A DNA stretch of 64,000 nt from an uncultured Poribacteria bacterium. GTDB lineage: Bacteria > Poribacteria > WGA-4E > WGA-3G. The stretch spans positions 4,224,001 to 4,288,000 of the forward strand of contig OX638351.1 of the NCBI GenBank assembly GCA_951813565.1, in the 5' to 3' direction. A program made the translations under genes and the position numbers. The notes under the pieces are model-generated. The model was not told the origin of the DNA. It did no database searches and worked only from the letters and a program-made list of their open reading frames with translations. This document shows, piece after piece, positions 1 to 64,000 of this stretch (its first letter is position 1; every line of letters begins with the position of its first letter).

Positions 1-1206
1 ATATCCGCCTTCAGCTAATACCCGTTCTGATGGGATATAGCCGGGAAAAGCGTTTGCGTAAGCACCTACCCATAGCCTCGTCACGTCAAACTCCCGTTTC
101 AGACGTAACGAAAAATCTACTACCACCTCACTTGCAAGGAACAGAACAGCTAACTCATCACCGAACGTCCACGCTTGTATCGGATAAGAGATTTCGGTTT
201 TGATTGCTTGTCCTTTCTGCAACATTTCAAGATGTTTTTGAGCATGGTATGCGGGTGCACCCCCTTGTGCAGCACGTGCTTCCCACTCCTCACGGGTTGG
301 AAGTTTATCAAAGGGCAAATTTACTCTCTGAAACACACCTATAGGCACATTGGAAATGTTGATTGCATCTCGTTCAAGTTGGTGTTCTACCTCTTGCGCA
401 AGTGCCTTTCCGTGTTCTTTGGCATAAGCGAGACGTGTTTCAAAAACCTCCTGTTTTCCTTCAGGCATCGGTCGCATCCGTGACTCTGGGTTCGCATCAG
501 CACCACATCCAATTGTTATTAGTGCGGTTACGTCGGGATGTGCCTTTTGAATTTCCTCCTGCGCATATCCTGCCCAGTCTCCGCAGATATGGTTATCCGC
601 ACCTGCTAACGTTGTGCAATGGCAAGCATAACTTGCCCATACCGCGCGCAAAGTGCCATCTGCATCGGTTATCTGCATCACTGGTAATGAATGGTCTACA
701 GGTCCACCATCTGTGCGTCTATTTTTCGCAAAACCGAGTTCACCGATGTTCCATGCTAATCGGCAAGGTTGTCGTCTTGTGAGTGCCTCCAGCGCAATGG
801 TTTCCATCCAGTTAGAAAGTTGACGCGTATAGCGGTCAATCTTTTCTTGTTCCTCTGGTGAAATATCTGCGCTGAAGATGAACGATGCAGCGTTTGTGAG
901 ACACGGTGCGCTGTGGGTATGTGTGTAGCACGCTACGAAATTCTCTCGCGGGATTCCTGTTTTATTTTTCACGCGTTCGGACACTTCTTCGGTTAACTCA
1001 TCAGGTAAGCCGCAGTTTTCTACGGTTATCATTACCACAGGACCATCTTCATCGCTACCAATAGCAAGTGCTTTTGCCCATATCCGCTGAATAATTCCCT
1101 CGGATTCTGCTCGCCTACTTCCATACCCATTGAGCCGAATTGGGTAATCTGGGGTAATATCTATTTGTGCAACGCCAACTTCAATGAGATTTTCTTTGTC
1201 TGCCAT
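1..1206 (-). CDS. Neutral/alkaline ceramidase-like hydrolase (3' end runs off the window)
   Basis: Manual translation from ATG at 1206: MADKENLIEVGVAQIDITPDYPIRLNGYGSRRAESEGIIQRIWAKALAIG...VACYTHTHSAP. The GVAxxDITP...LxGY start and THTHSAP motif fit the ceramidase N-terminal family. Not in the ORF track because no stop lies in the window. Confidence 0.75.
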   Translation of the reverse strand, partial: MADKENLIEVGVAQIDITPDYPIRLNGYGSRRAESEGIIQRIWAKALAIGSDEDGPVVMITVENCGLPDELTEEVSERVKNKTGIPRENFVACYTHTHSAPCLTNAASFIFSADISPEEQEKIDRYTRQLSNWMETIALEALTRRQPCRLAWNIGELGFAKNRRTDGGPVDHSLPVMQITDADGTLRAVWASYACHCTTLAGADNHICGDWAGYAQEEIQKAHPDVTALITIGCGADANPESRMRPMPEGKQEVFETRLAYAKEHGKALAQEVEHQLERDAINISNVPIGVFQRVNLPFDKLPTREEWEARAAQGGAPAYHAQKHLEMLQKGQAIKTEISYPIQAWTFGDELAVLFLASEVVVDFSLRLKREFDVTRLWVGAYANAFPGYIPSERVLAEGGY

Positions 1207-1284
1207 TTGGTTTTCCTTTCTAATTTCCTGCGAAATATTTTGCTACGAACTCATCTACTAAATTAACCAATAGACTGATATTTT

Positions 1285-2202
1285 TTACTCCACTTCCATA
1301 GCATCAGCAAAAACATCCTCAAGAGAATGTTTTACCTCCCGCAATTGCCGAAGTTGGACACCTGTTTCATGCGCCAATTTGAAAAAGAACGTGCCTTCTG
1401 TTTGATCTGTTGCTTTCGATGTTACGCGGACGTGTCCGTCTGGGCGTAACTCCGTATCGTAAGGATAACTTTCTAAGGCGGCAACGTAAGCATCACGATC
1501 ACCAACAATTTTCAGGTCAAACGCTTGTCCGTGATTCTTTCTGAGTTCTTCTATATTTCCCTGAATAACAAGACTTCCGTGAGAAAGCGCCATTACGTGA
1601 TGACATGCAGACTCTACATCAGGCAAAAGATGGGAAGATAAGAGGACATCAATTCCCTTATCCGATGAAATGTCTTTTACAAGCAAAAGCATCTCCTCTC
1701 TTCCACTTGTATCCATGCCATTTGTCGGTTCGTCAAGCAGTAGTAATTTCGGATCATGCACTAATGCTTGCGCTAACTTAACACGTTGCCGCATACCTGT
1801 TGAATATCCGCTGATGGGACGGTAGCGTTCCTCATCAACACCGACATAATACAGCACTTCGTGTGAACGTTGCATCGCATCACGCGACGGCATACCACAG
1901 AGTTGACCTGCATAAGCCACCAGTTGAACGGCATTCATATGCGGGATTAAACAGTTATCTTCAGGCATATATCCAACTTGTTGCCGGATCCGCACTTGTT
2001 CGGTTTGCACATCCAGTCCGAACACTTTTGCTTCACCTCGTGTTGGTTGGATAAAACCGAGGAGCATCTTAATCAACGTGCTTTTTCCAGCACCGTTAGG
2101 ACCCAATAATCCGACAGCACCGCCTTCTAATTCTACTGAAAGATCGTCCAAAGCAGGATTAGTGCCAAAAAAGACTGAGGTGTTTATTATTTCTATTAGC
2201 AT
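1285..2202 (-). CDS. ABC transporter ATP-binding protein (ABC-2/CcmA type)
   Basis: Walker A GPNGAGKST, signature YSTGMRQR, Walker B LLLLDEPT, H-loop SSH. Confidence 0.92.
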   Translation of the reverse strand: MLIEIINTSVFFGTNPALDDLSVELEGGAVGLLGPNGAGKSTLIKMLLGFIQPTRGEAKVFGLDVQTEQVRIRQQVGYMPEDNCLIPHMNAVQLVAYAGQLCGMPSRDAMQRSHEVLYYVGVDEERYRPISGYSTGMRQRVKLAQALVHDPKLLLLDEPTNGMDTSGREEMLLLVKDISSDKGIDVLLSSHLLPDVESACHHVMALSHGSLVIQGNIEELRKNHGQAFDLKIVGDRDAYVAALESYPYDTELRPDGHVRVTSKATDQTEGTFFFKLAHETGVQLRQLREVKHSLEDVFADAMEVE

Positions 2203-2210
2203 TTTTTATA

Positions 2211-3377
2211 TTATGAATAAATACGGTTTACACGTTTTGCTATACTTGTCAAAATTCTATATGGAATTGTATTGGCTCGGTCAGCTACTTCATAAATTGT
2301 TATTTCTTCACTTCCCTGTTTCCCAATCAGGACAACTTCGTCACCTACTGCTACATTATCTGAGGGTTCTAACTGAACTACCATCATGTCCATGCAGATA
2401 AGTCCAATTATCGGATAGCGCCTCCCACCAATTAACACCTCACCAATACCTGAAAGTGCTCGCGGATAACCATCGCCAAAGCCAACTTGTATCCCTGCCA
2501 CACGGGTTCGAGACGATGCTTTATATGTCAGTCCATAGCTGACACCTTCTCCCTGTTCAATAAAATCTATCCAACCGACACGCGCCTTCCACATCAGCGC
2601 AGGTTGCAGCTGGATCGGTTTTTCGTTTGCGGGATAGATTCCGTATAGACTTAAGCCGGGACGCACAGCGTCTAAATGAGATTCAGGTATCGCCAAAGCC
2701 GCTGCACTGTTTGCAGCATGCGTCATCGGTATATTCGGAATGTTCGCAAGCACGCAAGAAAAGCGATTTAGTTGAAGGTGTGCGAAACTGTTATCAGTTT
2801 GATGGGCAGTTGCAAAGTGTGTAAAAATACCTTCGACCTCAAGATACTGCAATGTTTTTAGTTTTCTCAGGAACACCGCCGCTTCAGTATAGCGAACCCC
2901 GCTTCGATTCATCCCCGTGTTAACATCAACGTGGACTTTTACTTTTTTTTTACCCGCAAGTTGCAATTGCAAGTGTTTATCGTCTAAAACTTTGTTCAAC
3001 CGTAACGCCAAAGTGAAATTATCAATCGCAGGAGTCAAGTCGTAGGCTACAATTTCTTCTGCCAAATCTGGCAAAGGAGAAAACAGGATAAGTATAGGTT
3101 TTCGGATACCTGCCTCACGTAGTTCAATGCCTTCCGCAACCGTTGCCACTGCGAACATATCAGCGATTGTGTGCAACGCCTCTGTAACAGCAATAGCACC
3201 GTGTCCGTAGGCATCCGCTTTAACAACAGCGATTAACTGTCCTCCCGTCCGTGCCTTTATCGCTTTAGCATTGGCTTGAATCGCCTTGAGGTCAACTTCT
3301 ACGTTTGTTTGAATGCTTGTCTCCAAATCAATTTCCTGTGTGTTAACGGACCTCAGATATTGTGCCTTCAACCCCAA
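2211..3377 (-). CDS. alr: Alanine racemase
   Basis: PLP-lysine motif AVVKADAYGHG, HVDVNTGMNRSG, FTHFA, HAANS, VRPGLSLYG, GVSYG, GLICMD. Exact start uncertain. Confidence 0.93.
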   Translation of the reverse strand: MGLKAQYLRSVNTQEIDLETSIQTNVEVDLKAIQANAKAIKARTGGQLIAVVKADAYGHGAIAVTEALHTIADMFAVATVAEGIELREAGIRKPILILFSPLPDLAEEIVAYDLTPAIDNFTLALRLNKVLDDKHLQLQLAGKKKVKVHVDVNTGMNRSGVRYTEAAVFLRKLKTLQYLEVEGIFTHFATAHQTDNSFAHLQLNRFSCVLANIPNIPMTHAANSAAALAIPESHLDAVRPGLSLYGIYPANEKPIQLQPALMWKARVGWIDFIEQGEGVSYGLTYKASSRTRVAGIQVGFGDGYPRALSGIGEVLIGGRRYPIIGLICMDMMVVQLEPSDNVAVGDEVVLIGKQGSEEITIYEVADRANTIPYRILTSIAKRVNRIYS

Positions 3378-4095
3378 CCAACGTCAGCTTCTGTAACAAC
3401 CATGCATCTTCCATAACGTTGACTACCTCAAGTGTTAATGAAAGTTCATAATTTCCCGGTACAGTTAGAACTGATGAGACATCTACCTCATCTGCAATTG
3501 TTAACGGCCCTTCAGGTTGTACAACACCAATTGCGCGATTTCGGACAACAGAAACACCGTTGATAGCAATGCTCAGAAATGCACCTGCGCGCGCTGTCTC
3601 CTGAAGTATTTCATATCGCAACCTGATGTTATCACGAAACAACTCTTCTACGTTCAACCGATATGTCAAAGTTTGCATGAAGGTATTTCCTTGCCAATAA
3701 CGGTTTGGCATCGCAACAATAGCATGACCGATATTTACTTCAATCAAAATGTCATGACGTTCCGTTACTGTTCCATCAGACACTTCAAGCGATATCGTAT
3801 AAGAGCCAGCGGATTCAGGTGCAACATAAACCACGCTTGTGCCATCACCTACAATCCTTCCACCGCTTGCTTGCCATTCGTAAACCAGCACTGCTGAATC
3901 TCCAGAATAATTCACTGTTGCCATGATAGTTGTGGTATCACCGATATTGAGCGTTTGAGACTCAGATTCTAAATCAATATCAAGTATCTCCTCGTCTATG
4001 CCCAACAAGTTGTTTGTATCACAAGCCGATATTAGACTTACTGCAAATAATAGACACAGAATTTGGATATAAGATAGAAGTTCTTGGATTTTCAT
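3343..4095 (-). CDS. Putative lipoprotein with PKD/Ig-like domain
   Basis: Likely start MKIQELL at 4095 (the ORF-track extension overlaps potC). Lipobox LISAC, then YEWQASGG...YTISLEVSDG Ig/PKD-like segment. Confidence 0.65.
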   Translation of the reverse strand: MKIQELLSYIQILCLLFAVSLISACDTNNLLGIDEEILDIDLESESQTLNIGDTTTIMATVNYSGDSAVLVYEWQASGGRIVGDGTSVVYVAPESAGSYTISLEVSDGTVTERHDILIEVNIGHAIVAMPNRYWQGNTFMQTLTYRLNVEELFRDNIRLRYEILQETARAGAFLSIAINGVSVVRNRAIGVVQPEGPLTIADEVDVSSVLTVPGNYELSLTLEVVNVMEDAWLLQKLTLVGVEGTISEVR

Positions 4096-4127
4096 ATTGA
4101 TATTATACCATAATTTGAAGTAATTGG

Positions 4128-4901
4128 TTAACTCGTTTGCGTGTTTCGTCCTCGAAACCACAGGAATAGTAAGATTAGGACAATTGAATTCACTAACAAC
4201 ATCGTTGAAATAGCGTTGAGTTCTGGTGTAATGCCAAACTTTAGACTTGAGTAGATATGGACTGATAGCGTTGTAGACCCAACGCCTGCGGTAAAGAAAG
4301 TGATAACAAAGTCGTCTATTGAGAGTGTGAAAGCGAGCAGTGCGCCGCCGATGATACCGGGCGCGATAAGCGGGAACGTAATCCGCCAAAATGTTTGCCA
4401 TCGGTTTGCGCCAAGATCGAGTGCTGCTTCCTCAACCGTGTGATCATAACCCTCCAAACGCGCCCGGACAACAATGGTAATGTATGCGATATTGAAGACT
4501 ACGTGTGCTAAAATAACCGACGTTAATCCACGCGGAAATTTGACCTGCACGTAAAATGTCAATAATGCAATTGCCAAAACAATATCTGGAATAATGAGTG
4601 GTAGATAGAGAACACGGGTTAAGGCAGTGCGAATCCGAAACCGATATTTTTCTATTGCGAGCGCTGCAGCGGTTCCGATGATAGTTGAAATGAAAGTTGC
4701 AATCCCTGCGATAATCAAGCTATTTTTACAGGCACGCCAGACATCAGGATTCTTAAACAGTTTCGCATACCAGCCGAGCGAGAAACCTTCCCAAACCGAA
4801 ATCTGATCCCCACTGTTGAATGAGAATATCACAACAACTAAGATCGGGACATAGAGAAAAAGAAAAACAAAAAATATGTTGATTTCAAGAAGTCGTTTCA
4901 T
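4128..4901 (-). CDS. potC: Spermidine/putrescine ABC transporter permease
   Basis: FLYVPILVVVIFSFN, EEAALDLGA EAA loop, FTLSIDDFVITFF, ITPELNAISTM. Confidence 0.88.
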   Translation of the reverse strand: MKRLLEINIFFVFLFLYVPILVVVIFSFNSGDQISVWEGFSLGWYAKLFKNPDVWRACKNSLIIAGIATFISTIIGTAAALAIEKYRFRIRTALTRVLYLPLIIPDIVLAIALLTFYVQVKFPRGLTSVILAHVVFNIAYITIVVRARLEGYDHTVEEAALDLGANRWQTFWRITFPLIAPGIIGGALLAFTLSIDDFVITFFTAGVGSTTLSVHIYSSLKFGITPELNAISTMLLVNSIVLILLFLWFRGRNTQTS

Positions 4902-4968
4902 TTTTAACTGATCTGTAGAATTAGGTGTATTTTACCTATAATTTGATTTTCTGCTTAAGATTCTTCTT

Positions 4969-4993
4969 GTAGGAGCGAGCTCCAGCTCGCGAC
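4969..4993 (+). repeat. GTAG-type REP-like palindrome
   Basis: GTAGGAGCGAGCTCCAGCTCGCGAC. Related copies start at 36768 and 47722. Confidence 0.6.
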
Positions 4994-5096
4994 TTTCCAA
5001 CTCAAATGTCTAAAAAGCCAAAAACTATAGTGAACTTGTCTTGGAAAGATAATGGACAATAGAAGTTTGCGCTACAGAAGTGTCCCATTAATTATA

Positions 5097-5224
5097 CTAT
5101 ACTTTGGACAATTTTAGCTGTTTTCGTGAGGTTGGGTTAGAAAAAAAACATCTAGTTTTCATATTGGACACCTAACAGTTTCTCAGCAAGTCCTCGAACA
5201 ATATGTAAATTGTCCAAACTATAG
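5097..5224. mobile_element. 128-bp MITE with 8-bp target duplication
   Basis: TIRs CTATACTTTGGACAATTT / AAATTGTCCAAACTATAG; TAATTATA directly repeated at 5089-5096 and 5225-5232. Confidence 0.75.
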
Positions 5225-5283
5225 TAATTATAGGTCTTACTATAAATTACCTCAACAATATTAGACGAGATATAGATACATCT

Positions 5284-6132
5284 TTAAGTTTCCGCAGATT
5301 CACTGCCTTGCAAAGCACGAAAATATAACACAGTCCCCGCAAGCACTACAGCCATAAGCATAAAAGAGAGCGCAGAGCCAAATGGAAAGTCGCGCGCGGT
5401 TTTGAATTGTCGTTCAATTACATTGCCGATAAAACTCACTTTTCCACCCCCAAGGATGTCAGGTGTTAGAAATGCCCCGACCGTAGGAATAAAAACTAAC
5501 ATTGACCCCGCAAGTATACCGGGTAGGCTAAGCGGTAAGGTAACATGCCAAAAGGCATGACGTGGCGATGCGCCCAAATCCTTCGCTGCATCTATTAGAG
5601 ACAAATCCAACTGCTCTAATGCAGCGTATAGCGGGAGAATCATAAACGGCAGATAACCGTAAACTAATCCTATCTGCACTGCGAAGGGTGTATTGAGGAG
5701 TTCTAAGGGTTGAAAACCGGGAATTAGTAGCGCAAGAAAACTATTTAGAAGTCCTTCTGTACGTAAGATCAGTATCCACGCGTAGGTGCGAATCAGGAAG
5801 TTTATCCAAAATGGCACTACGACAAGTAGTAACAACACATTTCGCCATTTTGGTTTGTAGTATGCCAGATAATATGCGAATGGATAGCCAACAATTAGAC
5901 AAATTGCTGTGCAGACGAATGCTGTTGATACTGAACGCCAAAGGATACCGAGATAGAGTCCATCAAACAAACGTTGATAGTTTTCCAACGTGAAGTTCCA
6001 CTCTATTCCACCGTAGGTGCCGCGCTCCAGAAAACTATAAATGAGGACAGAGATGAGGGGTAAAAAGAAGAAACAGATGAGCCAGAAGATAACGGGGGAG
6101 AGTAGGATGAGGAGGCGGTAATTACGACGCAT
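5284..6132 (-). CDS. potB: Spermidine/putrescine ABC transporter permease
   Basis: VVPFWINFLIRTYAW, YGYLPFMILPLY, DAAKDLGA, LVFIPTVG. Confidence 0.88.
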   Translation of the reverse strand: MRRNYRLLILLSPVIFWLICFFFLPLISVLIYSFLERGTYGGIEWNFTLENYQRLFDGLYLGILWRSVSTAFVCTAICLIVGYPFAYYLAYYKPKWRNVLLLLVVVPFWINFLIRTYAWILILRTEGLLNSFLALLIPGFQPLELLNTPFAVQIGLVYGYLPFMILPLYAALEQLDLSLIDAAKDLGASPRHAFWHVTLPLSLPGILAGSMLVFIPTVGAFLTPDILGGGKVSFIGNVIERQFKTARDFPFGSALSFMLMAVVLAGTVLYFRALQGSESAET

Positions 6133-6227
6133 TTACTGTTTCAAAAACTGGCGGATATTGTTTTGAATATTTCACGGCTCTGTGTTTTCAAGAATATTCC
6201 AGTTACCAATTTTGCTTTAGTCGGTAA

Positions 6228-6764
6228 TTAGGTGCGTCTTTGCTCACGTCTTTCATACAAATGGCGGATGTTTTCCTCACATAGAAATTCAACAACCAAT
6301 CCGTTTTCAGCAAAAACCTCTTGCGATCCATACCATTGACTATCCACAGATTGTAGAATCGTTGCCTTTTGATGATGCTCATCCTCATACATAACTGCTA
6401 CAGCAATAAACTTTTTGTCGTCCGAGTCAAATTCAGTAAACGCTTCGGGTAACTCTTCAAAACCAACTCCATCTTCGGATGGTGTAATGCGGACTTGCAC
6501 GCACTGCTCCGGGTTCTGATAATTTCGGATGAACCATTCCAAAAAGTGTCCACCGTTCCGCTCGTTCGTCGTCGAATCGTCATCGTCAAGATAATCTATA
6601 TACTCTCCGAGAATTATCCTTTTATCATCAATAACGACTTTTTCGGTTCCATCAATAATCTTGTCTAACCGCTCCTGACATGCTGCAACACACTCGTCCC
6701 ACGCTTGTTCAGACATCCCTTTTGCGACAAGGATAACGTTCGTATCTATAACAACAGCGTCCAT
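6228..6764 (-). CDS. PIN-like domain protein
   Basis: N-terminal VVIDTNVILVA, later FDSDDKKFIAVA and SVDSQW acidic motifs. Start overlaps the stop of the upstream ATPase (TAATG). Confidence 0.6.
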   Translation of the reverse strand: MDAVVIDTNVILVAKGMSEQAWDECVAACQERLDKIIDGTEKVVIDDKRIILGEYIDYLDDDDSTTNERNGGHFLEWFIRNYQNPEQCVQVRITPSEDGVGFEELPEAFTEFDSDDKKFIAVAVMYEDEHHQKATILQSVDSQWYGSQEVFAENGLVVEFLCEENIRHLYERREQRRT

Positions 6765-8089
6765 TAACCCTCCGCTTCCTTCTGCCGCTTTATTTGTTCA
6801 CGGGTCATTTTAGTAAGATCACCTCTCACATTTCCAAAAAAGTTTTTCGGCCAGTTTTTGATGTTTCCGAGTTCATCTAACTCCAGAGGCTTAATTTTAG
6901 AAGTCCCGTTTTCATTCTCGCAAAAATAGAGGGCAGTCTGATCTGCAGCAATTTTTTCTTCTGCAATTCGTAATTGCAAACGAGTTAACAGGTGTTCGCT
7001 ATGGCTTTCAACCAAAACCTGTAGTTTTCGTTCGTTGACAACCTCTATCAGCAAATCAGCAAGTTGAGATTGAACCATAGGGTGGAGATGAATGCCGGGT
7101 TGTTCCAGAATTAAGGTTGAACCTACTGGGGCATAGTAACAAAGCACTAACACCGGTAAAAATTGCGCTAATCCGTATCCCATGTCAACTAACGTAACTG
7201 TTGGACTGGAGGGAGTTTTTTGAATACGGACTTCATAATTTTTTCTGTCCCCTTCACCCGTCCAATCAAGTGAAAACGTATGCGCTAAATCCATTTCTTG
7301 CAGCCAATATGAAACTCTTTCTTCAATGGGAACACCATCAGTTTCATGTGATGTTTTCATATTTCGAACGCGTGCAGAGAGGAGGGCGTTAATAGTTTGA
7401 TCTCCCCACTGTTTGATATGTTTAGGATGTCCTCCAGACCAAGAATAGCGACGCCGTGGATTCACCCGAATTGGACCTAGATAGAAAACATACAAAAACA
7501 ATTCCTCAAACGCTGATACATATTTCTGTAAAAATTTTACAGATTCCGTTGTTCCTGATGACCACTTGCCGTAGCAGTTTTCTAGTCGTATGTTAGTTTC
7601 CGTTTTATTACTACGAGGAAAAGACGCGCGTCCTTCGCTGCACACTATTTCTGCGTACCCTTTTAGGGAAGACCCATAACTGAGTTTTTCTACAATTAAT
7701 TTTCCATTTTCTACTTGAATTATACTTTCATAAGCGAATTGATCTACTTTTTGCTCCCATGGAGTACCATCTTCAGGAATATTGATGAGAGAGCGAGGGT
7801 GGGTAAGGTGACACTGAAACTCAAATGCAAGTGGCGCTACCAATTTATGCGCATGAATCACCTCACGAAAATTTCCGAGGTTGACAAGAGTATTTTCGCT
7901 CCCAAAAAAGATAACTTCCTCCGCATCCTCCTGCTCCGTTGTCTGTTTAAGCAACAACAACATCTGCAACAGACTACTCTTCCCAGAACTATTTGTCCCA
8001 AAAAAGCCTGTCAACGGTGCAAGTTCCACCTCACCGCTATCTGCCCACGATTTGAAGTTTTTCATCCGGATATGTGTAATCATTTCCAT
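6764..8089 (-). CDS. AAA_15/AAA_21-type ABC ATPase with DUF3696-like C-terminus
   Basis: IRMKNFKSW, Walker A GTNSSGKSS, DMGYGLAQFLP, LILEQPGIHLHP, VESHSEHLL, C-terminal GNIKNWPKNFF. Confidence 0.8.
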   Translation of the reverse strand: MEMITHIRMKNFKSWADSGEVELAPLTGFFGTNSSGKSSLLQMLLLLKQTTEQEDAEEVIFFGSENTLVNLGNFREVIHAHKLVAPLAFEFQCHLTHPRSLINIPEDGTPWEQKVDQFAYESIIQVENGKLIVEKLSYGSSLKGYAEIVCSEGRASFPRSNKTETNIRLENCYGKWSSGTTESVKFLQKYVSAFEELFLYVFYLGPIRVNPRRRYSWSGGHPKHIKQWGDQTINALLSARVRNMKTSHETDGVPIEERVSYWLQEMDLAHTFSLDWTGEGDRKNYEVRIQKTPSSPTVTLVDMGYGLAQFLPVLVLCYYAPVGSTLILEQPGIHLHPMVQSQLADLLIEVVNERKLQVLVESHSEHLLTRLQLRIAEEKIAADQTALYFCENENGTSKIKPLELDELGNIKNWPKNFFGNVRGDLTKMTREQIKRQKEAEG

Positions 8090-8207
8090 TCACCACAAAA
8101 TCAGTGTAATCTGTGAAATCCGCATAATCCGCGATTCAGGATAATTCCAGTTCTGAAAACAATATACCATTTAAGGCTTTGTAACATTTGAAACCCATAT
8201 TATGTTG

Positions 8208-8245
8208 AATGTTCGAGGCGCAATGAATTGCGCGACTACAAACGC
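8208..8245 (-). repeat. REP-like palindrome (empty allele of the site at 47648-47719)
   Basis: Reverse complement GCGTTTGTAGTCGCGCAATTCATTGCGCCTCGAACATT matches 47648-47719 apart from 2 substitutions and a 34-bp insertion there. Confidence 0.75.
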
Positions 8246-8286
8246 TCTGAATCTAAAGAAAAGTGTTTAAATATTACTATGATCGA

Positions 8287-9474
8287 CTAATCAGCAGCGG
8301 GTGCGAAGGTTTCAGGATTCTCTGCAGCTGCATCGTAATCGTCAATTAGTTTTGTAATACTCGGGTTTTTACCGCAAAGCGGGCAATTTTCATCTCGAGG
8401 GACTTTCATTTCGCGATAGGTCATATCGAGTGCATCATAGAGGATAAGCCTACCGATAAGCGGTTCACCGATACCGATAATATACTTAATCGCTTCCGTT
8501 GCCATCATCACGCCAATTACGCCTGGGAGCACGCCCAGGACACCTGCCTCACTTCAGCTCGGGACCATGCCTGGCGGTGGTGGTGTGGGATACATGCATC
8601 GGTAGCACGGACCCTCATTCGGTTTGAAGAGGGTAACCTGACCCTCAAACTGAAAAATACTACCGTGAACAATCGGCTTATTCATAAGCACCGCAGCATC
8701 GTTAACGAGGAAACGGGTAGCGAAGTTATCGCATCCATCAACAATCAGATCGTATTCCGAGAAGATTTCTTCCACGTTGTCAGCGGTCAAACGGAGATTA
8801 TAAGGTGTAATCTCAACATCCGGATTAAGAGACTTGATAGTCGTTGTAGCGGACTGAACTTTCGGTGTGCCTACTGCCTCTGTGCGGTGCAGTATCTGAC
8901 GCTGCAGGTTGCTTAACTCCACAACATCCGAGTCTATGACACCCATGTGTCCAATGCCAGCAGCACCAAGATACACGCCAGCAGGTGAACCTAATCCGCC
9001 TGCACCGACGAGTAAGACCTTCGCATCAAGCAGTTTAGCCTGCCCGCGTTCACCGACCTCAGTGAGCATAAAATGTCTGCTATAGCGGTCAAGCTGCTCG
9101 TGCGACATCTCTTTATCTTGTGCGGTTGGTAAACCAGCAGCTGACCAATCTCGGTATCCACCTGCCATGGATACGGTATCAGTATATCCCATTTCACGAA
9201 GCGACTTTGCAGCAAGCAATGAACGGAGCCCCGCGGCACAATAGACCACAACTTTTTGGTCACGATCAGGAATATAATCTTCAACAGAAAATTCCAGCAT
9301 TCCGCGTGTGACGTGCACAGCATCAGGGATGTAGCCAGCGCGATATTCGTCTTCATCGCGAACATCCAGAAGCACAAAGTCACTGTCGTTTTCCTGCTCC
9401 GCTTTTACATCAGCAACAGTCACTTCCGGAATTTCTGTTTTTGCCTCCTCCACGATTTGTCTGTAGGATTTCAT
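8287..9474 (-). CDS. moeB: Rhodanese-MoeB/ThiF adenylyltransferase fusion, probable selenoprotein (UGA at 8554-8556 read as Sec; 395 aa)
   Basis: Rhodanese DVR...YCAAGLRS, RYSRH, GAGGLGSP, SNLQRQ, CYRC. Then [26 protein letters not shown] continues in frame into ORF 8287..8532, which carries the second CPLC zinc pair. Confidence 0.85.
8522..8556 (-). promoter_or_regulatory. Bacterial SECIS-like hairpin after the in-frame UGA
   Basis: mRNA UGA-AGUGAGGCAGGUGU-CCUGGG-CGUGCU-CCCAGG: a mostly GC 6-bp stem whose loop begins 20 nt after the UGA, with GU near the loop start. Confidence 0.65.
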
Positions 9475-9839
9475 ATTTTGTTCTCCAAGGTTTTAGGTTT
9501 CTGTTTACGATGGTCTAATAAGTCAATAAATAGCGGAGGCTGTAATGCGAAGCTTAAAGAAAATTCGCAATCTCCGTTTCTTGCCAGTAGTGTCCAATAG
9601 TGTTATTAATCTACCCTAATTTTAAAACGATTATATCATTTTTTCCTCTCTTTGTCAACTATTTTGCGGGACATCGGTTTTTATATTTTCAGTCAATCAG
9701 ATGCTAACACAGATGGACATGCCGAGTACGGTTGTTGTCCAAAGCACTGATGGTCATCGGTCTATTAAGCGTGCAGCTTAGTTTGCAGTTTCCCGTTGAT
9801 TCCAAAATTCTGGCGAGTTAGAGTGTCTTGTAAAAGCAA

Positions 9840-9869
9840 TTGACATTTTACTTTGGAGTATGTTAATAT
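9840..9869 (+). promoter_or_regulatory. Putative sigma70 promoter
   Basis: TTGACA-18 nt-TAATAT with TG extension, upstream of the 9896 pseudogene. Confidence 0.4.
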
Positions 9870-9895
9870 GTGATCATAGAGTTTGAAACAAAAAG

Positions 9896-10893
9896 GTGGT
9901 AGAAAAAGTGAACGATGGGTTTGATGAACAGGACTTATCACAAGGACCAGGCGACACTCAAGGTCCTGGTGTAGAGTTAACCACCCAACAGGTTGAAATC
10001 CATCGTAACTTGGAATCTATTGGACCTGAGATAGCTGCGTATTATCTGGATGGTATCAGGATTTTACAAAACGAAAACTTAGAAACAGCAGCAAATCTTT
10101 TGGCACATGTTGCTCGAGAAATTGACGGGGTTTAAGAGATATTTTATCTAGTGACGAAGCCAAAAGACATATACAAAGCCAACTCACAGAAGCAGTCTTA
10201 GATAAGTTAGGAAACTATCGCGAATTAAGAGACCGTAAAGGTCATATTGCTTCAATTTTGACAGCACTCGATATTGATGCCCCTGTCTCACTTTCTACCG
10301 ATGATGCCCGTGTAAATTTTGCTATCAGGTGGATAAATGTTTCTACTCAATTTCATAGATTCGCCCATCGTCACGGGGCTTGGGGGATTCCTCGGGCTAG
10401 AGAAGAATTTGAAGCTCTTTGGTATGAATTTGAGGGTGTATTGTTAAATTTAGTAGGCAGTTTTCTTGACCTGCTCAGCCGACTGGATCGGATTCGTGCC
10501 TATGAAGAACCGACAAGAGAAATAAGAAGTACTCTCCCTAATCTTTTGGGATCTGAAGAAAGACGTGCATATTTTTTAGAAAACTTGAATTCCCAACATG
10601 GTTAGAACCTTTAAAAGAGGATGGATGGTTCAATCCCGATCAAAATCCCAAGCCTCAAGAATCTTCTGATCAGTCCGGATATTACTATAGTCCCCGTTGG
10701 CATGCCCTGGAATATGTAGTGAAGATTTCTACGCATCCAGAGTGTCCAGTCAATACCCTTGTGGACATTGTTAATGCCATTACAGACGAAAGCAAGGAAC
10801 GGATCGATAACGGCCGGACAGACCTAGAAACTGTCAAAATTATTGGCAAACTTCCTATAGACCGGATAGTACCTCAACATATCGTTTTTATTG
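9896..10893 (+). pseudogene. Frameshifted hypothetical gene truncated by an IS
   Basis: Three consecutive fragments (9896, 10258, 10719) read as one protein across frameshifts near 10130 and 10595 (AHVAREIDG/LRDIL; LENLNS/TWLEPLKEDGWF). It ends at the IS TIR at 10894. Confidence 0.65.
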
Positions 10894-12123
10894 GGGTGTG
10901 TAAAGTTTTTGTAGCAACTCTGATGTCCAGAGTTGTTGCGAGTTACAATAAAAATGGGTATCCTATCCTAATAAATTCAAAAAAGGAAGAGGATACCAAT
11001 GTTTAATATATCATTAGAGAACCCAGAAGTCAAAGAGATTTTAGAAGAGATTGCTCAGGTGGCAAGTGAACTTTCGTCATCCCGTTGCATATCATTAGAA
11101 GCAGCTGAGACTTGTATGTGAGACCTGATGCTTAGAAGTGGTCAAAAGTTGCGAGGTAAATGGACGCGTCGTGTCGTAGAGCGGATGTGTTATGTTGCGG
11201 CGCATTTTGACTATAGAGCTGCTGCGAAAGCGTTGGCTTTTCAAGGGATAGAAGTGAGCCATACGATAGTGCGCGAAAAAGTGCTTGAGTGGTCATCAGA
11301 CTTGAGCGTGTCAGCACAAGTTGCACCGCAAATACTTGCGGCTAATCAGCGTTGGTATGTAAGTTGTGATGGATGCTACACCAACTCTACTGATGGATGG
11401 CAAGAGACAAAAGTCGGTTGTGTTTACAGAGATTATCCACAATGTGGTTCTGATGCGGTGTCAAGTGCGAGAGAGACAAGTATCCGTTATGTTGCAACGC
11501 GTAATGATGCAGCACATTTTGGTAAGGAGTTATATGCGTTAGCAACCAATAGTGGCATCTACCAAGAAGCTATTGATACGCAAGAGATTGTGTTTCTTGG
11601 TGATGGTGCTGCGTGGATTTGGAACTTAGCAGATGAATACTTCCCCAATGCTGTTGAGATTGTGGATTACAAGAACGCGAAATCTCATCTGTCCGATGTT
11701 GCTAAAGTTGCGTTCGGAGAGACTGAAACAGAGGCGATACAAGACTGGGTAAAAACGACAGAACCTATCCTTTATGATGGCAACATTACAGAAGTAGCCG
11801 CACGCATTCGTGGCTTAGACACACAGCACCCGGAAGTATCGGATATTTTCGAAAGAGAAGCACGGTATTTTGAAAAACACGCTGCTCGTCCGCGGTATAA
11901 AAAGTTTCGGGAAAAAGGGTATCAAATCGGGAGTGGTGTGATTGAGAGTGCCTGTCCACATGTTGTCGGACAAAGGTGTCCACAAGCTGCTATGAGGTGG
12001 AAAGAGAAAGGTATCAACCCGGTGCTTGCCTTACGGTGTTTAGTGAAAAATGGGGACTGGGACAAATATTGGAATGAACTCCCACAGGCAGCATGACACT
12101 TATAACCAAAACTTTACGCACCC
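10894..12123 (+). mobile_element. Decayed ISKra4/ISLre2-like insertion sequence
   Basis: TIRs GGGTGTGTAAAGTTTT / AAAACTTTACGCACCC. Transposase starts at ATG 10999 with a TGA at codon 41, then continues as 11128..12096 (SCDG, LGDGAAWIW, IGSGVIES, MRW). No TSD seen. Confidence 0.85.
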
Positions 12124-12142
12124 GAATTGCCAGCAATTCAAC

Positions 12143-12170
12143 TTGACTTGCAACACAACAATGGTATAAT
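12143..12170 (+). promoter_or_regulatory. Putative sigma70 promoter whose -10 box is the target of a MITE
   Basis: TTGACT-16 nt-TATAAT with TG extension. Confidence 0.45.
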
Positions 12171-12172
12171 TA

Positions 12173-12527
12173 ACGTGAGTTTGATAATAAAATTCAATAA
12201 CCACTGTCCGTTGGGTAGAACGGAATAAACAAAAAATCGGACATAAAAGAGAGATTTTTTTCCATTTGATGCCGAAATAACAGGAAAATGAGTGAAACTC
12301 AACTTTAAATTACTTCCAAGACGGTTGAATTGTTGGGTTTCGCTTCGCTCTACTCATAGGCGTCAATTTTAGGATATATCCTATTGTGGGAGCGAATCAA
12401 CGCAGCATGCGCGTTTGGCATGCTGCCAAATCAACGCCTATAGGTTTCGCTTCGCTCTACCCAACGGACATCTACATTTAGGTCTAATTATCAAACTCAC
12501 GTTATAATATTATTATCAAACTCACGT
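12173..12527. mobile_element. MITE with 8-bp TSD and nested repeats
   Basis: TIRs ACGTGAGTTTGATAAT / ATTATCAAACTCACGT, with the right TIR present twice (12487, 12512). TSD TATAATTA at 12165-12172 and 12528-12535. Contains REP arms GTTGGGTAGA...TCTACCCAAC. Confidence 0.75.
12355..12442. mobile_element. CATAGG-family element (internally deleted) with 19-bp flanking direct repeat
   Basis: CATAGGCGTCAATTTTAGG...CAACGCCTATA flanked by GGTTTCGCTTCGCTCTAC(T/C) at 12336-12354 and 12443-12461. Confidence 0.7.
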
Positions 12528-12619
12528 TATAATTATAATGTTGTAAAAGCAGAAGCATACTTAGCATGCCACCAGTAAACTAAATAATAGACACGCTTGT
12601 GTGTCATCAAAGGAGTTTT

Positions 12620-13786
12620 ATGAACATAAAAAACATCTCAACACTTACGATTGCCTTCGCAATTATTGCTATATTTGTGGGTTTATCCGGCTGTGAACGG
12701 ATTTCAAAAATGGTTGGACCTCCCACTTCTGAAATGGACGATTCAAGTGAAGAAATTACCATCGGTCTCGTTTTACCTCAAACAGGAAGACTCGCTTCCG
12801 TATTTGGAAAATACGTGGAACAGGCTTTTGAATTGGCTCTCAATGAAATTAACGACTTACAACTTGCAGGTTCGAACCTTAAGTTTATTACTATTGACGA
12901 TCAAGGCACCCCAGAGGGAGCAATTGAAGCTTATAAAAAACTGATTGAAGAAAATAACGTTTCTATTATCCTTGGACCTGCGACCTCTTCAGCGACCAAA
13001 CAGACTTTTCCTATTGCAAAAGAACATCAGATCGTCGCAATAAGCTCAACATCCGCTGCACGTGGTCTCAGTGCTATCAGTGATTTTACTTTTCGAGTCG
13101 CACTTACCACAGATGTGTTAGTCCCTCACGGTGTTGAAGTAACGCATGCTAAACTTGCTTATCAAACTGTGGCTACGTTATATGATGAAACAGATGATTT
13201 CTCTATTGACGGAGACAAAGCAGTAAAGGAAGAACTTATAGCGAAGGGAGTTAAAATTCTTGACACTGTAACATTTCAAGGTGGCGAAACAAACGATTTT
13301 ACGGAGCAGTTGACACATATAAATGCGTTAAATCCTGATGCTATCTTTGTCTCATCTTTACCGGGAGAAAAGGCTGAAATACTTCGCAAAGGTCACGAAC
13401 TTGGTATAACTGCACCATTCATCATCCGCACATTAACTGAAGCCGATGTTGAAGCTGCTGGTGAAGCAGCTGAAGGTGCTATCACATTTGTAGGGTGGGG
13501 CACTGCAGTTGATACACCAGGGAATCAAACCTTTATAGAGAAGTATACTGCAACATACGGTATTGGACCGAACAACTATGCTGCTCGTTCTTATGCCACA
13601 CTTCATATTTTGGCAGAGGCGATTGCAAACGCAAAATCTCATGATGCAGCAGATATTCGGGACGCACTTGCTAATATCAGTGATTTTGACACTGTCTTAG
13701 GCAAATTCTCATTTGACGAAAATGGGGATGCTGTTTATGAACCGAAAATCTTGATTGTCAAGGATGGTAAATTAGAACTCTTTTAG
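12620..13786 (+). CDS. Branched-chain amino acid type ABC substrate-binding lipoprotein (LivJ/K-like)
   Basis: AGGAG RBS before ATG 12620, lipobox LSGC, IGLVLPQTG, DDQGTPE, GKFSFDENGD. Confidence 0.85.
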   Translation: MNIKNISTLTIAFAIIAIFVGLSGCERISKMVGPPTSEMDDSSEEITIGLVLPQTGRLASVFGKYVEQAFELALNEINDLQLAGSNLKFITIDDQGTPEGAIEAYKKLIEENNVSIILGPATSSATKQTFPIAKEHQIVAISSTSAARGLSAISDFTFRVALTTDVLVPHGVEVTHAKLAYQTVATLYDETDDFSIDGDKAVKEELIAKGVKILDTVTFQGGETNDFTEQLTHINALNPDAIFVSSLPGEKAEILRKGHELGITAPFIIRTLTEADVEAAGEAAEGAITFVGWGTAVDTPGNQTFIEKYTATYGIGPNNYAARSYATLHILAEAIANAKSHDAADIRDALANISDFDTVLGKFSFDENGDAVYEPKILIVKDGKLELF

Positions 13787-13824
13787 GAGTCTTAGTTTGG
13801 TAGGCGTGTTTTTCTGAGGCGCGC

Positions 13825-14955
13825 CTACCCAAACCGTTCTAATCGATATGGCGCGAACCAATCCACTCGCACACCATCAACAATTTCCAATGTTGCCATT
13901 TCACCCACCAAAGGTGCTAAGGTTACACCACTGTGCATTAACGCAATATACAGATTCGGCACTGCTTCAGTAAATCCGAGTATCGGAAATCCATCAAGCG
14001 GCATCGGTCGATACCCTACAGGAGTCGGAATCGCTTCGGCATCCGCTATTGCTGGCAGGTAGGCTTTGGCTTGAGCAAGGAGTGCATCAGCATGTTCCTG
14101 TGAATCATTCCGGTTTATCCCTTCTTGGGTACCCTGCCCAATTCTAAGCGTTCCATCACTTAATTGTCGCAGATGTAGGTGTTGGTAATTTTCATCTACT
14201 GGTGGTGCATGAATAACTGCGACACTTTGCAAAACTGTGGCACACGAGGTTGTTTTAATAACGATTCCTGGACTGCATTGTTGTGGTATGTGAACACCTA
14301 TAACGGATGCAAGTTCGGTAGTTTGAACGCCACTTGCCAAAACAACAACATCACACATGAATTCAGCATCAGGTGTTTTAACAGCAGCTATTTTTCCGTT
14401 GCGAATGACAAAATCTGTGACACCGGTTTCCGTATGCACAATTGCGCCAGATTCCTGCGCGCGTTTAAGGTTAACAGAAATAAATTTATCAGTCTCTACA
14501 TGGATGTCTGCTTCAGAATGCGATGCAGCCTCCACGCGACCTGGAAGTAGATCGGGTTCTAACGCCAACATCTCATCACGTGAAATGAGCCTGCACGGAT
14601 ATCCCCATGTTTGAAGTTGTCGTATACGTCTTTCTAACTGCGCTGCACGTTTAGTATTGCCCTCCCATCGCATCTCACCACCGTAATGGATACCAATATC
14701 TTCATCAAGCTGATGCGCCAACCGATACCACATATCTAAAGAACGCCGATTGAGTGTATGGTAATCTTGCGGGTCTTTCCCAAAAGCATTCACCCAGGCG
14801 AAGGAGTGTCCCGATGCCCCAGCACCAGGAATACCACGGTCAAGAACAGTTATAGCATTTCGAGGACGACGGGAGAGGTGATAGGCTAAACAAGCGCCAA
14901 TAAAACCAGCACCGACAATGACAATTTTTGTGGTTTTTGCTGATGTCATAGGCAA
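13825..14955 (-). CDS. FAD-dependent oxidoreductase (DAO/glycine-sarcosine oxidase family)
   Basis: IVIVGAGFIG, GASGHSFAWVN, GYRPMPLDGFPILG, HSGVTLAP. Confidence 0.87.
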   Translation of the reverse strand: MPMTSAKTTKIVIVGAGFIGACLAYHLSRRPRNAITVLDRGIPGAGASGHSFAWVNAFGKDPQDYHTLNRRSLDMWYRLAHQLDEDIGIHYGGEMRWEGNTKRAAQLERRIRQLQTWGYPCRLISRDEMLALEPDLLPGRVEAASHSEADIHVETDKFISVNLKRAQESGAIVHTETGVTDFVIRNGKIAAVKTPDAEFMCDVVVLASGVQTTELASVIGVHIPQQCSPGIVIKTTSCATVLQSVAVIHAPPVDENYQHLHLRQLSDGTLRIGQGTQEGINRNDSQEHADALLAQAKAYLPAIADAEAIPTPVGYRPMPLDGFPILGFTEAVPNLYIALMHSGVTLAPLVGEMATLEIVDGVRVDWFAPYRLERFG

Positions 14956-15049
14956 CTTTTACATGTCGTTCCAAGAAGGACTTGCTGATTTTGAGTCAAT
15001 TGGGTATTGTCGTTGAGGTGAGAAATGCGTTGCCTTCATTAAAGGTAAA

Positions 15050-15676
15050 CTATCGATGTGCTACAACAATAAATCCTGTCAATCCAGCAAGCAACAACTG
15101 AAAGCCTGTTTGGTAAAACAGGATCAGAAAGGGTTGGCAAAGAGAAACTAAACCGAGAGCAATTAATCCAATGGAAATACGTTCACACATTACCTTCTGT
15201 GAATAGACAATCGAAAAAACAATAATACCGGGTAGAAGTAGGTATAGTGCAGTGCCACCAAGTGATGGGAAAACTGGTTGATAGAGAAAACCGATACCGA
15301 CACAAGTACAAATTGCAGATACAACCGTTGCAACACGTATAGCAGTAGTTGTCATGCCAAACGAAACTGCACTTGCAAACAATAGGTGAAACGCTGAACC
15401 GCGCAAAATTGCAGGGACAGGGAGATAAAGAAAGCCAAGTCCTATCGCTAAACCGATGCCTGATATTATACTAATTCGCAACTTATTTTCAAAAGCAATC
15501 CCTGCAAGAATTGCTGCGATGCTTAGCAGTACGAATGCAATACCCTTTATCAGTACACTGCTTTGAACTACGCGATCCGGTAACCATGATACGTTTTCCG
15601 GTTCTACATAAAGAAAAATGCTACTAATTAGAAAAAAACTGATAGCAACTAACTGATTTCGTTTCTGTTTTTCCAT
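15050..15676 (-). CDS. Integral membrane hypothetical protein
   Basis: Multiple hydrophobic segments; likely start MEKQK. Confidence 0.6.
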   Translation of the reverse strand: MEKQKRNQLVAISFFLISSIFLYVEPENVSWLPDRVVQSSVLIKGIAFVLLSIAAILAGIAFENKLRISIISGIGLAIGLGFLYLPVPAILRGSAFHLLFASAVSFGMTTTAIRVATVVSAICTCVGIGFLYQPVFPSLGGTALYLLLPGIIVFSIVYSQKVMCERISIGLIALGLVSLCQPFLILFYQTGFQLLLAGLTGFIVVAHR

Positions 15677-15712
15677 AGATTTTAATAACAAATTAGCATA
15701 ATGGGTAGGTGT

Positions 15713-16144
15713 TCAATCACCAATTTTGAAAAATCGCTCTTTCCAAGTTTTCGGTTTTTCTTCTTGTAAGCTGTTAATCTGTACCCGCAAATCAGCTCTT
15801 TCCTCTTGAAGGGATTTTACTTTTTCTTGAAGTTCAGCGATTTCTGTTTCCAATTTTTCGTTATTTTCACGAAGATAGGCAATGTGCACAATTTGGCAAA
15901 TAAGGTTTTCTATTATCTCATTTGTTGGTATATTATAACTAAGTTGTGTTATCAATGGTGCTAAACCATCAATCCTTAACTGTAGAATCGCCTTCGGTTC
16001 CGCTCCCTCTTCTTCTGGAGGGGCAGAAACAGTACGCAGAAAAGGTTCAATCTCTGCATGTTTCCGCTCCAATGTCTGTTTTATAATTTCCTCATCAACA
16101 CCGATCACTTCGGCAACATCAGAAGGATTCAAATAAAGTTCCAT
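15713..16144 (-). CDS. Hypothetical protein with N-terminal HTH-like segment and C-terminal coiled coil
   Basis: LNPSDVAEVIGVDEEII, heptad-rich C-terminus ending KPKTWKERFF. Confidence 0.55.
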   Translation of the reverse strand: MELYLNPSDVAEVIGVDEEIIKQTLERKHAEIEPFLRTVSAPPEEEGAEPKAILQLRIDGLAPLITQLSYNIPTNEIIENLICQIVHIAYLRENNEKLETEIAELQEKVKSLQEERADLRVQINSLQEEKPKTWKERFFKIGD

Positions 16145-16213
16145 CTTTTATTTCCTAACCTATTTATTTGCTTTTTTGATGCTGATTTTTACCACATCAC
16201 TTGTGTAAAAACA

Positions 16214-16891
16214 TCAACTCTTGTTATGCGTTTGATGTGCAGCATTTGTTTGAATTGAATCCAGTTTTAGCATACGAAACATGTGCCGTGCATAACTTAC
16301 CGTTGAGATTACGACAAAAACCAGTGCAACGCAGAGCATAAGAAAATCAAGCCACTCTGGGAATAGGTGTGGTCGTATTGGACGAATAAGGTAAAGTATC
16401 ACTGCGATTGACAAAGAGAAACTTGTGCATTTGCCCCACCAATTTGAACGCGTAATCATTTTTGCCTTATAAGCCAGATACGCGTTGCCCAACACAATTG
16501 CCACGTCTCGGAAAATCACCGCAGCGAATGCCCATATCGGAAAAGTAGAATTTGATAACACAAGTGCAAAAATTCCCGCACCAATAGCAAACTTATCCGC
16601 AACGGGATCAAGAATATAACCGAGTTCTGAATGTTGATTCAACACTCGCGCAAAGAACCCATCCAACAGATCCGATACAACTGCGATACCTCCTACCACA
16701 ATAGCGAGCTTATAACTTTTACGGTAAATTAACCAAAAAAGAACAGGCACTATCAGCAGCCTAAATGCTGAGATGAGATTGCTTACATATAAAAAATCTC
16801 TTCCTGAGATATGGATCGTCCGAGTTTCAGTGAATTGGTGAATAGGAGCCTTAAGTGCCATGAATCTCTTTGACCTACCGGTGTCATACAC
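16214..16891 (-). CDS. CDP-alcohol phosphatidyltransferase (PgsA-like)
   Basis: SNLISAFR, DLLDGFFARVLNQHSELGYILDPVADK motif. Start may be 16861. Confidence 0.88.
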   Translation of the reverse strand: MYDTGRSKRFMALKAPIHQFTETRTIHISGRDFLYVSNLISAFRLLIVPVLFWLIYRKSYKLAIVVGGIAVVSDLLDGFFARVLNQHSELGYILDPVADKFAIGAGIFALVLSNSTFPIWAFAAVIFRDVAIVLGNAYLAYKAKMITRSNWWGKCTSFSLSIAVILYLIRPIRPHLFPEWLDFLMLCVALVFVVISTVSYARHMFRMLKLDSIQTNAAHQTHNKS

Positions 16892-17013
16892 ACCAATGTT
16901 AACACTATTAAAAACCGTTTTATATAATAATTTCGCACCGACTATACGCTAAGATGCGTATTCTTAAATGCTAAAATCACCTATCATTAAAAACGTGTTC
17001 TGCTAATCGATCA

Positions 17014-17667
17014 TCAATTATTTCGAGATGCTAATTGGAAAGCTGTTTGCCGATTCTGAATTTTCAATATTTCAATTTCGCGTCTAAGGAGTTCGTCAAA
17101 AGAGGCAATTTCCAAAAGTTCCTGCTTTTCATTTAAGGGTATACGTAGCCGTGTTCCAATTTGGTATGCTAATTGTTGAGGGTGTTCAGGATTTTCATCC
17201 GGTGTTTGCCAACTAAAGATTAAGTAACTTGATAATGTTTCATATTCAATGTAAAGCTTACGAGCTTCAGCAGCAATATCGTCCAAGCTTGTGTCGGGTT
17301 CAGCGTCTAACGAATCTAACATGCGTACCCGTCCAACTAAATACGGTTGTTCGTCGTGAACCTCCAATATCTCAAACCGAGAGTGTCCAGATGTCATGAT
17401 ATTCATCTGTCCATCTGGAAACCTCTCAACCTCAACCAAATCAACAGCAGTCCCAATTTTGCACGGTGTTGCTGCTTCGCCAACCTCTTCACCTTCTTTA
17501 ATCATTACAATACCAAAGGACGCTTCGTTTCTAATACAAAACTTCACCATTTCACGATACCGCTGTTCAAAAATATGTAACGGCAGAAAACCACCTGGGA
17601 ACAGAACAACATTTAACGGAAAAAGCGGAAGTTCTTTTTCTTCCATGTGATTCGGATCCGTTTGCAT
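17014..17667 (-). CDS. LON peptidase substrate-binding domain protein
   Basis: LPLFPLNVVLFPGGFLPLHIFEQRYREMV. Confidence 0.88.
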   Translation of the reverse strand: MQTDPNHMEEKELPLFPLNVVLFPGGFLPLHIFEQRYREMVKFCIRNEASFGIVMIKEGEEVGEAATPCKIGTAVDLVEVERFPDGQMNIMTSGHSRFEILEVHDEQPYLVGRVRMLDSLDAEPDTSLDDIAAEARKLYIEYETLSSYLIFSWQTPDENPEHPQQLAYQIGTRLRIPLNEKQELLEIASFDELLRREIEILKIQNRQTAFQLASRNN

Positions 17668-17980
17668 GTGAAACCCTCAATTTGTTTTTTTCAAATTTAT
17701 AGTATATTTCAATTTGATAGGAATTTACATATATTGCACAAAATTTTGTAAAATTTATTCTTTACATTACACCTTTTATTTTGACACATAAATTGGATAT
17801 TTGTCAAGGATAATATTATTTTAGGGTGTCTGTAGTTTTTGACAAAACGCTACGTACCCGCAATTTTAATTCCGTTTGATAAATTAACAGCAAAATGATA
17901 AGATATTGCCATCAACATTTCAGATATTTTATCAATACATCTTCCAATACTGAGAGCATAACGGAGCATATACCAATAAC

Positions 17981-19114
17981 ATGAGCAAAATCGCACACGT
18001 AGAGATTTACCCGACTGCAGTTGGGATGAAAGATGTTTTTACCATCGGTACAGGTTTCGTTGGTGATCCAGATGCTGCAGGACACCATATCTTTGTTAAG
18101 ATTACAACAGATGACGGTTATATCGGTTGGGGTGAACAGCGGGCATTACCGTCGTGGAGCTATGAGACAACAGAGTCTATCACATCCACAATCCGATACC
18201 ATATCACACCCTTACTGCTGGGACAAAACCCTCTGAACCGTAACGAAATACACAACACCATCTATCAGGCGTTAAAACCTGCTGTTAGCAATGGACACCC
18301 TTTTGCTAAAGCAGCCGTTGACATCGCACTGCATGATCTGTGCGGTCAAATCCTAAATGTACCTCTCCATTCTCTCTTCGGCGGAAAACTACACAACACT
18401 CTACCGCTCAGTTACGCTTTAAGTATTGATACCCCAGAAATAATGGCGCTGAAAGCAAAAGCCTTATCTCCCTGTACCTGTTTTAAAGTGAAGGTAGAAG
18501 GTACACCCGAAATGGATGAAGAACGCATACGTGCAGTTCATGGAGCCGCACCCAATGCCAAACTTTGGATTGACGCAAATCAATCTTACACACCATCTAA
18601 TGCATTAGAACTGCTAAAGCGTGTGCAAGATATTAATGAAATCTACTGTATGGAACAGCCAGTTGCAAGCCAAGATTGGTTCGGAATGAAACGGGTACGA
18701 GAGGCAGCATCAATCCCTATTGCCATTGATGAAGGTTGTTTTACGTATTTTGATCTTGGAAAAATTGCGCGTCTTGAATGTGCGGATGCTGTTGTCTTGA
18801 AGGTATGCAAATCTGGCGGTCTAACCGAATGCCTAAAAAGCGTCTATGTCGCAGAAGCCAATGCCATAGAATTGCTCGGTAGCGGTCTAACTGAAGCAGG
18901 CGTGGGTTTCATCGCAAGTATTCATCTTTTCGCAACTATGGATCTTGTGCTGCCTGCCGAACTGAACGCACCCGTTTTTTTAGAAACGATGGCAATAAAC
19001 GGTGTTGAAATTCACGATCATGTTGTTACAGTACCAGATGGTCCAGGTCTCGGTGTTACACCAGACGAAGATTACATTAAAGCGCATCCGCTGACAACTG
19101 ATTCTTTGATGTAA
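17981..19114 (+). CDS. Enolase-superfamily protein (muconate cycloisomerase/dipeptide epimerase-like)
   Basis: AVDIALHDL, KVK, IDANQ, MEQP, IDE metal ligands, PDGPGLG. Confidence 0.85.
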   Translation: MSKIAHVEIYPTAVGMKDVFTIGTGFVGDPDAAGHHIFVKITTDDGYIGWGEQRALPSWSYETTESITSTIRYHITPLLLGQNPLNRNEIHNTIYQALKPAVSNGHPFAKAAVDIALHDLCGQILNVPLHSLFGGKLHNTLPLSYALSIDTPEIMALKAKALSPCTCFKVKVEGTPEMDEERIRAVHGAAPNAKLWIDANQSYTPSNALELLKRVQDINEIYCMEQPVASQDWFGMKRVREAASIPIAIDEGCFTYFDLGKIARLECADAVVLKVCKSGGLTECLKSVYVAEANAIELLGSGLTEAGVGFIASIHLFATMDLVLPAELNAPVFLETMAINGVEIHDHVVTVPDGPGLGVTPDEDYIKAHPLTTDSLM

Positions 19115-20261
19115 TGAGCATTTCTACCCCGATCGCAATTGCAACCATCGCAGCACACATCAGATATGGACTTTGCGGTCCCAATCCCAAATCGACTGCG
19201 ATCCCACCTAACAAGGGACCTAATAAAATACCAAACCCAAGGATTGATTCGTGCCAACCGCTCTTGTTCCCTTTGTCAGTGTACTTATCCAAACCGTAGT
19301 AAAGACTGCTGAAATAAGTGAATGCAGCAGATAAACCAATTAATGCAAACGCCGCTGTCCAAAGAAAGAAATTCTGGACTCTCCACATTCCGATGAAACT
19401 AAGAATCGCCAGCCCTTGCACAATTAATAGAGGACTAAACCGATAGTGCCATCGCGTAGAAAAACCTGTCCCAAGGACAAGGAACGCCAACGTTTGCGCC
19501 CCTCCAAGTGTCAGCATAAAATTCCCGTACGTTTGGGTAGGTATCCCCATTTCTAATGTCAACTTTGGTGAAAGCCTACGCAAGACACCCAGTCCAAACC
19601 AAGATGCAAAATTTGCACATCGTGCTAAGTTAAGATAGGTTTTTCTGACAGCAGGTGATGGGAATAAAGTCTGAATAGTTTCAGATGATGTTTCTGTCGT
19701 GTGTGAAGCAAATTTAGATTTATGTGAAAACAGTGTTACTATGGTAAACAAACAGAGAGCAACTGACAGATAAAATGGACTAAATGGGTTAGTATCTTGA
19801 TATAGATAACCTGAAACCGCTGGACCTAAGGTTACACCGATACTCCAAAACAAATTGAAAAGCGTTACGCGTTGAACAAGTTTAGTCTCTTCTTCTTGTT
19901 CAGAAAGCCAAGCTTCGTAAGCGGGCCAAAACAGTGCCATGCTAATTCCAATTACTGGAAAAATGGCCAATAGATGAATTTTATTTCGACAAAAAGGGAG
20001 TCCTAAACTCGCAGCCCCAAGTAAAACGCAAGCAGCGTATAGCATACGTCGCCGTTCAACTCGGTCAGATAGCTGCCCAAATGGAATTGCAAGGAATGCG
20101 AAAAAGGCTGTTGCAATTGCCATCAACACACCTAAAAAAGTAGAGGAGAGTCCGAGAAAACTACTATAAAAAGAGGAATTCGTTAGGACACTGCTGAGGG
20201 CAAAATCAATTAATAAGACTGGAAAATAGACAGTAAAAAGTTGGCTCGGTTTTAGGCGCAT
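19077..20261 (-). CDS. MFS transporter
   Basis: GQLSDRVERR motif A, about 12 hydrophobic segments. Overlaps the convergent gene by 38 bp. Confidence 0.85.
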   Translation of the reverse strand: MRLKPSQLFTVYFPVLLIDFALSSVLTNSSFYSSFLGLSSTFLGVLMAIATAFFAFLAIPFGQLSDRVERRRMLYAACVLLGAASLGLPFCRNKIHLLAIFPVIGISMALFWPAYEAWLSEQEEETKLVQRVTLFNLFWSIGVTLGPAVSGYLYQDTNPFSPFYLSVALCLFTIVTLFSHKSKFASHTTETSSETIQTLFPSPAVRKTYLNLARCANFASWFGLGVLRRLSPKLTLEMGIPTQTYGNFMLTLGGAQTLAFLVLGTGFSTRWHYRFSPLLIVQGLAILSFIGMWRVQNFFLWTAAFALIGLSAAFTYFSSLYYGLDKYTDKGNKSGWHESILGFGILLGPLLGGIAVDLGLGPQSPYLMCAAMVAIAIGVEMLITSKNQLSADAL

Positions 20262-20326
20262 TTATAGCGTTTTGTAGAGAAAGTTTCTGAATTCCTTTCC
20301 ACAGTAAAATAAAAGTAGATAGGTTT

Positions 20327-21325
20327 TTATGGATCCACAATCTTTGCATCAACAGTGTGATAGCCTAAGATGTCTACCGGTTTGACCTTAATCGAAATCT
20401 CATCTTGCGTGACTCCGCTGTTTGTTGTCGCTCTCGCGTAAACCTCAACAGGTCCTTTTTTCTTCGGTACCTGCCACTGCCACTTCCAGAGCACCCATGC
20501 AAGTGGTGTATCCTTCGCCCAAATTTCCGCTTCTTTCCATGTTTCCCCGTAATCAATGCTTACTTCTACCTTCTTGATTCCACCATGATGCCCCGCATCA
20601 AAAGCCGCTCCACTTACGATATAGGTAGAACCTGCGACGATTTCTTCTTCTGCACTGGGGGTTCCAATAACAGTAGCGAGTTTCACATTCGCAATAGGAT
20701 CCCACCCTCGTTTTTCCCAATAACTTTCGTGTTTTTCTGCTAATTGGATATTCACAATCCATTTCGGATTTTTAGTGCCATAATGACCGGGATTGAGCAA
20801 ACGGACAGGAAATCCGTGATCCGTAGGAAGGGGTTCACCGTTCATCTCATAAGCGAGAATTGTATCTTCGTGCATAGCATCCTCTAAAGGAATTGCCGTA
20901 TGATAACCGTCTTGACATCGAAATACAACAACTTTCGCATTGGCTTTAACACCTGCTTTCTGAAGAAGGTCACGCAAGCGGATACCTTTCCACTCCGCAT
21001 TCCCCATCTGTTCGGTACCAATCGGATCACCGATGCATTTCAAGGTTCGCATTGTCTCGACCGATTCTATCGCTTTGATGTCTTCAAGTCTAAACGATGT
21101 ACCGGGTTTCTCGACCAAGCCAGTAATAACTAATTGCCAATTTGCTGCGTTAATGACCTCAGGATCATCTATCTGAAGGATATAGAATTCTTCATTAGGT
21201 GTTATTAGAGTGTGAGGCTTAAGTATAAGTACAGGTATATCATCCTGCTGCGCCTCTAATTGAAGCGGCAAAACCATTCCTGCAGCACTTATCGCGCTTA
21301 ATTTGATGAAAGTCCTTCGTTTCAT
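20327..21325 (-). CDS. Sulfite-oxidase-family molybdopterin oxidoreductase with Tat signal
   Basis: MKRRTFIK Tat motif, TLKCIGD Mo-ligand Cys, NGEPLPTDHGFPVRLL, KNPKW, C-terminal dimerisation domain. Confidence 0.87.
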   Translation of the reverse strand: MKRRTFIKLSAISAAGMVLPLQLEAQQDDIPVLILKPHTLITPNEEFYILQIDDPEVINAANWQLVITGLVEKPGTSFRLEDIKAIESVETMRTLKCIGDPIGTEQMGNAEWKGIRLRDLLQKAGVKANAKVVVFRCQDGYHTAIPLEDAMHEDTILAYEMNGEPLPTDHGFPVRLLNPGHYGTKNPKWIVNIQLAEKHESYWEKRGWDPIANVKLATVIGTPSAEEEIVAGSTYIVSGAAFDAGHHGGIKKVEVSIDYGETWKEAEIWAKDTPLAWVLWKWQWQVPKKKGPVEVYARATTNSGVTQDEISIKVKPVDILGYHTVDAKIVDP

Positions 21326-21537
21326 TATATCTCCCTGTTTTGCGAATCTGGCTTGGTTTTATTGCCTCGCATCCGCATTGTTATTTTAGTTACACCTCTT
21401 ATCATGATGGCTGTACCGAAGGAGAGAAATAAAGGGAGTCCCCAATTCCAATGGTAGAAATAGTACGCGATAAAACATACAATCATTAAGACAATTAAAG
21501 TGTTCAAAAGTGCTTTGTTTTCGTACCATTTTTGCAT
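21325..21537 (-). CDS. Small two-TM membrane protein
   Basis: Two hydrophobic helices; stop overlaps the start of the oxidoreductase. Confidence 0.5.
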   Translation of the reverse strand: MQKWYENKALLNTLIVLMIVCFIAYYFYHWNWGLPLFLSFGTAIMIRGVTKITMRMRGNKTKPDSQNREI

Positions 21538-21746
21538 CTGTCTAAAGTTCTATTCTGAGTGGGTGCTCGTGGATTCAATCAACTCAGATTGAATAATCAT
21601 ATCAAAAATCAACTGTAACGTCTATAAATCAAAATTTATCACTCGGACTTCTGTGAATTTTTTCAGGGACAAAACGGAATTACCTCATATACTGATAATA
21701 GAATGATACCAAATATGATGATAAATTTCAATCCAAAATTATCTTT

Positions 21747-23070
21747 CTGATTTCCCCCAATTTTTGAGGGTCCATATTTGTTTGTATTCTCATAATAGTT
21801 GTGCAAAAGTGTTTTGTATGCTAAACTGCTTTCAAATCTTATTTTATAGCATATATTTTAGAGGTATTCCACTGAAACAGATTGCATCGGACAAAGTCCA
21901 TCCACGCGTGCTCATCCCACAAGTAAAACAAGGGTTCAAAAAAGTGTTGAAGCGTCCTGCTCTCAGAAATCTTATTTTGGTCATATTGGCGTGTCTTCAC
22001 ACGAAAACATTTCAAATAAGGACGATTTCGGCACACTTACCCGTTTGCGTTGCCCATTATAAAACGAAACAAAAACGACTGCTCCGGTTTATCAACTCAA
22101 ACTTTCCGACATCTATTGCTATGGAGGCGTGGTGTGTCTTTGTCTTATCGTGGTTATATGACAAAACAGGGCGTGTGCCCCGCACCCTGCTTGTAGATGA
22201 GAATGATATTCTCCGAGACTACAGGATTATTGTTATTGCTGTGCCATTTCGCAAACGCGCTATTCCGATCTATTGGAAAATCTACAAAAAAGACGCTTTT
22301 GACAAGATCGTCTACCCGAGCCATAATGTGCTTGTTCAAGAGTTTGGTTGCCAGTTCATCAAGCAGTTTGAAACCGCCTACCGAATGTCCAAAGACCGAT
22401 CCTCGTGTTTGACAGAGGATGTGCGCGCGCAAGGTATCTGATGAAACCTCTGATGGAAACTGGTATTGAGTTTGTCGGATGCGTTTGTCCAAATACTTGT
22501 TTTATTCCAAAGGACAACGCATCAAACTTGAGACACAGAAAAATACAGAGGCTTATCCTAACATATCTTATCACAGCACAGAGAAACTCAAACTGAACCT
22601 TTATGTTTTTAGAGATGTTCGCCATAAAGAACCGCTTTATCTCATTTCAAATAGTGGACAGAACGCACAACTCTATCGGCCTATAAAAAGCGGATGCGGA
22701 TAGAAGAATGTTTCCGAGATATAAAGACATTATTCGGGTTCTGGCATTTACGATTGAAGCAGCAAGAACTACCACGGATCGTATTATTATGGTTTATCGT
22801 TTGTATGAGTTATGGTATCTGTTTCCTCCATTTTGAAAAATCTGGGGAGCGGTGGATAAAAACCTATAATACACAAAAACATATTCACTCATTTTTGCTA
22901 TAAAAAGAATACTGGAGACAACCTGGGAACCAGACATTTTCCTTGACCCGTATTTTACTATAACCGATTGTGTGGGATAAAGTCCGTAGCAGTCCAGCAT
23001 TGACCTCCTCACACAAAGTATCTAAAAAACCTTATGCACATTTGTTTCTACAAAAACTGGGGTAAACCAG
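21747..23070 (+). mobile_element. Decayed IS4-like element with frameshifted transposase
   Basis: Imperfect TIRs CTGATTTCCCCCAATTTTTG / CAAAAACTGGGGTAAACCAG. Fragments LLVDEND, RAIPIYW, FDRG, EPLYLISN and RMRIEECFRDIK lie in different frames. Confidence 0.75.
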
Positions 23071-23162
23071 AATCATAAAGATTGTAAAAAGGTGATTGCC
23101 GTGGTAACATAATTCAAGCATATGTGGTGAAGGAACGAGCAACAAGGTAGCATGGAGGGAGT

Positions 23163-24980
23163 ATGAGCGTAAATAGATTTGATCGGTGGATTGGTAGAGA
23201 CCAATTGAGTCCCAATGAAATAGATGGTAACCGCTTCTTAAAAGCTGCAAGTCTCTTTGCAGGGACAGCGATACAATGCGGGAGAGACAAATACAGCGGT
23301 AAAGATATGCCACTCTTTGCCGACTGCCTTCATATTGACCATTTGAAGGCACCCAGATCAATGACATCTCACCGCTCAGGCACAGAGCCAAAACCGACGG
23401 TTTGGAGTTTCTTTCAAAATCAGCAGAACTTGATGCGGTTGCTTGGCTCTTTAAGCCAGTTCACTGGAGATAGCAAATATGTCTATGCCGCAGGGGAATC
23501 CGCTGAATACATGTTCAATAACTATTGGTATCCAGAAAGTGGCGTTCTGCATTGGGGCGGACACGGCTATGTGGACTTAGTTACCGGTAATAGATATGGT
23601 ATGAAGGGCGTTGTCCACGAAATAGAGGATGTTTATCCGTACTGGGAGTTGCTGAGAACCGTGGATGCCGACCGTGGCGAGATGCTGATGAAAGGTATTT
23701 GGGAAGTGAATATAAAGGATTGGGATGCCTTACACTACAACCGACACGGTGATTTCAAAAAGCAGGTTGATCATGCTAACACATGGAATAGACCCTGGGA
23801 TGGATACAAAGAACCCAAAATCAGTGGAGACCTCTCGTTTATTAGTGTGGCACTGGATTTGGCTTATGCTGGTTATAGCTTGGGCTACCAAAAGCAGGAG
23901 GAGGCACCGCGTATTTGGGCGGAACGCCTCTTAAATCTGATTATAAAACAGCGAGACTCAGAGACTGGCATCTGGCCCAATCTTGTTCATCCGCAAAGTG
24001 CCAAACGAGGGCTTAATGTATTCGGCAGAAAATATCCACAAGCGACTGAACCGAGAGTCTATGTAGGCAATCAGTTGAATCACACCATTACCCAGATGAT
24101 GGGTATGCTTACAATCGTAGAGAATGCCGAAAAGTATGGTCGTATCGGTGAGATGGCGCACATCAAAGAAGCGGTTGAGCAACACATCATCGGTTTCCTA
24201 AATGCCTCCTACGATCAGAAAAGCAATACATTGAAAAGTATCGTGATTGATGGAACGGATCTCACAGATTTTCGGATAAAGGGACCTTTCAAGACAGAGA
24301 AACTTTACTTTGGTGCGAAAGAAGGCGGCACATTTCTGCCGCAGAACATTACGCCGCTTTTTACCTCAGTTTGTGCGCGTGGATATCGTGTTTCTGGTGG
24401 CAGAAGTGAATTCAGGGATTACTTACGGACCATGTTTAAAGCCTTTGGTATTGGAGACATCGGTGCTGACAAAAACAGCCAACCGATGTTAGATTATGAC
24501 ACAACTGCTCTGGAACCCGCTTATATCTTCGCTCTGATTGATCTGTATCGGGTAGAACCGAAGACGGAATTTCTGGCAATGGCGGAGCGAATAGGGGACA
24601 ACCTGCTGCAAGGCAGACAAGATGCCGATAGCGGTCTTTTTACGCTTGAAGATGGTTTTATTTTTCATAGTCGGGTTATGGATAAACCTGAACTACAGGA
24701 GGGACATGAAGGGAAAAGCGTGGCTGAACTTCTGCAGGATACACACAGAACCGCAAACCTTGATGCGATGGAGCCCTTAGCACTGCTCAGCATCTACGCT
24801 GCACAAACCGGACAGTACAACCTCATGCCTGGATGGACAGCCGGCGGGCTTTACCTCAAGGTGAGCAGCGTCGGTCATATAGTAAGCAGAGAAATGCAGC
24901 TATGGTTTGATAAGCCTGCACTCAAGCAATTTTACAAGGACAATAATATCAACTGCACCTGGGATATTGATGAAGGCTGA
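23163..24980 (+). CDS. Polysaccharide lyase family 2-like (pectate/oligogalacturonate lyase) protein
   Basis: QNQQNLMRLL..LS..TGD.KY, LHWGGH, HE, YNRHG, DLAYA motifs as in PL2 (PelW/PelY). No evident signal peptide. Confidence 0.65.
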   Translation: MSVNRFDRWIGRDQLSPNEIDGNRFLKAASLFAGTAIQCGRDKYSGKDMPLFADCLHIDHLKAPRSMTSHRSGTEPKPTVWSFFQNQQNLMRLLGSLSQFTGDSKYVYAAGESAEYMFNNYWYPESGVLHWGGHGYVDLVTGNRYGMKGVVHEIEDVYPYWELLRTVDADRGEMLMKGIWEVNIKDWDALHYNRHGDFKKQVDHANTWNRPWDGYKEPKISGDLSFISVALDLAYAGYSLGYQKQEEAPRIWAERLLNLIIKQRDSETGIWPNLVHPQSAKRGLNVFGRKYPQATEPRVYVGNQLNHTITQMMGMLTIVENAEKYGRIGEMAHIKEAVEQHIIGFLNASYDQKSNTLKSIVIDGTDLTDFRIKGPFKTEKLYFGAKEGGTFLPQNITPLFTSVCARGYRVSGGRSEFRDYLRTMFKAFGIGDIGADKNSQPMLDYDTTALEPAYIFALIDLYRVEPKTEFLAMAERIGDNLLQGRQDADSGLFTLEDGFIFHSRVMDKPELQEGHEGKSVAELLQDTHRTANLDAMEPLALLSIYAAQTGQYNLMPGWTAGGLYLKVSSVGHIVSREMQLWFDKPALKQFYKDNNINCTWDIDEG

Positions 24981-25127
24981 AATGGCTGTCAGCAAATAGG
25001 TTGTGTTTTACAGAAGTCTCTTTACTGATGGCTGAAAACTGATAGCTAATAAAAATGTTGACAATCTCCTCAAATTTAGCATATCATAGCGATAAGTCTT
25101 GCAACGTTGCTATCAAAGGAGAAAATT

Positions 25128-25898
25128 ATGAAAATTATGCGTATCCGAATCCTGGTTTGGCTATTTGTCATAAGTCTTATAATGCCCGGTATACTTTCGG
25201 CAAAGAACTTAGCACTTGAATTAGATGGCTCTACGGCGATTGAAGTTCCTAATAGCGATAGTATCAATCCTAAAAAAGCCATAACGATTGAGGCGTGGAT
25301 GAACATGGAAAAACCGGTTGGCGAATGCGTTGCTAAAGATTGGGGCGGTCGAAGGGATTACATTTTTCCAGAGATTATCCAAAATGGAGCGGGATTGCGA
25401 TTTGTACTCTGGCCTGGAACGAAAATCCTTGATGTCCAGGGCTTAAAACTCAATGAATGGCAGCATGTTGCTGGTGTCTGGGACGGAAAAGAGATGCGGA
25501 CGTATATTGATGGAAAAAAGATGGGAAGTACGCCCTATGATGCACCTGAGTTAGCTGCCACTGGTGCAAGTCTATATATCGGTGTGGGAGACAGTAAAAA
25601 TTGGTTTTGCCAAGGGCTTATTGACGAAATTCGCATTTGGGAAGTGGCCCGGACTGAAGCGGAAATTAACGAATTCATGATGAAAACACTTAACGGAGAT
25701 GAGGACGGTTTAAACGCGCAGTACAGTTTTGATGAAGGGGATGCAAGAGATAGTACCCCGAACAAGAATGATGGTGATGATGGTTTTGGTAAACCCGTAT
25801 ATGTTGATGTCACGAACCAACTGAAACTTGAACCGCTTTCTGTAGATGTTAAAGATAAACTTACTATAACATGGGCTTGGTTGAAGCGAACTCGCTGA
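25128..25898 (+). CDS. Secreted LamG/concanavalin-A-like domain protein
   Basis: Signal peptide, ITIEAWM, WQHVAGVWDG, GLIDEIRIW, C-terminal SVDVKDKLTITWAWLK. Confidence 0.85.
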   Translation: MKIMRIRILVWLFVISLIMPGILSAKNLALELDGSTAIEVPNSDSINPKKAITIEAWMNMEKPVGECVAKDWGGRRDYIFPEIIQNGAGLRFVLWPGTKILDVQGLKLNEWQHVAGVWDGKEMRTYIDGKKMGSTPYDAPELAATGASLYIGVGDSKNWFCQGLIDEIRIWEVARTEAEINEFMMKTLNGDEDGLNAQYSFDEGDARDSTPNKNDGDDGFGKPVYVDVTNQLKLEPLSVDVKDKLTITWAWLKRTR

Positions 25899-25930
25899 TA
25901 GTTGTCAGCCACCCGAAAGGAGCACCGAAA

Positions 25931-26734
25931 ATGGCGAAAGTCCTCTCACTCGTAGCATATAACGATTTAGAAAGTCAAGTTGAAGCACTTGAAAGGGATG
26001 GTTATGCCTATTTTCCCAGTGTGCTTGATGCTGAGGAGATCGCTGAATTGCGAGCAACTATGGATCGATTAGAGGCGATTCCAGAGTGCTTAGATACACA
26101 CCAAACGCCCCAAAATGGTGGAAAATTCCTCAACAAAATCATTAACAACTCCTTTAATCGAGATCCGCTGTATCTCCAATTCCTTGACAAATCACCCATT
26201 ATTGAGGTAGCCGAAGCGACGCACGGTGACGATTGTCATTGCATCGGTATGCAATCGTGGCTAACAGGCCCAGGACGTCCAGATCAGGGGTTACATACCG
26301 ATTGGCTGCCAGTTCCATTACCGGCAGACATTCGTTCAGATCCACGCGTCAAAATCCCAATCTTCATCACCACCGCCCATTACTATCTCAATGATATGTC
26401 CGAGGAATTGGGACCGACGAAGTTTGTTCCAGGCAGCCATTTTTCCGGTTGCTCCCCAAGCGGTGCAACCGAGTGGAATAACCGGGGTGAAGAGAGTATC
26501 TTATGCAATGCGGGGGATGTGGTGTTGTTCCGTAGTGAAGTCTGGCATCGCGGTTCAGCTAATACGACTGACGAAACCCGTTACCTCTTACAGGTACACT
26601 ATGCCAAACGGATGATTACACAGAAATATCCTCCTTATCTGAACAGATTTCAGTTTGATGAATCAATTCTCGCCCAAACGAACCCTCGGCAGAGACGGCT
26701 CCTCGGCGATCATCGACCCAGTAACTATGATTGA
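25931..26734 (+). CDS. Phytanoyl-CoA dioxygenase (PhyH) family protein
   Basis: LERDGY, HTD, GPTKFVPGSH, WHRGSAN facial-triad motifs. Confidence 0.88.
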   Translation: MAKVLSLVAYNDLESQVEALERDGYAYFPSVLDAEEIAELRATMDRLEAIPECLDTHQTPQNGGKFLNKIINNSFNRDPLYLQFLDKSPIIEVAEATHGDDCHCIGMQSWLTGPGRPDQGLHTDWLPVPLPADIRSDPRVKIPIFITTAHYYLNDMSEELGPTKFVPGSHFSGCSPSGATEWNNRGEESILCNAGDVVLFRSEVWHRGSANTTDETRYLLQVHYAKRMITQKYPPYLNRFQFDESILAQTNPRQRRLLGDHRPSNYD

Positions 26735-26850
26735 GGCAACACGTAATTTGAGGTGCGTCCTTGCTGGATTCAGACGGTTGGGTAGTCAGTAGTGCACGCC
26801 TTAAATTGCTGAACTTTGGACAATTTTAAAATCCTCATGGAGTACTGAAA

Positions 26851-27654
26851 ATGGCGAAGGAACTTTCACTTGTGGCATACACCGATTTAGAAAGCCAAGT
26901 TGAAGCACTGGAAAGGGATGGTTATGTCTATTTCCCTCGCGTGCTTGATGCTGAGGAAGTCGCCGTATTGCGCGCTGCCATGGATCGATTAGAGGCAATC
27001 CCTGAGTCTCATGATCGGGACGAAACACCTCAAAATGGCGATGCATTCCTCCACAAACTCATCAGTAACTCATTTAATCGCGACCCTTTGTACCTCCAAT
27101 TCCTTGACAAATCACCTGTTATTGAAGTTGCCGAGGCAGCACATGGCGAGGATTGCCATTGCATCGGTATGCATTCGTGGTTGACAGGACCAGGGCGTCC
27201 GGATCAGGGGTTACACACAGATTGGCTGCCAATTAGTTTACCAGCAGATATTCGTTCCGATCTGCGTGTCAGAATCCCAATCTTCATCACCACTGCTCAT
27301 TACTATCTCAATGATATGTCCGAGGAATTAGGGCCGACGAAGTTCGTCCCAGGCAGCCATTTCTCTGGATGCTCTCCAAACGGGGCAACAGAATGGAATA
27401 ACAGAGGAGAAGAGAGTATCTTGTGTAATGCGGGGGATGTGGTGCTTTTCCGCAGTGAAGTTTGGCATCGTGGCTCCGCCAATACGAGTGACGAAACCCG
27501 TTATCTCTTGCAGGTACACTATGCTATGCGTATGATTACACAGAAATACCCGCCTTATCTGAATAAGTTTCAGTTTGATGAATCGATCCTCGCGCAAGCG
27601 AATTCTCGGCAGAGACGGCTCCTCGGCGATCATCGACCGAGTAATTATGATTGA
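26851..27654 (+). CDS. PhyH family protein, tandem paralog of 25931..26734
   Basis: Same length (267 aa) and near-identical sequence. Confidence 0.88.
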   Translation: MAKELSLVAYTDLESQVEALERDGYVYFPRVLDAEEVAVLRAAMDRLEAIPESHDRDETPQNGDAFLHKLISNSFNRDPLYLQFLDKSPVIEVAEAAHGEDCHCIGMHSWLTGPGRPDQGLHTDWLPISLPADIRSDLRVRIPIFITTAHYYLNDMSEELGPTKFVPGSHFSGCSPNGATEWNNRGEESILCNAGDVVLFRSEVWHRGSANTSDETRYLLQVHYAMRMITQKYPPYLNKFQFDESILAQANSRQRRLLGDHRPSNYD

Positions 27655-27675
27655 TTGCCTTAATTCTATAAAGAA

Positions 27676-28611
27676 ATGATGACATTGAACATACCGAAAA
27701 AAATCCCAACAGGCGCACCCTTTCAATTCGGTGAGCACCGTTTTCATTTTGGTGAGGAGATCGTCGAATTAGCAGATTCCACCGCACTTCTCAATAATCT
27801 TGATGCGTTGGACAAAAAGATGCGTGAGGATGGGTACCTATTTATTCGAGGTTTCCATCCGCGGGCACATGCGGAGAAAGCTGCACATTGGACATTACAA
27901 GCTATTGCGGAAAGGGGAGGCATAAAGCATGACACGCCCGTTGAAGAGGGTATCGTCGGGAAAGCGAATCGGACATTTAGCTTTTTTCGACAAACTGAGG
28001 TGGCGCATGCCAAACCGATTCTTAATGTTGTGGATAGCCAGCGAACGATGCAGTTCTACGAAGAATTCCTTGGTGGTTCGGTCATTACGTTTGATAAACG
28101 GTGGCTCCGTTGCATGGCGATGGGTGGGCACAATCATTTTCACTACGATAGCGTTTACGTTGGGCGCGGCACACAGAACCGGTACACGATGTGGAGCGCA
28201 TTGACGGATATCGGTCTGGAAAATGGGCCGCTCGTCATCTGCCTTGGTTCCCATCGGCACGAACGATTAAAGTCCACTTATGGCGCGACCGATATGGACC
28301 GCGATTTGACGGAAGCCGTGTTCAGTACCGACCCACGCGAGATGGTTGAGAAATTTGGATTCACGTTGGCAACAGCACATTTCCAACCGGGTGACGTTAT
28401 TATTTTTGGGCTTTACATGATGCACAGCAGTGCTCCCAATCGTTCTGACCGCTATCGTATCAGCATTGATACGCGATATCAACTTGCTCGTGAAGAGAAG
28501 GATGACCGCTTCTTTTTCCGTGAAGATGGCAGTTGGCTCGGTAATTTTTACAACAAAGATGTGAGTTACAGACCGATGGCGGAACTCCGCCATGAGTGGG
28601 GATTGGTATAA
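27676..28611 (+). CDS. PhyH family protein
   Basis: REDGYLF, HYD, NGPLVICLGSH, MHSSAPN, RISIDTRYQ. Confidence 0.85.
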   Translation: MMTLNIPKKIPTGAPFQFGEHRFHFGEEIVELADSTALLNNLDALDKKMREDGYLFIRGFHPRAHAEKAAHWTLQAIAERGGIKHDTPVEEGIVGKANRTFSFFRQTEVAHAKPILNVVDSQRTMQFYEEFLGGSVITFDKRWLRCMAMGGHNHFHYDSVYVGRGTQNRYTMWSALTDIGLENGPLVICLGSHRHERLKSTYGATDMDRDLTEAVFSTDPREMVEKFGFTLATAHFQPGDVIIFGLYMMHSSAPNRSDRYRISIDTRYQLAREEKDDRFFFREDGSWLGNFYNKDVSYRPMAELRHEWGLV

Positions 28612-28634
28612 TACCATTATTAAGGAGGATTCGT

Positions 28635-30275
28635 ATGGTTTACAAGCAATGGAATTTTGCGGTTTTAATCGTTATCTTGATTTTTTACTGGGTTGGAAAC
28701 AGTGTAGCAGCAAAAAATACAACTGCAACCGGCACTGTGTTTTTAGATACAAACAAAAACCGAGTGAAGGACGACAATGAGAAGGGGTTATCTGGTGTTC
28801 GCGTCTCTAATGGGCAGGATGTTGTCCAAACCGATGCTAACGGGCAATACTCGCTCACAGTCAGTGATGACAACATTCTGTTTGTCATTAAGCCCCGTGG
28901 GTTTATGACACCAGTTGATGAAAATCGTCTCCCGAAATTTTATTACATTCACAAACCGCACGGCTCACCAAAAGGACTGAAGTATGCTGGTATCGCACCA
29001 ACCGGTCCATTACCAACGTCTATTGATTTTCCACTTTTTGAACAACTCGAACCTGATACCTTCAAGGTGCTCGTCTTTGGGGATACACAACCTCGTAATA
29101 TGCAAGAGATTGAGTGGTTAGCACATGATGTGATTGAAGAAGTTATTGGAACTGATGCAGTGTTCGGACTCAGCCTTGGCGATTTGGTAGGAGACAATTT
29201 AAAGTTATTCCAACCTCTTAACGAAGTGATGGCTACTGTTGGGATACCATGGTACAACGTCCACGGTAACCATGATATGAACCGTCTTGCTACCGATGAC
29301 CGTTATGCCGATGAGACATTCGAGCGGGTTTACGGTCCCACGTGCTATTCTTACGATTGGGGCCCAGTCCATTTCATAAACATCGACAATGTGCACTTTC
29401 TCCCCGATAAGGTTGATAATCCTCCCTACTTGAGTGAAATAGGAGAACGGCAGTTGACGTTCATTCGAAATGATCTTGCTTTTGTGCCGAAAGATCAACT
29501 TGTTGTTGTATCCATGCATATTCCGTTGACCGAGATGCGTGATGTGGAGAAATTGATGAATCTACTCGGTGACCGACCCCACACCTTATCCCTGTCTGCA
29601 CACACGCACATCCAACGGGATGACTTTGTCGGAGCGGAGCACGGTTGGCATGGCGATGACCCACATCATCACCACAATCATGCAACTACATCGGGCAGTT
29701 GGTGGCAAGGGTCGCTTGATGAAATCGGTATTCCTCACACAACCATGCGAGATGGTGCACCAAACGGGTATGGCATCTTCACTTTTAGCGGAAATAAATA
29801 TTCAATTCGGTTTAAAGCCGCCCGTCGTCCAGCGGGTTATCAGATGAATATATGGACTCCATGGGAAGTTGTGTCAAAGGACACTGGCAAAACAGATGTA
29901 CTCGTTAATATTTTTGGCGGCACCAAACGTTCAAAGGTTGAAATGCGTCTTGGTGAAGACGAGGAATGGCTACCGATGATCTATATGCCGCAGAAAGACC
30001 CATACTTTCAAGCACTCAAGGAGCGGGACGAAACGTACCACCTTGAGCGGAAAATGCATACTGCACTACGGGAAACAATGAAACTGATGTTGAAGGAAGA
30101 GGACCAGCTGCCACAAAGGGGGAAGCGACTTGTTTACGGCGTTCCAAGATCATGGCACATCTGGCAAGCGAAACTCCCAGCGAATGTCCGCAAAGGCACG
30201 CACGTTATATACGTCCGTACGACTGATATGTTTGATCAAACTTTCACAGGGCGCCGAATCATCCGAGTGCGCTAA
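28635..30275 (+). CDS. Calcineurin-like metallophosphoesterase with N- and C-terminal accessory domains
   Basis: GGAGG RBS, signal peptide, GDTQ, GDLV, GNHD, HIP, AHTH, DGAPNGY. Confidence 0.87.
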   Translation: MVYKQWNFAVLIVILIFYWVGNSVAAKNTTATGTVFLDTNKNRVKDDNEKGLSGVRVSNGQDVVQTDANGQYSLTVSDDNILFVIKPRGFMTPVDENRLPKFYYIHKPHGSPKGLKYAGIAPTGPLPTSIDFPLFEQLEPDTFKVLVFGDTQPRNMQEIEWLAHDVIEEVIGTDAVFGLSLGDLVGDNLKLFQPLNEVMATVGIPWYNVHGNHDMNRLATDDRYADETFERVYGPTCYSYDWGPVHFINIDNVHFLPDKVDNPPYLSEIGERQLTFIRNDLAFVPKDQLVVVSMHIPLTEMRDVEKLMNLLGDRPHTLSLSAHTHIQRDDFVGAEHGWHGDDPHHHHNHATTSGSWWQGSLDEIGIPHTTMRDGAPNGYGIFTFSGNKYSIRFKAARRPAGYQMNIWTPWEVVSKDTGKTDVLVNIFGGTKRSKVEMRLGEDEEWLPMIYMPQKDPYFQALKERDETYHLERKMHTALRETMKLMLKEEDQLPQRGKRLVYGVPRSWHIWQAKLPANVRKGTHVIYVRTTDMFDQTFTGRRIIRVR

Positions 30276-30295
30276 CTTGGTATTTATGTTGTGGT

Positions 30296-31456
30296 TTACG
30301 CCATTACACTCTCTATCCATGCTTCATCAATTTCAAGACCGAAGCCGGGAGCATCTGACGGAACAAGGTAACCGTCTTTGATGACTGCTGTTCCGGGCAA
30401 TTTAACCATCTCTTCAAGTGGCACACCTGGTGCAGAAACGCCTTCCGAACGTTCACCCCACGTGATTGCAGGCATAGCAAAAGCAAGATGTTGTCCATAA
30501 GGGTAATTCATGCCGCCATGCGTAATCACCGAGATACCGTTTGCTTCAGCAATATGGCAGATTTTCATTGCAGCGGTAATGCCACCACACCACAAAACAT
30601 CTGGCTGGAATATGTCGACCAATCTTTGACCCGCTGCTGCCGCAAAGACGGTTGGCAAGTACCAATGTTCTCCTGTGGCAAGCGTTTGCCACGGTATACG
30701 TTGTCGGACCGTTTGGTATCCCACCAGATCATCAGCAGAAATGTAATCTTCCATCCACTTTAAGCCGTAAGGTTTCATGGTTTCACAAACACGCACCGTG
30801 TATTCTACATCAAAGTTGGTCCACGCATCCAACATTAATTCGACGTTACCGCCGATTACCTCTCTCGTGTTTGCCACTAATTCTTCAAGTTTTCGCAAAC
30901 CTTCTAATCCATCTTCTGGACCGTACGGTGTAAATAGCTTTGTCGCTTTGAATCCAAGTTCCATATACCATTCCTGATCAAAACCGGAAGCATAACACAA
31001 TATCTTTTCCTTTTGAGGTCCACCAAGAAGTTCGTAAACAGGTCTTTTCAGGATTTTCCCTTTAAGATCCCACAATGCACAATCAACAGCACTGATAGCA
31101 TAACTTGTCAAACCGGTTGCGCCAAATGCAGTTGATAATCGCACCATCATGTCCCATATTTTTTCGGTTGCCATGCAATTCTGTCCAACAAGATGTGGTG
31201 CAAAGTGGTCTGTAATAATCTGGATGACCGGTCCGCCGTAGAGTGAAATTCCGAAACCCCAGGTACCGTCTTCAGCCGTAATAATACAAGCAGGTCTTTT
31301 CCATTCCGCTTGTGAGATGTGCGTAGAATTTGATGTTTGATAACGGTCAATTGGGCGGTTCAAGCGGTAGGTTTTTGCGCGACTCGGTTTGCGTGGCGGG
31401 GTCTTTGGTTTCGGATTTAATGTAACTTCTACAACGCGAATGTCCTTGATTTTCAT
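30296..31456 (-). CDS. Mandelate racemase family dehydratase (L-rhamnonate dehydratase-like)
   Basis: SYAISAVDCALWDL, LMLDAW, WMED, TGEHW, QPDVLWCGG. Confidence 0.82.
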   Translation of the reverse strand: MKIKDIRVVEVTLNPKPKTPPRKPSRAKTYRLNRPIDRYQTSNSTHISQAEWKRPACIITAEDGTWGFGISLYGGPVIQIITDHFAPHLVGQNCMATEKIWDMMVRLSTAFGATGLTSYAISAVDCALWDLKGKILKRPVYELLGGPQKEKILCYASGFDQEWYMELGFKATKLFTPYGPEDGLEGLRKLEELVANTREVIGGNVELMLDAWTNFDVEYTVRVCETMKPYGLKWMEDYISADDLVGYQTVRQRIPWQTLATGEHWYLPTVFAAAAGQRLVDIFQPDVLWCGGITAAMKICHIAEANGISVITHGGMNYPYGQHLAFAMPAITWGERSEGVSAPGVPLEEMVKLPGTAVIKDGYLVPSDAPGFGLEIDEAWIESVMA

Positions 31457-31537
31457 AGTATACCTTTTATGCGTGTTCAACTCTCTACCGGTATTATATC
31501 AAAACCATCATGTAATTGCAACCCCGACCCAGATACA

Positions 31538-32580
31538 GGGTGTGTAAAGTTTTTGGCATGAATATCACGCTGCTTTTGTGTTTGTATACCAATAATTATT
31601 CCATGCTTCATTTTTCAACAAACACCTCCACTTCAGCACAGCATTGATACCCGGTTTCTCCCATCTCATAGCAGCTTGTTTGCATCTTTGTCCGACAACA
31701 TGTTTACACGCACTTTCAATCACACCACTGCCAATCTGATACCCTTTTTCTCTAAACGCTTTATACTGCATTCGCTTCGCGTGTTTTTCGAAATACCGCG
31801 CTTCTCTTTCTAAAATATCCGATACTTCCGGGGTCTGTGTGTCTAAGCCACGAATGCGTGCGGCTACTTCTGTAATGTTGCCATCATAAAGGATAGGTTC
31901 TGTCCTTTTTACCCAGTCTTGTATCGCCTCTGTTTCAGTCTCTCCGAACGCAACTTTAGCAACATCATATAGATGAGACTTCGCATGCATATAATCCACA
32001 ATCTCTACAGCATTGGGGAAGTATTCATCCGCTAAGTTCCATATCCACGCTGCACCATCACCAAGAAACACAATCTCTTGCGTATCTATCGCTTCTTGGT
32101 AGATGCCGCTATTGGTTGCTAACGCATATAACTCCTTACCAAAATGTGCCGCATCATTACGCGTTGCGACATAACGGATACTTGTCTCTCTCGCACTTGA
32201 CACCGCATCAGAACCACATTGTGGATAATCTCTGTAAACACAACCAACTTTTGTCTCTTTCCACCCATCAGGGGAGTTGGTATGACACCCATCACAACTC
32301 ACAGGCCATCGCTCATTTTCTGCGAGTTTTTGAGGTGCCACTTGTTCACAGACGCTCAAATCTTCTGACCATTCACTCACTTTGTGTTGGAGCGTCGTGT
32401 GGCTAACTTCTATACCTTGATGCGACAACTCCGATGCCGCTTCTCTATAGTCAAGAAGGGCAGACAGACGACACATCGTTTCAGCAACACGACGCGTGTA
32501 TTGACCCAATAACTTCTGTTTGACCTCCCACGGCGCGTGACGATGTCCTTTTTTTCCGAAAACTCGCCTCATGCTTTACT
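31538..32580 (-). mobile_element. 5'-truncated ISKra4/ISLre2-like insertion sequence
   Basis: TIR GGGTGTGTAAAGTTTTTGG at 31538. Transposase 31565..32572 is homologous to 11128..12096 and lacks its N-terminus. Confidence 0.8.
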
Positions 32581-32875
32581 CGTAGAGGCTCATGTTGATC
32601 AAATCTTGAGGGCTGTTGATGACTTTAAAGCTGGTTTAGACGAAAGGGAAGAACCCTACGATAATATTTCTGACATATATGAAAATCTTGGCTACTCTCT
32701 GCAACACATCAAGGCATATTTTCATAAGAAAGAAGAGACTCACCTCCACAACAAGAAAGATGTCTACATTTTTGCCTACTTTGCTCGGCGACAAGTAAGG
32801 GAATTGGAATATATTGCTCGTGAAGAGGATGATGAGTATAGCGGGAAATATATCTCACGAGGAGGACTCAGTTGA
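32580..32875 (+). pseudogene. C-terminal remnant of a hypothetical gene abutting the IS
   Basis: Open frame LLVEAHVDQILRAVDDF...ISRGGLS starts at the IS junction with no independent start. Confidence 0.35.
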
Positions 32876-33204
32876 ATCAGGAAAATGATCATAATGCCTC
32901 TCAAATGAAGGCAAGATATCTGTACGGAGCGGATGCTGAATCGCGCCTGAAAGAAGGTATTCAGAAAGTCGAGACAGATCTGAAAGAAGATATTCAAAAA
33001 CTTTAGGTAGATCTAAAAGAAAGAATTCAGAAAGTTGAGACAGATCTGAAAGAAGATATTCAGAAGATCGAGAAAAACGTCATGAACGCTATTCAAGAAG
33101 TCAAGGACAACCATAAGCGGTTAGTATCTCGCATATTTTGGGCTGTGGGTATCATTGTTTTAGTTGCCGGGGGAATAGCGGCTGCTCTAATTAGTAGAGG
33201 TTAG
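32872..33204 (+). pseudogene. Hendecad-repeat coiled-coil protein with C-terminal TM anchor and internal TAG
   Basis: GAGGAGG RBS, TTG start, four 33-bp repeats (LKEDIQKVETD-like) at 32947-33072, TAG at 33004-33006, TM RIFWAVGIIVLVAGGIAAAL. Confidence 0.7.
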
Positions 33205-33274
33205 CAAAAAAGATTTACAACAACTAATTGATTACTTGCAAGAGGGTAAAACATAGATTCGGACAAGATCCAAA

Positions 33275-34186
33275 TCACTCAGCATAATCATCAGGATTAT
33301 TCTTACGCCAATTCGGGAGATACCCTTCTGTATGTCCAAATCCGTAAGAAGGTCCAATCTGGTTTGCACTTGACCAGGGCCACGCTTGTCCACCGATAAG
33401 ACGAAATTCATCACCTTTACCACATAACCAATAGAACATGTGCGCTACATAACGTGCTACGCCGTGTCCACCGTAGGGTGCCATCTGAAAATCAAAATTC
33501 GGTTCCTGTATCCAATCGCGTGTCGGTGGCACTGTTCGCCAATAACTGTATTTGAGCATGTGGCGCAGCCCTGTGGCAGTTGACTCACCGCGCCGATGAA
33601 GGATACTTTGCGAGTGGATAACGAACGACCCCGCTGGTCCATCGCTTGCAACACCTTTCTCAGATATATCCCGACTCGTTGGCGAAATATGTGAACCAGG
33701 CAGAAGTTCCGTTGGTCCCATCTCCAGCGGCGTGTCTTGCGGAAAATAAAATACCTCCACAAAATTGATTTCGGGACCAAAAACGTGATCAGCATCGTGA
33801 TGCCAACCTTGCGCAGGCATCGGACATTCAACCCGATGATTGCTTACCAACACAGGTAAACCAACGTTCTTTCCCAACAACGAACGCAATGCTCCTGCAA
33901 GTTCCCGATTGAGAAGTACATGCTCAATATACCAATCCTCAAGTAGAATAGAGCTCGGTTCATGTGTCCCCCGAATTCGTTCCAAATCCGCATGCGTCAT
34001 GCCATCGGGAATAAAACTCGGATTGATCGGTATATCGCCATTCAGATAATCAAAGGTGCGCTGGTTAATCCTATCAGGGACGACACCTTGAAGTTGGAGG
34101 TAGCCATCACGACAAAATTGCAACACCTGTGAATCGGTGAGGGTTGGTTCGCAATCAAAGGTTCGGTTGGTCTTATCATATTGCAT
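33275..34186 (-). CDS. PhyH family protein
   Basis: FCRDGYL, WHHD, GPTELLPGSH, LHRR. Confidence 0.85.
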   Translation of the reverse strand: MQYDKTNRTFDCEPTLTDSQVLQFCRDGYLQLQGVVPDRINQRTFDYLNGDIPINPSFIPDGMTHADLERIRGTHEPSSILLEDWYIEHVLLNRELAGALRSLLGKNVGLPVLVSNHRVECPMPAQGWHHDADHVFGPEINFVEVFYFPQDTPLEMGPTELLPGSHISPTSRDISEKGVASDGPAGSFVIHSQSILHRRGESTATGLRHMLKYSYWRTVPPTRDWIQEPNFDFQMAPYGGHGVARYVAHMFYWLCGKGDEFRLIGGQAWPWSSANQIGPSYGFGHTEGYLPNWRKNNPDDYAE

Positions 34187-34212
34187 CGTTAGGCATCTCT
34201 GGTTTACTGGTA

Positions 34213-35646
34213 TTAGACATGGTTTATCGTGGCAGGTGGCAAACCGAGTTTCTGATATGATTCAGCAGTCGGGAAAATCTTACCAGGATTACAAAGTCCA
34301 GTCGGATTGAAAATCTCTTTAACATTCGCCATCACCTGTAAATCTTCAGGACTAAAGATAAGCGGCATATAATCCATCTTTTCAATGCCGATGCCATGTT
34401 CACCCGTGATTGTGCCACCGACTTCAGCACACACAGTCAGGATTTCTTTGTTCACATGTTCCACCCGTTCACATTGGTCAGCGTCGCGTTCGTCAAAAAG
34501 AACAATCGGATGGATATTGCCATCGCCTGCATGGAAAACGTTGGCAATCGCAATCTGATATTTCTCAGAGATTTCGGAGATACGACGGAGCACTTTGGGT
34601 AACCGAGTGCGCGGCACAACGCCATCTTGCGTGATATAGTTCGGCGCAAGTCGTCCGAATGAACCGAACGCACTTTTGCGAGCCTTCCAAAGCTCCTGAC
34701 GTTCAGCATCATCTTTGGCGTAATTCACTTCGCGAGCGTTATGTTGGTTGAATATTTCCAAGATTTTGTCTGTTTGGTTCTGCATGCCTGCCTCAATACC
34801 GTCCAATTCCGCGATAAGGATTGCTTCAGCATCAAGGGGAAAACCGAACTGAAACGCCTCCTCTAATGCTCGGATAACGAGAGTATCCATCATTTCAAGT
34901 GCCGCAGGAATAATGCCCGCACCTATAATCGTTGACACAGCATTTGAAGCATCGTCCATTTTATCAAAAACGGCAAGCGCAGTCTGATATGCTTGCGGAT
35001 TCCGTGTGAGGCGAACTGTCGCTTTTGTCACGATACCGAATGTGCCTTCAGAACCGATTAGCACGCCGCGCAGGTCATAACCGGGTACTTCTTCAATTTC
35101 CCCGCCAAATTCAATTATTTCACCATCCGGCATCACGACCTCCAGGCCGAGGACATGGTCAGAAGTAACACCATATTTTAAAGTGTGCGGACCACCAGAG
35201 TTTTCAGCGATATTGCCACCGATTGTGCATGCCTTTTGGCTTGATGGGTCTGGCGCGTAGTGGTACCCCTGCGCCTGCACTGCTTGAGACAAAAGGAGAT
35301 TGACAACCCCAGGCTCAACCACTGCGCGTCCGTTTTCAATATCTATCTCAAGGATGCTGTCCATCCGATTGAGTGCGATGATAATCCCACCTTGGACAGA
35401 GAGCATCCCACCACTTAAACCTGTCCCACCACCGCGCGCAATGAACGGTGCGTTATACTTGTTCGCTAATTTAACAATATCCGATACTTGCTGCGTTGTG
35501 TCTGCAAAGACAACGACATCCGGCATTGCTTTAAATGAAGGTGCTGCATCACATTCGTATACCGATAGTGCAGTTGCATCTGTTAGGACATTTTTAGAAC
35601 CGAGAAGTTCAGTGAGTTCTGCGATAAGTTGTTCTTTCTGGTCCAT
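34213..35646 (-). CDS. glcD: FAD-linked oxidase, glycolate oxidase subunit GlcD-like
   Basis: RGGGTGLSGG, PDPSSQKACTIGGN, GSEGTFG, HAGDGNIHP, GEHGIG, NPGKIF. Confidence 0.8.
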   Translation of the reverse strand: MDQKEQLIAELTELLGSKNVLTDATALSVYECDAAPSFKAMPDVVVFADTTQQVSDIVKLANKYNAPFIARGGGTGLSGGMLSVQGGIIIALNRMDSILEIDIENGRAVVEPGVVNLLLSQAVQAQGYHYAPDPSSQKACTIGGNIAENSGGPHTLKYGVTSDHVLGLEVVMPDGEIIEFGGEIEEVPGYDLRGVLIGSEGTFGIVTKATVRLTRNPQAYQTALAVFDKMDDASNAVSTIIGAGIIPAALEMMDTLVIRALEEAFQFGFPLDAEAILIAELDGIEAGMQNQTDKILEIFNQHNAREVNYAKDDAERQELWKARKSAFGSFGRLAPNYITQDGVVPRTRLPKVLRRISEISEKYQIAIANVFHAGDGNIHPIVLFDERDADQCERVEHVNKEILTVCAEVGGTITGEHGIGIEKMDYMPLIFSPEDLQVMANVKEIFNPTGLCNPGKIFPTAESYQKLGLPPATINHV

Positions 35647-35873
35647 GGAATTTTCCTTTGTTCCTAATGATAAATTGTGCTATTTCAGATTACCATATTT
35701 TGATTTGTTTGTCCAATTAGAATATTCTGAAGTATTAATTTTTTGGCATTGTATAGTCAAAAATGTTATAATAGAAACAAGTGCTAAATTAATAGCGTTT
35801 AATTCGGGAAAATTCGTTAAATTCTTAATCCTAACAAGGCACGCCAAAGCGTGTGGAAAATGAAGGAGACATA

Positions 35874-36653
35874 ATGCGAAAATTAGCTTTGATATTGGGA
35901 ATTGTCTGTTCAATCGTATGGCTGATGCCACATATTAGTTCTGCTAAGATTGACCCAGATACAGCGGTCGGTGTTTGGCTGTTTGACGAAGGTGCTGGTG
36001 ATGATGTAAAAGATGCTTCAGGTAAGGGCAATGATGGTAAGATTAATGGTGCTAAGTGGAAAGATGGAAAATTCGGTGATGGACTTGAATTTGATGGTGC
36101 ACATTGGGTGTCCATAGAATCAACGCCAGATCTACAGCTTGGAGATAAACATACCATGATGGCGTGGTTTTTTGCCACAGATATTGCAAGTTGGAGACAG
36201 CTTATCGCTAAAAACAACGAATATCTTTTACGTATTGATCCACCTGGAGAAGGTAACAAGATGTCTGCATTTGTCCACTTGGGTGGGTGGGAACCGAGAG
36301 CCTCTGCAAATGTTCCTGATACGGATACTTGGATCCACTTCGCTGCAACTTACGACAGTTCAGAAAACAATAACCAACTTGTTGTTTATGTCAACGGTGT
36401 ACAGGCAGGTGCCAGCACACGTCCCGGCAAAGGTACAGGAAATGCTGATCCTGTTACTATCGGAAGATGGAATAACGGTTCATATTTCTTCGGTATTATT
36501 GATGAAGTGGCAATATTTAAAGATGTACTTACTGAAGATGATTTGAAAACAATCATGGATAACGGTTTAGATAAAGCACTCGGTGGCGTTGCAGCTGTTG
36601 ATGCATCTAATAAACTAACTACAACGTGGGCGAATCTAAAGTCTGATAGATAG
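35874..36653 (+). CDS. Secreted LamG domain protein
   Basis: GAAGGAG RBS, signal peptide, WLFDEG, WIHFAATYD, GIIDEVAIF, C-terminal AVDASNKLTTTWANLK. Confidence 0.87.
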   Translation: MRKLALILGIVCSIVWLMPHISSAKIDPDTAVGVWLFDEGAGDDVKDASGKGNDGKINGAKWKDGKFGDGLEFDGAHWVSIESTPDLQLGDKHTMMAWFFATDIASWRQLIAKNNEYLLRIDPPGEGNKMSAFVHLGGWEPRASANVPDTDTWIHFAATYDSSENNNQLVVYVNGVQAGASTRPGKGTGNADPVTIGRWNNGSYFFGIIDEVAIFKDVLTEDDLKTIMDNGLDKALGGVAAVDASNKLTTTWANLKSDR

Positions 36654-36669
36654 TTTATCATTATTGTAA

Positions 36670-37043
36670 CGCGTTGTGCCAGTTAACATTTGGTATATTT
36701 ATATTTCACATGTTCCTCTTGTTTGGGTTTGCATTCCGCAACTTTTCCGATAGCTGCTGTCCTCAAGGTAGGAGGGAACTCCGATTCCCGACTGCAAACG
36801 TGTCGCGATTCGGAGATCGCTCCTACAAAATATGACAACCTATCTCATAAATTACTTGTAGGGCGAGGTCTCTGTGCCTCGCCATGTCTCAGGATCGAAA
36901 CAACGGGCGGGCACAGGGACCCGCCCCTACAATACAAGTGAACTTCAGTGCAAATAACGAGTAAAACCCAAAAATCGGATTTATGAGATACACTCGAACA
37001 ATTGTGAAAAACAACAAAACTTTCACTTAACTGGCACAAGTCG
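36670..37043. mobile_element. 374-bp MITE with 9-bp TSD carrying two REP-like palindromes
   Basis: TIRs CGCGTTGTGCCAGTTAA / TTAACTGGCACAAGTCG; TSD TTATTGTAA at 36661-36669 and 37044-37052; GTAG...CTAC units at 36768-36826 and 36858-36930. Confidence 0.8.
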
Positions 37044-37243
37044 TTATTGTAATGAAAAGTTGGGCGGATATGAACACTTCCGCCTTTCAACCCAATTCGT
37101 TCTATAACAATTACGAATACTATTCAAAATCCGATTTTCCAACCTGAATCTTCTTAACTCTTACCACTCCGAATTTGATCCATAATAATCCCTCTTACCC
37201 ATAGCAGTCTTACTGTTTTTGGCAAGAAAACAGTAAACGTTCC

Positions 37244-37273
37244 TTGCTATACCTCCAGGTAACATGCTATAAT
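37244..37273 (+). promoter_or_regulatory. Putative sigma70 promoter
   Basis: TTGCTA-18 nt-TATAAT with TG extension, followed by AGGAGG and ATG 37301. Confidence 0.5.
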
Positions 37274-37300
37274 AACTACACGCAAAAAGGAGGATTGGCG

Positions 37301-38037
37301 ATGAGAAAATTTTTTATTTTTATTTGTGGAATCTTAATTGTCAGTCTAAACTCTACTGTTTCTGCTGGTGTTTGGACAGATAATTTTGATGGTAACAACC
37401 TTTCAGATGGATGGTAATTTCGTGACCATAACAACAAACAAACGAAGTATGAAGTAAAGGACGGATTCCTACGAATCACTAATCCGGTAATTGGGGACAT
37501 ACAACAGCCGATAAACCGATGATTGAAAGGGACGTCCCAAATAGTGTTGCGAAAAATATTACAGTGAGCGGGATTTTTACCTCTGATCCTGACAAACCTG
37601 CCGATGCATGGATCGGTATTTTTATTTATAGTGATGACGATTTAAACTATGCGTGTTTGTTGTTCGGAGGAGAATCAAATCAAGCACAAAAGACACTCAT
37701 CGGGAGTATGGTCAAAGCAAATTGGAATAACCACGGACACCCTCAGACCAGCTTTGATGTTCCGATTCATCTCAAACTTGTCAAAGAGGACGATGTCTTT
37801 TCGGGCTATTTCCGCGAGAGCGAAAAGGATGATTAGACTCTCGCTGGAAATAAAATGTGGAACCACAAATTTGATGTTAAACAGGTCGGTATCGGATTCA
37901 TGAACAACTGGGGCGGCAAAACAGTCACTTTTATTGTTGATCAACTCTCTATTGAAGGTGATGGGATTAAACCGTTTCCAGTTGAACCCAAAGGCAAGTT
38001 GGCAACAACGTGGGGAACACTCAAAGCAGCTCAATAA
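37301..38037 (+). pseudogene. Degraded secreted beta-sandwich protein with the KLATTWGTLK tail
   Basis: MRKFFIFICGILIVSLNSTVSAGVWTDNFDGNNLSDGW-TAA-FRD, a frameshift near 37490, TAG at 37834-37836, ends PVEPKGKLATTWGTLKAAQ. Confidence 0.75.
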
Positions 38038-38065
38038 TCACACAGCCTACATTGATTTGAAATGC

Positions 38066-38094
38066 GGCGGGTGTGAAGAACATCCGCCTTTATT
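38066..38094 (+). terminator. Putative intrinsic terminator
   Basis: GGCGGGTGT-GAAGA-ACATCCGCC followed by TTTATT. Confidence 0.5.
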
Positions 38095-38443
38095 ATGCTT
38101 TAACGTCATTAGATATGTAATCAATAGTATATCAGCTTTTTATCAATGAAATAATTTATACCTAAAAACATATAGTACTACCCCACATTCCGCAGTTGTT
38201 TAATCAGAATTTAATATTTATAGGACAAACCCGTGTCACGAAAGGATCCGTGCCGGATAATAGGAGATTTGGTGCCGTGAATTAAGATTCCACTTGTCAC
38301 TTTTCTTTTTTTCTGGTTCACCTGAAATTGCTTGCTCGATGTAGGTGCCACGCAGGTTTGAGAAATAAATATCGAAAATCGGAAATTCGAAGTGCGGAAT
38401 GTAGGTACTACGTAAATAAACACTAAGGAGAAATATTACCATC

Positions 38444-41400
38444 ATGTCCATCCCAAAAATGTCTGTGAACAACCCTGTTTTAGCGAACATGCTAATGATT
38501 CTTATTATTATTTTTGGGTTGTATGCATGGATAAACCTACCAAGGGAACTCACCCCGGAAATCGCCCTACAAAGTGCTACCGTAACGACACTCTACCCCG
38601 GTGCCTCTCCAGAAGAGGTAGAAAAACTTGTATCTGCTCCAATTGAAGATGCAATTGAGGAAAACGTCAACAAAATCAATTTAATGCTGTCCACCTCTTC
38701 AGAGGGAAGATCGGTCATTTCAGTCGATTTTGATGAGATGAGCGATCGAGAATTCGACAAGGAGATGGAAAATCTACGAACAGCTGTTGAAGGTGTGAAT
38801 GATCTACCGGAAGAGATTTTAGACGATCCCAAAGTTATGGAATTGGATGTTTCTTCTGGTTTTCCGATGCTGACAATTGTTGTCGGGGGAAGCATCTCAG
38901 AAGCGCAAATGCGGGATATTGCTGAAAATTTGAAGGACGAGATATTAGAAGTAAAAAATATCGCTTCAGTTCAAATAGCCGGACTTCGTGAGCGAGAAAT
39001 TTGGATTGAGGTGAACCCAGATCGGTTGAAAGCATATAATCTCCCAATTACTGCTGTTACCATGGCGCTGCAAGCGAGGAATTTAAATTTACCAGCAGGA
39101 ACGATGGAAATAGGGAACACTGAGTTTATGGTACGCACAATGGGAGAATTTCCCAATCCGGACTATATCGGTGATACAATTATCAGAGTTCAGCCAACGG
39201 GAACACCACTTCGCCTACGTGATATCGCCACTGTTTCTGATGACTATGAGGAAGCACGCACACTTTCACGGATTGATGGCGAACCTTCTATCAGTTTAAG
39301 CGTTCAAAAAAAGAAAGAGGGCAACACCATCTCTTTGGTAGCAGAACTTCGAGATTTAGTTAAAGAACGTCAGGCGGATCTTCCTGAGGGTGCCGTGTTG
39401 ACACCCGTCAACGACTATTCTGTGATCTTAAAAGAGAGGTTGGGTATTCTTGAAACAAACGCAATTTTCGGGCTTATTCTCGTTATATTAATGCTTTTCC
39501 TGTTTATCGGTTGGCGAAATGCGTTGTTTGCCGCACTCGGCATTCCAGTAGCGTTTATGGCGACATTTTGGTTCATGTCACTGGCCGGGTATACGCTGAG
39601 CGGCGTAGCACTGTTCGGTCTCATCTTAGTTGTTGGGATTGTTGTTGACGATGCCATTGTTGTTATAGAGAACACCTATCGACACATTGAGGCAGGTGAA
39701 TCGCCAAAAGTTGCTGCTATTCGCGGGGCAGAAGAGGTTGGTTGGCCTGTTTTAGCGGCAAGTTTGACAACAATTGGCGCATTTGGTCCCTTGATGTTTA
39801 TGTCCGGTGTTTCAGGACAGTTCATGCGGATCGTGCCAATAATGGCGATTATCGTCTTGGTGGCTTCTCTCTTTGAAGTCTTCGTTATTTTGCCAGCACA
39901 CGTATCTGAGTGGGGAAAAGCCATAACCCGGACAGGACGCAGTAGACTTGACAACCTCCGCACCCGATCTCCACGTGCTTTTACCTTGAGCATCCTTTTT
40001 ACAGGCTTTTTTGCATGGTTCACCACGATTTTTGACCTTATTCGGAACCGATATGTTAGAATCTTGAAAATAACGATCCGAAAAAGGTATGTATTTGTCG
40101 GAAGTGTTATTTTCATTGGAGTGATTGCGTGCGTCAGTGCTTTTTTAGTACTCGACAAGGAGCTTTTTCCGGGTGAAGATTTTCCGCAATTTTACGTCAA
40201 GGCAGAGATGCCACCGTCCTACGGTATGCAAGAGACAACAGATGTTGTCGCACAGCTTGAAGATGCAGCCAAAACTTTGCCGGAAGATGAGATTGCTGCT
40301 ATTGTCAGCAACATCGGTTTACATACACCTACCTCAGGTCTTTTTGAAGGCGTTACCTACGGTTCTAATTTTGGTGAACTCATCATTGAACTTGTCCCTA
40401 AAGATCAACGCACTCGGAATACTGATGAGATCATCGCGACCTTGAGAAACAAAACTGCTAATATAAGTGGCATTGAAAAACTCAATTTTGTCAAACTCGA
40501 AGGCGGTCCACCACAGGGACAGGATGTTGAGGTGAAGGTGAAGGGCACACGTTTTGAAACGTTAGCAGAAATTGCTGATCGACTAAAGGTAACATTAAGT
40601 CAGATAGATGGTGTTGAAGACGTTCGCGATGATTTTCGTATCGGCAAATCTGAATTGCGAATCTATTTGAAACCTGAAAAAGCAGCCTTATTTGGAATGT
40701 CTACCCTACAAGTTGCACAAACCGTTCGGACCGCTATTGAAGGCGCGAAAGCCACTACCTATCGTGAGGCTGATGAAGCGATTGATGTGATCGTCAAATA
40801 CAACGAAGACAGTTTACAAACGATTGAAGGAATTAGAGATATGTTAATTGCTACACCTACGGGTTTGATTGTTCCCTTAAAAGATGTTGCTGTAATAGCT
40901 AAGGAAAAAGGATATGCGGATATCCGCCGATTTGAAGGTGAACGCGCAATCTCTGTTTATGCTGTCGTTGATAGAACGAAAACCACACCTTTTAAAGTGA
41001 ACCAAGAGTTAATCAGTGCCTTCGCTAATGTTGAAGCATTGTACCCGGGTTATCGGCTCGATTTCCGTGGGGTTTTCGACGAAATACGGGAATCCTTTTC
41101 AGAGCTATGGAAACTATTTATTGTTGGAATTCTTGTTATCTATATGATATTAGGCGCACAATTCAAATCGTTTACGCAGCCAATTATAATTCTTTTTGCC
41201 GTGCCGTTTGGTATGATAGGGGCGATGGTTGGGCTACTCCTTTCCAATGCAACACTCAGTATGGTGGCAATGTTCGGGATTGTCGCGCTTGCGGGAATTG
41301 TCGTGAACGATTCAATTGTGATGATTGATTTTATCAATAAGTACCGAGAACGTGGTTTTAACAGATGGTATGCCATTCTGAAAGGTGGAAGCGTACGTTT

Positions 41401-41671
41401 ACGCCCAATTATTTTAACTTCAGTAACGACAATTTTTGGACTAATTCCGATGGCACTTGGACTTGGTGGAAAATCCCCTATCTGGCAGCCGATGGCAAAT
41501 ACCATCATCTTTGGTCTTGCCTTTGCAACGATTATGACGCTGTTTGTGATGCCTTCCTTGTATGCAATCACAACAGACCTACGCGGGGTTTTCCTTAAAG
41601 ACCCAGAGGCGCGGTTCCGCACTGTTTCAGATGAAGAATTGTTAGGTGCTGCTGTTCCAGCTGATGATTAA
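38444..41671 (+). CDS. RND efflux permease (AcrB/AcrD/AcrF family)
   Basis: 1075 aa; YPGASPEEVE, GIVVDDAIVVIEN, RLRPIILTS. No adjacent MFP/OMF gene. Confidence 0.93.
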   Translation: MSIPKMSVNNPVLANMLMILIIIFGLYAWINLPRELTPEIALQSATVTTLYPGASPEEVEKLVSAPIEDAIEENVNKINLMLSTSSEGRSVISVDFDEMSDREFDKEMENLRTAVEGVNDLPEEILDDPKVMELDVSSGFPMLTIVVGGSISEAQMRDIAENLKDEILEVKNIASVQIAGLREREIWIEVNPDRLKAYNLPITAVTMALQARNLNLPAGTMEIGNTEFMVRTMGEFPNPDYIGDTIIRVQPTGTPLRLRDIATVSDDYEEARTLSRIDGEPSISLSVQKKKEGNTISLVAELRDLVKERQADLPEGAVLTPVNDYSVILKERLGILETNAIFGLILVILMLFLFIGWRNALFAALGIPVAFMATFWFMSLAGYTLSGVALFGLILVVGIVVDDAIVVIENTYRHIEAGESPKVAAIRGAEEVGWPVLAASLTTIGAFGPLMFMSGVSGQFMRIVPIMAIIVLVASLFEVFVILPAHVSEWGKAITRTGRSRLDNLRTRSPRAFTLSILFTGFFAWFTTIFDLIRNRYVRILKITIRKRYVFVGSVIFIGVIACVSAFLVLDKELFPGEDFPQFYVKAEMPPSYGMQETTDVVAQLEDAAKTLPEDEIAAIVSNIGLHTPTSGLFEGVTYGSNFGELIIELVPKDQRTRNTDEIIATLRNKTANISGIEKLNFVKLEGGPPQGQDVEVKVKGTRFETLAEIADRLKVTLSQIDGVEDVRDDFRIGKSELRIYLKPEKAALFGMSTLQVAQTVRTAIEGAKATTYREADEAIDVIVKYNEDSLQTIEGIRDMLIATPTGLIVPLKDVAVIAKEKGYADIRRFEGERAISVYAVVDRTKTTPFKVNQELISAFANVEALYPGYRLDFRGVFDEIRESFSELWKLFIVGILVIYMILGAQFKSFTQPIIILFAVPFGMIGAMVGLLLSNATLSMVAMFGIVALAGIVVNDSIVMIDFINKYRERGFNRWYAILKGGSVRLRPIILTSVTTIFGLIPMALGLGGKSPIWQPMANTIIFGLAFATIMTLFVMPSLYAITTDLRGVFLKDPEARFRTVSDEELLGAAVPADD

Positions 41672-41841
41672 AATTTAATACTTAACAATCTTTGCAGTGA
41701 AGAAGCAAGACAGTATGCTTCTTGCAACAACTCACTCAGGTAGCAATTGACAATTTATTTTTAGAAGTGCCCAGATATGTTATGATTCTAATATGAATGA
41801 AATAGTCTGAATGATGCCACAATGAGCATGGAGAATATAAA

Positions 41842-43119
41842 ATGGCAACGTTAGAAGGTTTCAGAGTGAGAAATTTCGGAGTTCTCAAGGATGTGACACT
41901 CGGTCGTCTTTGGGACAGACAGAAGGAAGAAGCACTAACTCCAATGACTGCAATAATCGGAAAAAATGGGGTCGGTAAGAGTGCTTTATTTGATGCTTTC
42001 GGTTTCTTGTCCGATGCGCTTAACTTTAATAATATTGAGGAGGCTTGTGATGCACGTGGACGTGGCGGCTTTAATAAAATGCGAACGCAAGGGGCAACAG
42101 TTCCTATTGAATTTGATGTGTACTACAGAGAACACGGAAATGCCAGACCGATTACATACCAAATTGCCATTGCCATGGACAAATTTGGACGTCCTTATGT
42201 GCTGCGAGAACGTCTTCGACAGAGGCGTAAGGGACAGAAGCGTGGTTGGCCCTTTTCTTTTTTAATGTTAAATGACGGTAATGGTGTAGCATGGAAAGGT
42301 GAGCAAGTAGGACTTCAAATTATCGAAGAAACAGAAGATTTTGATCTTTTCAAAGAATTGAGAAAAGAAAGAGAATCTGGAGAAACAGAAAATATTGAAT
42401 TAGATGATCCTCGAAAACTTGGTATTGCTACACTTGGTGCCTTAAAACAACATCCCCGAATCGCTGCTTTTCGTAGATTCATTGAAGGGTGGTATCTCAG
42501 TTACTTCACTCCCGATGCAGCACGTAGCCTGCCACTTTCGGGACCACAAGAACACTTAAATATTCACGGAGATAACCTTGGCAACGTTGTGCAATTTATG
42601 GAACGCGAACATCCACAACGTTTCAAAGCGATTCTAAAGAAAATCGCTGATAAAATACCAGGGATAGATCAAATTGATACAGAAAAAACGAGTGACGGTA
42701 GATTGTTATTAAGATTTAATGATAAAGGCTTCCAAGATCCTTTTTACGCGCAGCAGATGTCCGATGGGACACTTAAATTATTCGCCTATCTGTTGATGCT
42801 TGAAGATCCAACTCCACCTCCGTTTATTTGTATTGAGGAACCGGAAAACGGCTTGTACCATAAACTATTAGAAATTCTCGCTACCGAATTCCGAGAACAT
42901 GCAACGGGACTTAAAGGTGGCTCACAGGTTTTTGTTACGACGCATCAGCCATACTTTGTTGATGCATTAGGCCCGAAAGAGGTTTGGATTCTGGAAAAGG
43001 GCGAAGATGGGTTTTCTAATATTCGTCGAGCAAGTGAAGATACGCTCGTGAACAACCTTGTTGAGGAGGGACTTCCCTTGGGTGGACTTTGGTACAGTGA
43101 CTATCTCGATCCGAGGTGA
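41842..43119 (+). CDS. AAA_21-type ABC ATPase
   Basis: Walker A GKNGVGKS, QMSDGTLK, ICIEEPENGL, VTTHQPY. Confidence 0.85.
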   Translation: MATLEGFRVRNFGVLKDVTLGRLWDRQKEEALTPMTAIIGKNGVGKSALFDAFGFLSDALNFNNIEEACDARGRGGFNKMRTQGATVPIEFDVYYREHGNARPITYQIAIAMDKFGRPYVLRERLRQRRKGQKRGWPFSFLMLNDGNGVAWKGEQVGLQIIEETEDFDLFKELRKERESGETENIELDDPRKLGIATLGALKQHPRIAAFRRFIEGWYLSYFTPDAARSLPLSGPQEHLNIHGDNLGNVVQFMEREHPQRFKAILKKIADKIPGIDQIDTEKTSDGRLLLRFNDKGFQDPFYAQQMSDGTLKLFAYLLMLEDPTPPPFICIEEPENGLYHKLLEILATEFREHATGLKGGSQVFVTTHQPYFVDALGPKEVWILEKGEDGFSNIRRASEDTLVNNLVEEGLPLGGLWYSDYLDPR

Positions 43120-43122
43120 TAA

Positions 43123-43773
43123 ATGCACTTTGAAATACTTGTTGAAGACTTGTCAGGCAAGGCAACACTTGACATTTTAATGCCTAAGATTATTGGAAAA
43201 CAACATACGTGTAGAGTTATTAGTTACCGAGGAATCGGTCATATTCCTAAAGACCTCAAGAGTCACACCGATGCACATAATCGTATTTTGCTTGATCGTT
43301 TGCCTGAACTACTCAAAGGGTACGGAAAGACATATATCAACAATCCTGCCAAATATTCAACAGTGTTGATTGTGGTATGTGATTTAGATGATAAATGTTT
43401 GAAAAAAATTCGTCAAAAACTTCTTGATATGTTAAATGAGTGTAAACCCGAAATAGAAACCCGGTTTTGTATTGCCGTGGAAGAGGGTGAAGCATGGTTT
43501 CTTGGCGATCTCTCCGCTATCAAGAAAGCTTATCCAAAAGCCAAAAACAATATACTTAACCGTTACCAGAACGACTCCATTTGTGACACGTGGGAACTTC
43601 TGGCTGATGCAATATTTGTGGGAGGTTCAAGTAAATTAAAAATAAGAGGGGGGCAGGCTGTTGGTAGGGAAAAATCAACATGGGCAGAGAAAATAACTCC
43701 ATATATGGATGTCAGTAAAAACAAGTCAAAAAGTTTCTGTTATTTTCGTGATAAAATCCGAGAACTAATCTGA
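43123..43773 (+). CDS. DUF4276-like / TOPRIM-like protein
   Basis: HFEILVED, VVCDLDD (DxD), EEGEAWFLGD, NKSKSF; 3 bp after the ATPase stop. Confidence 0.65.
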   Translation: MHFEILVEDLSGKATLDILMPKIIGKQHTCRVISYRGIGHIPKDLKSHTDAHNRILLDRLPELLKGYGKTYINNPAKYSTVLIVVCDLDDKCLKKIRQKLLDMLNECKPEIETRFCIAVEEGEAWFLGDLSAIKKAYPKAKNNILNRYQNDSICDTWELLADAIFVGGSSKLKIRGGQAVGREKSTWAEKITPYMDVSKNKSKSFCYFRDKIRELI

Positions 43774-43950
43774 ATATCCTCATTAAACTCTCAATTGATT
43801 GAAAGTGAATTGACGGTAAAGTTCAATCCTTACCCTTTTTCTTGAAAAAAGAAATTTACCATATTCTTAACAAATTCTTGAGAAAACAAGAACAACGGTG
43901 AAGAGGGAAAGATTTAGCTGAGCTGGTTATGGATAGCATCCTACCTTTAG

Positions 43951-44183
43951 TTAGGCGAAGGTATAGTTTTGCAATTCTAACTCTGAAGGAAAAATTGTTA
44001 AAGGGTTTGCTGTGCCTGAAGCAATATGGAATGTATCCTCCAGTCTTACTCCGCCTGTTCCAGGGACAGAAAGAACTGGGTGTCCGACGGTTACAGTCAT
44101 TCCCTCACGAATTTGAATGCCGGAATCGCCAGGGTGGATTGTAGGCGCTGGTGTCTCCTCAAAACTTAAACCGATGCTATGAC
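43951..44183 (-). pseudogene. C-terminal fragment of an M24 (Xaa-Pro/creatinase) peptidase
   Basis: Manual translation HSIGLSFEETPAPTIHPGDSGIQIREGMTVTVGHPVLSVPGTGGVRLEDTFHI...FA-stop, cut at a MITE. Confidence 0.7.
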
Positions 44184-44278
44184 TTATACCAAATTAACGA
44201 GAATTGCATTGTTTTCATTGCCGATGGTAAGGGCGGGCACAGAGACCCGCCCCTACGATTTAGGGTAATTTGGTATAA
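44184..44278. mobile_element. 95-bp MITE with IS630-like ends containing a REP unit
   Basis: TIRs TTATACCAAATTA / TAATTTGGTATAA resemble the IS630 ends at 60380 and 61538; internal GGGCGGGCACAGAGACCCGCCCCTAC. Confidence 0.7.
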
Positions 44279-44402
44279 CATCATATAGCACATATTCAAA
44301 TATGTCAAATTTTCGACCTGTTTTACTTTGCACACCCTATTGCAATATCCCCTCAAATATGCTAAACTATTGAATACCGTTTATGTAAATGAAGGAGAGA
44401 GA

Positions 44403-45422
44403 ATGAAAACAACAGTTAGTATTGTAGACGATGCATTTTATATTAATGAGGAAATCACCTATCAGGGACGATCCTACGAAGGCAACAAGATTGAAGGTTT
44501 GCTGCTTAACAGTCGCATGGTGCAAGGCATTTTTGATGATCGGAACTCGGAAACTATACACCGATGGGAATATCCGGACACAGGCAAATGGGATACCGAA
44601 CGTAACACACGTGAATTTTTAGCTGCGATGCCAACATGGCGTGCACACGGCGTGCTGGCATTCACTATTAACCTGCAAGGTGGCAGTCCTGAAGGCTATT
44701 CTAAATCTCAACCTTGGCACAATTCTGGGATAGAAGCGGATGGAAGCCTAAACACAGATTATCTTTCACGACTCCAAAGAATAATTGATTTTGCGGATGA
44801 ACTTGGAATGGTTGTTATTCTCGGCTATTTCTATTTTGGGCAAGACCATCGACTCACCGATGAAGATGCAGTAATTCGTGCTACGGCCAACGCTACCCAA
44901 TGGCTCTTTGATAACGGCTATACTAACGTTATTGTTGAGGTTAACAATGAATGCAACGTAAGATATTCCCATGAGATTCTACAACCACAAAGGGTTCATG
45001 AACTAATTGAGCGGGTAAAATCTACAACGCAAAACGGAAGGAAATATCTGGTTGGGACAAGTTATGGCGGTGGTCGCGTGCCGTTAGAAAATGTTGTTCG
45101 CGCCTCAGATTTTCTGCTTGTTCACGGTAACGGAGTCAAGGACCCGAACCGAATCGTTGAAATGGTACAACAGACGCGCAAAGTGCCAGGATATCGTCCA
45201 ATGCCGATCCTATTTAACGAAGATGACCACTTCGATTTTGACAAACCATTTAATAACTGCATCGCTGCTATCAGTCAATACGCTTCATGGGGCTATTTTG
45301 ATCCGGGTGAAAATGACTACCATCACGGATACCAATCTGTACCTGTGCAATGGCAGATTAACACACCAAGAAAACGTGGCTTTTTTCAATTAATAAGCAA
45401 GATCACAGGACATAACGCTTAG
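44403..45422 (+). CDS. Putative glycoside hydrolase (clan GH-A TIM barrel-like)
   Basis: GAAGGAG RBS; ADELGMVVILGYFY, VEVNNEC, LLVHGN, ILFNEDD. Confidence 0.55.
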   Translation: MKTTVSIVDDAFYINEEITYQGRSYEGNKIEGLLLNSRMVQGIFDDRNSETIHRWEYPDTGKWDTERNTREFLAAMPTWRAHGVLAFTINLQGGSPEGYSKSQPWHNSGIEADGSLNTDYLSRLQRIIDFADELGMVVILGYFYFGQDHRLTDEDAVIRATANATQWLFDNGYTNVIVEVNNECNVRYSHEILQPQRVHELIERVKSTTQNGRKYLVGTSYGGGRVPLENVVRASDFLLVHGNGVKDPNRIVEMVQQTRKVPGYRPMPILFNEDDHFDFDKPFNNCIAAISQYASWGYFDPGENDYHHGYQSVPVQWQINTPRKRGFFQLISKITGHNA

Positions 45423-45437
45423 AAAGGAATACTAAGA

Positions 45438-46205
45438 ATGCCAGAAGGAATTCAACCGTACCATTTTGCCATTGCAATTGGTGTTATTATTTTGATCGCG
45501 ACAAGTGTCCGAATTCTCAAAGAATACGAACGCGCTGTTATCTTCCGATTAGGACGACTCACAGGCACACGCGGTCCTGGTCTCGTGCTGATGATACCGT
45601 TCTGGATTGAACGGATGCAACGTATTAGTCTAAGGGCTATCGTCAATGATGTAACCCCACAAGATGTAATTACAAAAGACAATGTATCCGTTAGTGTCAA
45701 CGCAGTACTGATGTTCAGAGTAATCGAAGCAGATAAGGCAGTTATTGAGGTAGAAGACTTCGGATTTGCAATTGGTCAGATCGCACAAACAACACTCCGA
45801 AGTGTGCTTGGACGCGCAGAACTTGACGACCTATTATCTGACCGAGACAAACTAAATCAGGATTTAGAGGAAATTATTAAAAAGCAGTGTGAACCGTGGG
45901 GAGTTGAAGTACAAGCAATGGAAATTAAGCACGTTGACCTACCAGTAGAAATGCAACGGGCAATGGCAAAACAAGCAGAAGCGGAACGGGAACGAAGAGC
46001 AAAAGTAGTGCATGCTGAAGGTGAATTTGAATCTGCAGATATCCTAACCAACGCCGCTGAAATCCTGAGTAAAACACCTACCTCTATACAATTACGATTT
46101 CTACAGGCATTGGTAGAAGTGAGCGCGGAGAAAAATTCAACTGTCATCTTCCCAATTCCGATTGATTTATTGACCCCATTTCTGAATAAGGAGGAGAATG
46201 AATAA
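45438..46205 (+). CDS. SPFH/stomatin-like (slipin) protein
   Basis: [43 protein letters not shown]. Confidence 0.93.
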
Positions 46206-46226
46206 GAAAAAGATATAATGCTTTAA

Positions 46227-47282
46227 CTACCAGTCCTCATCAAAGAAAGGCGTACTGGGGTAGTTGTAAACATTACCCTCATAGTTTCGGAGTTGGATTT
46301 CATCGTCATCAAAAGCGACAACTGGATCAGGCATTAATGCTATTTTACCGCCGCCGCCTGGCGCATCAATCACATAGTGCGGTACACCCAGTCCAGAAAT
46401 ATGTCCACGTAACGAAGCGACAATATCTAATCCCGTTTTAACTGCTGTCCGGAAATGGTCTGTGCCAACTACAAGGTCAGCTTGATAGATGTAATACGGC
46501 TTGACACGAATCCGCAATAACGCCTTCATCAGTTCTACCATCACCGCTGGATCGTCATTCACACCTTTGAGCAACACTGTCTGGTTGCCGAGTGGAATTC
46601 CCGCATCAGCTAACATACCGCATGCTTTTTCCGTTTCAGGTGTAATTTCACGAGGATGGTTGAAATGTGTGTTGATATAAAAAGGGTGGTATCGTTTTAG
46701 AATTGTGCACAACTCAGGGGTAATTCGTTGTGGCAATGTTACCGGCACTCGTGAACCTATTCGGATGATCTCCAAATGTTCTATAGCACGCAATCCACCT
46801 ACGATCATCTCAATTTTCTTATCTGTCAACATTAGTGGGTCACCACCAGAAATAATAACATCTCGAATCTCTGGGTGAGATTGAATATAAGCAAGTCCGG
46901 TCTCAATATTATTTTCTGAAATGGAATGCGGGTCACCGACCTTCCGTTTGCGAGTGCAAAAACGGCAATAAATAGGACACATATAATTGACATAAAAGAG
47001 GGCACGGTCAGGGTATCGGTGCGTGACATTTGGCACTTCACTATCGTCTTCTTCGTGAAGCGGGTCCTCTACACCTGTGCTGATTAACTCACGGGTATCT
47101 GGGACTACTTGTTTCCAAATAGGATCCCCCGGTTTTTCTATAAGACTGAGATAATAAGGGTTGATGCGGATCGGAAATTCTTTGTGGATGCGCCGCATCT
47201 CTTCTACGTCAACGTCAAATACAGCCGCGAGTTTTTCTGGTGTGTTAACAGTATCTCTAACAAGTTGTTTCCATTCTTCCAT
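46227..47282 (-). CDS. KamA-family radical SAM protein (lysine 2,3-aminomutase-like)
   Basis: THRYPDR, CPIYCRFCTRKR, SGGDPL, HFNHPRE, DAPGGGGK. Confidence 0.9.
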   Translation of the reverse strand: MEEWKQLVRDTVNTPEKLAAVFDVDVEEMRRIHKEFPIRINPYYLSLIEKPGDPIWKQVVPDTRELISTGVEDPLHEEDDSEVPNVTHRYPDRALFYVNYMCPIYCRFCTRKRKVGDPHSISENNIETGLAYIQSHPEIRDVIISGGDPLMLTDKKIEMIVGGLRAIEHLEIIRIGSRVPVTLPQRITPELCTILKRYHPFYINTHFNHPREITPETEKACGMLADAGIPLGNQTVLLKGVNDDPAVMVELMKALLRIRVKPYYIYQADLVVGTDHFRTAVKTGLDIVASLRGHISGLGVPHYVIDAPGGGGKIALMPDPVVAFDDDEIQLRNYEGNVYNYPSTPFFDEDW

Positions 47283-47622
47283 ATATGCGATCCTCTAACA
47301 AATATAATTGATACGCTTACTGGGATACTTTCAGGAGAAAGTTAAATTATTACGTTTCCTTTATCTGTTTTAAGCGTTACAAATAAGTAACTGAGTAATT
47401 TTTACCAAAATTTTTTAAACAATAAGAAAAATAAACCGTTTCTCTACATAAACGAATTCATGATACATTTATTTAAGCCAGAAGTCAAGGGAAATATTGG
47501 CAGTTAGGTGTGTAAATATTTGGTTACATAGGTTCAATTTGCAATGATTACGCGGCGTTTTCCACTGTAGGGCGGGGTCCCGGGGAATGCCAAAAGGCAT
47601 TCATACCGTTGATTTGGTGCCC

Positions 47623-47883
47623 CATAGGCGTCAATTTAAGAAATAACGCGTTTGTAGTTGCGCAATTCATTGCCAAATCAACGCCAAATACGCTTATGGT
47701 ATTTGGCGCCTCGGACATTCTGTAGGAGCGACCTCCTGGTCGCGACCCGACAAATACCATACGGGAATGCCATAAAGGCATTCATACCGTTGATTTGGCG
47801 TTGATTCGAGGTCGTGCCTACAAGAAGAAAATGTGAATCATTGGCCATGCAACAAGCAATCAGGCACTAAATTGACAGTTATG
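47623..47883. mobile_element. CATAGG-family element
   Basis: CATAGGCGTCAATTTAAG ... CTAAATTGACAGTTATG; degenerate ~19-bp flanking repeat. Confidence 0.6.
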
Positions 47884-47906
47884 GGCTGGGTCGCTGTGCC
47901 CCGCCC

Positions 47907-48261
47907 CATAGGTGTAAACTTAAGGATTTTAACCTCTGTTTTTCTGTTTCAGCCCGCCAAATGCGTTATGCACGTTTGGCGTTGATTTGGACATGGTAGT
48001 AGGCACGCGCCGCGTGCCGTCCACAAGTGAATAGATTACGGCGGACGGAGTATGCCTACTACTTTGCATTGCACATCTTTTCTTAAGTTGACACTATGTG
48101 TCTCCTGTGTTTAACCCAATAGGTGTAAACTTAAGGATACACCTTCTTGTGGGAGGGGTTTTCAACCCCGATTTACTTGGTTGAATCTCGAAAATCGGTC
48201 GGACAAGGTCTCCCTCCCACAAGAGAAAATCCAGCATTTTTTTCTTAAGTTTACACCTATG
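47907..48261. mobile_element. Tandem pair of CATAGG-family elements with perfect 19-bp TSD
   Basis: Units 47907-48098 and 48118-48261 are separated by exactly 19 bp. GGGTCGCTGTGCCCCGCCC occurs at 47888-47906 and 48262-48280. Confidence 0.8.
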
Positions 48262-48519
48262 GGGTCGCTGTGCCCCGCCCCTACAATAGGAGTTGTGCGG
48301 ATTTCTACAAAAACTTTACACACCCTAAAGAGGGTTTCCGTTTTGTGCGTTATGTCTTGATTTGGTAACATAAACAGTGAACCAATTTCTTATATCGACT
48401 CCCGTTTGAAAAAATTGTCCAAAGTTTAGTAACATTTAAAAATCTTGTAAAATAACAATTAATGTAATATAGTTAAACATTATGGGAAATTGTGGAAAAG
48501 AGGTATTCATAACGTTACC

Positions 48520-48549
48520 TTGACATTCTTTAGTTTAATGTGTTACTCT
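48520..48549 (+). promoter_or_regulatory. Putative promoter of disA
   Basis: TTGACA-18 nt-TACTCT with TG extension. Confidence 0.4.
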
Positions 48550-48566
48550 TATTTTAACAGTGGGAG

Positions 48567-49682
48567 GTGAGAGTCGTGCTCAAAATTCCAACCGAAAATC
48601 AGAAGGAACGTGAACTCGTCGCCACCTTGAAACTACTATCCCCGGGCACTTCTCTACGAGAAGGTATTGATTATATTATCCAAGCCAAGACGGGGGGATT
48701 GATAGTTGTTGGGGATACGCCCGAAATCCTAAATTTGACGGAAAGTGGCTTTCGGATTAATTGCCCGTATACACCGACACGCCTATCCGAGTTAGCAAAA
48801 ATGGATGGTGCTATTATCCTTTCATCGGATATGAAACGGATAGTGCGTGCTAATGTCACTTTAATGTCAAACACATCTGTTGTCTCAAATGAAACTGGAT
48901 TACGCCATCGTGCAGCAGAAAAATTTGCTAAGGAAACTGGGCATATATTAATTGCTATTTCAAGGCGTCGAAATACACTTACACTATACACGAGAAATCA
49001 GCGTTATATTTTTCGTGAACGTCCAGTTCTGATCTCCGGTGCCAACCAAACCATGCTTGCACTAACCCAATACGTTAAAACCATGCAGCATGTTGTTGCC
49101 ACACTAAACTGGGCAGAACTAAACGGGACAGTAACTTTATCTAATGTAATTATGGCTATTCAAGTCTGTGAACGGGTTAGACGAACAGAACACGAATTAA
49201 ACCGATACCGGATCGAATTAGGCACAGAAGCACAATCCCTTCAACTCATCCCATCAGCATTATTAACAGAAATTGAAAGAGCTTTGCTCATCATTAAAGA
49301 TTATTATAGAGAGGAAGAAAGAGACGAATATCAAGCATTTGAACATATTCTTGGACTTAGCGCGACTGACTTAGCTGCAGAGAGTAGTATAAGTGAAGCA
49401 CTTGGCTATCCACGGGATTTTAACGACTATGTAGAAATATTAGCACCGCGCGGGTATCGAATGCTAAGCCAAATACCGCGTATTCCGATGAGTATAGTTG
49501 AAAATATCGTCCAAAACTTCAAAACGTTAGATGCAATCATCACATCAAACATTGGTGCGCTCCAAAACATTAAAGGTGTTGGAAAAACGCGCGCAACAGC
49601 AATTAAAGAGGCGCTTGTTCAAATGAAAACAGGAACATCACAACCGCAGGTTTTAGCATTACCTATTTTTGATTGGGATTAA
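48567..49682 (+). CDS. disA: DNA integrity scanning diadenylate cyclase
   Basis: PGTSLREG, LAKMDGAIIL (DGA), TGLRHRAAE (RHR), PRGYRML, C-terminal HhH IKGVGKTRA. Confidence 0.88.
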   Translation: MRVVLKIPTENQKERELVATLKLLSPGTSLREGIDYIIQAKTGGLIVVGDTPEILNLTESGFRINCPYTPTRLSELAKMDGAIILSSDMKRIVRANVTLMSNTSVVSNETGLRHRAAEKFAKETGHILIAISRRRNTLTLYTRNQRYIFRERPVLISGANQTMLALTQYVKTMQHVVATLNWAELNGTVTLSNVIMAIQVCERVRRTEHELNRYRIELGTEAQSLQLIPSALLTEIERALLIIKDYYREEERDEYQAFEHILGLSATDLAAESSISEALGYPRDFNDYVEILAPRGYRMLSQIPRIPMSIVENIVQNFKTLDAIITSNIGALQNIKGVGKTRATAIKEALVQMKTGTSQPQVLALPIFDWD

Positions 49683-49786
49683 AAAGGGGAGTCTTAATTT
49701 TGAGGGCATAGAATATACCTGCGTGATTAACAACAGTAGACATAAATATCATTCAAATTTGAAATTTATAGGATAGGAGTTTAATT

Positions 49787-51130
49787 ATGAAACAATTTCA
49801 TGTTACTTTAGAGCGGAAAATGTTATTAAAACGTTATCAGTTATTCAGTAGGGTTCTTTTTTCTTGTTTGTTCATTTTTCCGATTTTTCTTGCCGCATGT
49901 GGCGCAAAACTCGGAACAATTCAACAGCAAGATGTTGACACACAACTAACCCAAGCAGAAAAGGCGATCAAATCAGCTCGTGAAGTAAATGCGCCTTCCC
50001 TTGCTTTTGAGGAGTTTGAGCAAGCAGAAACCTATCTCGAAAAAGCAAGAGAAGCATTGGACGAAAACAATGGGGTTGACGCACTTCGATTTGCTACCCA
50101 AACTATCACTCATGCGAAAATTGCCCAGCGAAAAGCAGTGCATAACACAAAAAATGCTGAATTAAACGCTAACATCTTAGAAAAAGATGCCCTCATTGTT
50201 GAACTTAGAAAAGATATTAATACGAAAAAAACTGAAATTACAGGCTTAGAAAATGGAATCCAGCAACTTCGTGAGAATGAAACGGGACTCCAACGAACTA
50301 TTCGCACACTTGAAAATGAAAAACGTGAGCTGGCGGATACTGGCAAAATCAGTGAGCGAAAAGCTACTGAGCTTAATGAGGTACTGAAATCGCTTCAAGC
50401 AAGAGTCGCGCGTTCTGAAACAGATGTCCATAATTACGGCTTGCAAGTGAAGGAACTCTCTCGGAAGCTTGAAGTTGCTGAAACGATGGCTAAATCGGCA
50501 AGTAAACAAAAACGCGCTGTAGTCGCTGAGGCTGAATCTCTCAGAAAACAGTTACGGGAACAAGCTAAGGTTTACACTGGTATGTTGGAAAAAGCCAAGA
50601 AGCAGAATATCGCAGCTGAACATCAGGAATATATGAAAAAGACAGCAGAGCAATCACGCGAATTCTCGAAACAACTGCCAAGTAACAAATCCCCACGCAC
50701 CCGTCGGACATCGCTTTCTACTGCACAAATTAATGCTGGAAAAGCAGTGCTTAGTAAATGGGAAAAAGAATGGAATAGCAAAAATGTTGATACACATCTT
50801 GCGTTCTACATCCCAAATTTTACTGTCAAAAAAATTCTTGTTCAAGAAAGCAAAGAAAATGAGAGCATCATTGACCCCAGTCAAATTGCGGCTGCCTTTC
50901 GTGAGATGAACGCACAATCTTGGGGAAAAAAAGAGAGTTTTTCTGAAGTAGAACAAGAAAGTGTCATCGGAACTTATAGTTTCAGTCGATTAGTTACGCC
51001 GGCTCAAACAGAGGATGATACCGCTTTATACGATTACTGGACCAGAGAAGTATGGTGCCATCAGGTTCAAGGTGAATGGAAAATTTATCGAGAAACTTGG
51101 CAAATTTATGAAAATATTCCCGAACTGTAA
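49787..51130 (+). CDS. Lipoprotein: DUF4398-like helix pair, long coiled coil, C-terminal NTF2-like domain
   Basis: Lipobox LAAC, AEKAIKSAREVNA, heptads, WEKEWNSKNVD...GEWKIYRE. Confidence 0.6.
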   Translation: MKQFHVTLERKMLLKRYQLFSRVLFSCLFIFPIFLAACGAKLGTIQQQDVDTQLTQAEKAIKSAREVNAPSLAFEEFEQAETYLEKAREALDENNGVDALRFATQTITHAKIAQRKAVHNTKNAELNANILEKDALIVELRKDINTKKTEITGLENGIQQLRENETGLQRTIRTLENEKRELADTGKISERKATELNEVLKSLQARVARSETDVHNYGLQVKELSRKLEVAETMAKSASKQKRAVVAEAESLRKQLREQAKVYTGMLEKAKKQNIAAEHQEYMKKTAEQSREFSKQLPSNKSPRTRRTSLSTAQINAGKAVLSKWEKEWNSKNVDTHLAFYIPNFTVKKILVQESKENESIIDPSQIAAAFREMNAQSWGKKESFSEVEQESVIGTYSFSRLVTPAQTEDDTALYDYWTREVWCHQVQGEWKIYRETWQIYENIPEL

Positions 51131-51136
51131 GGAGGT

Positions 51137-52564
51137 TTGCAGATGAACAATTTTCCAAACGCTACACAGAACACTTCTAAAATTACTTTGCCAGATTCCC
51201 TTAAATGGGGAGGAATCGTAGTTTTAATTGCTATTTTCGCTATAGGAGGCTTCCTACTCACGCGTTCCAGTGAAACGCCAGCCGGATTTTTAGCGAAATG
51301 GAAGAATGCGATTGAATCCGGGAATCTTACAGATTACCGTGCTCTCTGGTCAAAAAATGATAGAGATCGGCTTAATTCAGATTATGAGGACACCGCTCAG
51401 CTTTTTGAAGATGAAATCCAAATTGAAGTCAATATTGCTAATGCTGTAGATAAAACACGTAAGAATCCTCAAAATCCAAATTACTTGAGCATTGAAGAAA
51501 TCCCTATCCTTGTGCATACCGATGGCGAGCCAGTGATTCAATTAAGAACGCTTACTATTGCCAAAACAGGACTCATTCGACAACGCTGGAAACTCATTAG
51601 AGATGAAGTCGTAAATCAAGAATTTGGTTCTGATCTCTCCGCATTTGAGGTGGTAAGTTCGGAAATTTCAGTTGCAAACGGAACGCAATCTAACAGTCCT
51701 GTTGCCCCGTTAGTTATAGAGTGGAAAAAAGCGCTTGAGTCTCAAGATGAAAAGAAGTACATCTCACTTTGGGATAAATCATCTCGACAAAAGCGAAAAA
51801 CTAATTTTCAACTTGCTCGCCTGCAGCTCTCCCAAGAGGCGGATGTTGATTTAAGCCAAGCGACCTATTCCCTTGTTGCACACTCAAAAACTCGACACGT
51901 AGTTGACAATATAAGTGTTACAATCCGTAGCGGTAGCACAATCATAGAAACACAATCCCGTACGCTAACGATTGAGAAGAAAGGTTTCTTTTTTAGACGC
52001 TGGAAGCTTATTAATGATGCGGTCGGAGGCGATGGTATTACAGATCAGCCTATTTCCCAACACGACCAACCGGATGTTGACGCTATGTCAGAAGAAGCCG
52101 CCTCAGGTATCTACAACGGTGATGCGCCAATTGATACACAACTCAAAGTAAGCCAGATTCTCGGTAAATGGCAGAGATCATGGGAAGAGAAAGACCTTGA
52201 TACCTATATGTCTATCTATGCCGAAAGAGCGCTCATCACCCGCGTCACCGTGCGAGATGGAAAGGAGACACCTATCTATTTGAGAAAAAAACAACTCCGA
52301 CAGAAAATGAAGCAGTTAAATCAACGTTACTCCGATATTCAGGTTAAGATATCTAATCTGGAGATTAACGGGGATCGGGCTGTCGCTGACACTACATTTT
52401 TGCAAGAATTCAAGGGGACACCTGCATCGGGCAGTCGTCCAGCATATTCCGATTTTGGTACCAAAAAATTGATCCTAATGATTGATCCTGCTGATGGATA
52501 TTGGAAAATATATGCCGAAACGTGGAGTCGTTACGAGGATGTTCCTAAATATCCCCAAAACTAA
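51137..52564 (+). CDS. Membrane-anchored protein with three NTF2/SnoaL-like repeats
   Basis: N-terminal TM; repeats WKNAIES...RWKLI, WKKALES...RWKLI, WQRSWEE...YWKIY. Confidence 0.6.
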   Translation: MQMNNFPNATQNTSKITLPDSLKWGGIVVLIAIFAIGGFLLTRSSETPAGFLAKWKNAIESGNLTDYRALWSKNDRDRLNSDYEDTAQLFEDEIQIEVNIANAVDKTRKNPQNPNYLSIEEIPILVHTDGEPVIQLRTLTIAKTGLIRQRWKLIRDEVVNQEFGSDLSAFEVVSSEISVANGTQSNSPVAPLVIEWKKALESQDEKKYISLWDKSSRQKRKTNFQLARLQLSQEADVDLSQATYSLVAHSKTRHVVDNISVTIRSGSTIIETQSRTLTIEKKGFFFRRWKLINDAVGGDGITDQPISQHDQPDVDAMSEEAASGIYNGDAPIDTQLKVSQILGKWQRSWEEKDLDTYMSIYAERALITRVTVRDGKETPIYLRKKQLRQKMKQLNQRYSDIQVKISNLEINGDRAVADTTFLQEFKGTPASGSRPAYSDFGTKKLILMIDPADGYWKIYAETWSRYEDVPKYPQN

Positions 52565-52641
52565 AATCTATTTAACAATGAATTAGATGGTAGAAACGGA
52601 TATTTGCTATTCCCGGTAGGAACAATGTCTAATCAACACAA

Positions 52642-53055
52642 ATGCACACTGAATACCGAACCAAACGAAAGATAGAATTTGCCGATACGGATATGGCAGG
52701 TATCGTCCATTTTTCGCGATTTTTTATCTTCATGGAGGCTGCAGAACACGAATTTCTACGCAGTTTAGGAACCACTGTCGCCACTGAATGGAATGGAGAT
52801 AAAATTGGGTGGCCTCGACTTACCGCCTCCTGTGAATATCTTAGCCCACTACGATTTGAAGATGAAGTGGACATCCGACTTTGGGTGTCTAAAAAAGGGA
52901 CAAAGTCACTCACATATCAATTTCACTTTACCCACGAAGGTAAAGATATTGCGCGCGGACAACTCACGACAGTCTGTTGTATTACAAATCCGGGTGAAAA
53001 AATACGCGCCATTCCCATCCCTGAGTTCATCATTTCACAAATTGTCGTACAGTAA
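52642..53055 (+). CDS. Acyl-CoA thioesterase (4HBT family)
   Basis: FADTDMAGIVHFS, EYLSPLRFED. Confidence 0.88.
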   Translation: MHTEYRTKRKIEFADTDMAGIVHFSRFFIFMEAAEHEFLRSLGTTVATEWNGDKIGWPRLTASCEYLSPLRFEDEVDIRLWVSKKGTKSLTYQFHFTHEGKDIARGQLTTVCCITNPGEKIRAIPIPEFIISQIVVQ

Positions 53056-53116
53056 TATTCGTCCGTGTCTTGTGCTGTAGTGCCAAAATCCCATCTAAAA
53101 TCGCCTTCCAAAAAAT

Positions 53117-53830
53117 ATGAAAGAAACTACAGATAAAACACATCAGCTTAAAATTTCAAACCTGTCTAAAGACTTTGGAGACATTCAGGTTTTACGAGAT
53201 ATTTCATTCAGCTTCAGTTCAGGAACGTCAGTGGCTATTACTGGTCCTTCCGGGTCTGGCAAAAGCACACTCTTGCACATCATTGGCACCTTAGAAAATC
53301 CTTCAGACGGACAAGTTGAGATTAACGGCACTGACCCCTTTAAACTTTCTGAACCCGAACTCGCACGCTATCGGAATGCTGTAATTGGGTTTGTGTTCCA
53401 AGATCATCATCTCCTTCCACAATATTCTGTGCTTGAAAATGTACTCATCCCAACACTTGCCTTTGAACAAGAGGCTGATGCGCCACAACTCGCGCAAGAA
53501 ATCATCAGACGTGTAGGGCTGACTGATCGCATTTCACATCGTCCTGCGGAACTTTCTGGTGGTGAACGTCAAAGAGTTGCAATCGCCCGCGCCCTCATCA
53601 ACAAACCGAGTATTCTTCTCTGCGATGAACCAACTGGCAACCTTGATACAACCACTGCTGGGACCATATCGAATCTGCTTTTTGAACTGCACCGTGTAGA
53701 ACGAAACATCTTAATCGTTGTAACGCACAACCTTGAATTTGCTGGCAGGTTTGAAAACCGTCTTAAACTTACTGATGGTGTGTGCACTTTAGAAACGGTG
53801 AGTGGTGAACAATCTGAAAAAAATGATTGA
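53117..53830 (+). CDS. ABC ATP-binding protein (LolD/MacB type)
   Basis: GPSGSGKST, GFVFQ, LSGGERQR, CDEPTGNLD. Confidence 0.92.
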   Translation: MKETTDKTHQLKISNLSKDFGDIQVLRDISFSFSSGTSVAITGPSGSGKSTLLHIIGTLENPSDGQVEINGTDPFKLSEPELARYRNAVIGFVFQDHHLLPQYSVLENVLIPTLAFEQEADAPQLAQEIIRRVGLTDRISHRPAELSGGERQRVAIARALINKPSILLCDEPTGNLDTTTAGTISNLLFELHRVERNILIVVTHNLEFAGRFENRLKLTDGVCTLETVSGEQSEKND

Positions 53831-53835
53831 TATGA

Positions 53836-56800
53836 GTGGTGTTCACAATTATGCGTACATTTTGGAGAACTGCAAAACATTATTGGCAAATTCATCTTAT
53901 TGTTGCACTTTGCACTGCTGTAGCAACAGGTGTGCTTGCTGGTGCGTTGATTGTAGGAGATTCCATGCGGGGTAGCCTGCGCGATATTACGTTGGAACGC
54001 CTCGGCACAATTCAGCACACGCTCATCGCCGACCATTTTTTTCAACCAGAGATATTAAATCGACAGAATATGGTGCCAGCAATTCTGCTGAACGGAACCG
54101 TTGTTGCATCAGAAACCGATGCTCGTGCTTCAAAGGTTAATATCTACGGTATCAAAAATAACTTCTTCAGTTTGTGGAAACAGGACGCTGTTCCCAATTT
54201 AAGTGACGCATCCGATAAACCATTTGCAGATATTGTTATTAACGAGGCACTTCAAAAGGAATTGAATGTACAGGTCGGGGATGCAATAATAGTTAATATT
54301 CCACAAACATCTGAAATCCATCCAGAATTCCTACTCGGTAAGCGAGACGCCGCCGATGTCATCCAAAAACTACGTGTAGTTGTCAGTGATGTTATTCCTA
54401 CTGAGAATGTGGGGAGATTTAGTCTCCATGCACATCAAAGCCTTCCGCTGAATGCATACATCTCACTCCCTATTTTGCAAAAAGCACTTGCGCAATCCGG
54501 TAAAGTAAACGCACTGTTTTCTGCTGATGCTGATCCAATTACATCAGACACTTTAACTTTGACATTAGGGGAACTTGGCTTATACATTACTGAACACGAA
54601 AATCACATTGACCTACAAAGTTGGCACTACCTTCTTGAGCCAGTGTTATCGGAAGTAGCATTATTGGTCGCATCAGAAAATAGCATTCCAGCACTTCCTA
54701 CCTTAACCTATCTTGCAAACACAATGTCTGTTATTAACGAATCCGAAAATGAAACTGCAGATGAATCCGCAAATGTGCCGTATTCCTCAATTCTTGCGCT
54801 TCCTATTGACAATATAGGGTTTACAGCACTTCTGCGTGAATTCATGACTGAAGATGAACAGGCTGCTTATGCTCAGGCACAACAGCAAGAACGCAAAAGA
54901 CGCGCATCAAAGAAAAGAGAAGAAATCAAAAATGTTGAAATAGAAAGCAGCAGAATAGAAAAAGAGATCACTGAACTTAAAAATACAAAACGGGCACTCA
55001 GAAGTACCCCAGAATATAAACAAAAATTGGCTGAAGTAGAAAGTGCACTATCAGAAGTGAAAAAGAGAATTGACACACTCAATCTCCCAATTGAACCTTC
55101 TGAAATTTACCTCAATACGTGGGCAGCGGACAACCTCGGAGCGAAAGTCGGGAATAAAATTAACATTACCTATTTTCGCGTCAATCCTCAAGAAAACTAC
55201 ATTTCAGAAACAGCTCAGTTTCTATTAAAAGGTATCGTGCCTATTGAAGGTATTGCTGCAGACACAAACTTAATTCCTGATTTTCCCGGTATTCACGACA
55301 AAGCCGATATATCCGAATGGGAACCGCCTTTTCCTTTTGACAGCAGCCTTATTCGTGACAATGACAAAGAATATTGGGATGAGTACAAAGCAACTCCGAA
55401 AGCGTTTGTTCCTATAGATATCGGCAAACGTCTTTGGCAAAATCGATTTGGTGACCTTACCACTATTCGGATGGGAACTGCACCAGGACAGGATATAGGC
55501 GCAACGAGGACACTTTTTGAAAACGAATTCCTCAAAATGATTAAGCCGGAACAGATTGGATTCCAATTCATACCTCTCCAAGAAGAGGGACTTAAAGCAT
55601 CTTCTGGTTCCACAGATTTTGGAATGCTATTTAGCAGTCTAAGTTTTTTTATTATATTAGCTGCTGCAACGCTTGTTAGCACAATCTTCGCCATTGGTGT
55701 TTCGCAACGGTCGCGTGAAATCGGTATACTACAGGCTGTTGGCTACCCACTGGCCAAAATCCGACGTCGTTTTCTTTTTGAGGGAATCTTTATTGCAAGT
55801 ATCGGAAGCCTATTGGGATGTCTACTTGCTATTGGATATGCACGGTTGATGATATTTGGCTTGCAAACGTGGTGGTTACCGGCTATCGGCACCCCTTTTA
55901 TCGATCTCCATATAAGCAGATGGAGTTTACTTATCGGCATCCTTGTGACACTTGCAGTTGTTACATTTTTCATCCGCCATGTTATCAAAAGACTTGGCAA
56001 GGCACCAACTGCAGCACTCCTTTCAGGGGAGACCGATTTTGATGAGACATCCCGCAAATATAAACCGCAAACTGTCAAAGTGTCAAGAATTGAGACAACA
56101 AGAATTTCAATATTTATCATTGGTCTCTTTTTTGGCACCATGGATAGGGGAAAACTCTTTACGGGAGATTGGAGTGGAATTATTATTGTTATCTTACTGG
56201 CAGCTTGCGGACTATTTGGTATCCGTTTAGCACGTCGAAGAGACGATGGAACAAACCCTAACCTTACCCTCAAAAACATAAAAATAAGTACTATTTTCTT
56301 CTGTATTGGACTCGTTGTTGGTGTATTAGTAGGTTATTTTCCCTTTGGTAGAAGCATTTCTGACGCAGTTATTACATTTTTTGAGCATCCAGTAGTAAAA
56401 TTTTTAATACTTACAATTACAATCCTTTCCTTGGGTTGGTTAATTTTTGACAGATGGTTAGGTTCACAGAGGGTCCCGAAACGTCTAAGCCGTCTGAGGT
56501 TTGGACTTAAAAATGCAGCATGGCAACCGCAAAATAGCCAAGGTTCTATTATAATCATGAGTTTAGCGTGCTGTATTATTGTTGCTGTCGGGGCAAACCG
56601 TCATGATGCTGCACCAGAGACTGAATATGCTTTTGTTGCCGAATCTTCTCTACCTTTACATCACAGTCTAAATACACCTGATGGAAGATATGAACTCGGA
56701 TTTAATGAAAAAGCTTCTGAATTACTGTCTACATCAGAAGTTTTTCCGTTTCGCGTCTTACCGGGGGAAGATGTTAGTTGTCTTAATCTCTACCAACCCA

Positions 56801-57597
56801 AAAAGCCGCAGATTTTAGGGGCATCAGATGCTATGCTAAACGAGAAGCCATGGCAAAGTCTAAAATTGGATAACGATCAAGCAAGGAAAATACACGCTAT
56901 CGGTGATGAGAAGTCGTTGCGTTGGATTCTTCATCATGATCCAAAGGAAGATTTTCTTATCCAAGATGAGTTTGGAAAATCGTTATTGTTGGAGCTTGAA
57001 ACGGTGGAAAACAGTCTTTTTCAGAGTCAATTGATTATCTCCGAAACCGATTTCACTAAATACTTTCCGAGTCAAAGCGGGTATCAATTTTTTCTTATCA
57101 AAACACCGCCTGAACTGCGAAAAGAAACATTGCAGACACTTGAGAAAAGTTTGGAGGACTATGGCTTTGACGTGACGTCAGCATCAGAACGGTTAGTAAG
57201 CTATCGTGCTGTTGAAAACACCTATATCTCCACTTTCCAAAGTCTTGGAGGGTTAGGCGTACTACTTGGCACTTTCGGTTTAGCACTGGTACTATTTAGA
57301 AACATCATTGAACGTCGGGGGGAATTAGCAACTTTGCGCGCCTTCGGTTTCCAACGGCAGCTGCTTTCCAGAATGTTGCTCCTTGAAAGCTGCTTCCTTC
57401 TAACTATTGGTATGCTTATCGGGATTGCAGCTGGACTTATAGCCGTTCTCGGTTCACAAGGACATTTGCCATCATTCCCATGGATTTCTCTTGCGATTAC
57501 CTTGTTATTTATCTTTGGGTTTGGTATAATTGCAAATAGTATTGCTGTTGCTGTGGCACTCCGAAGCCCGTTGTTGTTAACCTTGAAAACAGAATAG
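53836..57597 (+). CDS. Large FtsX/MacB-type ABC permease
   Basis: Two FtsX domains (QRSREIGILQAVG; ERRGELATLRAFG) and large periplasmic domains. Confidence 0.88.
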   Translation: MVFTIMRTFWRTAKHYWQIHLIVALCTAVATGVLAGALIVGDSMRGSLRDITLERLGTIQHTLIADHFFQPEILNRQNMVPAILLNGTVVASETDARASKVNIYGIKNNFFSLWKQDAVPNLSDASDKPFADIVINEALQKELNVQVGDAIIVNIPQTSEIHPEFLLGKRDAADVIQKLRVVVSDVIPTENVGRFSLHAHQSLPLNAYISLPILQKALAQSGKVNALFSADADPITSDTLTLTLGELGLYITEHENHIDLQSWHYLLEPVLSEVALLVASENSIPALPTLTYLANTMSVINESENETADESANVPYSSILALPIDNIGFTALLREFMTEDEQAAYAQAQQQERKRRASKKREEIKNVEIESSRIEKEITELKNTKRALRSTPEYKQKLAEVESALSEVKKRIDTLNLPIEPSEIYLNTWAADNLGAKVGNKINITYFRVNPQENYISETAQFLLKGIVPIEGIAADTNLIPDFPGIHDKADISEWEPPFPFDSSLIRDNDKEYWDEYKATPKAFVPIDIGKRLWQNRFGDLTTIRMGTAPGQDIGATRTLFENEFLKMIKPEQIGFQFIPLQEEGLKASSGSTDFGMLFSSLSFFIILAAATLVSTIFAIGVSQRSREIGILQAVGYPLAKIRRRFLFEGIFIASIGSLLGCLLAIGYARLMIFGLQTWWLPAIGTPFIDLHISRWSLLIGILVTLAVVTFFIRHVIKRLGKAPTAALLSGETDFDETSRKYKPQTVKVSRIETTRISIFIIGLFFGTMDRGKLFTGDWSGIIIVILLAACGLFGIRLARRRDDGTNPNLTLKNIKISTIFFCIGLVVGVLVGYFPFGRSISDAVITFFEHPVVKFLILTITILSLGWLIFDRWLGSQRVPKRLSRLRFGLKNAAWQPQNSQGSIIIMSLACCIIVAVGANRHDAAPETEYAFVAESSLPLHHSLNTPDGRYELGFNEKASELLSTSEVFPFRVLPGEDVSCLNLYQPKKPQILGASDAMLNEKPWQSLKLDNDQARKIHAIGDEKSLRWILHHDPKEDFLIQDEFGKSLLLELETVENSLFQSQLIISETDFTKYFPSQSGYQFFLIKTPPELRKETLQTLEKSLEDYGFDVTSASERLVSYRAVENTYISTFQSLGGLGVLLGTFGLALVLFRNIIERRGELATLRAFGFQRQLLSRMLLLESCFLLTIGMLIGIAAGLIAVLGSQGHLPSFPWISLAITLLFIFGFGIIANSIAVAVALRSPLLLTLKTE

Positions 57598-57617
57598 CCT
57601 GTGAAGAACACACAACC

Positions 57618-57931
57618 CATAGGTGTCAACTTAAGGATATATCCTCTTGTGGGAGTGAATCAACGCAGCATGCCGGACGGGGAATGCCAACAGGCATTCA
57701 TACCCGCTGAATACCAAAAGCGTATTCAGCGTTGATTTGGCCAAATGCCTAAATGGCATTTGTAGCGTTGATTTCTTGATTTGGCGCATGCTGCGTTGAT
57801 TTGGATGAATACCACAGGTGTATTCATCGTTGATTTGGATTTAATAGGTTGAGCTTCACAATATCGGGCGGACCAGGTCTCCCTCCCACAAGAGACAATC
57901 TGGTAATTATGTGCTTAAGTTGACACCTATG
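57618..57931. mobile_element. CATAGG-family element expanded by nested hairpin modules
   Basis: Perfect 18-bp TIRs CATAGGTGTCAACTTAAG / CTTAAGTTGACACCTATG; internal CGTTGATTTGG modules at about 57658-57804. Confidence 0.8.
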
Positions 57932-57956
57932 GTCAGTAAAGAACACAATCCGAAAC

Positions 57957-58565
57957 GTGGTACAAGAAGTGAGTATGATGCGTTCTGTTTGGACAATTCC
58001 CGCAATTTTTATATTCCTTTTCCCGCTTCTAACACAGGTGGGTTGTTCAAGTGACACGGAAAAGGCTACTGCTTCGGCCATGAATCACACAGAACAGGGG
58101 TGGCATGCTTACAGATCAGGTGACTATACACAGGCGCTGCTCAGTTTTGAACGGGCTCTCAATATTGATCCGGAATTCGCAGATGCACATAATGGTGTTG
58201 GATGGAGTCATCTGAGTCTTTCGCTCACGCTACCATTAGTACAAGAAGCCTTTCAAAATGCTGTGCGCTACGATGCGTCTAACGCTGACGCATGGGTTGG
58301 CTTGGCAAATGTGCTCTACTTAAGGTACAAAGATAGTTCTGATTTCAACGCCGCTATCCGAGCAATTGATAATGCACTACAAGCAGACGCACAATACCTC
58401 TACCGACATGATTATCAGTCCAACGCTGAACTGTTTGCGCTGAAAGCTGCATGTTATTTCTATCTCGGTCAGAATCAATTAGCAAAACAAGAGGTTGACA
58501 AAGCACTAAAAATTGATGCTGAAAACAGAGCAGTCATTGTGCTACAAAATATGTTGAAGGAATAA
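57957..58565 (+). CDS. TPR-repeat lipoprotein
   Basis: QVGC lipobox-like, ALLSFERALNIDPEFADAHNGVG TPR. Start may be a few codons downstream. Confidence 0.8.
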   Translation: MVQEVSMMRSVWTIPAIFIFLFPLLTQVGCSSDTEKATASAMNHTEQGWHAYRSGDYTQALLSFERALNIDPEFADAHNGVGWSHLSLSLTLPLVQEAFQNAVRYDASNADAWVGLANVLYLRYKDSSDFNAAIRAIDNALQADAQYLYRHDYQSNAELFALKAACYFYLGQNQLAKQEVDKALKIDAENRAVIVLQNMLKE

Positions 58566-58593
58566 TCTATAATTTAAAATTTGGGAGATAAAT

Positions 58594-59499
58594 ATGTCAC
58601 AAAATGTTATTACATCTACAAATTTAACGAACTTTACGCCAGCGCACCGTGGCAAAGTCCGTGATCTTTATGACCTCGGAGATGAATTTCTGATTGTGTC
58701 TACCGATAGAATATCAGCCTTTGATGTTGTCTTACCCAACGGTATTCCAGATAAAGGAAGGGTTTTAACCGGATTGTCCAAGTTCTGGTTCAATTACACC
58801 AACTCTGTTGTAGAAAACCACGTTATAGCAACGGACGTTGAAGAATATCCTGAAGCGTTACATGTTGATGCCGAACTCTTAAATGGACGTTCAATGCTTG
58901 TCCGCAAAGCAAAACGTGTTGATGTTGAATGTGTTGTACGTGGTTATCTCGCAGGTTCAGGATGGGCGTCGTATCAGAAAACGGGCGAGATATGTGGGCA
59001 AAAACTGCCAGCGGGATTACGCGAATCGGAACAGTTACCGGAACTTCTTTTTACACCAACAACAAAGGCGGAGCAAGGTGAGCATGATGAACCTATCTCT
59101 ATTGACCAAATGCGTGATGAAGTCGGCACCGATCTAACGGATCAACTGATAGAAATCAGTTTCGCACTGTTCAGAGCAGCAAGTCAACATGCTGAAAAAT
59201 CAGGTATCATTCTCTGTGACACAAAATTTGAATTTGGTCAATGTGACGGTGAGTTGATACTAATAGATGAAGTATTCACACCGGATTCATCGCGTTTTTG
59301 GCCAGCAAATCTGTATGAACCTGGGAAGCCACAGCAGAGTTTTGATAAGCAGTTCGTTCGGGACTATCTCTCTGAGATCGGTTGGAACAAACAACCACCT
59401 GCACCTGAATTACCAGACGCCGTAATCAGTAAAACCAGTGAAAAATACCGAGAAGCGTATAAGTTGATAGTTGGTGAGGAACTGCAAGAACTTTCTTGA
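58594..59499 (+). CDS. purC: Phosphoribosylaminoimidazole-succinocarboxamide synthase
   Basis: GKVRDLY, DRISAFD, ECVVRGYLAGSG, DTKFEFG, DEVFTPDSSRFW, FDKQFVRD. Confidence 0.97.
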   Translation: MSQNVITSTNLTNFTPAHRGKVRDLYDLGDEFLIVSTDRISAFDVVLPNGIPDKGRVLTGLSKFWFNYTNSVVENHVIATDVEEYPEALHVDAELLNGRSMLVRKAKRVDVECVVRGYLAGSGWASYQKTGEICGQKLPAGLRESEQLPELLFTPTTKAEQGEHDEPISIDQMRDEVGTDLTDQLIEISFALFRAASQHAEKSGIILCDTKFEFGQCDGELILIDEVFTPDSSRFWPANLYEPGKPQQSFDKQFVRDYLSEIGWNKQPPAPELPDAVISKTSEKYREAYKLIVGEELQELS

Positions 59500-59526
59500 A
59501 ATAACACCAATCAAAAGCGGTGCCCT

Positions 59527-60006
59527 TTATTCCACATAAAAAAGATGGCTACGCTCAAAGAGTCCATCAAGAAAAATTTCAACAAACCACTCACCTGTTG
59601 CGAATTGGTCACCGCTTAACCCACCTTTTGGGGCATCAATGTAAAACCATGTGATTTTTTCGCCAGTTGTTGAAGAAATAGTCCTTTCTTCGTTCCAAAA
59701 TGGCGGATCGTCCAAGTCGTCTTCAGGTGAAAACCACGAAACTTCTACTGTATGTGATTCGTCTATATTTTCCCATAAAAGCCATAAATACACTTGGTCG
59801 TTTACTTCAGCACTAAACGTATCCGTGATACCGTCTGGGCGGTCTTCGTGAACTGAAAGTGCCAAAACTGATTCTAAAATATTAGGTTCTCCGCGTCCGA
59901 GGTCAATTGCACCACTTCCCCCTGAAGTAGTTTCATCGCAACCATTCAAAACAACTAAAAAGGGTAGCAACATTACCGCAAAAAATAATGTGTATATTCG
60001 CTTCAT
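59527..60006 (-). CDS. Hypothetical lipoprotein
   Basis: AAGGAG RBS, lipobox LNGC, beta-rich domain ending GEWFVEIFLDG. Confidence 0.7.
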   Translation of the reverse strand: MKRIYTLFFAVMLLPFLVVLNGCDETTSGGSGAIDLGRGEPNILESVLALSVHEDRPDGITDTFSAEVNDQVYLWLLWENIDESHTVEVSWFSPEDDLDDPPFWNEERTISSTTGEKITWFYIDAPKGGLSGDQFATGEWFVEIFLDGLFERSHLFYVE

Positions 60007-60172
60007 CAGATATTCTCCTTAATCATATTGGACTTAGTTTTTCTTGATAAATCATTTATTTAAACGTTTGTTTGTTAATGTTTGTTTACACTTTCCACTA
60101 AACTCCCAAATAATTCACACGAGATAGTATACCAGAAATATTCAGTGCTTTCAAGGAACTCCCTTCAAGAGG

Positions 60173-61889
60173 CAGAACCATTCAATTTTCCAATAATTTC
60201 TGCCTATACCAAAACTCTAAAAATCCGCACCAACCGCCATGCTGACAACAAAGTACAGGCACATCCGAGATCCAAAAACGCGTCCACCCCAACTTTTTCT
60301 GCAAACTTATTGTCCATATATTGGATATCTATTGTCCGACAAACTACAAAAACTTCTTATCACTATACAGAATTAGGTATAATACCAAATTAACGTGAGT
60401 CATATTGTGTTTTCCATTTTGCAAATCCACTGAAAACCGACATGTTCTTGCACCTTCTTTCTGTTTTTGGAGAACCACTGACACCTTTTCACAAGCACTT
60501 CTTCAAGGTCTGATAGCGTTCTAAAAACTTTATTGGCAACCACCTCTCGCAACAGAGGCCATAGCCGTTCGGCAGGTTGAAGTTCCGGTGTATACGGCGG
60601 TAAAAAGAATAACTCAATACCTTGTGGGACATCTAAATCCTTACCCGTGTGAAAACCGGCACGATCTAATAAGAGGATTATCTGTTTCTTGCCTTCCGGG
60701 TTTACATCCCGAGCAAACTCTGCCAACGCAAGGTTCATCACTTCAACACTCACACTCGGCATCAGAAGCCAATAGGTTTCACCCGTCTGTGGGACGGACA
60801 AAACCGAAACCATAAAGCCATTTATATGACGGACACACCAGGGCTGTCGGTCTTTCACCTTGCTTCGCCCAGACACGCCGATGAACCGGCAATAATCCCA
60901 CGCGTGCCTCGTCTTCTGCCCAGACTTCTACCGATTTCTCCGGGTGCTGACCTTCAAGCTCAGCTACCCGCTCCCTAAGTTTTTTTTAATGCTTGCTGCT
61001 CATCTGGTGTTGCAGCTGACTGATGTTGAGGACGAGGTGTTTGTAAAGTATAACCGAGACGCTTGAGATATTTCCAACCTGACACATTACTGACAGGACG
61101 CTTGAGTGTCTCGGATATCCACGCAGCCACCTTCGGACCTGTCCACAGACCGCCATCAGCAGGAGGCGAAGAAAGTGCAGCTTCAAGGGCTGCTTGCTGT
61201 GTTTCATCCAAAATACGCTGGCGTCCATTGTTTTTGCGTTTGTCTCGCATAGCTGCTTCGCCTTCAGCGTTGTAGCGTTTGAGCAACTTCCGAACCCAGT
61301 CCGGCGTGCATCCTACAATCTCAGCAACTTCGCGAGGTGTTCGCGGATGTGTGGTATCAGCAAGAAGCCAAATAATATGCCAGTGCGTCCGTTCAATAGG
61401 ACATTCACATTCAAGATACCTTTGTTTCAGAACTTCTACTGAAAAGTGAGGGGAAACCCCATGTTTTTTATTTTTCATCTGATCACAATAACACATCCAA
61501 AAAATAAATGCAAGAACAATCATATTAATATGGTATAATATAAGTATGAAAAAACATAACCGATCCCAAACACATAAACAACCAGATACCCTAAAAATCG
61601 TAAACAACTATTAAATGCAAAGACGCCAACGCAAAACTTATCAAAATAAATATGGACAACAAGAGGAAAAACGTGTGCCTCAATACAGATGAGAAATATC
61701 AAAAATAAAATTTTTCCAAAATAAGAAAAATTCCTATAAACTTATACAGAGACTGGTTTTATAGCCAATTTAAAAAAGTTACCACGGTATGGAAAAAGTT
61801 ACCGTATGGTAACTTTTTAAGTAAGAGCAATCTCCGAATCTCGACTTGACGACTGAAACGAATAAAAAACTGAAAATTGAATGGTTCTG
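60173..61889. mobile_element. Non-autonomous element with 18-bp perfect TIRs, hosting the IS630
   Basis: CAGAACCATTCAATTTTC at 60173-60190 and its reverse complement at 61872-61889. Confidence 0.55.
60380..61538 (-). mobile_element. IS630-family element (HTH ORF + DDE ORF, probably inactivated)
   Basis: TA-flanked TIRs TAATACCAAATTAA / TTAATATGGTATAA. orfA starts at ATG 61478 and ends at an A8 run near 60980-60987. Downstream WAEDEAR, LDRAGFH, LPPYTPELQPAE. An extra frameshift lies near 60790. Confidence 0.88.
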
Positions 61890-61906
61890 GTGTTCCAAAT
61901 AAATGA

Positions 61907-61935
61907 TTGACAAAGGCGACTATAGCCTGTAAAAT
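61907..61935 (+). promoter_or_regulatory. Putative sigma70 promoter
   Basis: TTGACA-17 nt-TAAAAT upstream of 62041. Confidence 0.5.
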
Positions 61936-62040
61936 TATATTCAAAAGGCATAATTGAAACACATGTTGTCAGACTTCCATTTGTCTGATTGCAGGTATGT
62001 AATGGTAATGACCATGTTTTTCAATCATTAAGGAGTATAT

Positions 62041-62844
62041 ATGTCAACAAAAACGCGAATTGTTTTCGTCGCAGGAAGTGCAAGTCATGGTAGTGGTTCG
62101 CATGAGCATCCGGGTGGATGTGCCTTCTTAGCAGATCAGTTGAACGATGCTGTCGACGGTATGGAGGCAGTCGTTCATCAGGGATGGCCAAAAGATCCGA
62201 CAATTTTATCTAATACAGATGCAATTATAGTTTATTCAGACGGCGGTGGTGGACATCTTAGCATTCCTCACCTTGACCAGATTTCTGCATTAACAGCACA
62301 GGGTATGGGATTGGCGATGCTCCACTATGCAATTGAAGTGCCGAAAGGTGAACCAGGAAATTGTTTTTTAGATTGGATAGGCGGGTATTTTGAAACACAT
62401 CTCTCTGTCAATCCACATTGGACAGCAAAATTTACGGCTTTTCCAGAACATCCCGTAACACGCGGCTTGATCCCGTTTTCATTGGATGATGAATGGTATT
62501 ATCACATGCGGTTTCGTGATAATATGCAAGGTGTAACCCCTTTGTTGAGTGCTATAGCGCCAGAGTCAACACTGCAGAGACCCGATGGCCCTCATAGCGG
62601 TAATCCTCATGTTCGCGCATCCGTTGCAAAAGGTGAACCGCAGCATTTGGGGTGGTGTGTAGAACGTCCGGACGGCGGACGCGGATTTGGATTTACCGGT
62701 GGACATTACCATAAGAATTGGGGTGATGACAATCTCCGTAAGTTTATCCTTAATGCTATCGCTTGGACAGCAAAGGTAGAGATTCCTGAAGATGGTATAT
62801 CTACACCGACACCGACAGAAGTAGCGTTGAATTCGTATTTGTAA
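62041..62844 (+). CDS. ThuA-like (class I GATase fold) domain protein
   Basis: SHGSGSHEH, YSDGGGGH, HPVTRG, DEWYY, RGFGFTGGH, LNAIAWTA. Confidence 0.85.
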   Translation: MSTKTRIVFVAGSASHGSGSHEHPGGCAFLADQLNDAVDGMEAVVHQGWPKDPTILSNTDAIIVYSDGGGGHLSIPHLDQISALTAQGMGLAMLHYAIEVPKGEPGNCFLDWIGGYFETHLSVNPHWTAKFTAFPEHPVTRGLIPFSLDDEWYYHMRFRDNMQGVTPLLSAIAPESTLQRPDGPHSGNPHVRASVAKGEPQHLGWCVERPDGGRGFGFTGGHYHKNWGDDNLRKFILNAIAWTAKVEIPEDGISTPTPTEVALNSYL

Positions 62845-62889
62845 TGGTGAGATTTTAGTTATTCCATAGATGATGTAAACAGAAGAACG

Positions 62890-63765
62890 GTGCTATCTCA
62901 GGAGACAAACATGGATCAGGAACAACTTGATTATCTTTTTGATCTGCAAGGATATTTAATTTTAGAGAATGCGATTTCAGAGGAAGACCTGAATAAGATA
63001 AACGAATGGATTGACGCGCATTGGGCTTACGTTGAAGAACCGTGGGAACCCAATTCCGAGGATAGAGGTATTCCTCGCTGGATCGGCAATATTGAGACAC
63101 ATACCTATAATATCGAAAATGGTGTCAATTTCCAGAATATCATTGAGGGTGGGGATGTATTTGAAAAGTTAATTGACCATCCTGCGTGGATAAATCTGGT
63201 TCGGAAATACATCCATGAGGTTAATGGCGTTTCTATCCATGAGAATTTTCTGAACGTGCGCGGTCCCGGTGGTTTTATCCACATCCACTGCGGAGGACAT
63301 GTGCCGTTGAGTTATCTGACATTCCGTCAGATCAATACTGGTGAATGGTTGGTAGGACAGATTAATGTTTTAATGGCACTCAACGACATCGGTCCGGGAG
63401 ATGGTGCACCTGTGCTAATCCCTGGCAGTCATAAATGTTCTGAGATTCACCCGCGTTTGAAACACGATGGAAAGGGGATAGTTTATGACGGTTATAGTGG
63501 CAAGCCTGCAGGAACAGCCTTCGCAACGCAGGAGGTGCATCTCAAGGCGGGGGATGTGGTAATGTTCACAGATGCAATCACGCACGGTTCAGCAGAACGG
63601 ACAAATCCTGGGTATCGTCGGTCAATTGTCTATCGCTATTCTCCAAAGTATGTTCGTGAACGTTTTGATTATCCGCATTCAAATGAGTTGTTGGCACGTC
63701 TGACTCCCGATCAACGCAAGATTATCCAACCGAATGCACCGCGAAGACCGCCACTGGTTGCGTAA
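62890..63765 (+). CDS. PhyH family protein
   Basis: FDLQGYL, GDGAPVLIPGSHK, THGS. Likely start ATG 62911. Confidence 0.85.
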   Translation: MLSQETNMDQEQLDYLFDLQGYLILENAISEEDLNKINEWIDAHWAYVEEPWEPNSEDRGIPRWIGNIETHTYNIENGVNFQNIIEGGDVFEKLIDHPAWINLVRKYIHEVNGVSIHENFLNVRGPGGFIHIHCGGHVPLSYLTFRQINTGEWLVGQINVLMALNDIGPGDGAPVLIPGSHKCSEIHPRLKHDGKGIVYDGYSGKPAGTAFATQEVHLKAGDVVMFTDAITHGSAERTNPGYRRSIVYRYSPKYVRERFDYPHSNELLARLTPDQRKIIQPNAPRRPPLVA

Positions 63766-63777
63766 TATTCTGACAAT

Positions 63778-64000
63778 ATGAAAACTCCACAAAAAACGCT
63801 TTGGGGCGGACGTTTTAGCACAAGCCTCACCACAGAAACAGTTGCTTTCACACACTCCATTGAGGCAGATACCCGCCTCATCGCATACGATATCTGGGGA
63901 AGCCAAGCACATGCGATTATGCTTGCACGGCAAGAAATCATCTCCAATACTGATTTACGAGAGATTTTGCGATGGCTCCGTAAGGCAGAAGAGGATTATC
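63778..64000 (+). CDS. argH: Argininosuccinate lyase (5' part)
   Basis: Manual translation MKTPQKTLWGGRFS...SIEADTRLIAYDIWGSQAHAIMLARQEII. Confidence 0.88.
   Translation, partial: MKTPQKTLWGGRFSTSLTTETVAFTHSIEADTRLIAYDIWGSQAHAIMLARQEIISNTDLREILRWLRKAEEDY

Follow-up and report, generated by a model that had tools for sequence, protein, structure and literature searches.

The window studied here is a stretch of 64,000 nucleotides from a single-contig genome of 5.43 Mb and 43% GC (G000), which belongs to a genus of sponge-symbiont Poribacteria. It holds 11 recognisable tails, plus remnants, of a very small non-coding repeat that we call the module: a hairpin with CG on both sides, followed by TTGATT and 1-2 more nucleotides, 33-35 bp in total. 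Its core (CG, stem-loop and CG) takes 27-29 nt, and the stem comes in two subtypes, a plain stem of 10 bp and a bulged one. The modules and their surroundings are listed below.

8208-8245, minus strand: empty paralogous copy of the REP at 47648-47719
12393-12426, minus: plain module, C(G) ending
12427-12436, minus: tail-only remnant of a second module, its hairpin probably lost between its two CG
47507-48324, no strand: MITE-like carrier of REPs and modules, bounded by inverted repeats similar to those of the ISKra4-like IS in this genome
47581-47616, plus: bulged-stem module, TG ending, inside a GTAG-headed REP starting at 47567
47648-47719, plus: filled host REP, GTAG head at 47654
47674-47708, minus: plain-stem module, TG ending, hairpin z = -4.5
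47674-47707, minus: the 34-bp insert formed by the module 47674-47708, at a C^G step of a GTAG-headed REP
47748-47807, plus: outer plain module, C ending, right arm partly missing, the missing part probably deleted between short direct repeats
47762-47797, plus: bulged module nested at C^G in the loop of the outer module 47748-47807
47955-47989, plus: plain module, TG ending
57618-57931, no strand: MITE-like carrier of the 57.6-57.8 kb mosaic, 18-bp inverted repeats
57658-57803, plus: outer module with two tails (the inverted one at 57658-57663; left arm starting at 57664; right arm with its tail at 57784-57803)
57678-57783, plus: bulged module in the loop of 57658-57803, interrupted at its 3' foot, tail 57776-57783
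57705-57739, plus: plain module, TG ending, inserted before the module 57740-57775
57740-57775, plus: bulged module, TC ending, standing in place of the closing G of its host
57804-57837, plus: plain module, TG ending, in tandem behind the outer module 57658-57803

All copies that the earlier note had listed from the letters of the window were found where it had put them, and the modules inside modules at 47762 and 57705 are confirmed. The same note had paired 8208-8245 (reverse complement) with 47648-47719 as an empty and a filled site. The difference is indeed exactly 34 bp with a 2-nt GC slip, accompanied by two flank substitutions that were left unmentioned, and one site is filled where the other is empty; however, the two are paralogous REP copies and not alleles of one locus. 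Double-tailed palindromic modules, with a tail on both sides, occur in 8 simple copies in G000, and also at L342, L350, L393 and L398; they probably reflect deletion between two inverted modules.

Among the matches listed, the spacer holding these elements measures 1285 bp in G000 versus 360-366 bp in six close relatives, which indicates an insertion of the mosaic as a whole: a MITE-like carrier along with its REPs and modules. In more distant relatives (L021, L023-L040) the spacer contains one more small gene; a remnant is all that is left of it in G000 and its closest kin, at 47283-47500 of the window. Inverted repeats resembling those of the 24-copy ISKra4-like IS bound the MITE-like carriers at 47507-48324 and also at 10895 and 31539, and a partial ISKra4-like transposase lies at 11128-12096. 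A short direct-repeat unit at 12487-12527, whose 14-mers occur about 140 times in the genome, represents another small repeat family.

Copy number, folding and distribution

The 11-mer CGTTGATTTGG occurs 8 times in the 64-kb window against 0.07 expected; for the 5.43-Mb genome an order-5 Markov model predicts 11.7 occurrences, and there are 519. A pattern search for arm plus tail found about 920 right ends in G000 versus 1 in the reverse-read control, and modules make up about 0.6% of the genome; the genome-wide search that the earlier note had proposed brought, in other words, hundreds of further copies. Only 9 of 583 scored copies lie inside ORFs, though ORFs cover 78% of G000. The orientation to transcription is nearly balanced, with 274 sense and 223 antisense. 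Rfam gave no matches in the window at gathering score, and modules are not flagged by a terminator scan. These are many dispersed non-coding copies under about 40 bp, as in very small mobile repeats of the SDR type. The tail, described earlier as near-constant, is constant as far as CG-TTGATT-Y, but TGG is only one of three common endings: among 857 right ends TTGATT is followed by TGG in 456, by CAC in 119 and by TCT in 119, and the corresponding numbers of flank clusters (n = 129) are 44, 24 and 2.

The double compensatory change in the stem, pointed out before, is real. Among 24 distinct copies picked by hand, half of the 10 stem pairs (5) have changes on both sides, and covariation amounts to 32 cells versus 10.9 in shuffled data, a count which is inflated by the relatedness of the sequences. 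Hairpins chosen by Watson-Crick pairs only were used for comparing mismatches on the strand that reads hairpin, then tail: G.T exceeds A.C by 39 to 17 in 126 distinct G000 hairpins (p = 0.005) and by 11 to 3 in 33 hairpins of relatives. This excess marks the hairpin-then-tail strand as the folding strand, and the module seems to be selected to fold with its tail at the 3' side, as single-stranded DNA or as RNA. No guide or head like GT[AG]G stands on that strand 5' of the stem foot.

Modules were found in all 36 genomes of the genus, where each of two search patterns matches 35 of 36 and the two together match every one, while 24 genomes from three other families have none. The number per genome goes up to hundreds, and G006 is the richest of the relatives. 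A scan of species genomes gave 119 matching stretches; of the 80 among them that were listed, 79 are labelled Candidatus Poribacteria, and the remaining one has the same REP context. Viral contigs gave no module matches.

Much of the copy number is due to modules being carried along in REPINs and MITEs, which propagate independently. When 149 G000 clusters are divided by setting, the site is the module itself in 53, another repeat in 73 and a low-copy flank in 23. A strict GT[AG]G hairpin was recognised at only 20 of 96 non-self G000 clusters compared with 11 of 150 random intergenic points, and in the REP family of the 8208/47648 pair 124 right junctions are empty and 78 filled genome-wide.

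Gain at orthologous sites and the junctions

Four orthologous pairs of empty and filled sites were found, which adds to the catalogue called for in the earlier note, and two of them lie in frame at gene starts (+33 bp) and not in REPs. From the 155 module loci of relatives 74 could be mapped to G000, most of the loci being in carriers that G000 lacks; the mapped ones include one clean empty/filled pair (+34) and one shared old copy. The latter lies at the start of an ispD-like gene, where the module follows just after the start codon, adds 33 bp in frame and replaces two target bases. Thirty such loci from 40 genomes comprise 6 with a module, 21 empty ones and 3 with an unrelated 33-nt extension, in frame at the same start (L177, L178 and L181, from G016, G028 and G034). 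On the tree, genomes with and without the module are intermingled, as repeated gain or lateral exchange would have it; the number of changes along this tree is left out of account, since the three unrelated extensions were scored on it as filled. The same tandem duplication of about 50 bp, with an empty copy beside a filled one, was seen in two genomes of different clades (L156 in G036 and L180 in G008), and suggests lateral exchange of the site.

A second gene start, at G000:1292616, has the module in G000, G006 and G002 and lacks it in G012, G026 and G036, again with +33 in frame. The other two pairs differ by +34: L097 of G012 versus G000:316706, which is the clean pair mentioned above, and L273 versus G000:1269006, the latter at a C^A step. 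Of 16 candidate sites of G000 four, all single-copy, were followed; for two of them either the alignment failed or none of 5 relatives showed an empty allele, and at another all 5 relatives have the module. In strain-level contigs over positions 43000-60000 of the window (4 runs) the assemblies break at repeats, and there is one 34-bp skip at 57705, with short sides and with the same joined form elsewhere in the genome. RNA runs contained less than 10% of the sequence words.

At gene starts the empty allele has bases that are absent from the filled one, and deletion therefore cannot explain the difference: the short alleles are empty sites, and the module was gained. Further polymorphism, covariation and short alleles that are not deletions are the opposite of what the earlier note had named as grounds for giving up its idea, and its picture of a mobile, non-coding element recognised as a folded single strand, with no long TSD, is borne out by the orthologous sites, the covariation and the bias of G.T over A.C. 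That the module is mobile at all we consider nearly certain.

Junctions were studied in 213 flank clusters, from G000 and 1.4 Mb of relatives' loci that were partly selected for modules; 78 clusters have an empty form and 135 have none. The clusters are not fully independent and the empty forms stem from paralogous repeats, so that p-values overstate. Measured against the core, junctions show a net change of +1 in 38 of the 78 clusters, 0 in 21, -1 in 11 and other in 8, the range being -3 to +2 nt. Most often (23 clusters) a module ending in TG has gone cleanly into a C^G step, adding 34 bp, and in the second class (8) a module ending in C replaces the T of CC^TAC; other classes lose 2-3 target bases. 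A C stands at the end of the left flank in 63 of 78 clusters; for 8 of the remaining 15, the C of a C^G step comes from the target.

The tail allele is coupled both to the hairpin subtype and to the target. After TTGATT, bulged modules (n = 44) have T in 40 cases and C in none, and plain ones (n = 120) have C in 67 and T in 50; since this base follows the subtype, it belongs to the element. CG is the target in 29 of 45 T-allele clusters and in 2 of 33 C-allele clusters, and TA in 3 of 45 and 15 of 33, respectively. According to our reading, the last 1-3 bases of a donor, together with CC or CG on the left, would pair with the target, and copies would tend to land in sites similar to that of the donor. 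In the single-copy event with TG followed by A (the L273 pair) the expected match between the end and the target is absent.

Candidate enzymes and related repeats

Mobilisation in trans by an IS200/IS605-like, RAYT-like or IS110-type enzyme had been suggested, and these possibilities fared differently. IS110 can be set aside: no match was obtained in 40 genomes of the genus, with controls matched in 6 of 14, nor in G000 with a second model. IS91 also gave no match in 40 genomes, with a positive control that was silent too, and Ku was absent from 61 genomes. The three IS605-type families of G000 have unrelated hairpins and other targets (TTAG, TTAA and TCAT), and none of them carries module ends, contrary to the idea of IS200/IS605 ends. 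Transposase genes bearing the module's hairpin and tail at their ends, which the earlier note had proposed to look for, were not found in the inspection of long spans, RAYT genes and IS605-type elements of G000; the search for an autonomous parent with module ends yielded 48 spans above 400 bp, and the 40 longest, on inspection, look like mis-paired ends. A scan of 4154 G000 ORFs for HUH-like motifs gave 16 matches, nine known Y1 genes and seven others.

A RAYT-type Y1 enzyme is still a candidate, but in the 25 RAYT-like genes examined the module never serves as the terminal repeat of the gene itself. Most of them are flanked by REP-like repeats of their own, including the REP families that host the module, and the module is near 4 of them only as an invader. 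RAYT matches were obtained in 31 of 36 genus genomes and Y1 genes in 35 of 39; RAYTs occur as well in 18 of 24 module-free genomes of other families. G023, a single contig that is 92% complete, has 50 modules and no Y1 match, and G010 has 26 modules and no Y1 match. RAYT-type Y1 genes are common and own the REPs that host the module, but none of those examined carries module ends.

Reverse transcriptase matched in 16 of 36 genus genomes and in none of the module-rich G006, G034, G012, G017 and G005; in G000 the reverse transcriptases are beside Cas1 or resemble defence ones. Cas1 matched in 26 of 36 genus genomes and is absent from G006 and G017. At G000:C1:3988994-3996100 (L041, L043) a Cas1 gene adjoins a separate reverse transcriptase and a CRISPR array. 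The sole tyrosine recombinase match of G000, at G000:C1:4771411-4771926 (L390), is short (about 200 aa), and no XerC/XerD pair was detected in this genome. Its IS load is very heavy: there are 28 related TnpB copies, 24 ISKra4-like copies, and clusters of 16, 11 and 10 copies, which we take to be IS1595, IS701 and IS982.

Small dispersed repeats (SDRs) are the nearest precedent. Those of Elhai et al. (2008, Genome Res 18:1484) are reportedly 21-27 nt long, with compensatory hairpins, nested in themselves, riding in minitransposons and with no known enzyme. The module has the traits of SDR-type repeats in its size, compensatory hairpin, nesting in itself and in mini-transposons, and presence or absence at a site. 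It is set apart from the SDRs by another phylum, a greater length (33-35 bp), a fixed TTGATT-Y tail, targets coupled to the allele and small target losses. SDR1-8 of Nostocaceae are cited in PMC3116915, PMC5861425 and PMC4390886. The SMR-A and SMR-B elements of Haloquadratum walsbyi, 80-110 bp long with terminal inverted repeats, have no transposase and no target duplication and insert into palindromes of Y1-related elements, and their mode of mobilisation is called enigmatic (PMC3119063). With SMR-A the module shares the lack of a TSD and the palindromic mobile repeats as targets; it is, however, a third of the size and asymmetric, hairpin and then tail, in contrast to about 110 bp with terminal inverted repeats.

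REP classes and REPINs with their RAYTs (PMC8266576, PMC6006769, PMC3733652, PMC3116915, PMC3184786) are, in the form of GTAG REPs and REPINs, the usual hosts of the module, and similar to it as intergenic hairpins of 20-40 bp with a strand-specific fold; the module differs in being the invader, with no GT[AG]G head 5' of the stem foot on its folding strand and no cognate RAYT gene flanked by it among the 25 examined. PATEs, of which the smallest described has 52 bp (PMC3119063), and IS200/IS605 ends are likewise short, palindromic and without TSD. The module, unlike them, is unrelated in sequence to the palindromes of the three IS605-type families of G000, lacks a fixed 5' target of 4-5 nt, and has a variable 3' junction with loss of target bases. 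GC42 clusters of yeast mitochondria are palindromic mobile repeats of about 40 bp that merge and shuffle, with the enzyme unidentified there and an RNA route suggested (PMC4478555); they are organellar and bear a putative AG target duplication, whereas the module bears none.

A MITE identity was rejected for the asymmetric tail and the lack of a TSD of fixed length, given a net junction change of -3 to +2 nt, and an IS110 non-autonomous element for the lack of the recombinase. An integron core site, an origin from CRISPR repeats and a rule of 'complement of the lost base' were dropped, because the element boundaries or several junction classes do not fit. The guide rule of the IS608 type fits the IS605 ends of G000 and fails on the module on either strand. 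The module behaves like an SDR or an SMR and lacks what defines a REP, a PATE, a MITE or an IS110 element. No publication on this family, or on repeats of this sort in Poribacteria, came up in literature searches, and so the statement that it is not a described family stands for the sequence but not for the kind, which has precedents in SDRs and SMRs. It is an undescribed family of a rare known kind, whose junction rule makes the mechanism testable.

How the module may move

We propose, with a rough probability of 0.45, that the module, a mobile element of 33-35 bp, likely moves as a single strand with the help of a RAYT-type HUH nuclease in trans, and that its own last 1-2 bases would pair with the target. 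The moving unit would be the 10-bp hairpin with TTGATT and 1-2 bases, inserting without long target duplication, mostly into hairpin repeats and into itself. A single-strand intermediate would be joined 3' of a target C by the nuclease, its last 1-2 bases may pair with the target, and trimming during repair could then remove 0-3 target bases. Y1 peel-and-paste is not known to involve such a loss, which counts against a RAYT. Cleavage of single strands by RAYTs takes place at C|T, at C|A and, where the guide is GTGG, at C|C (PMC8266576), and these cut sites fit a left junction that lies nearly always after C. The RAYT reading is also favoured by the REP families that host the module, which flank RAYT genes in the genus, and by the RAYT matches in 31 of 36 genus genomes. 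Against it, C|G, the commonest target of the module, does not figure among the cut sites just named, no RAYT or IS605 end examined carries the module, G023 and G010 gave no Y1 match, RAYTs occur in module-free genomes too, the folding strand has no GTAG-like guide 5' of the stem, the two gene-start insertions lie outside REPs, and few insertion sites have a strict GT[AG]G hairpin.

Template switching by host replication or repair at hairpin-stalled forks, with 1-3 nt of identity per side and no dedicated transposase, is in our opinion an unlikely explanation. It would account for the short shared bases and the 0-3 lost target bases at junctions, for the presence of 126 of 149 G000 clusters in repeats or in the module itself, for the fact that no enzyme tracks the element, and for the 50 copies in the Y1-free G023. 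A tail of 6 invariant nt, a stem whose length is fixed and a left end that always coincides with the hairpin foot suggest, however, recognition by a protein, and 2 nt of identity is little for an unaided template switch. GC skew and gene-strand bias that would mark replichores are almost absent from G000, where a dnaA-like gene lies near 1.96 Mb, and modules show no replichore or local orientation bias, with a skew too weak for a fair test; one of five distance bins gave p = 0.04. Recognition by a protein could also come from an unrecognised nuclease or recombinase specific for the family, for instance a divergent HUH enzyme, which binds the hairpin and the tail. The strict confinement to one genus (36/36 versus 0/24) and the failure of the known candidates speak for it, and the geometry, with 7-8 nt between the stem and the 3' end, is similar to that of substrates of relaxases or of IS605 right ends; yet no long element has module ends, the HUH-like scan mostly returned Y1 genes already known, and we regard such an enzyme as quite improbable.

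Little chance is given by us to a route through RNA, in which a short transcript that stops 7-8 nt past the stem, like a terminator product, would be copied into nicks by a reverse transcriptase, as was reportedly proposed for SDRs. The hairpin with a U-rich tail, the excess of G.U type and a variable junction at what would be the RNA 3' end agree with it, while the lack of reverse transcriptase in five module-rich genomes, the Cas1-linked or defence-like character of those in G000 and the silence of the terminator scan do not. The notion that the module is not independently mobile, being an old insertion spread by hitchhiking in MITEs and REPINs and by gene conversion, with short alleles as deletions, is already largely refuted and very improbable. 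Most copies do lie in larger carriers wholly absent from relatives, and the ispD-like site has signs of lateral exchange (two clades, one tandem duplication), but modules entered dozens of unrelated target families, the empty alleles at single-copy gene starts hold bases missing from the filled ones, and the empty state is widespread (21 of 30 ispD-like loci).

One may extend the proposal of a RAYT-type nuclease in trans and suggest, speculatively and expecting it rather to be wrong than right, that the module is a self-guided parasite of 34 bases of single-stranded DNA, which has no enzyme of its own, uses the RAYT nicks of other repeats or stalled nascent ends, and chooses the site by its own last bases. 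If so, changing two tail bases would retarget the element, which would be the smallest programmable insertion element known and would give a handle on movement of the SDR type. How repeats below 40 bp spread without their own transposase has been a question since SDRs and SMRs were described, and a family with hundreds of copies, 36 genomes, orthologous empty and filled sites and two tail alleles with different targets opens it to direct tests. At gene starts the module adds 11 codons in frame.
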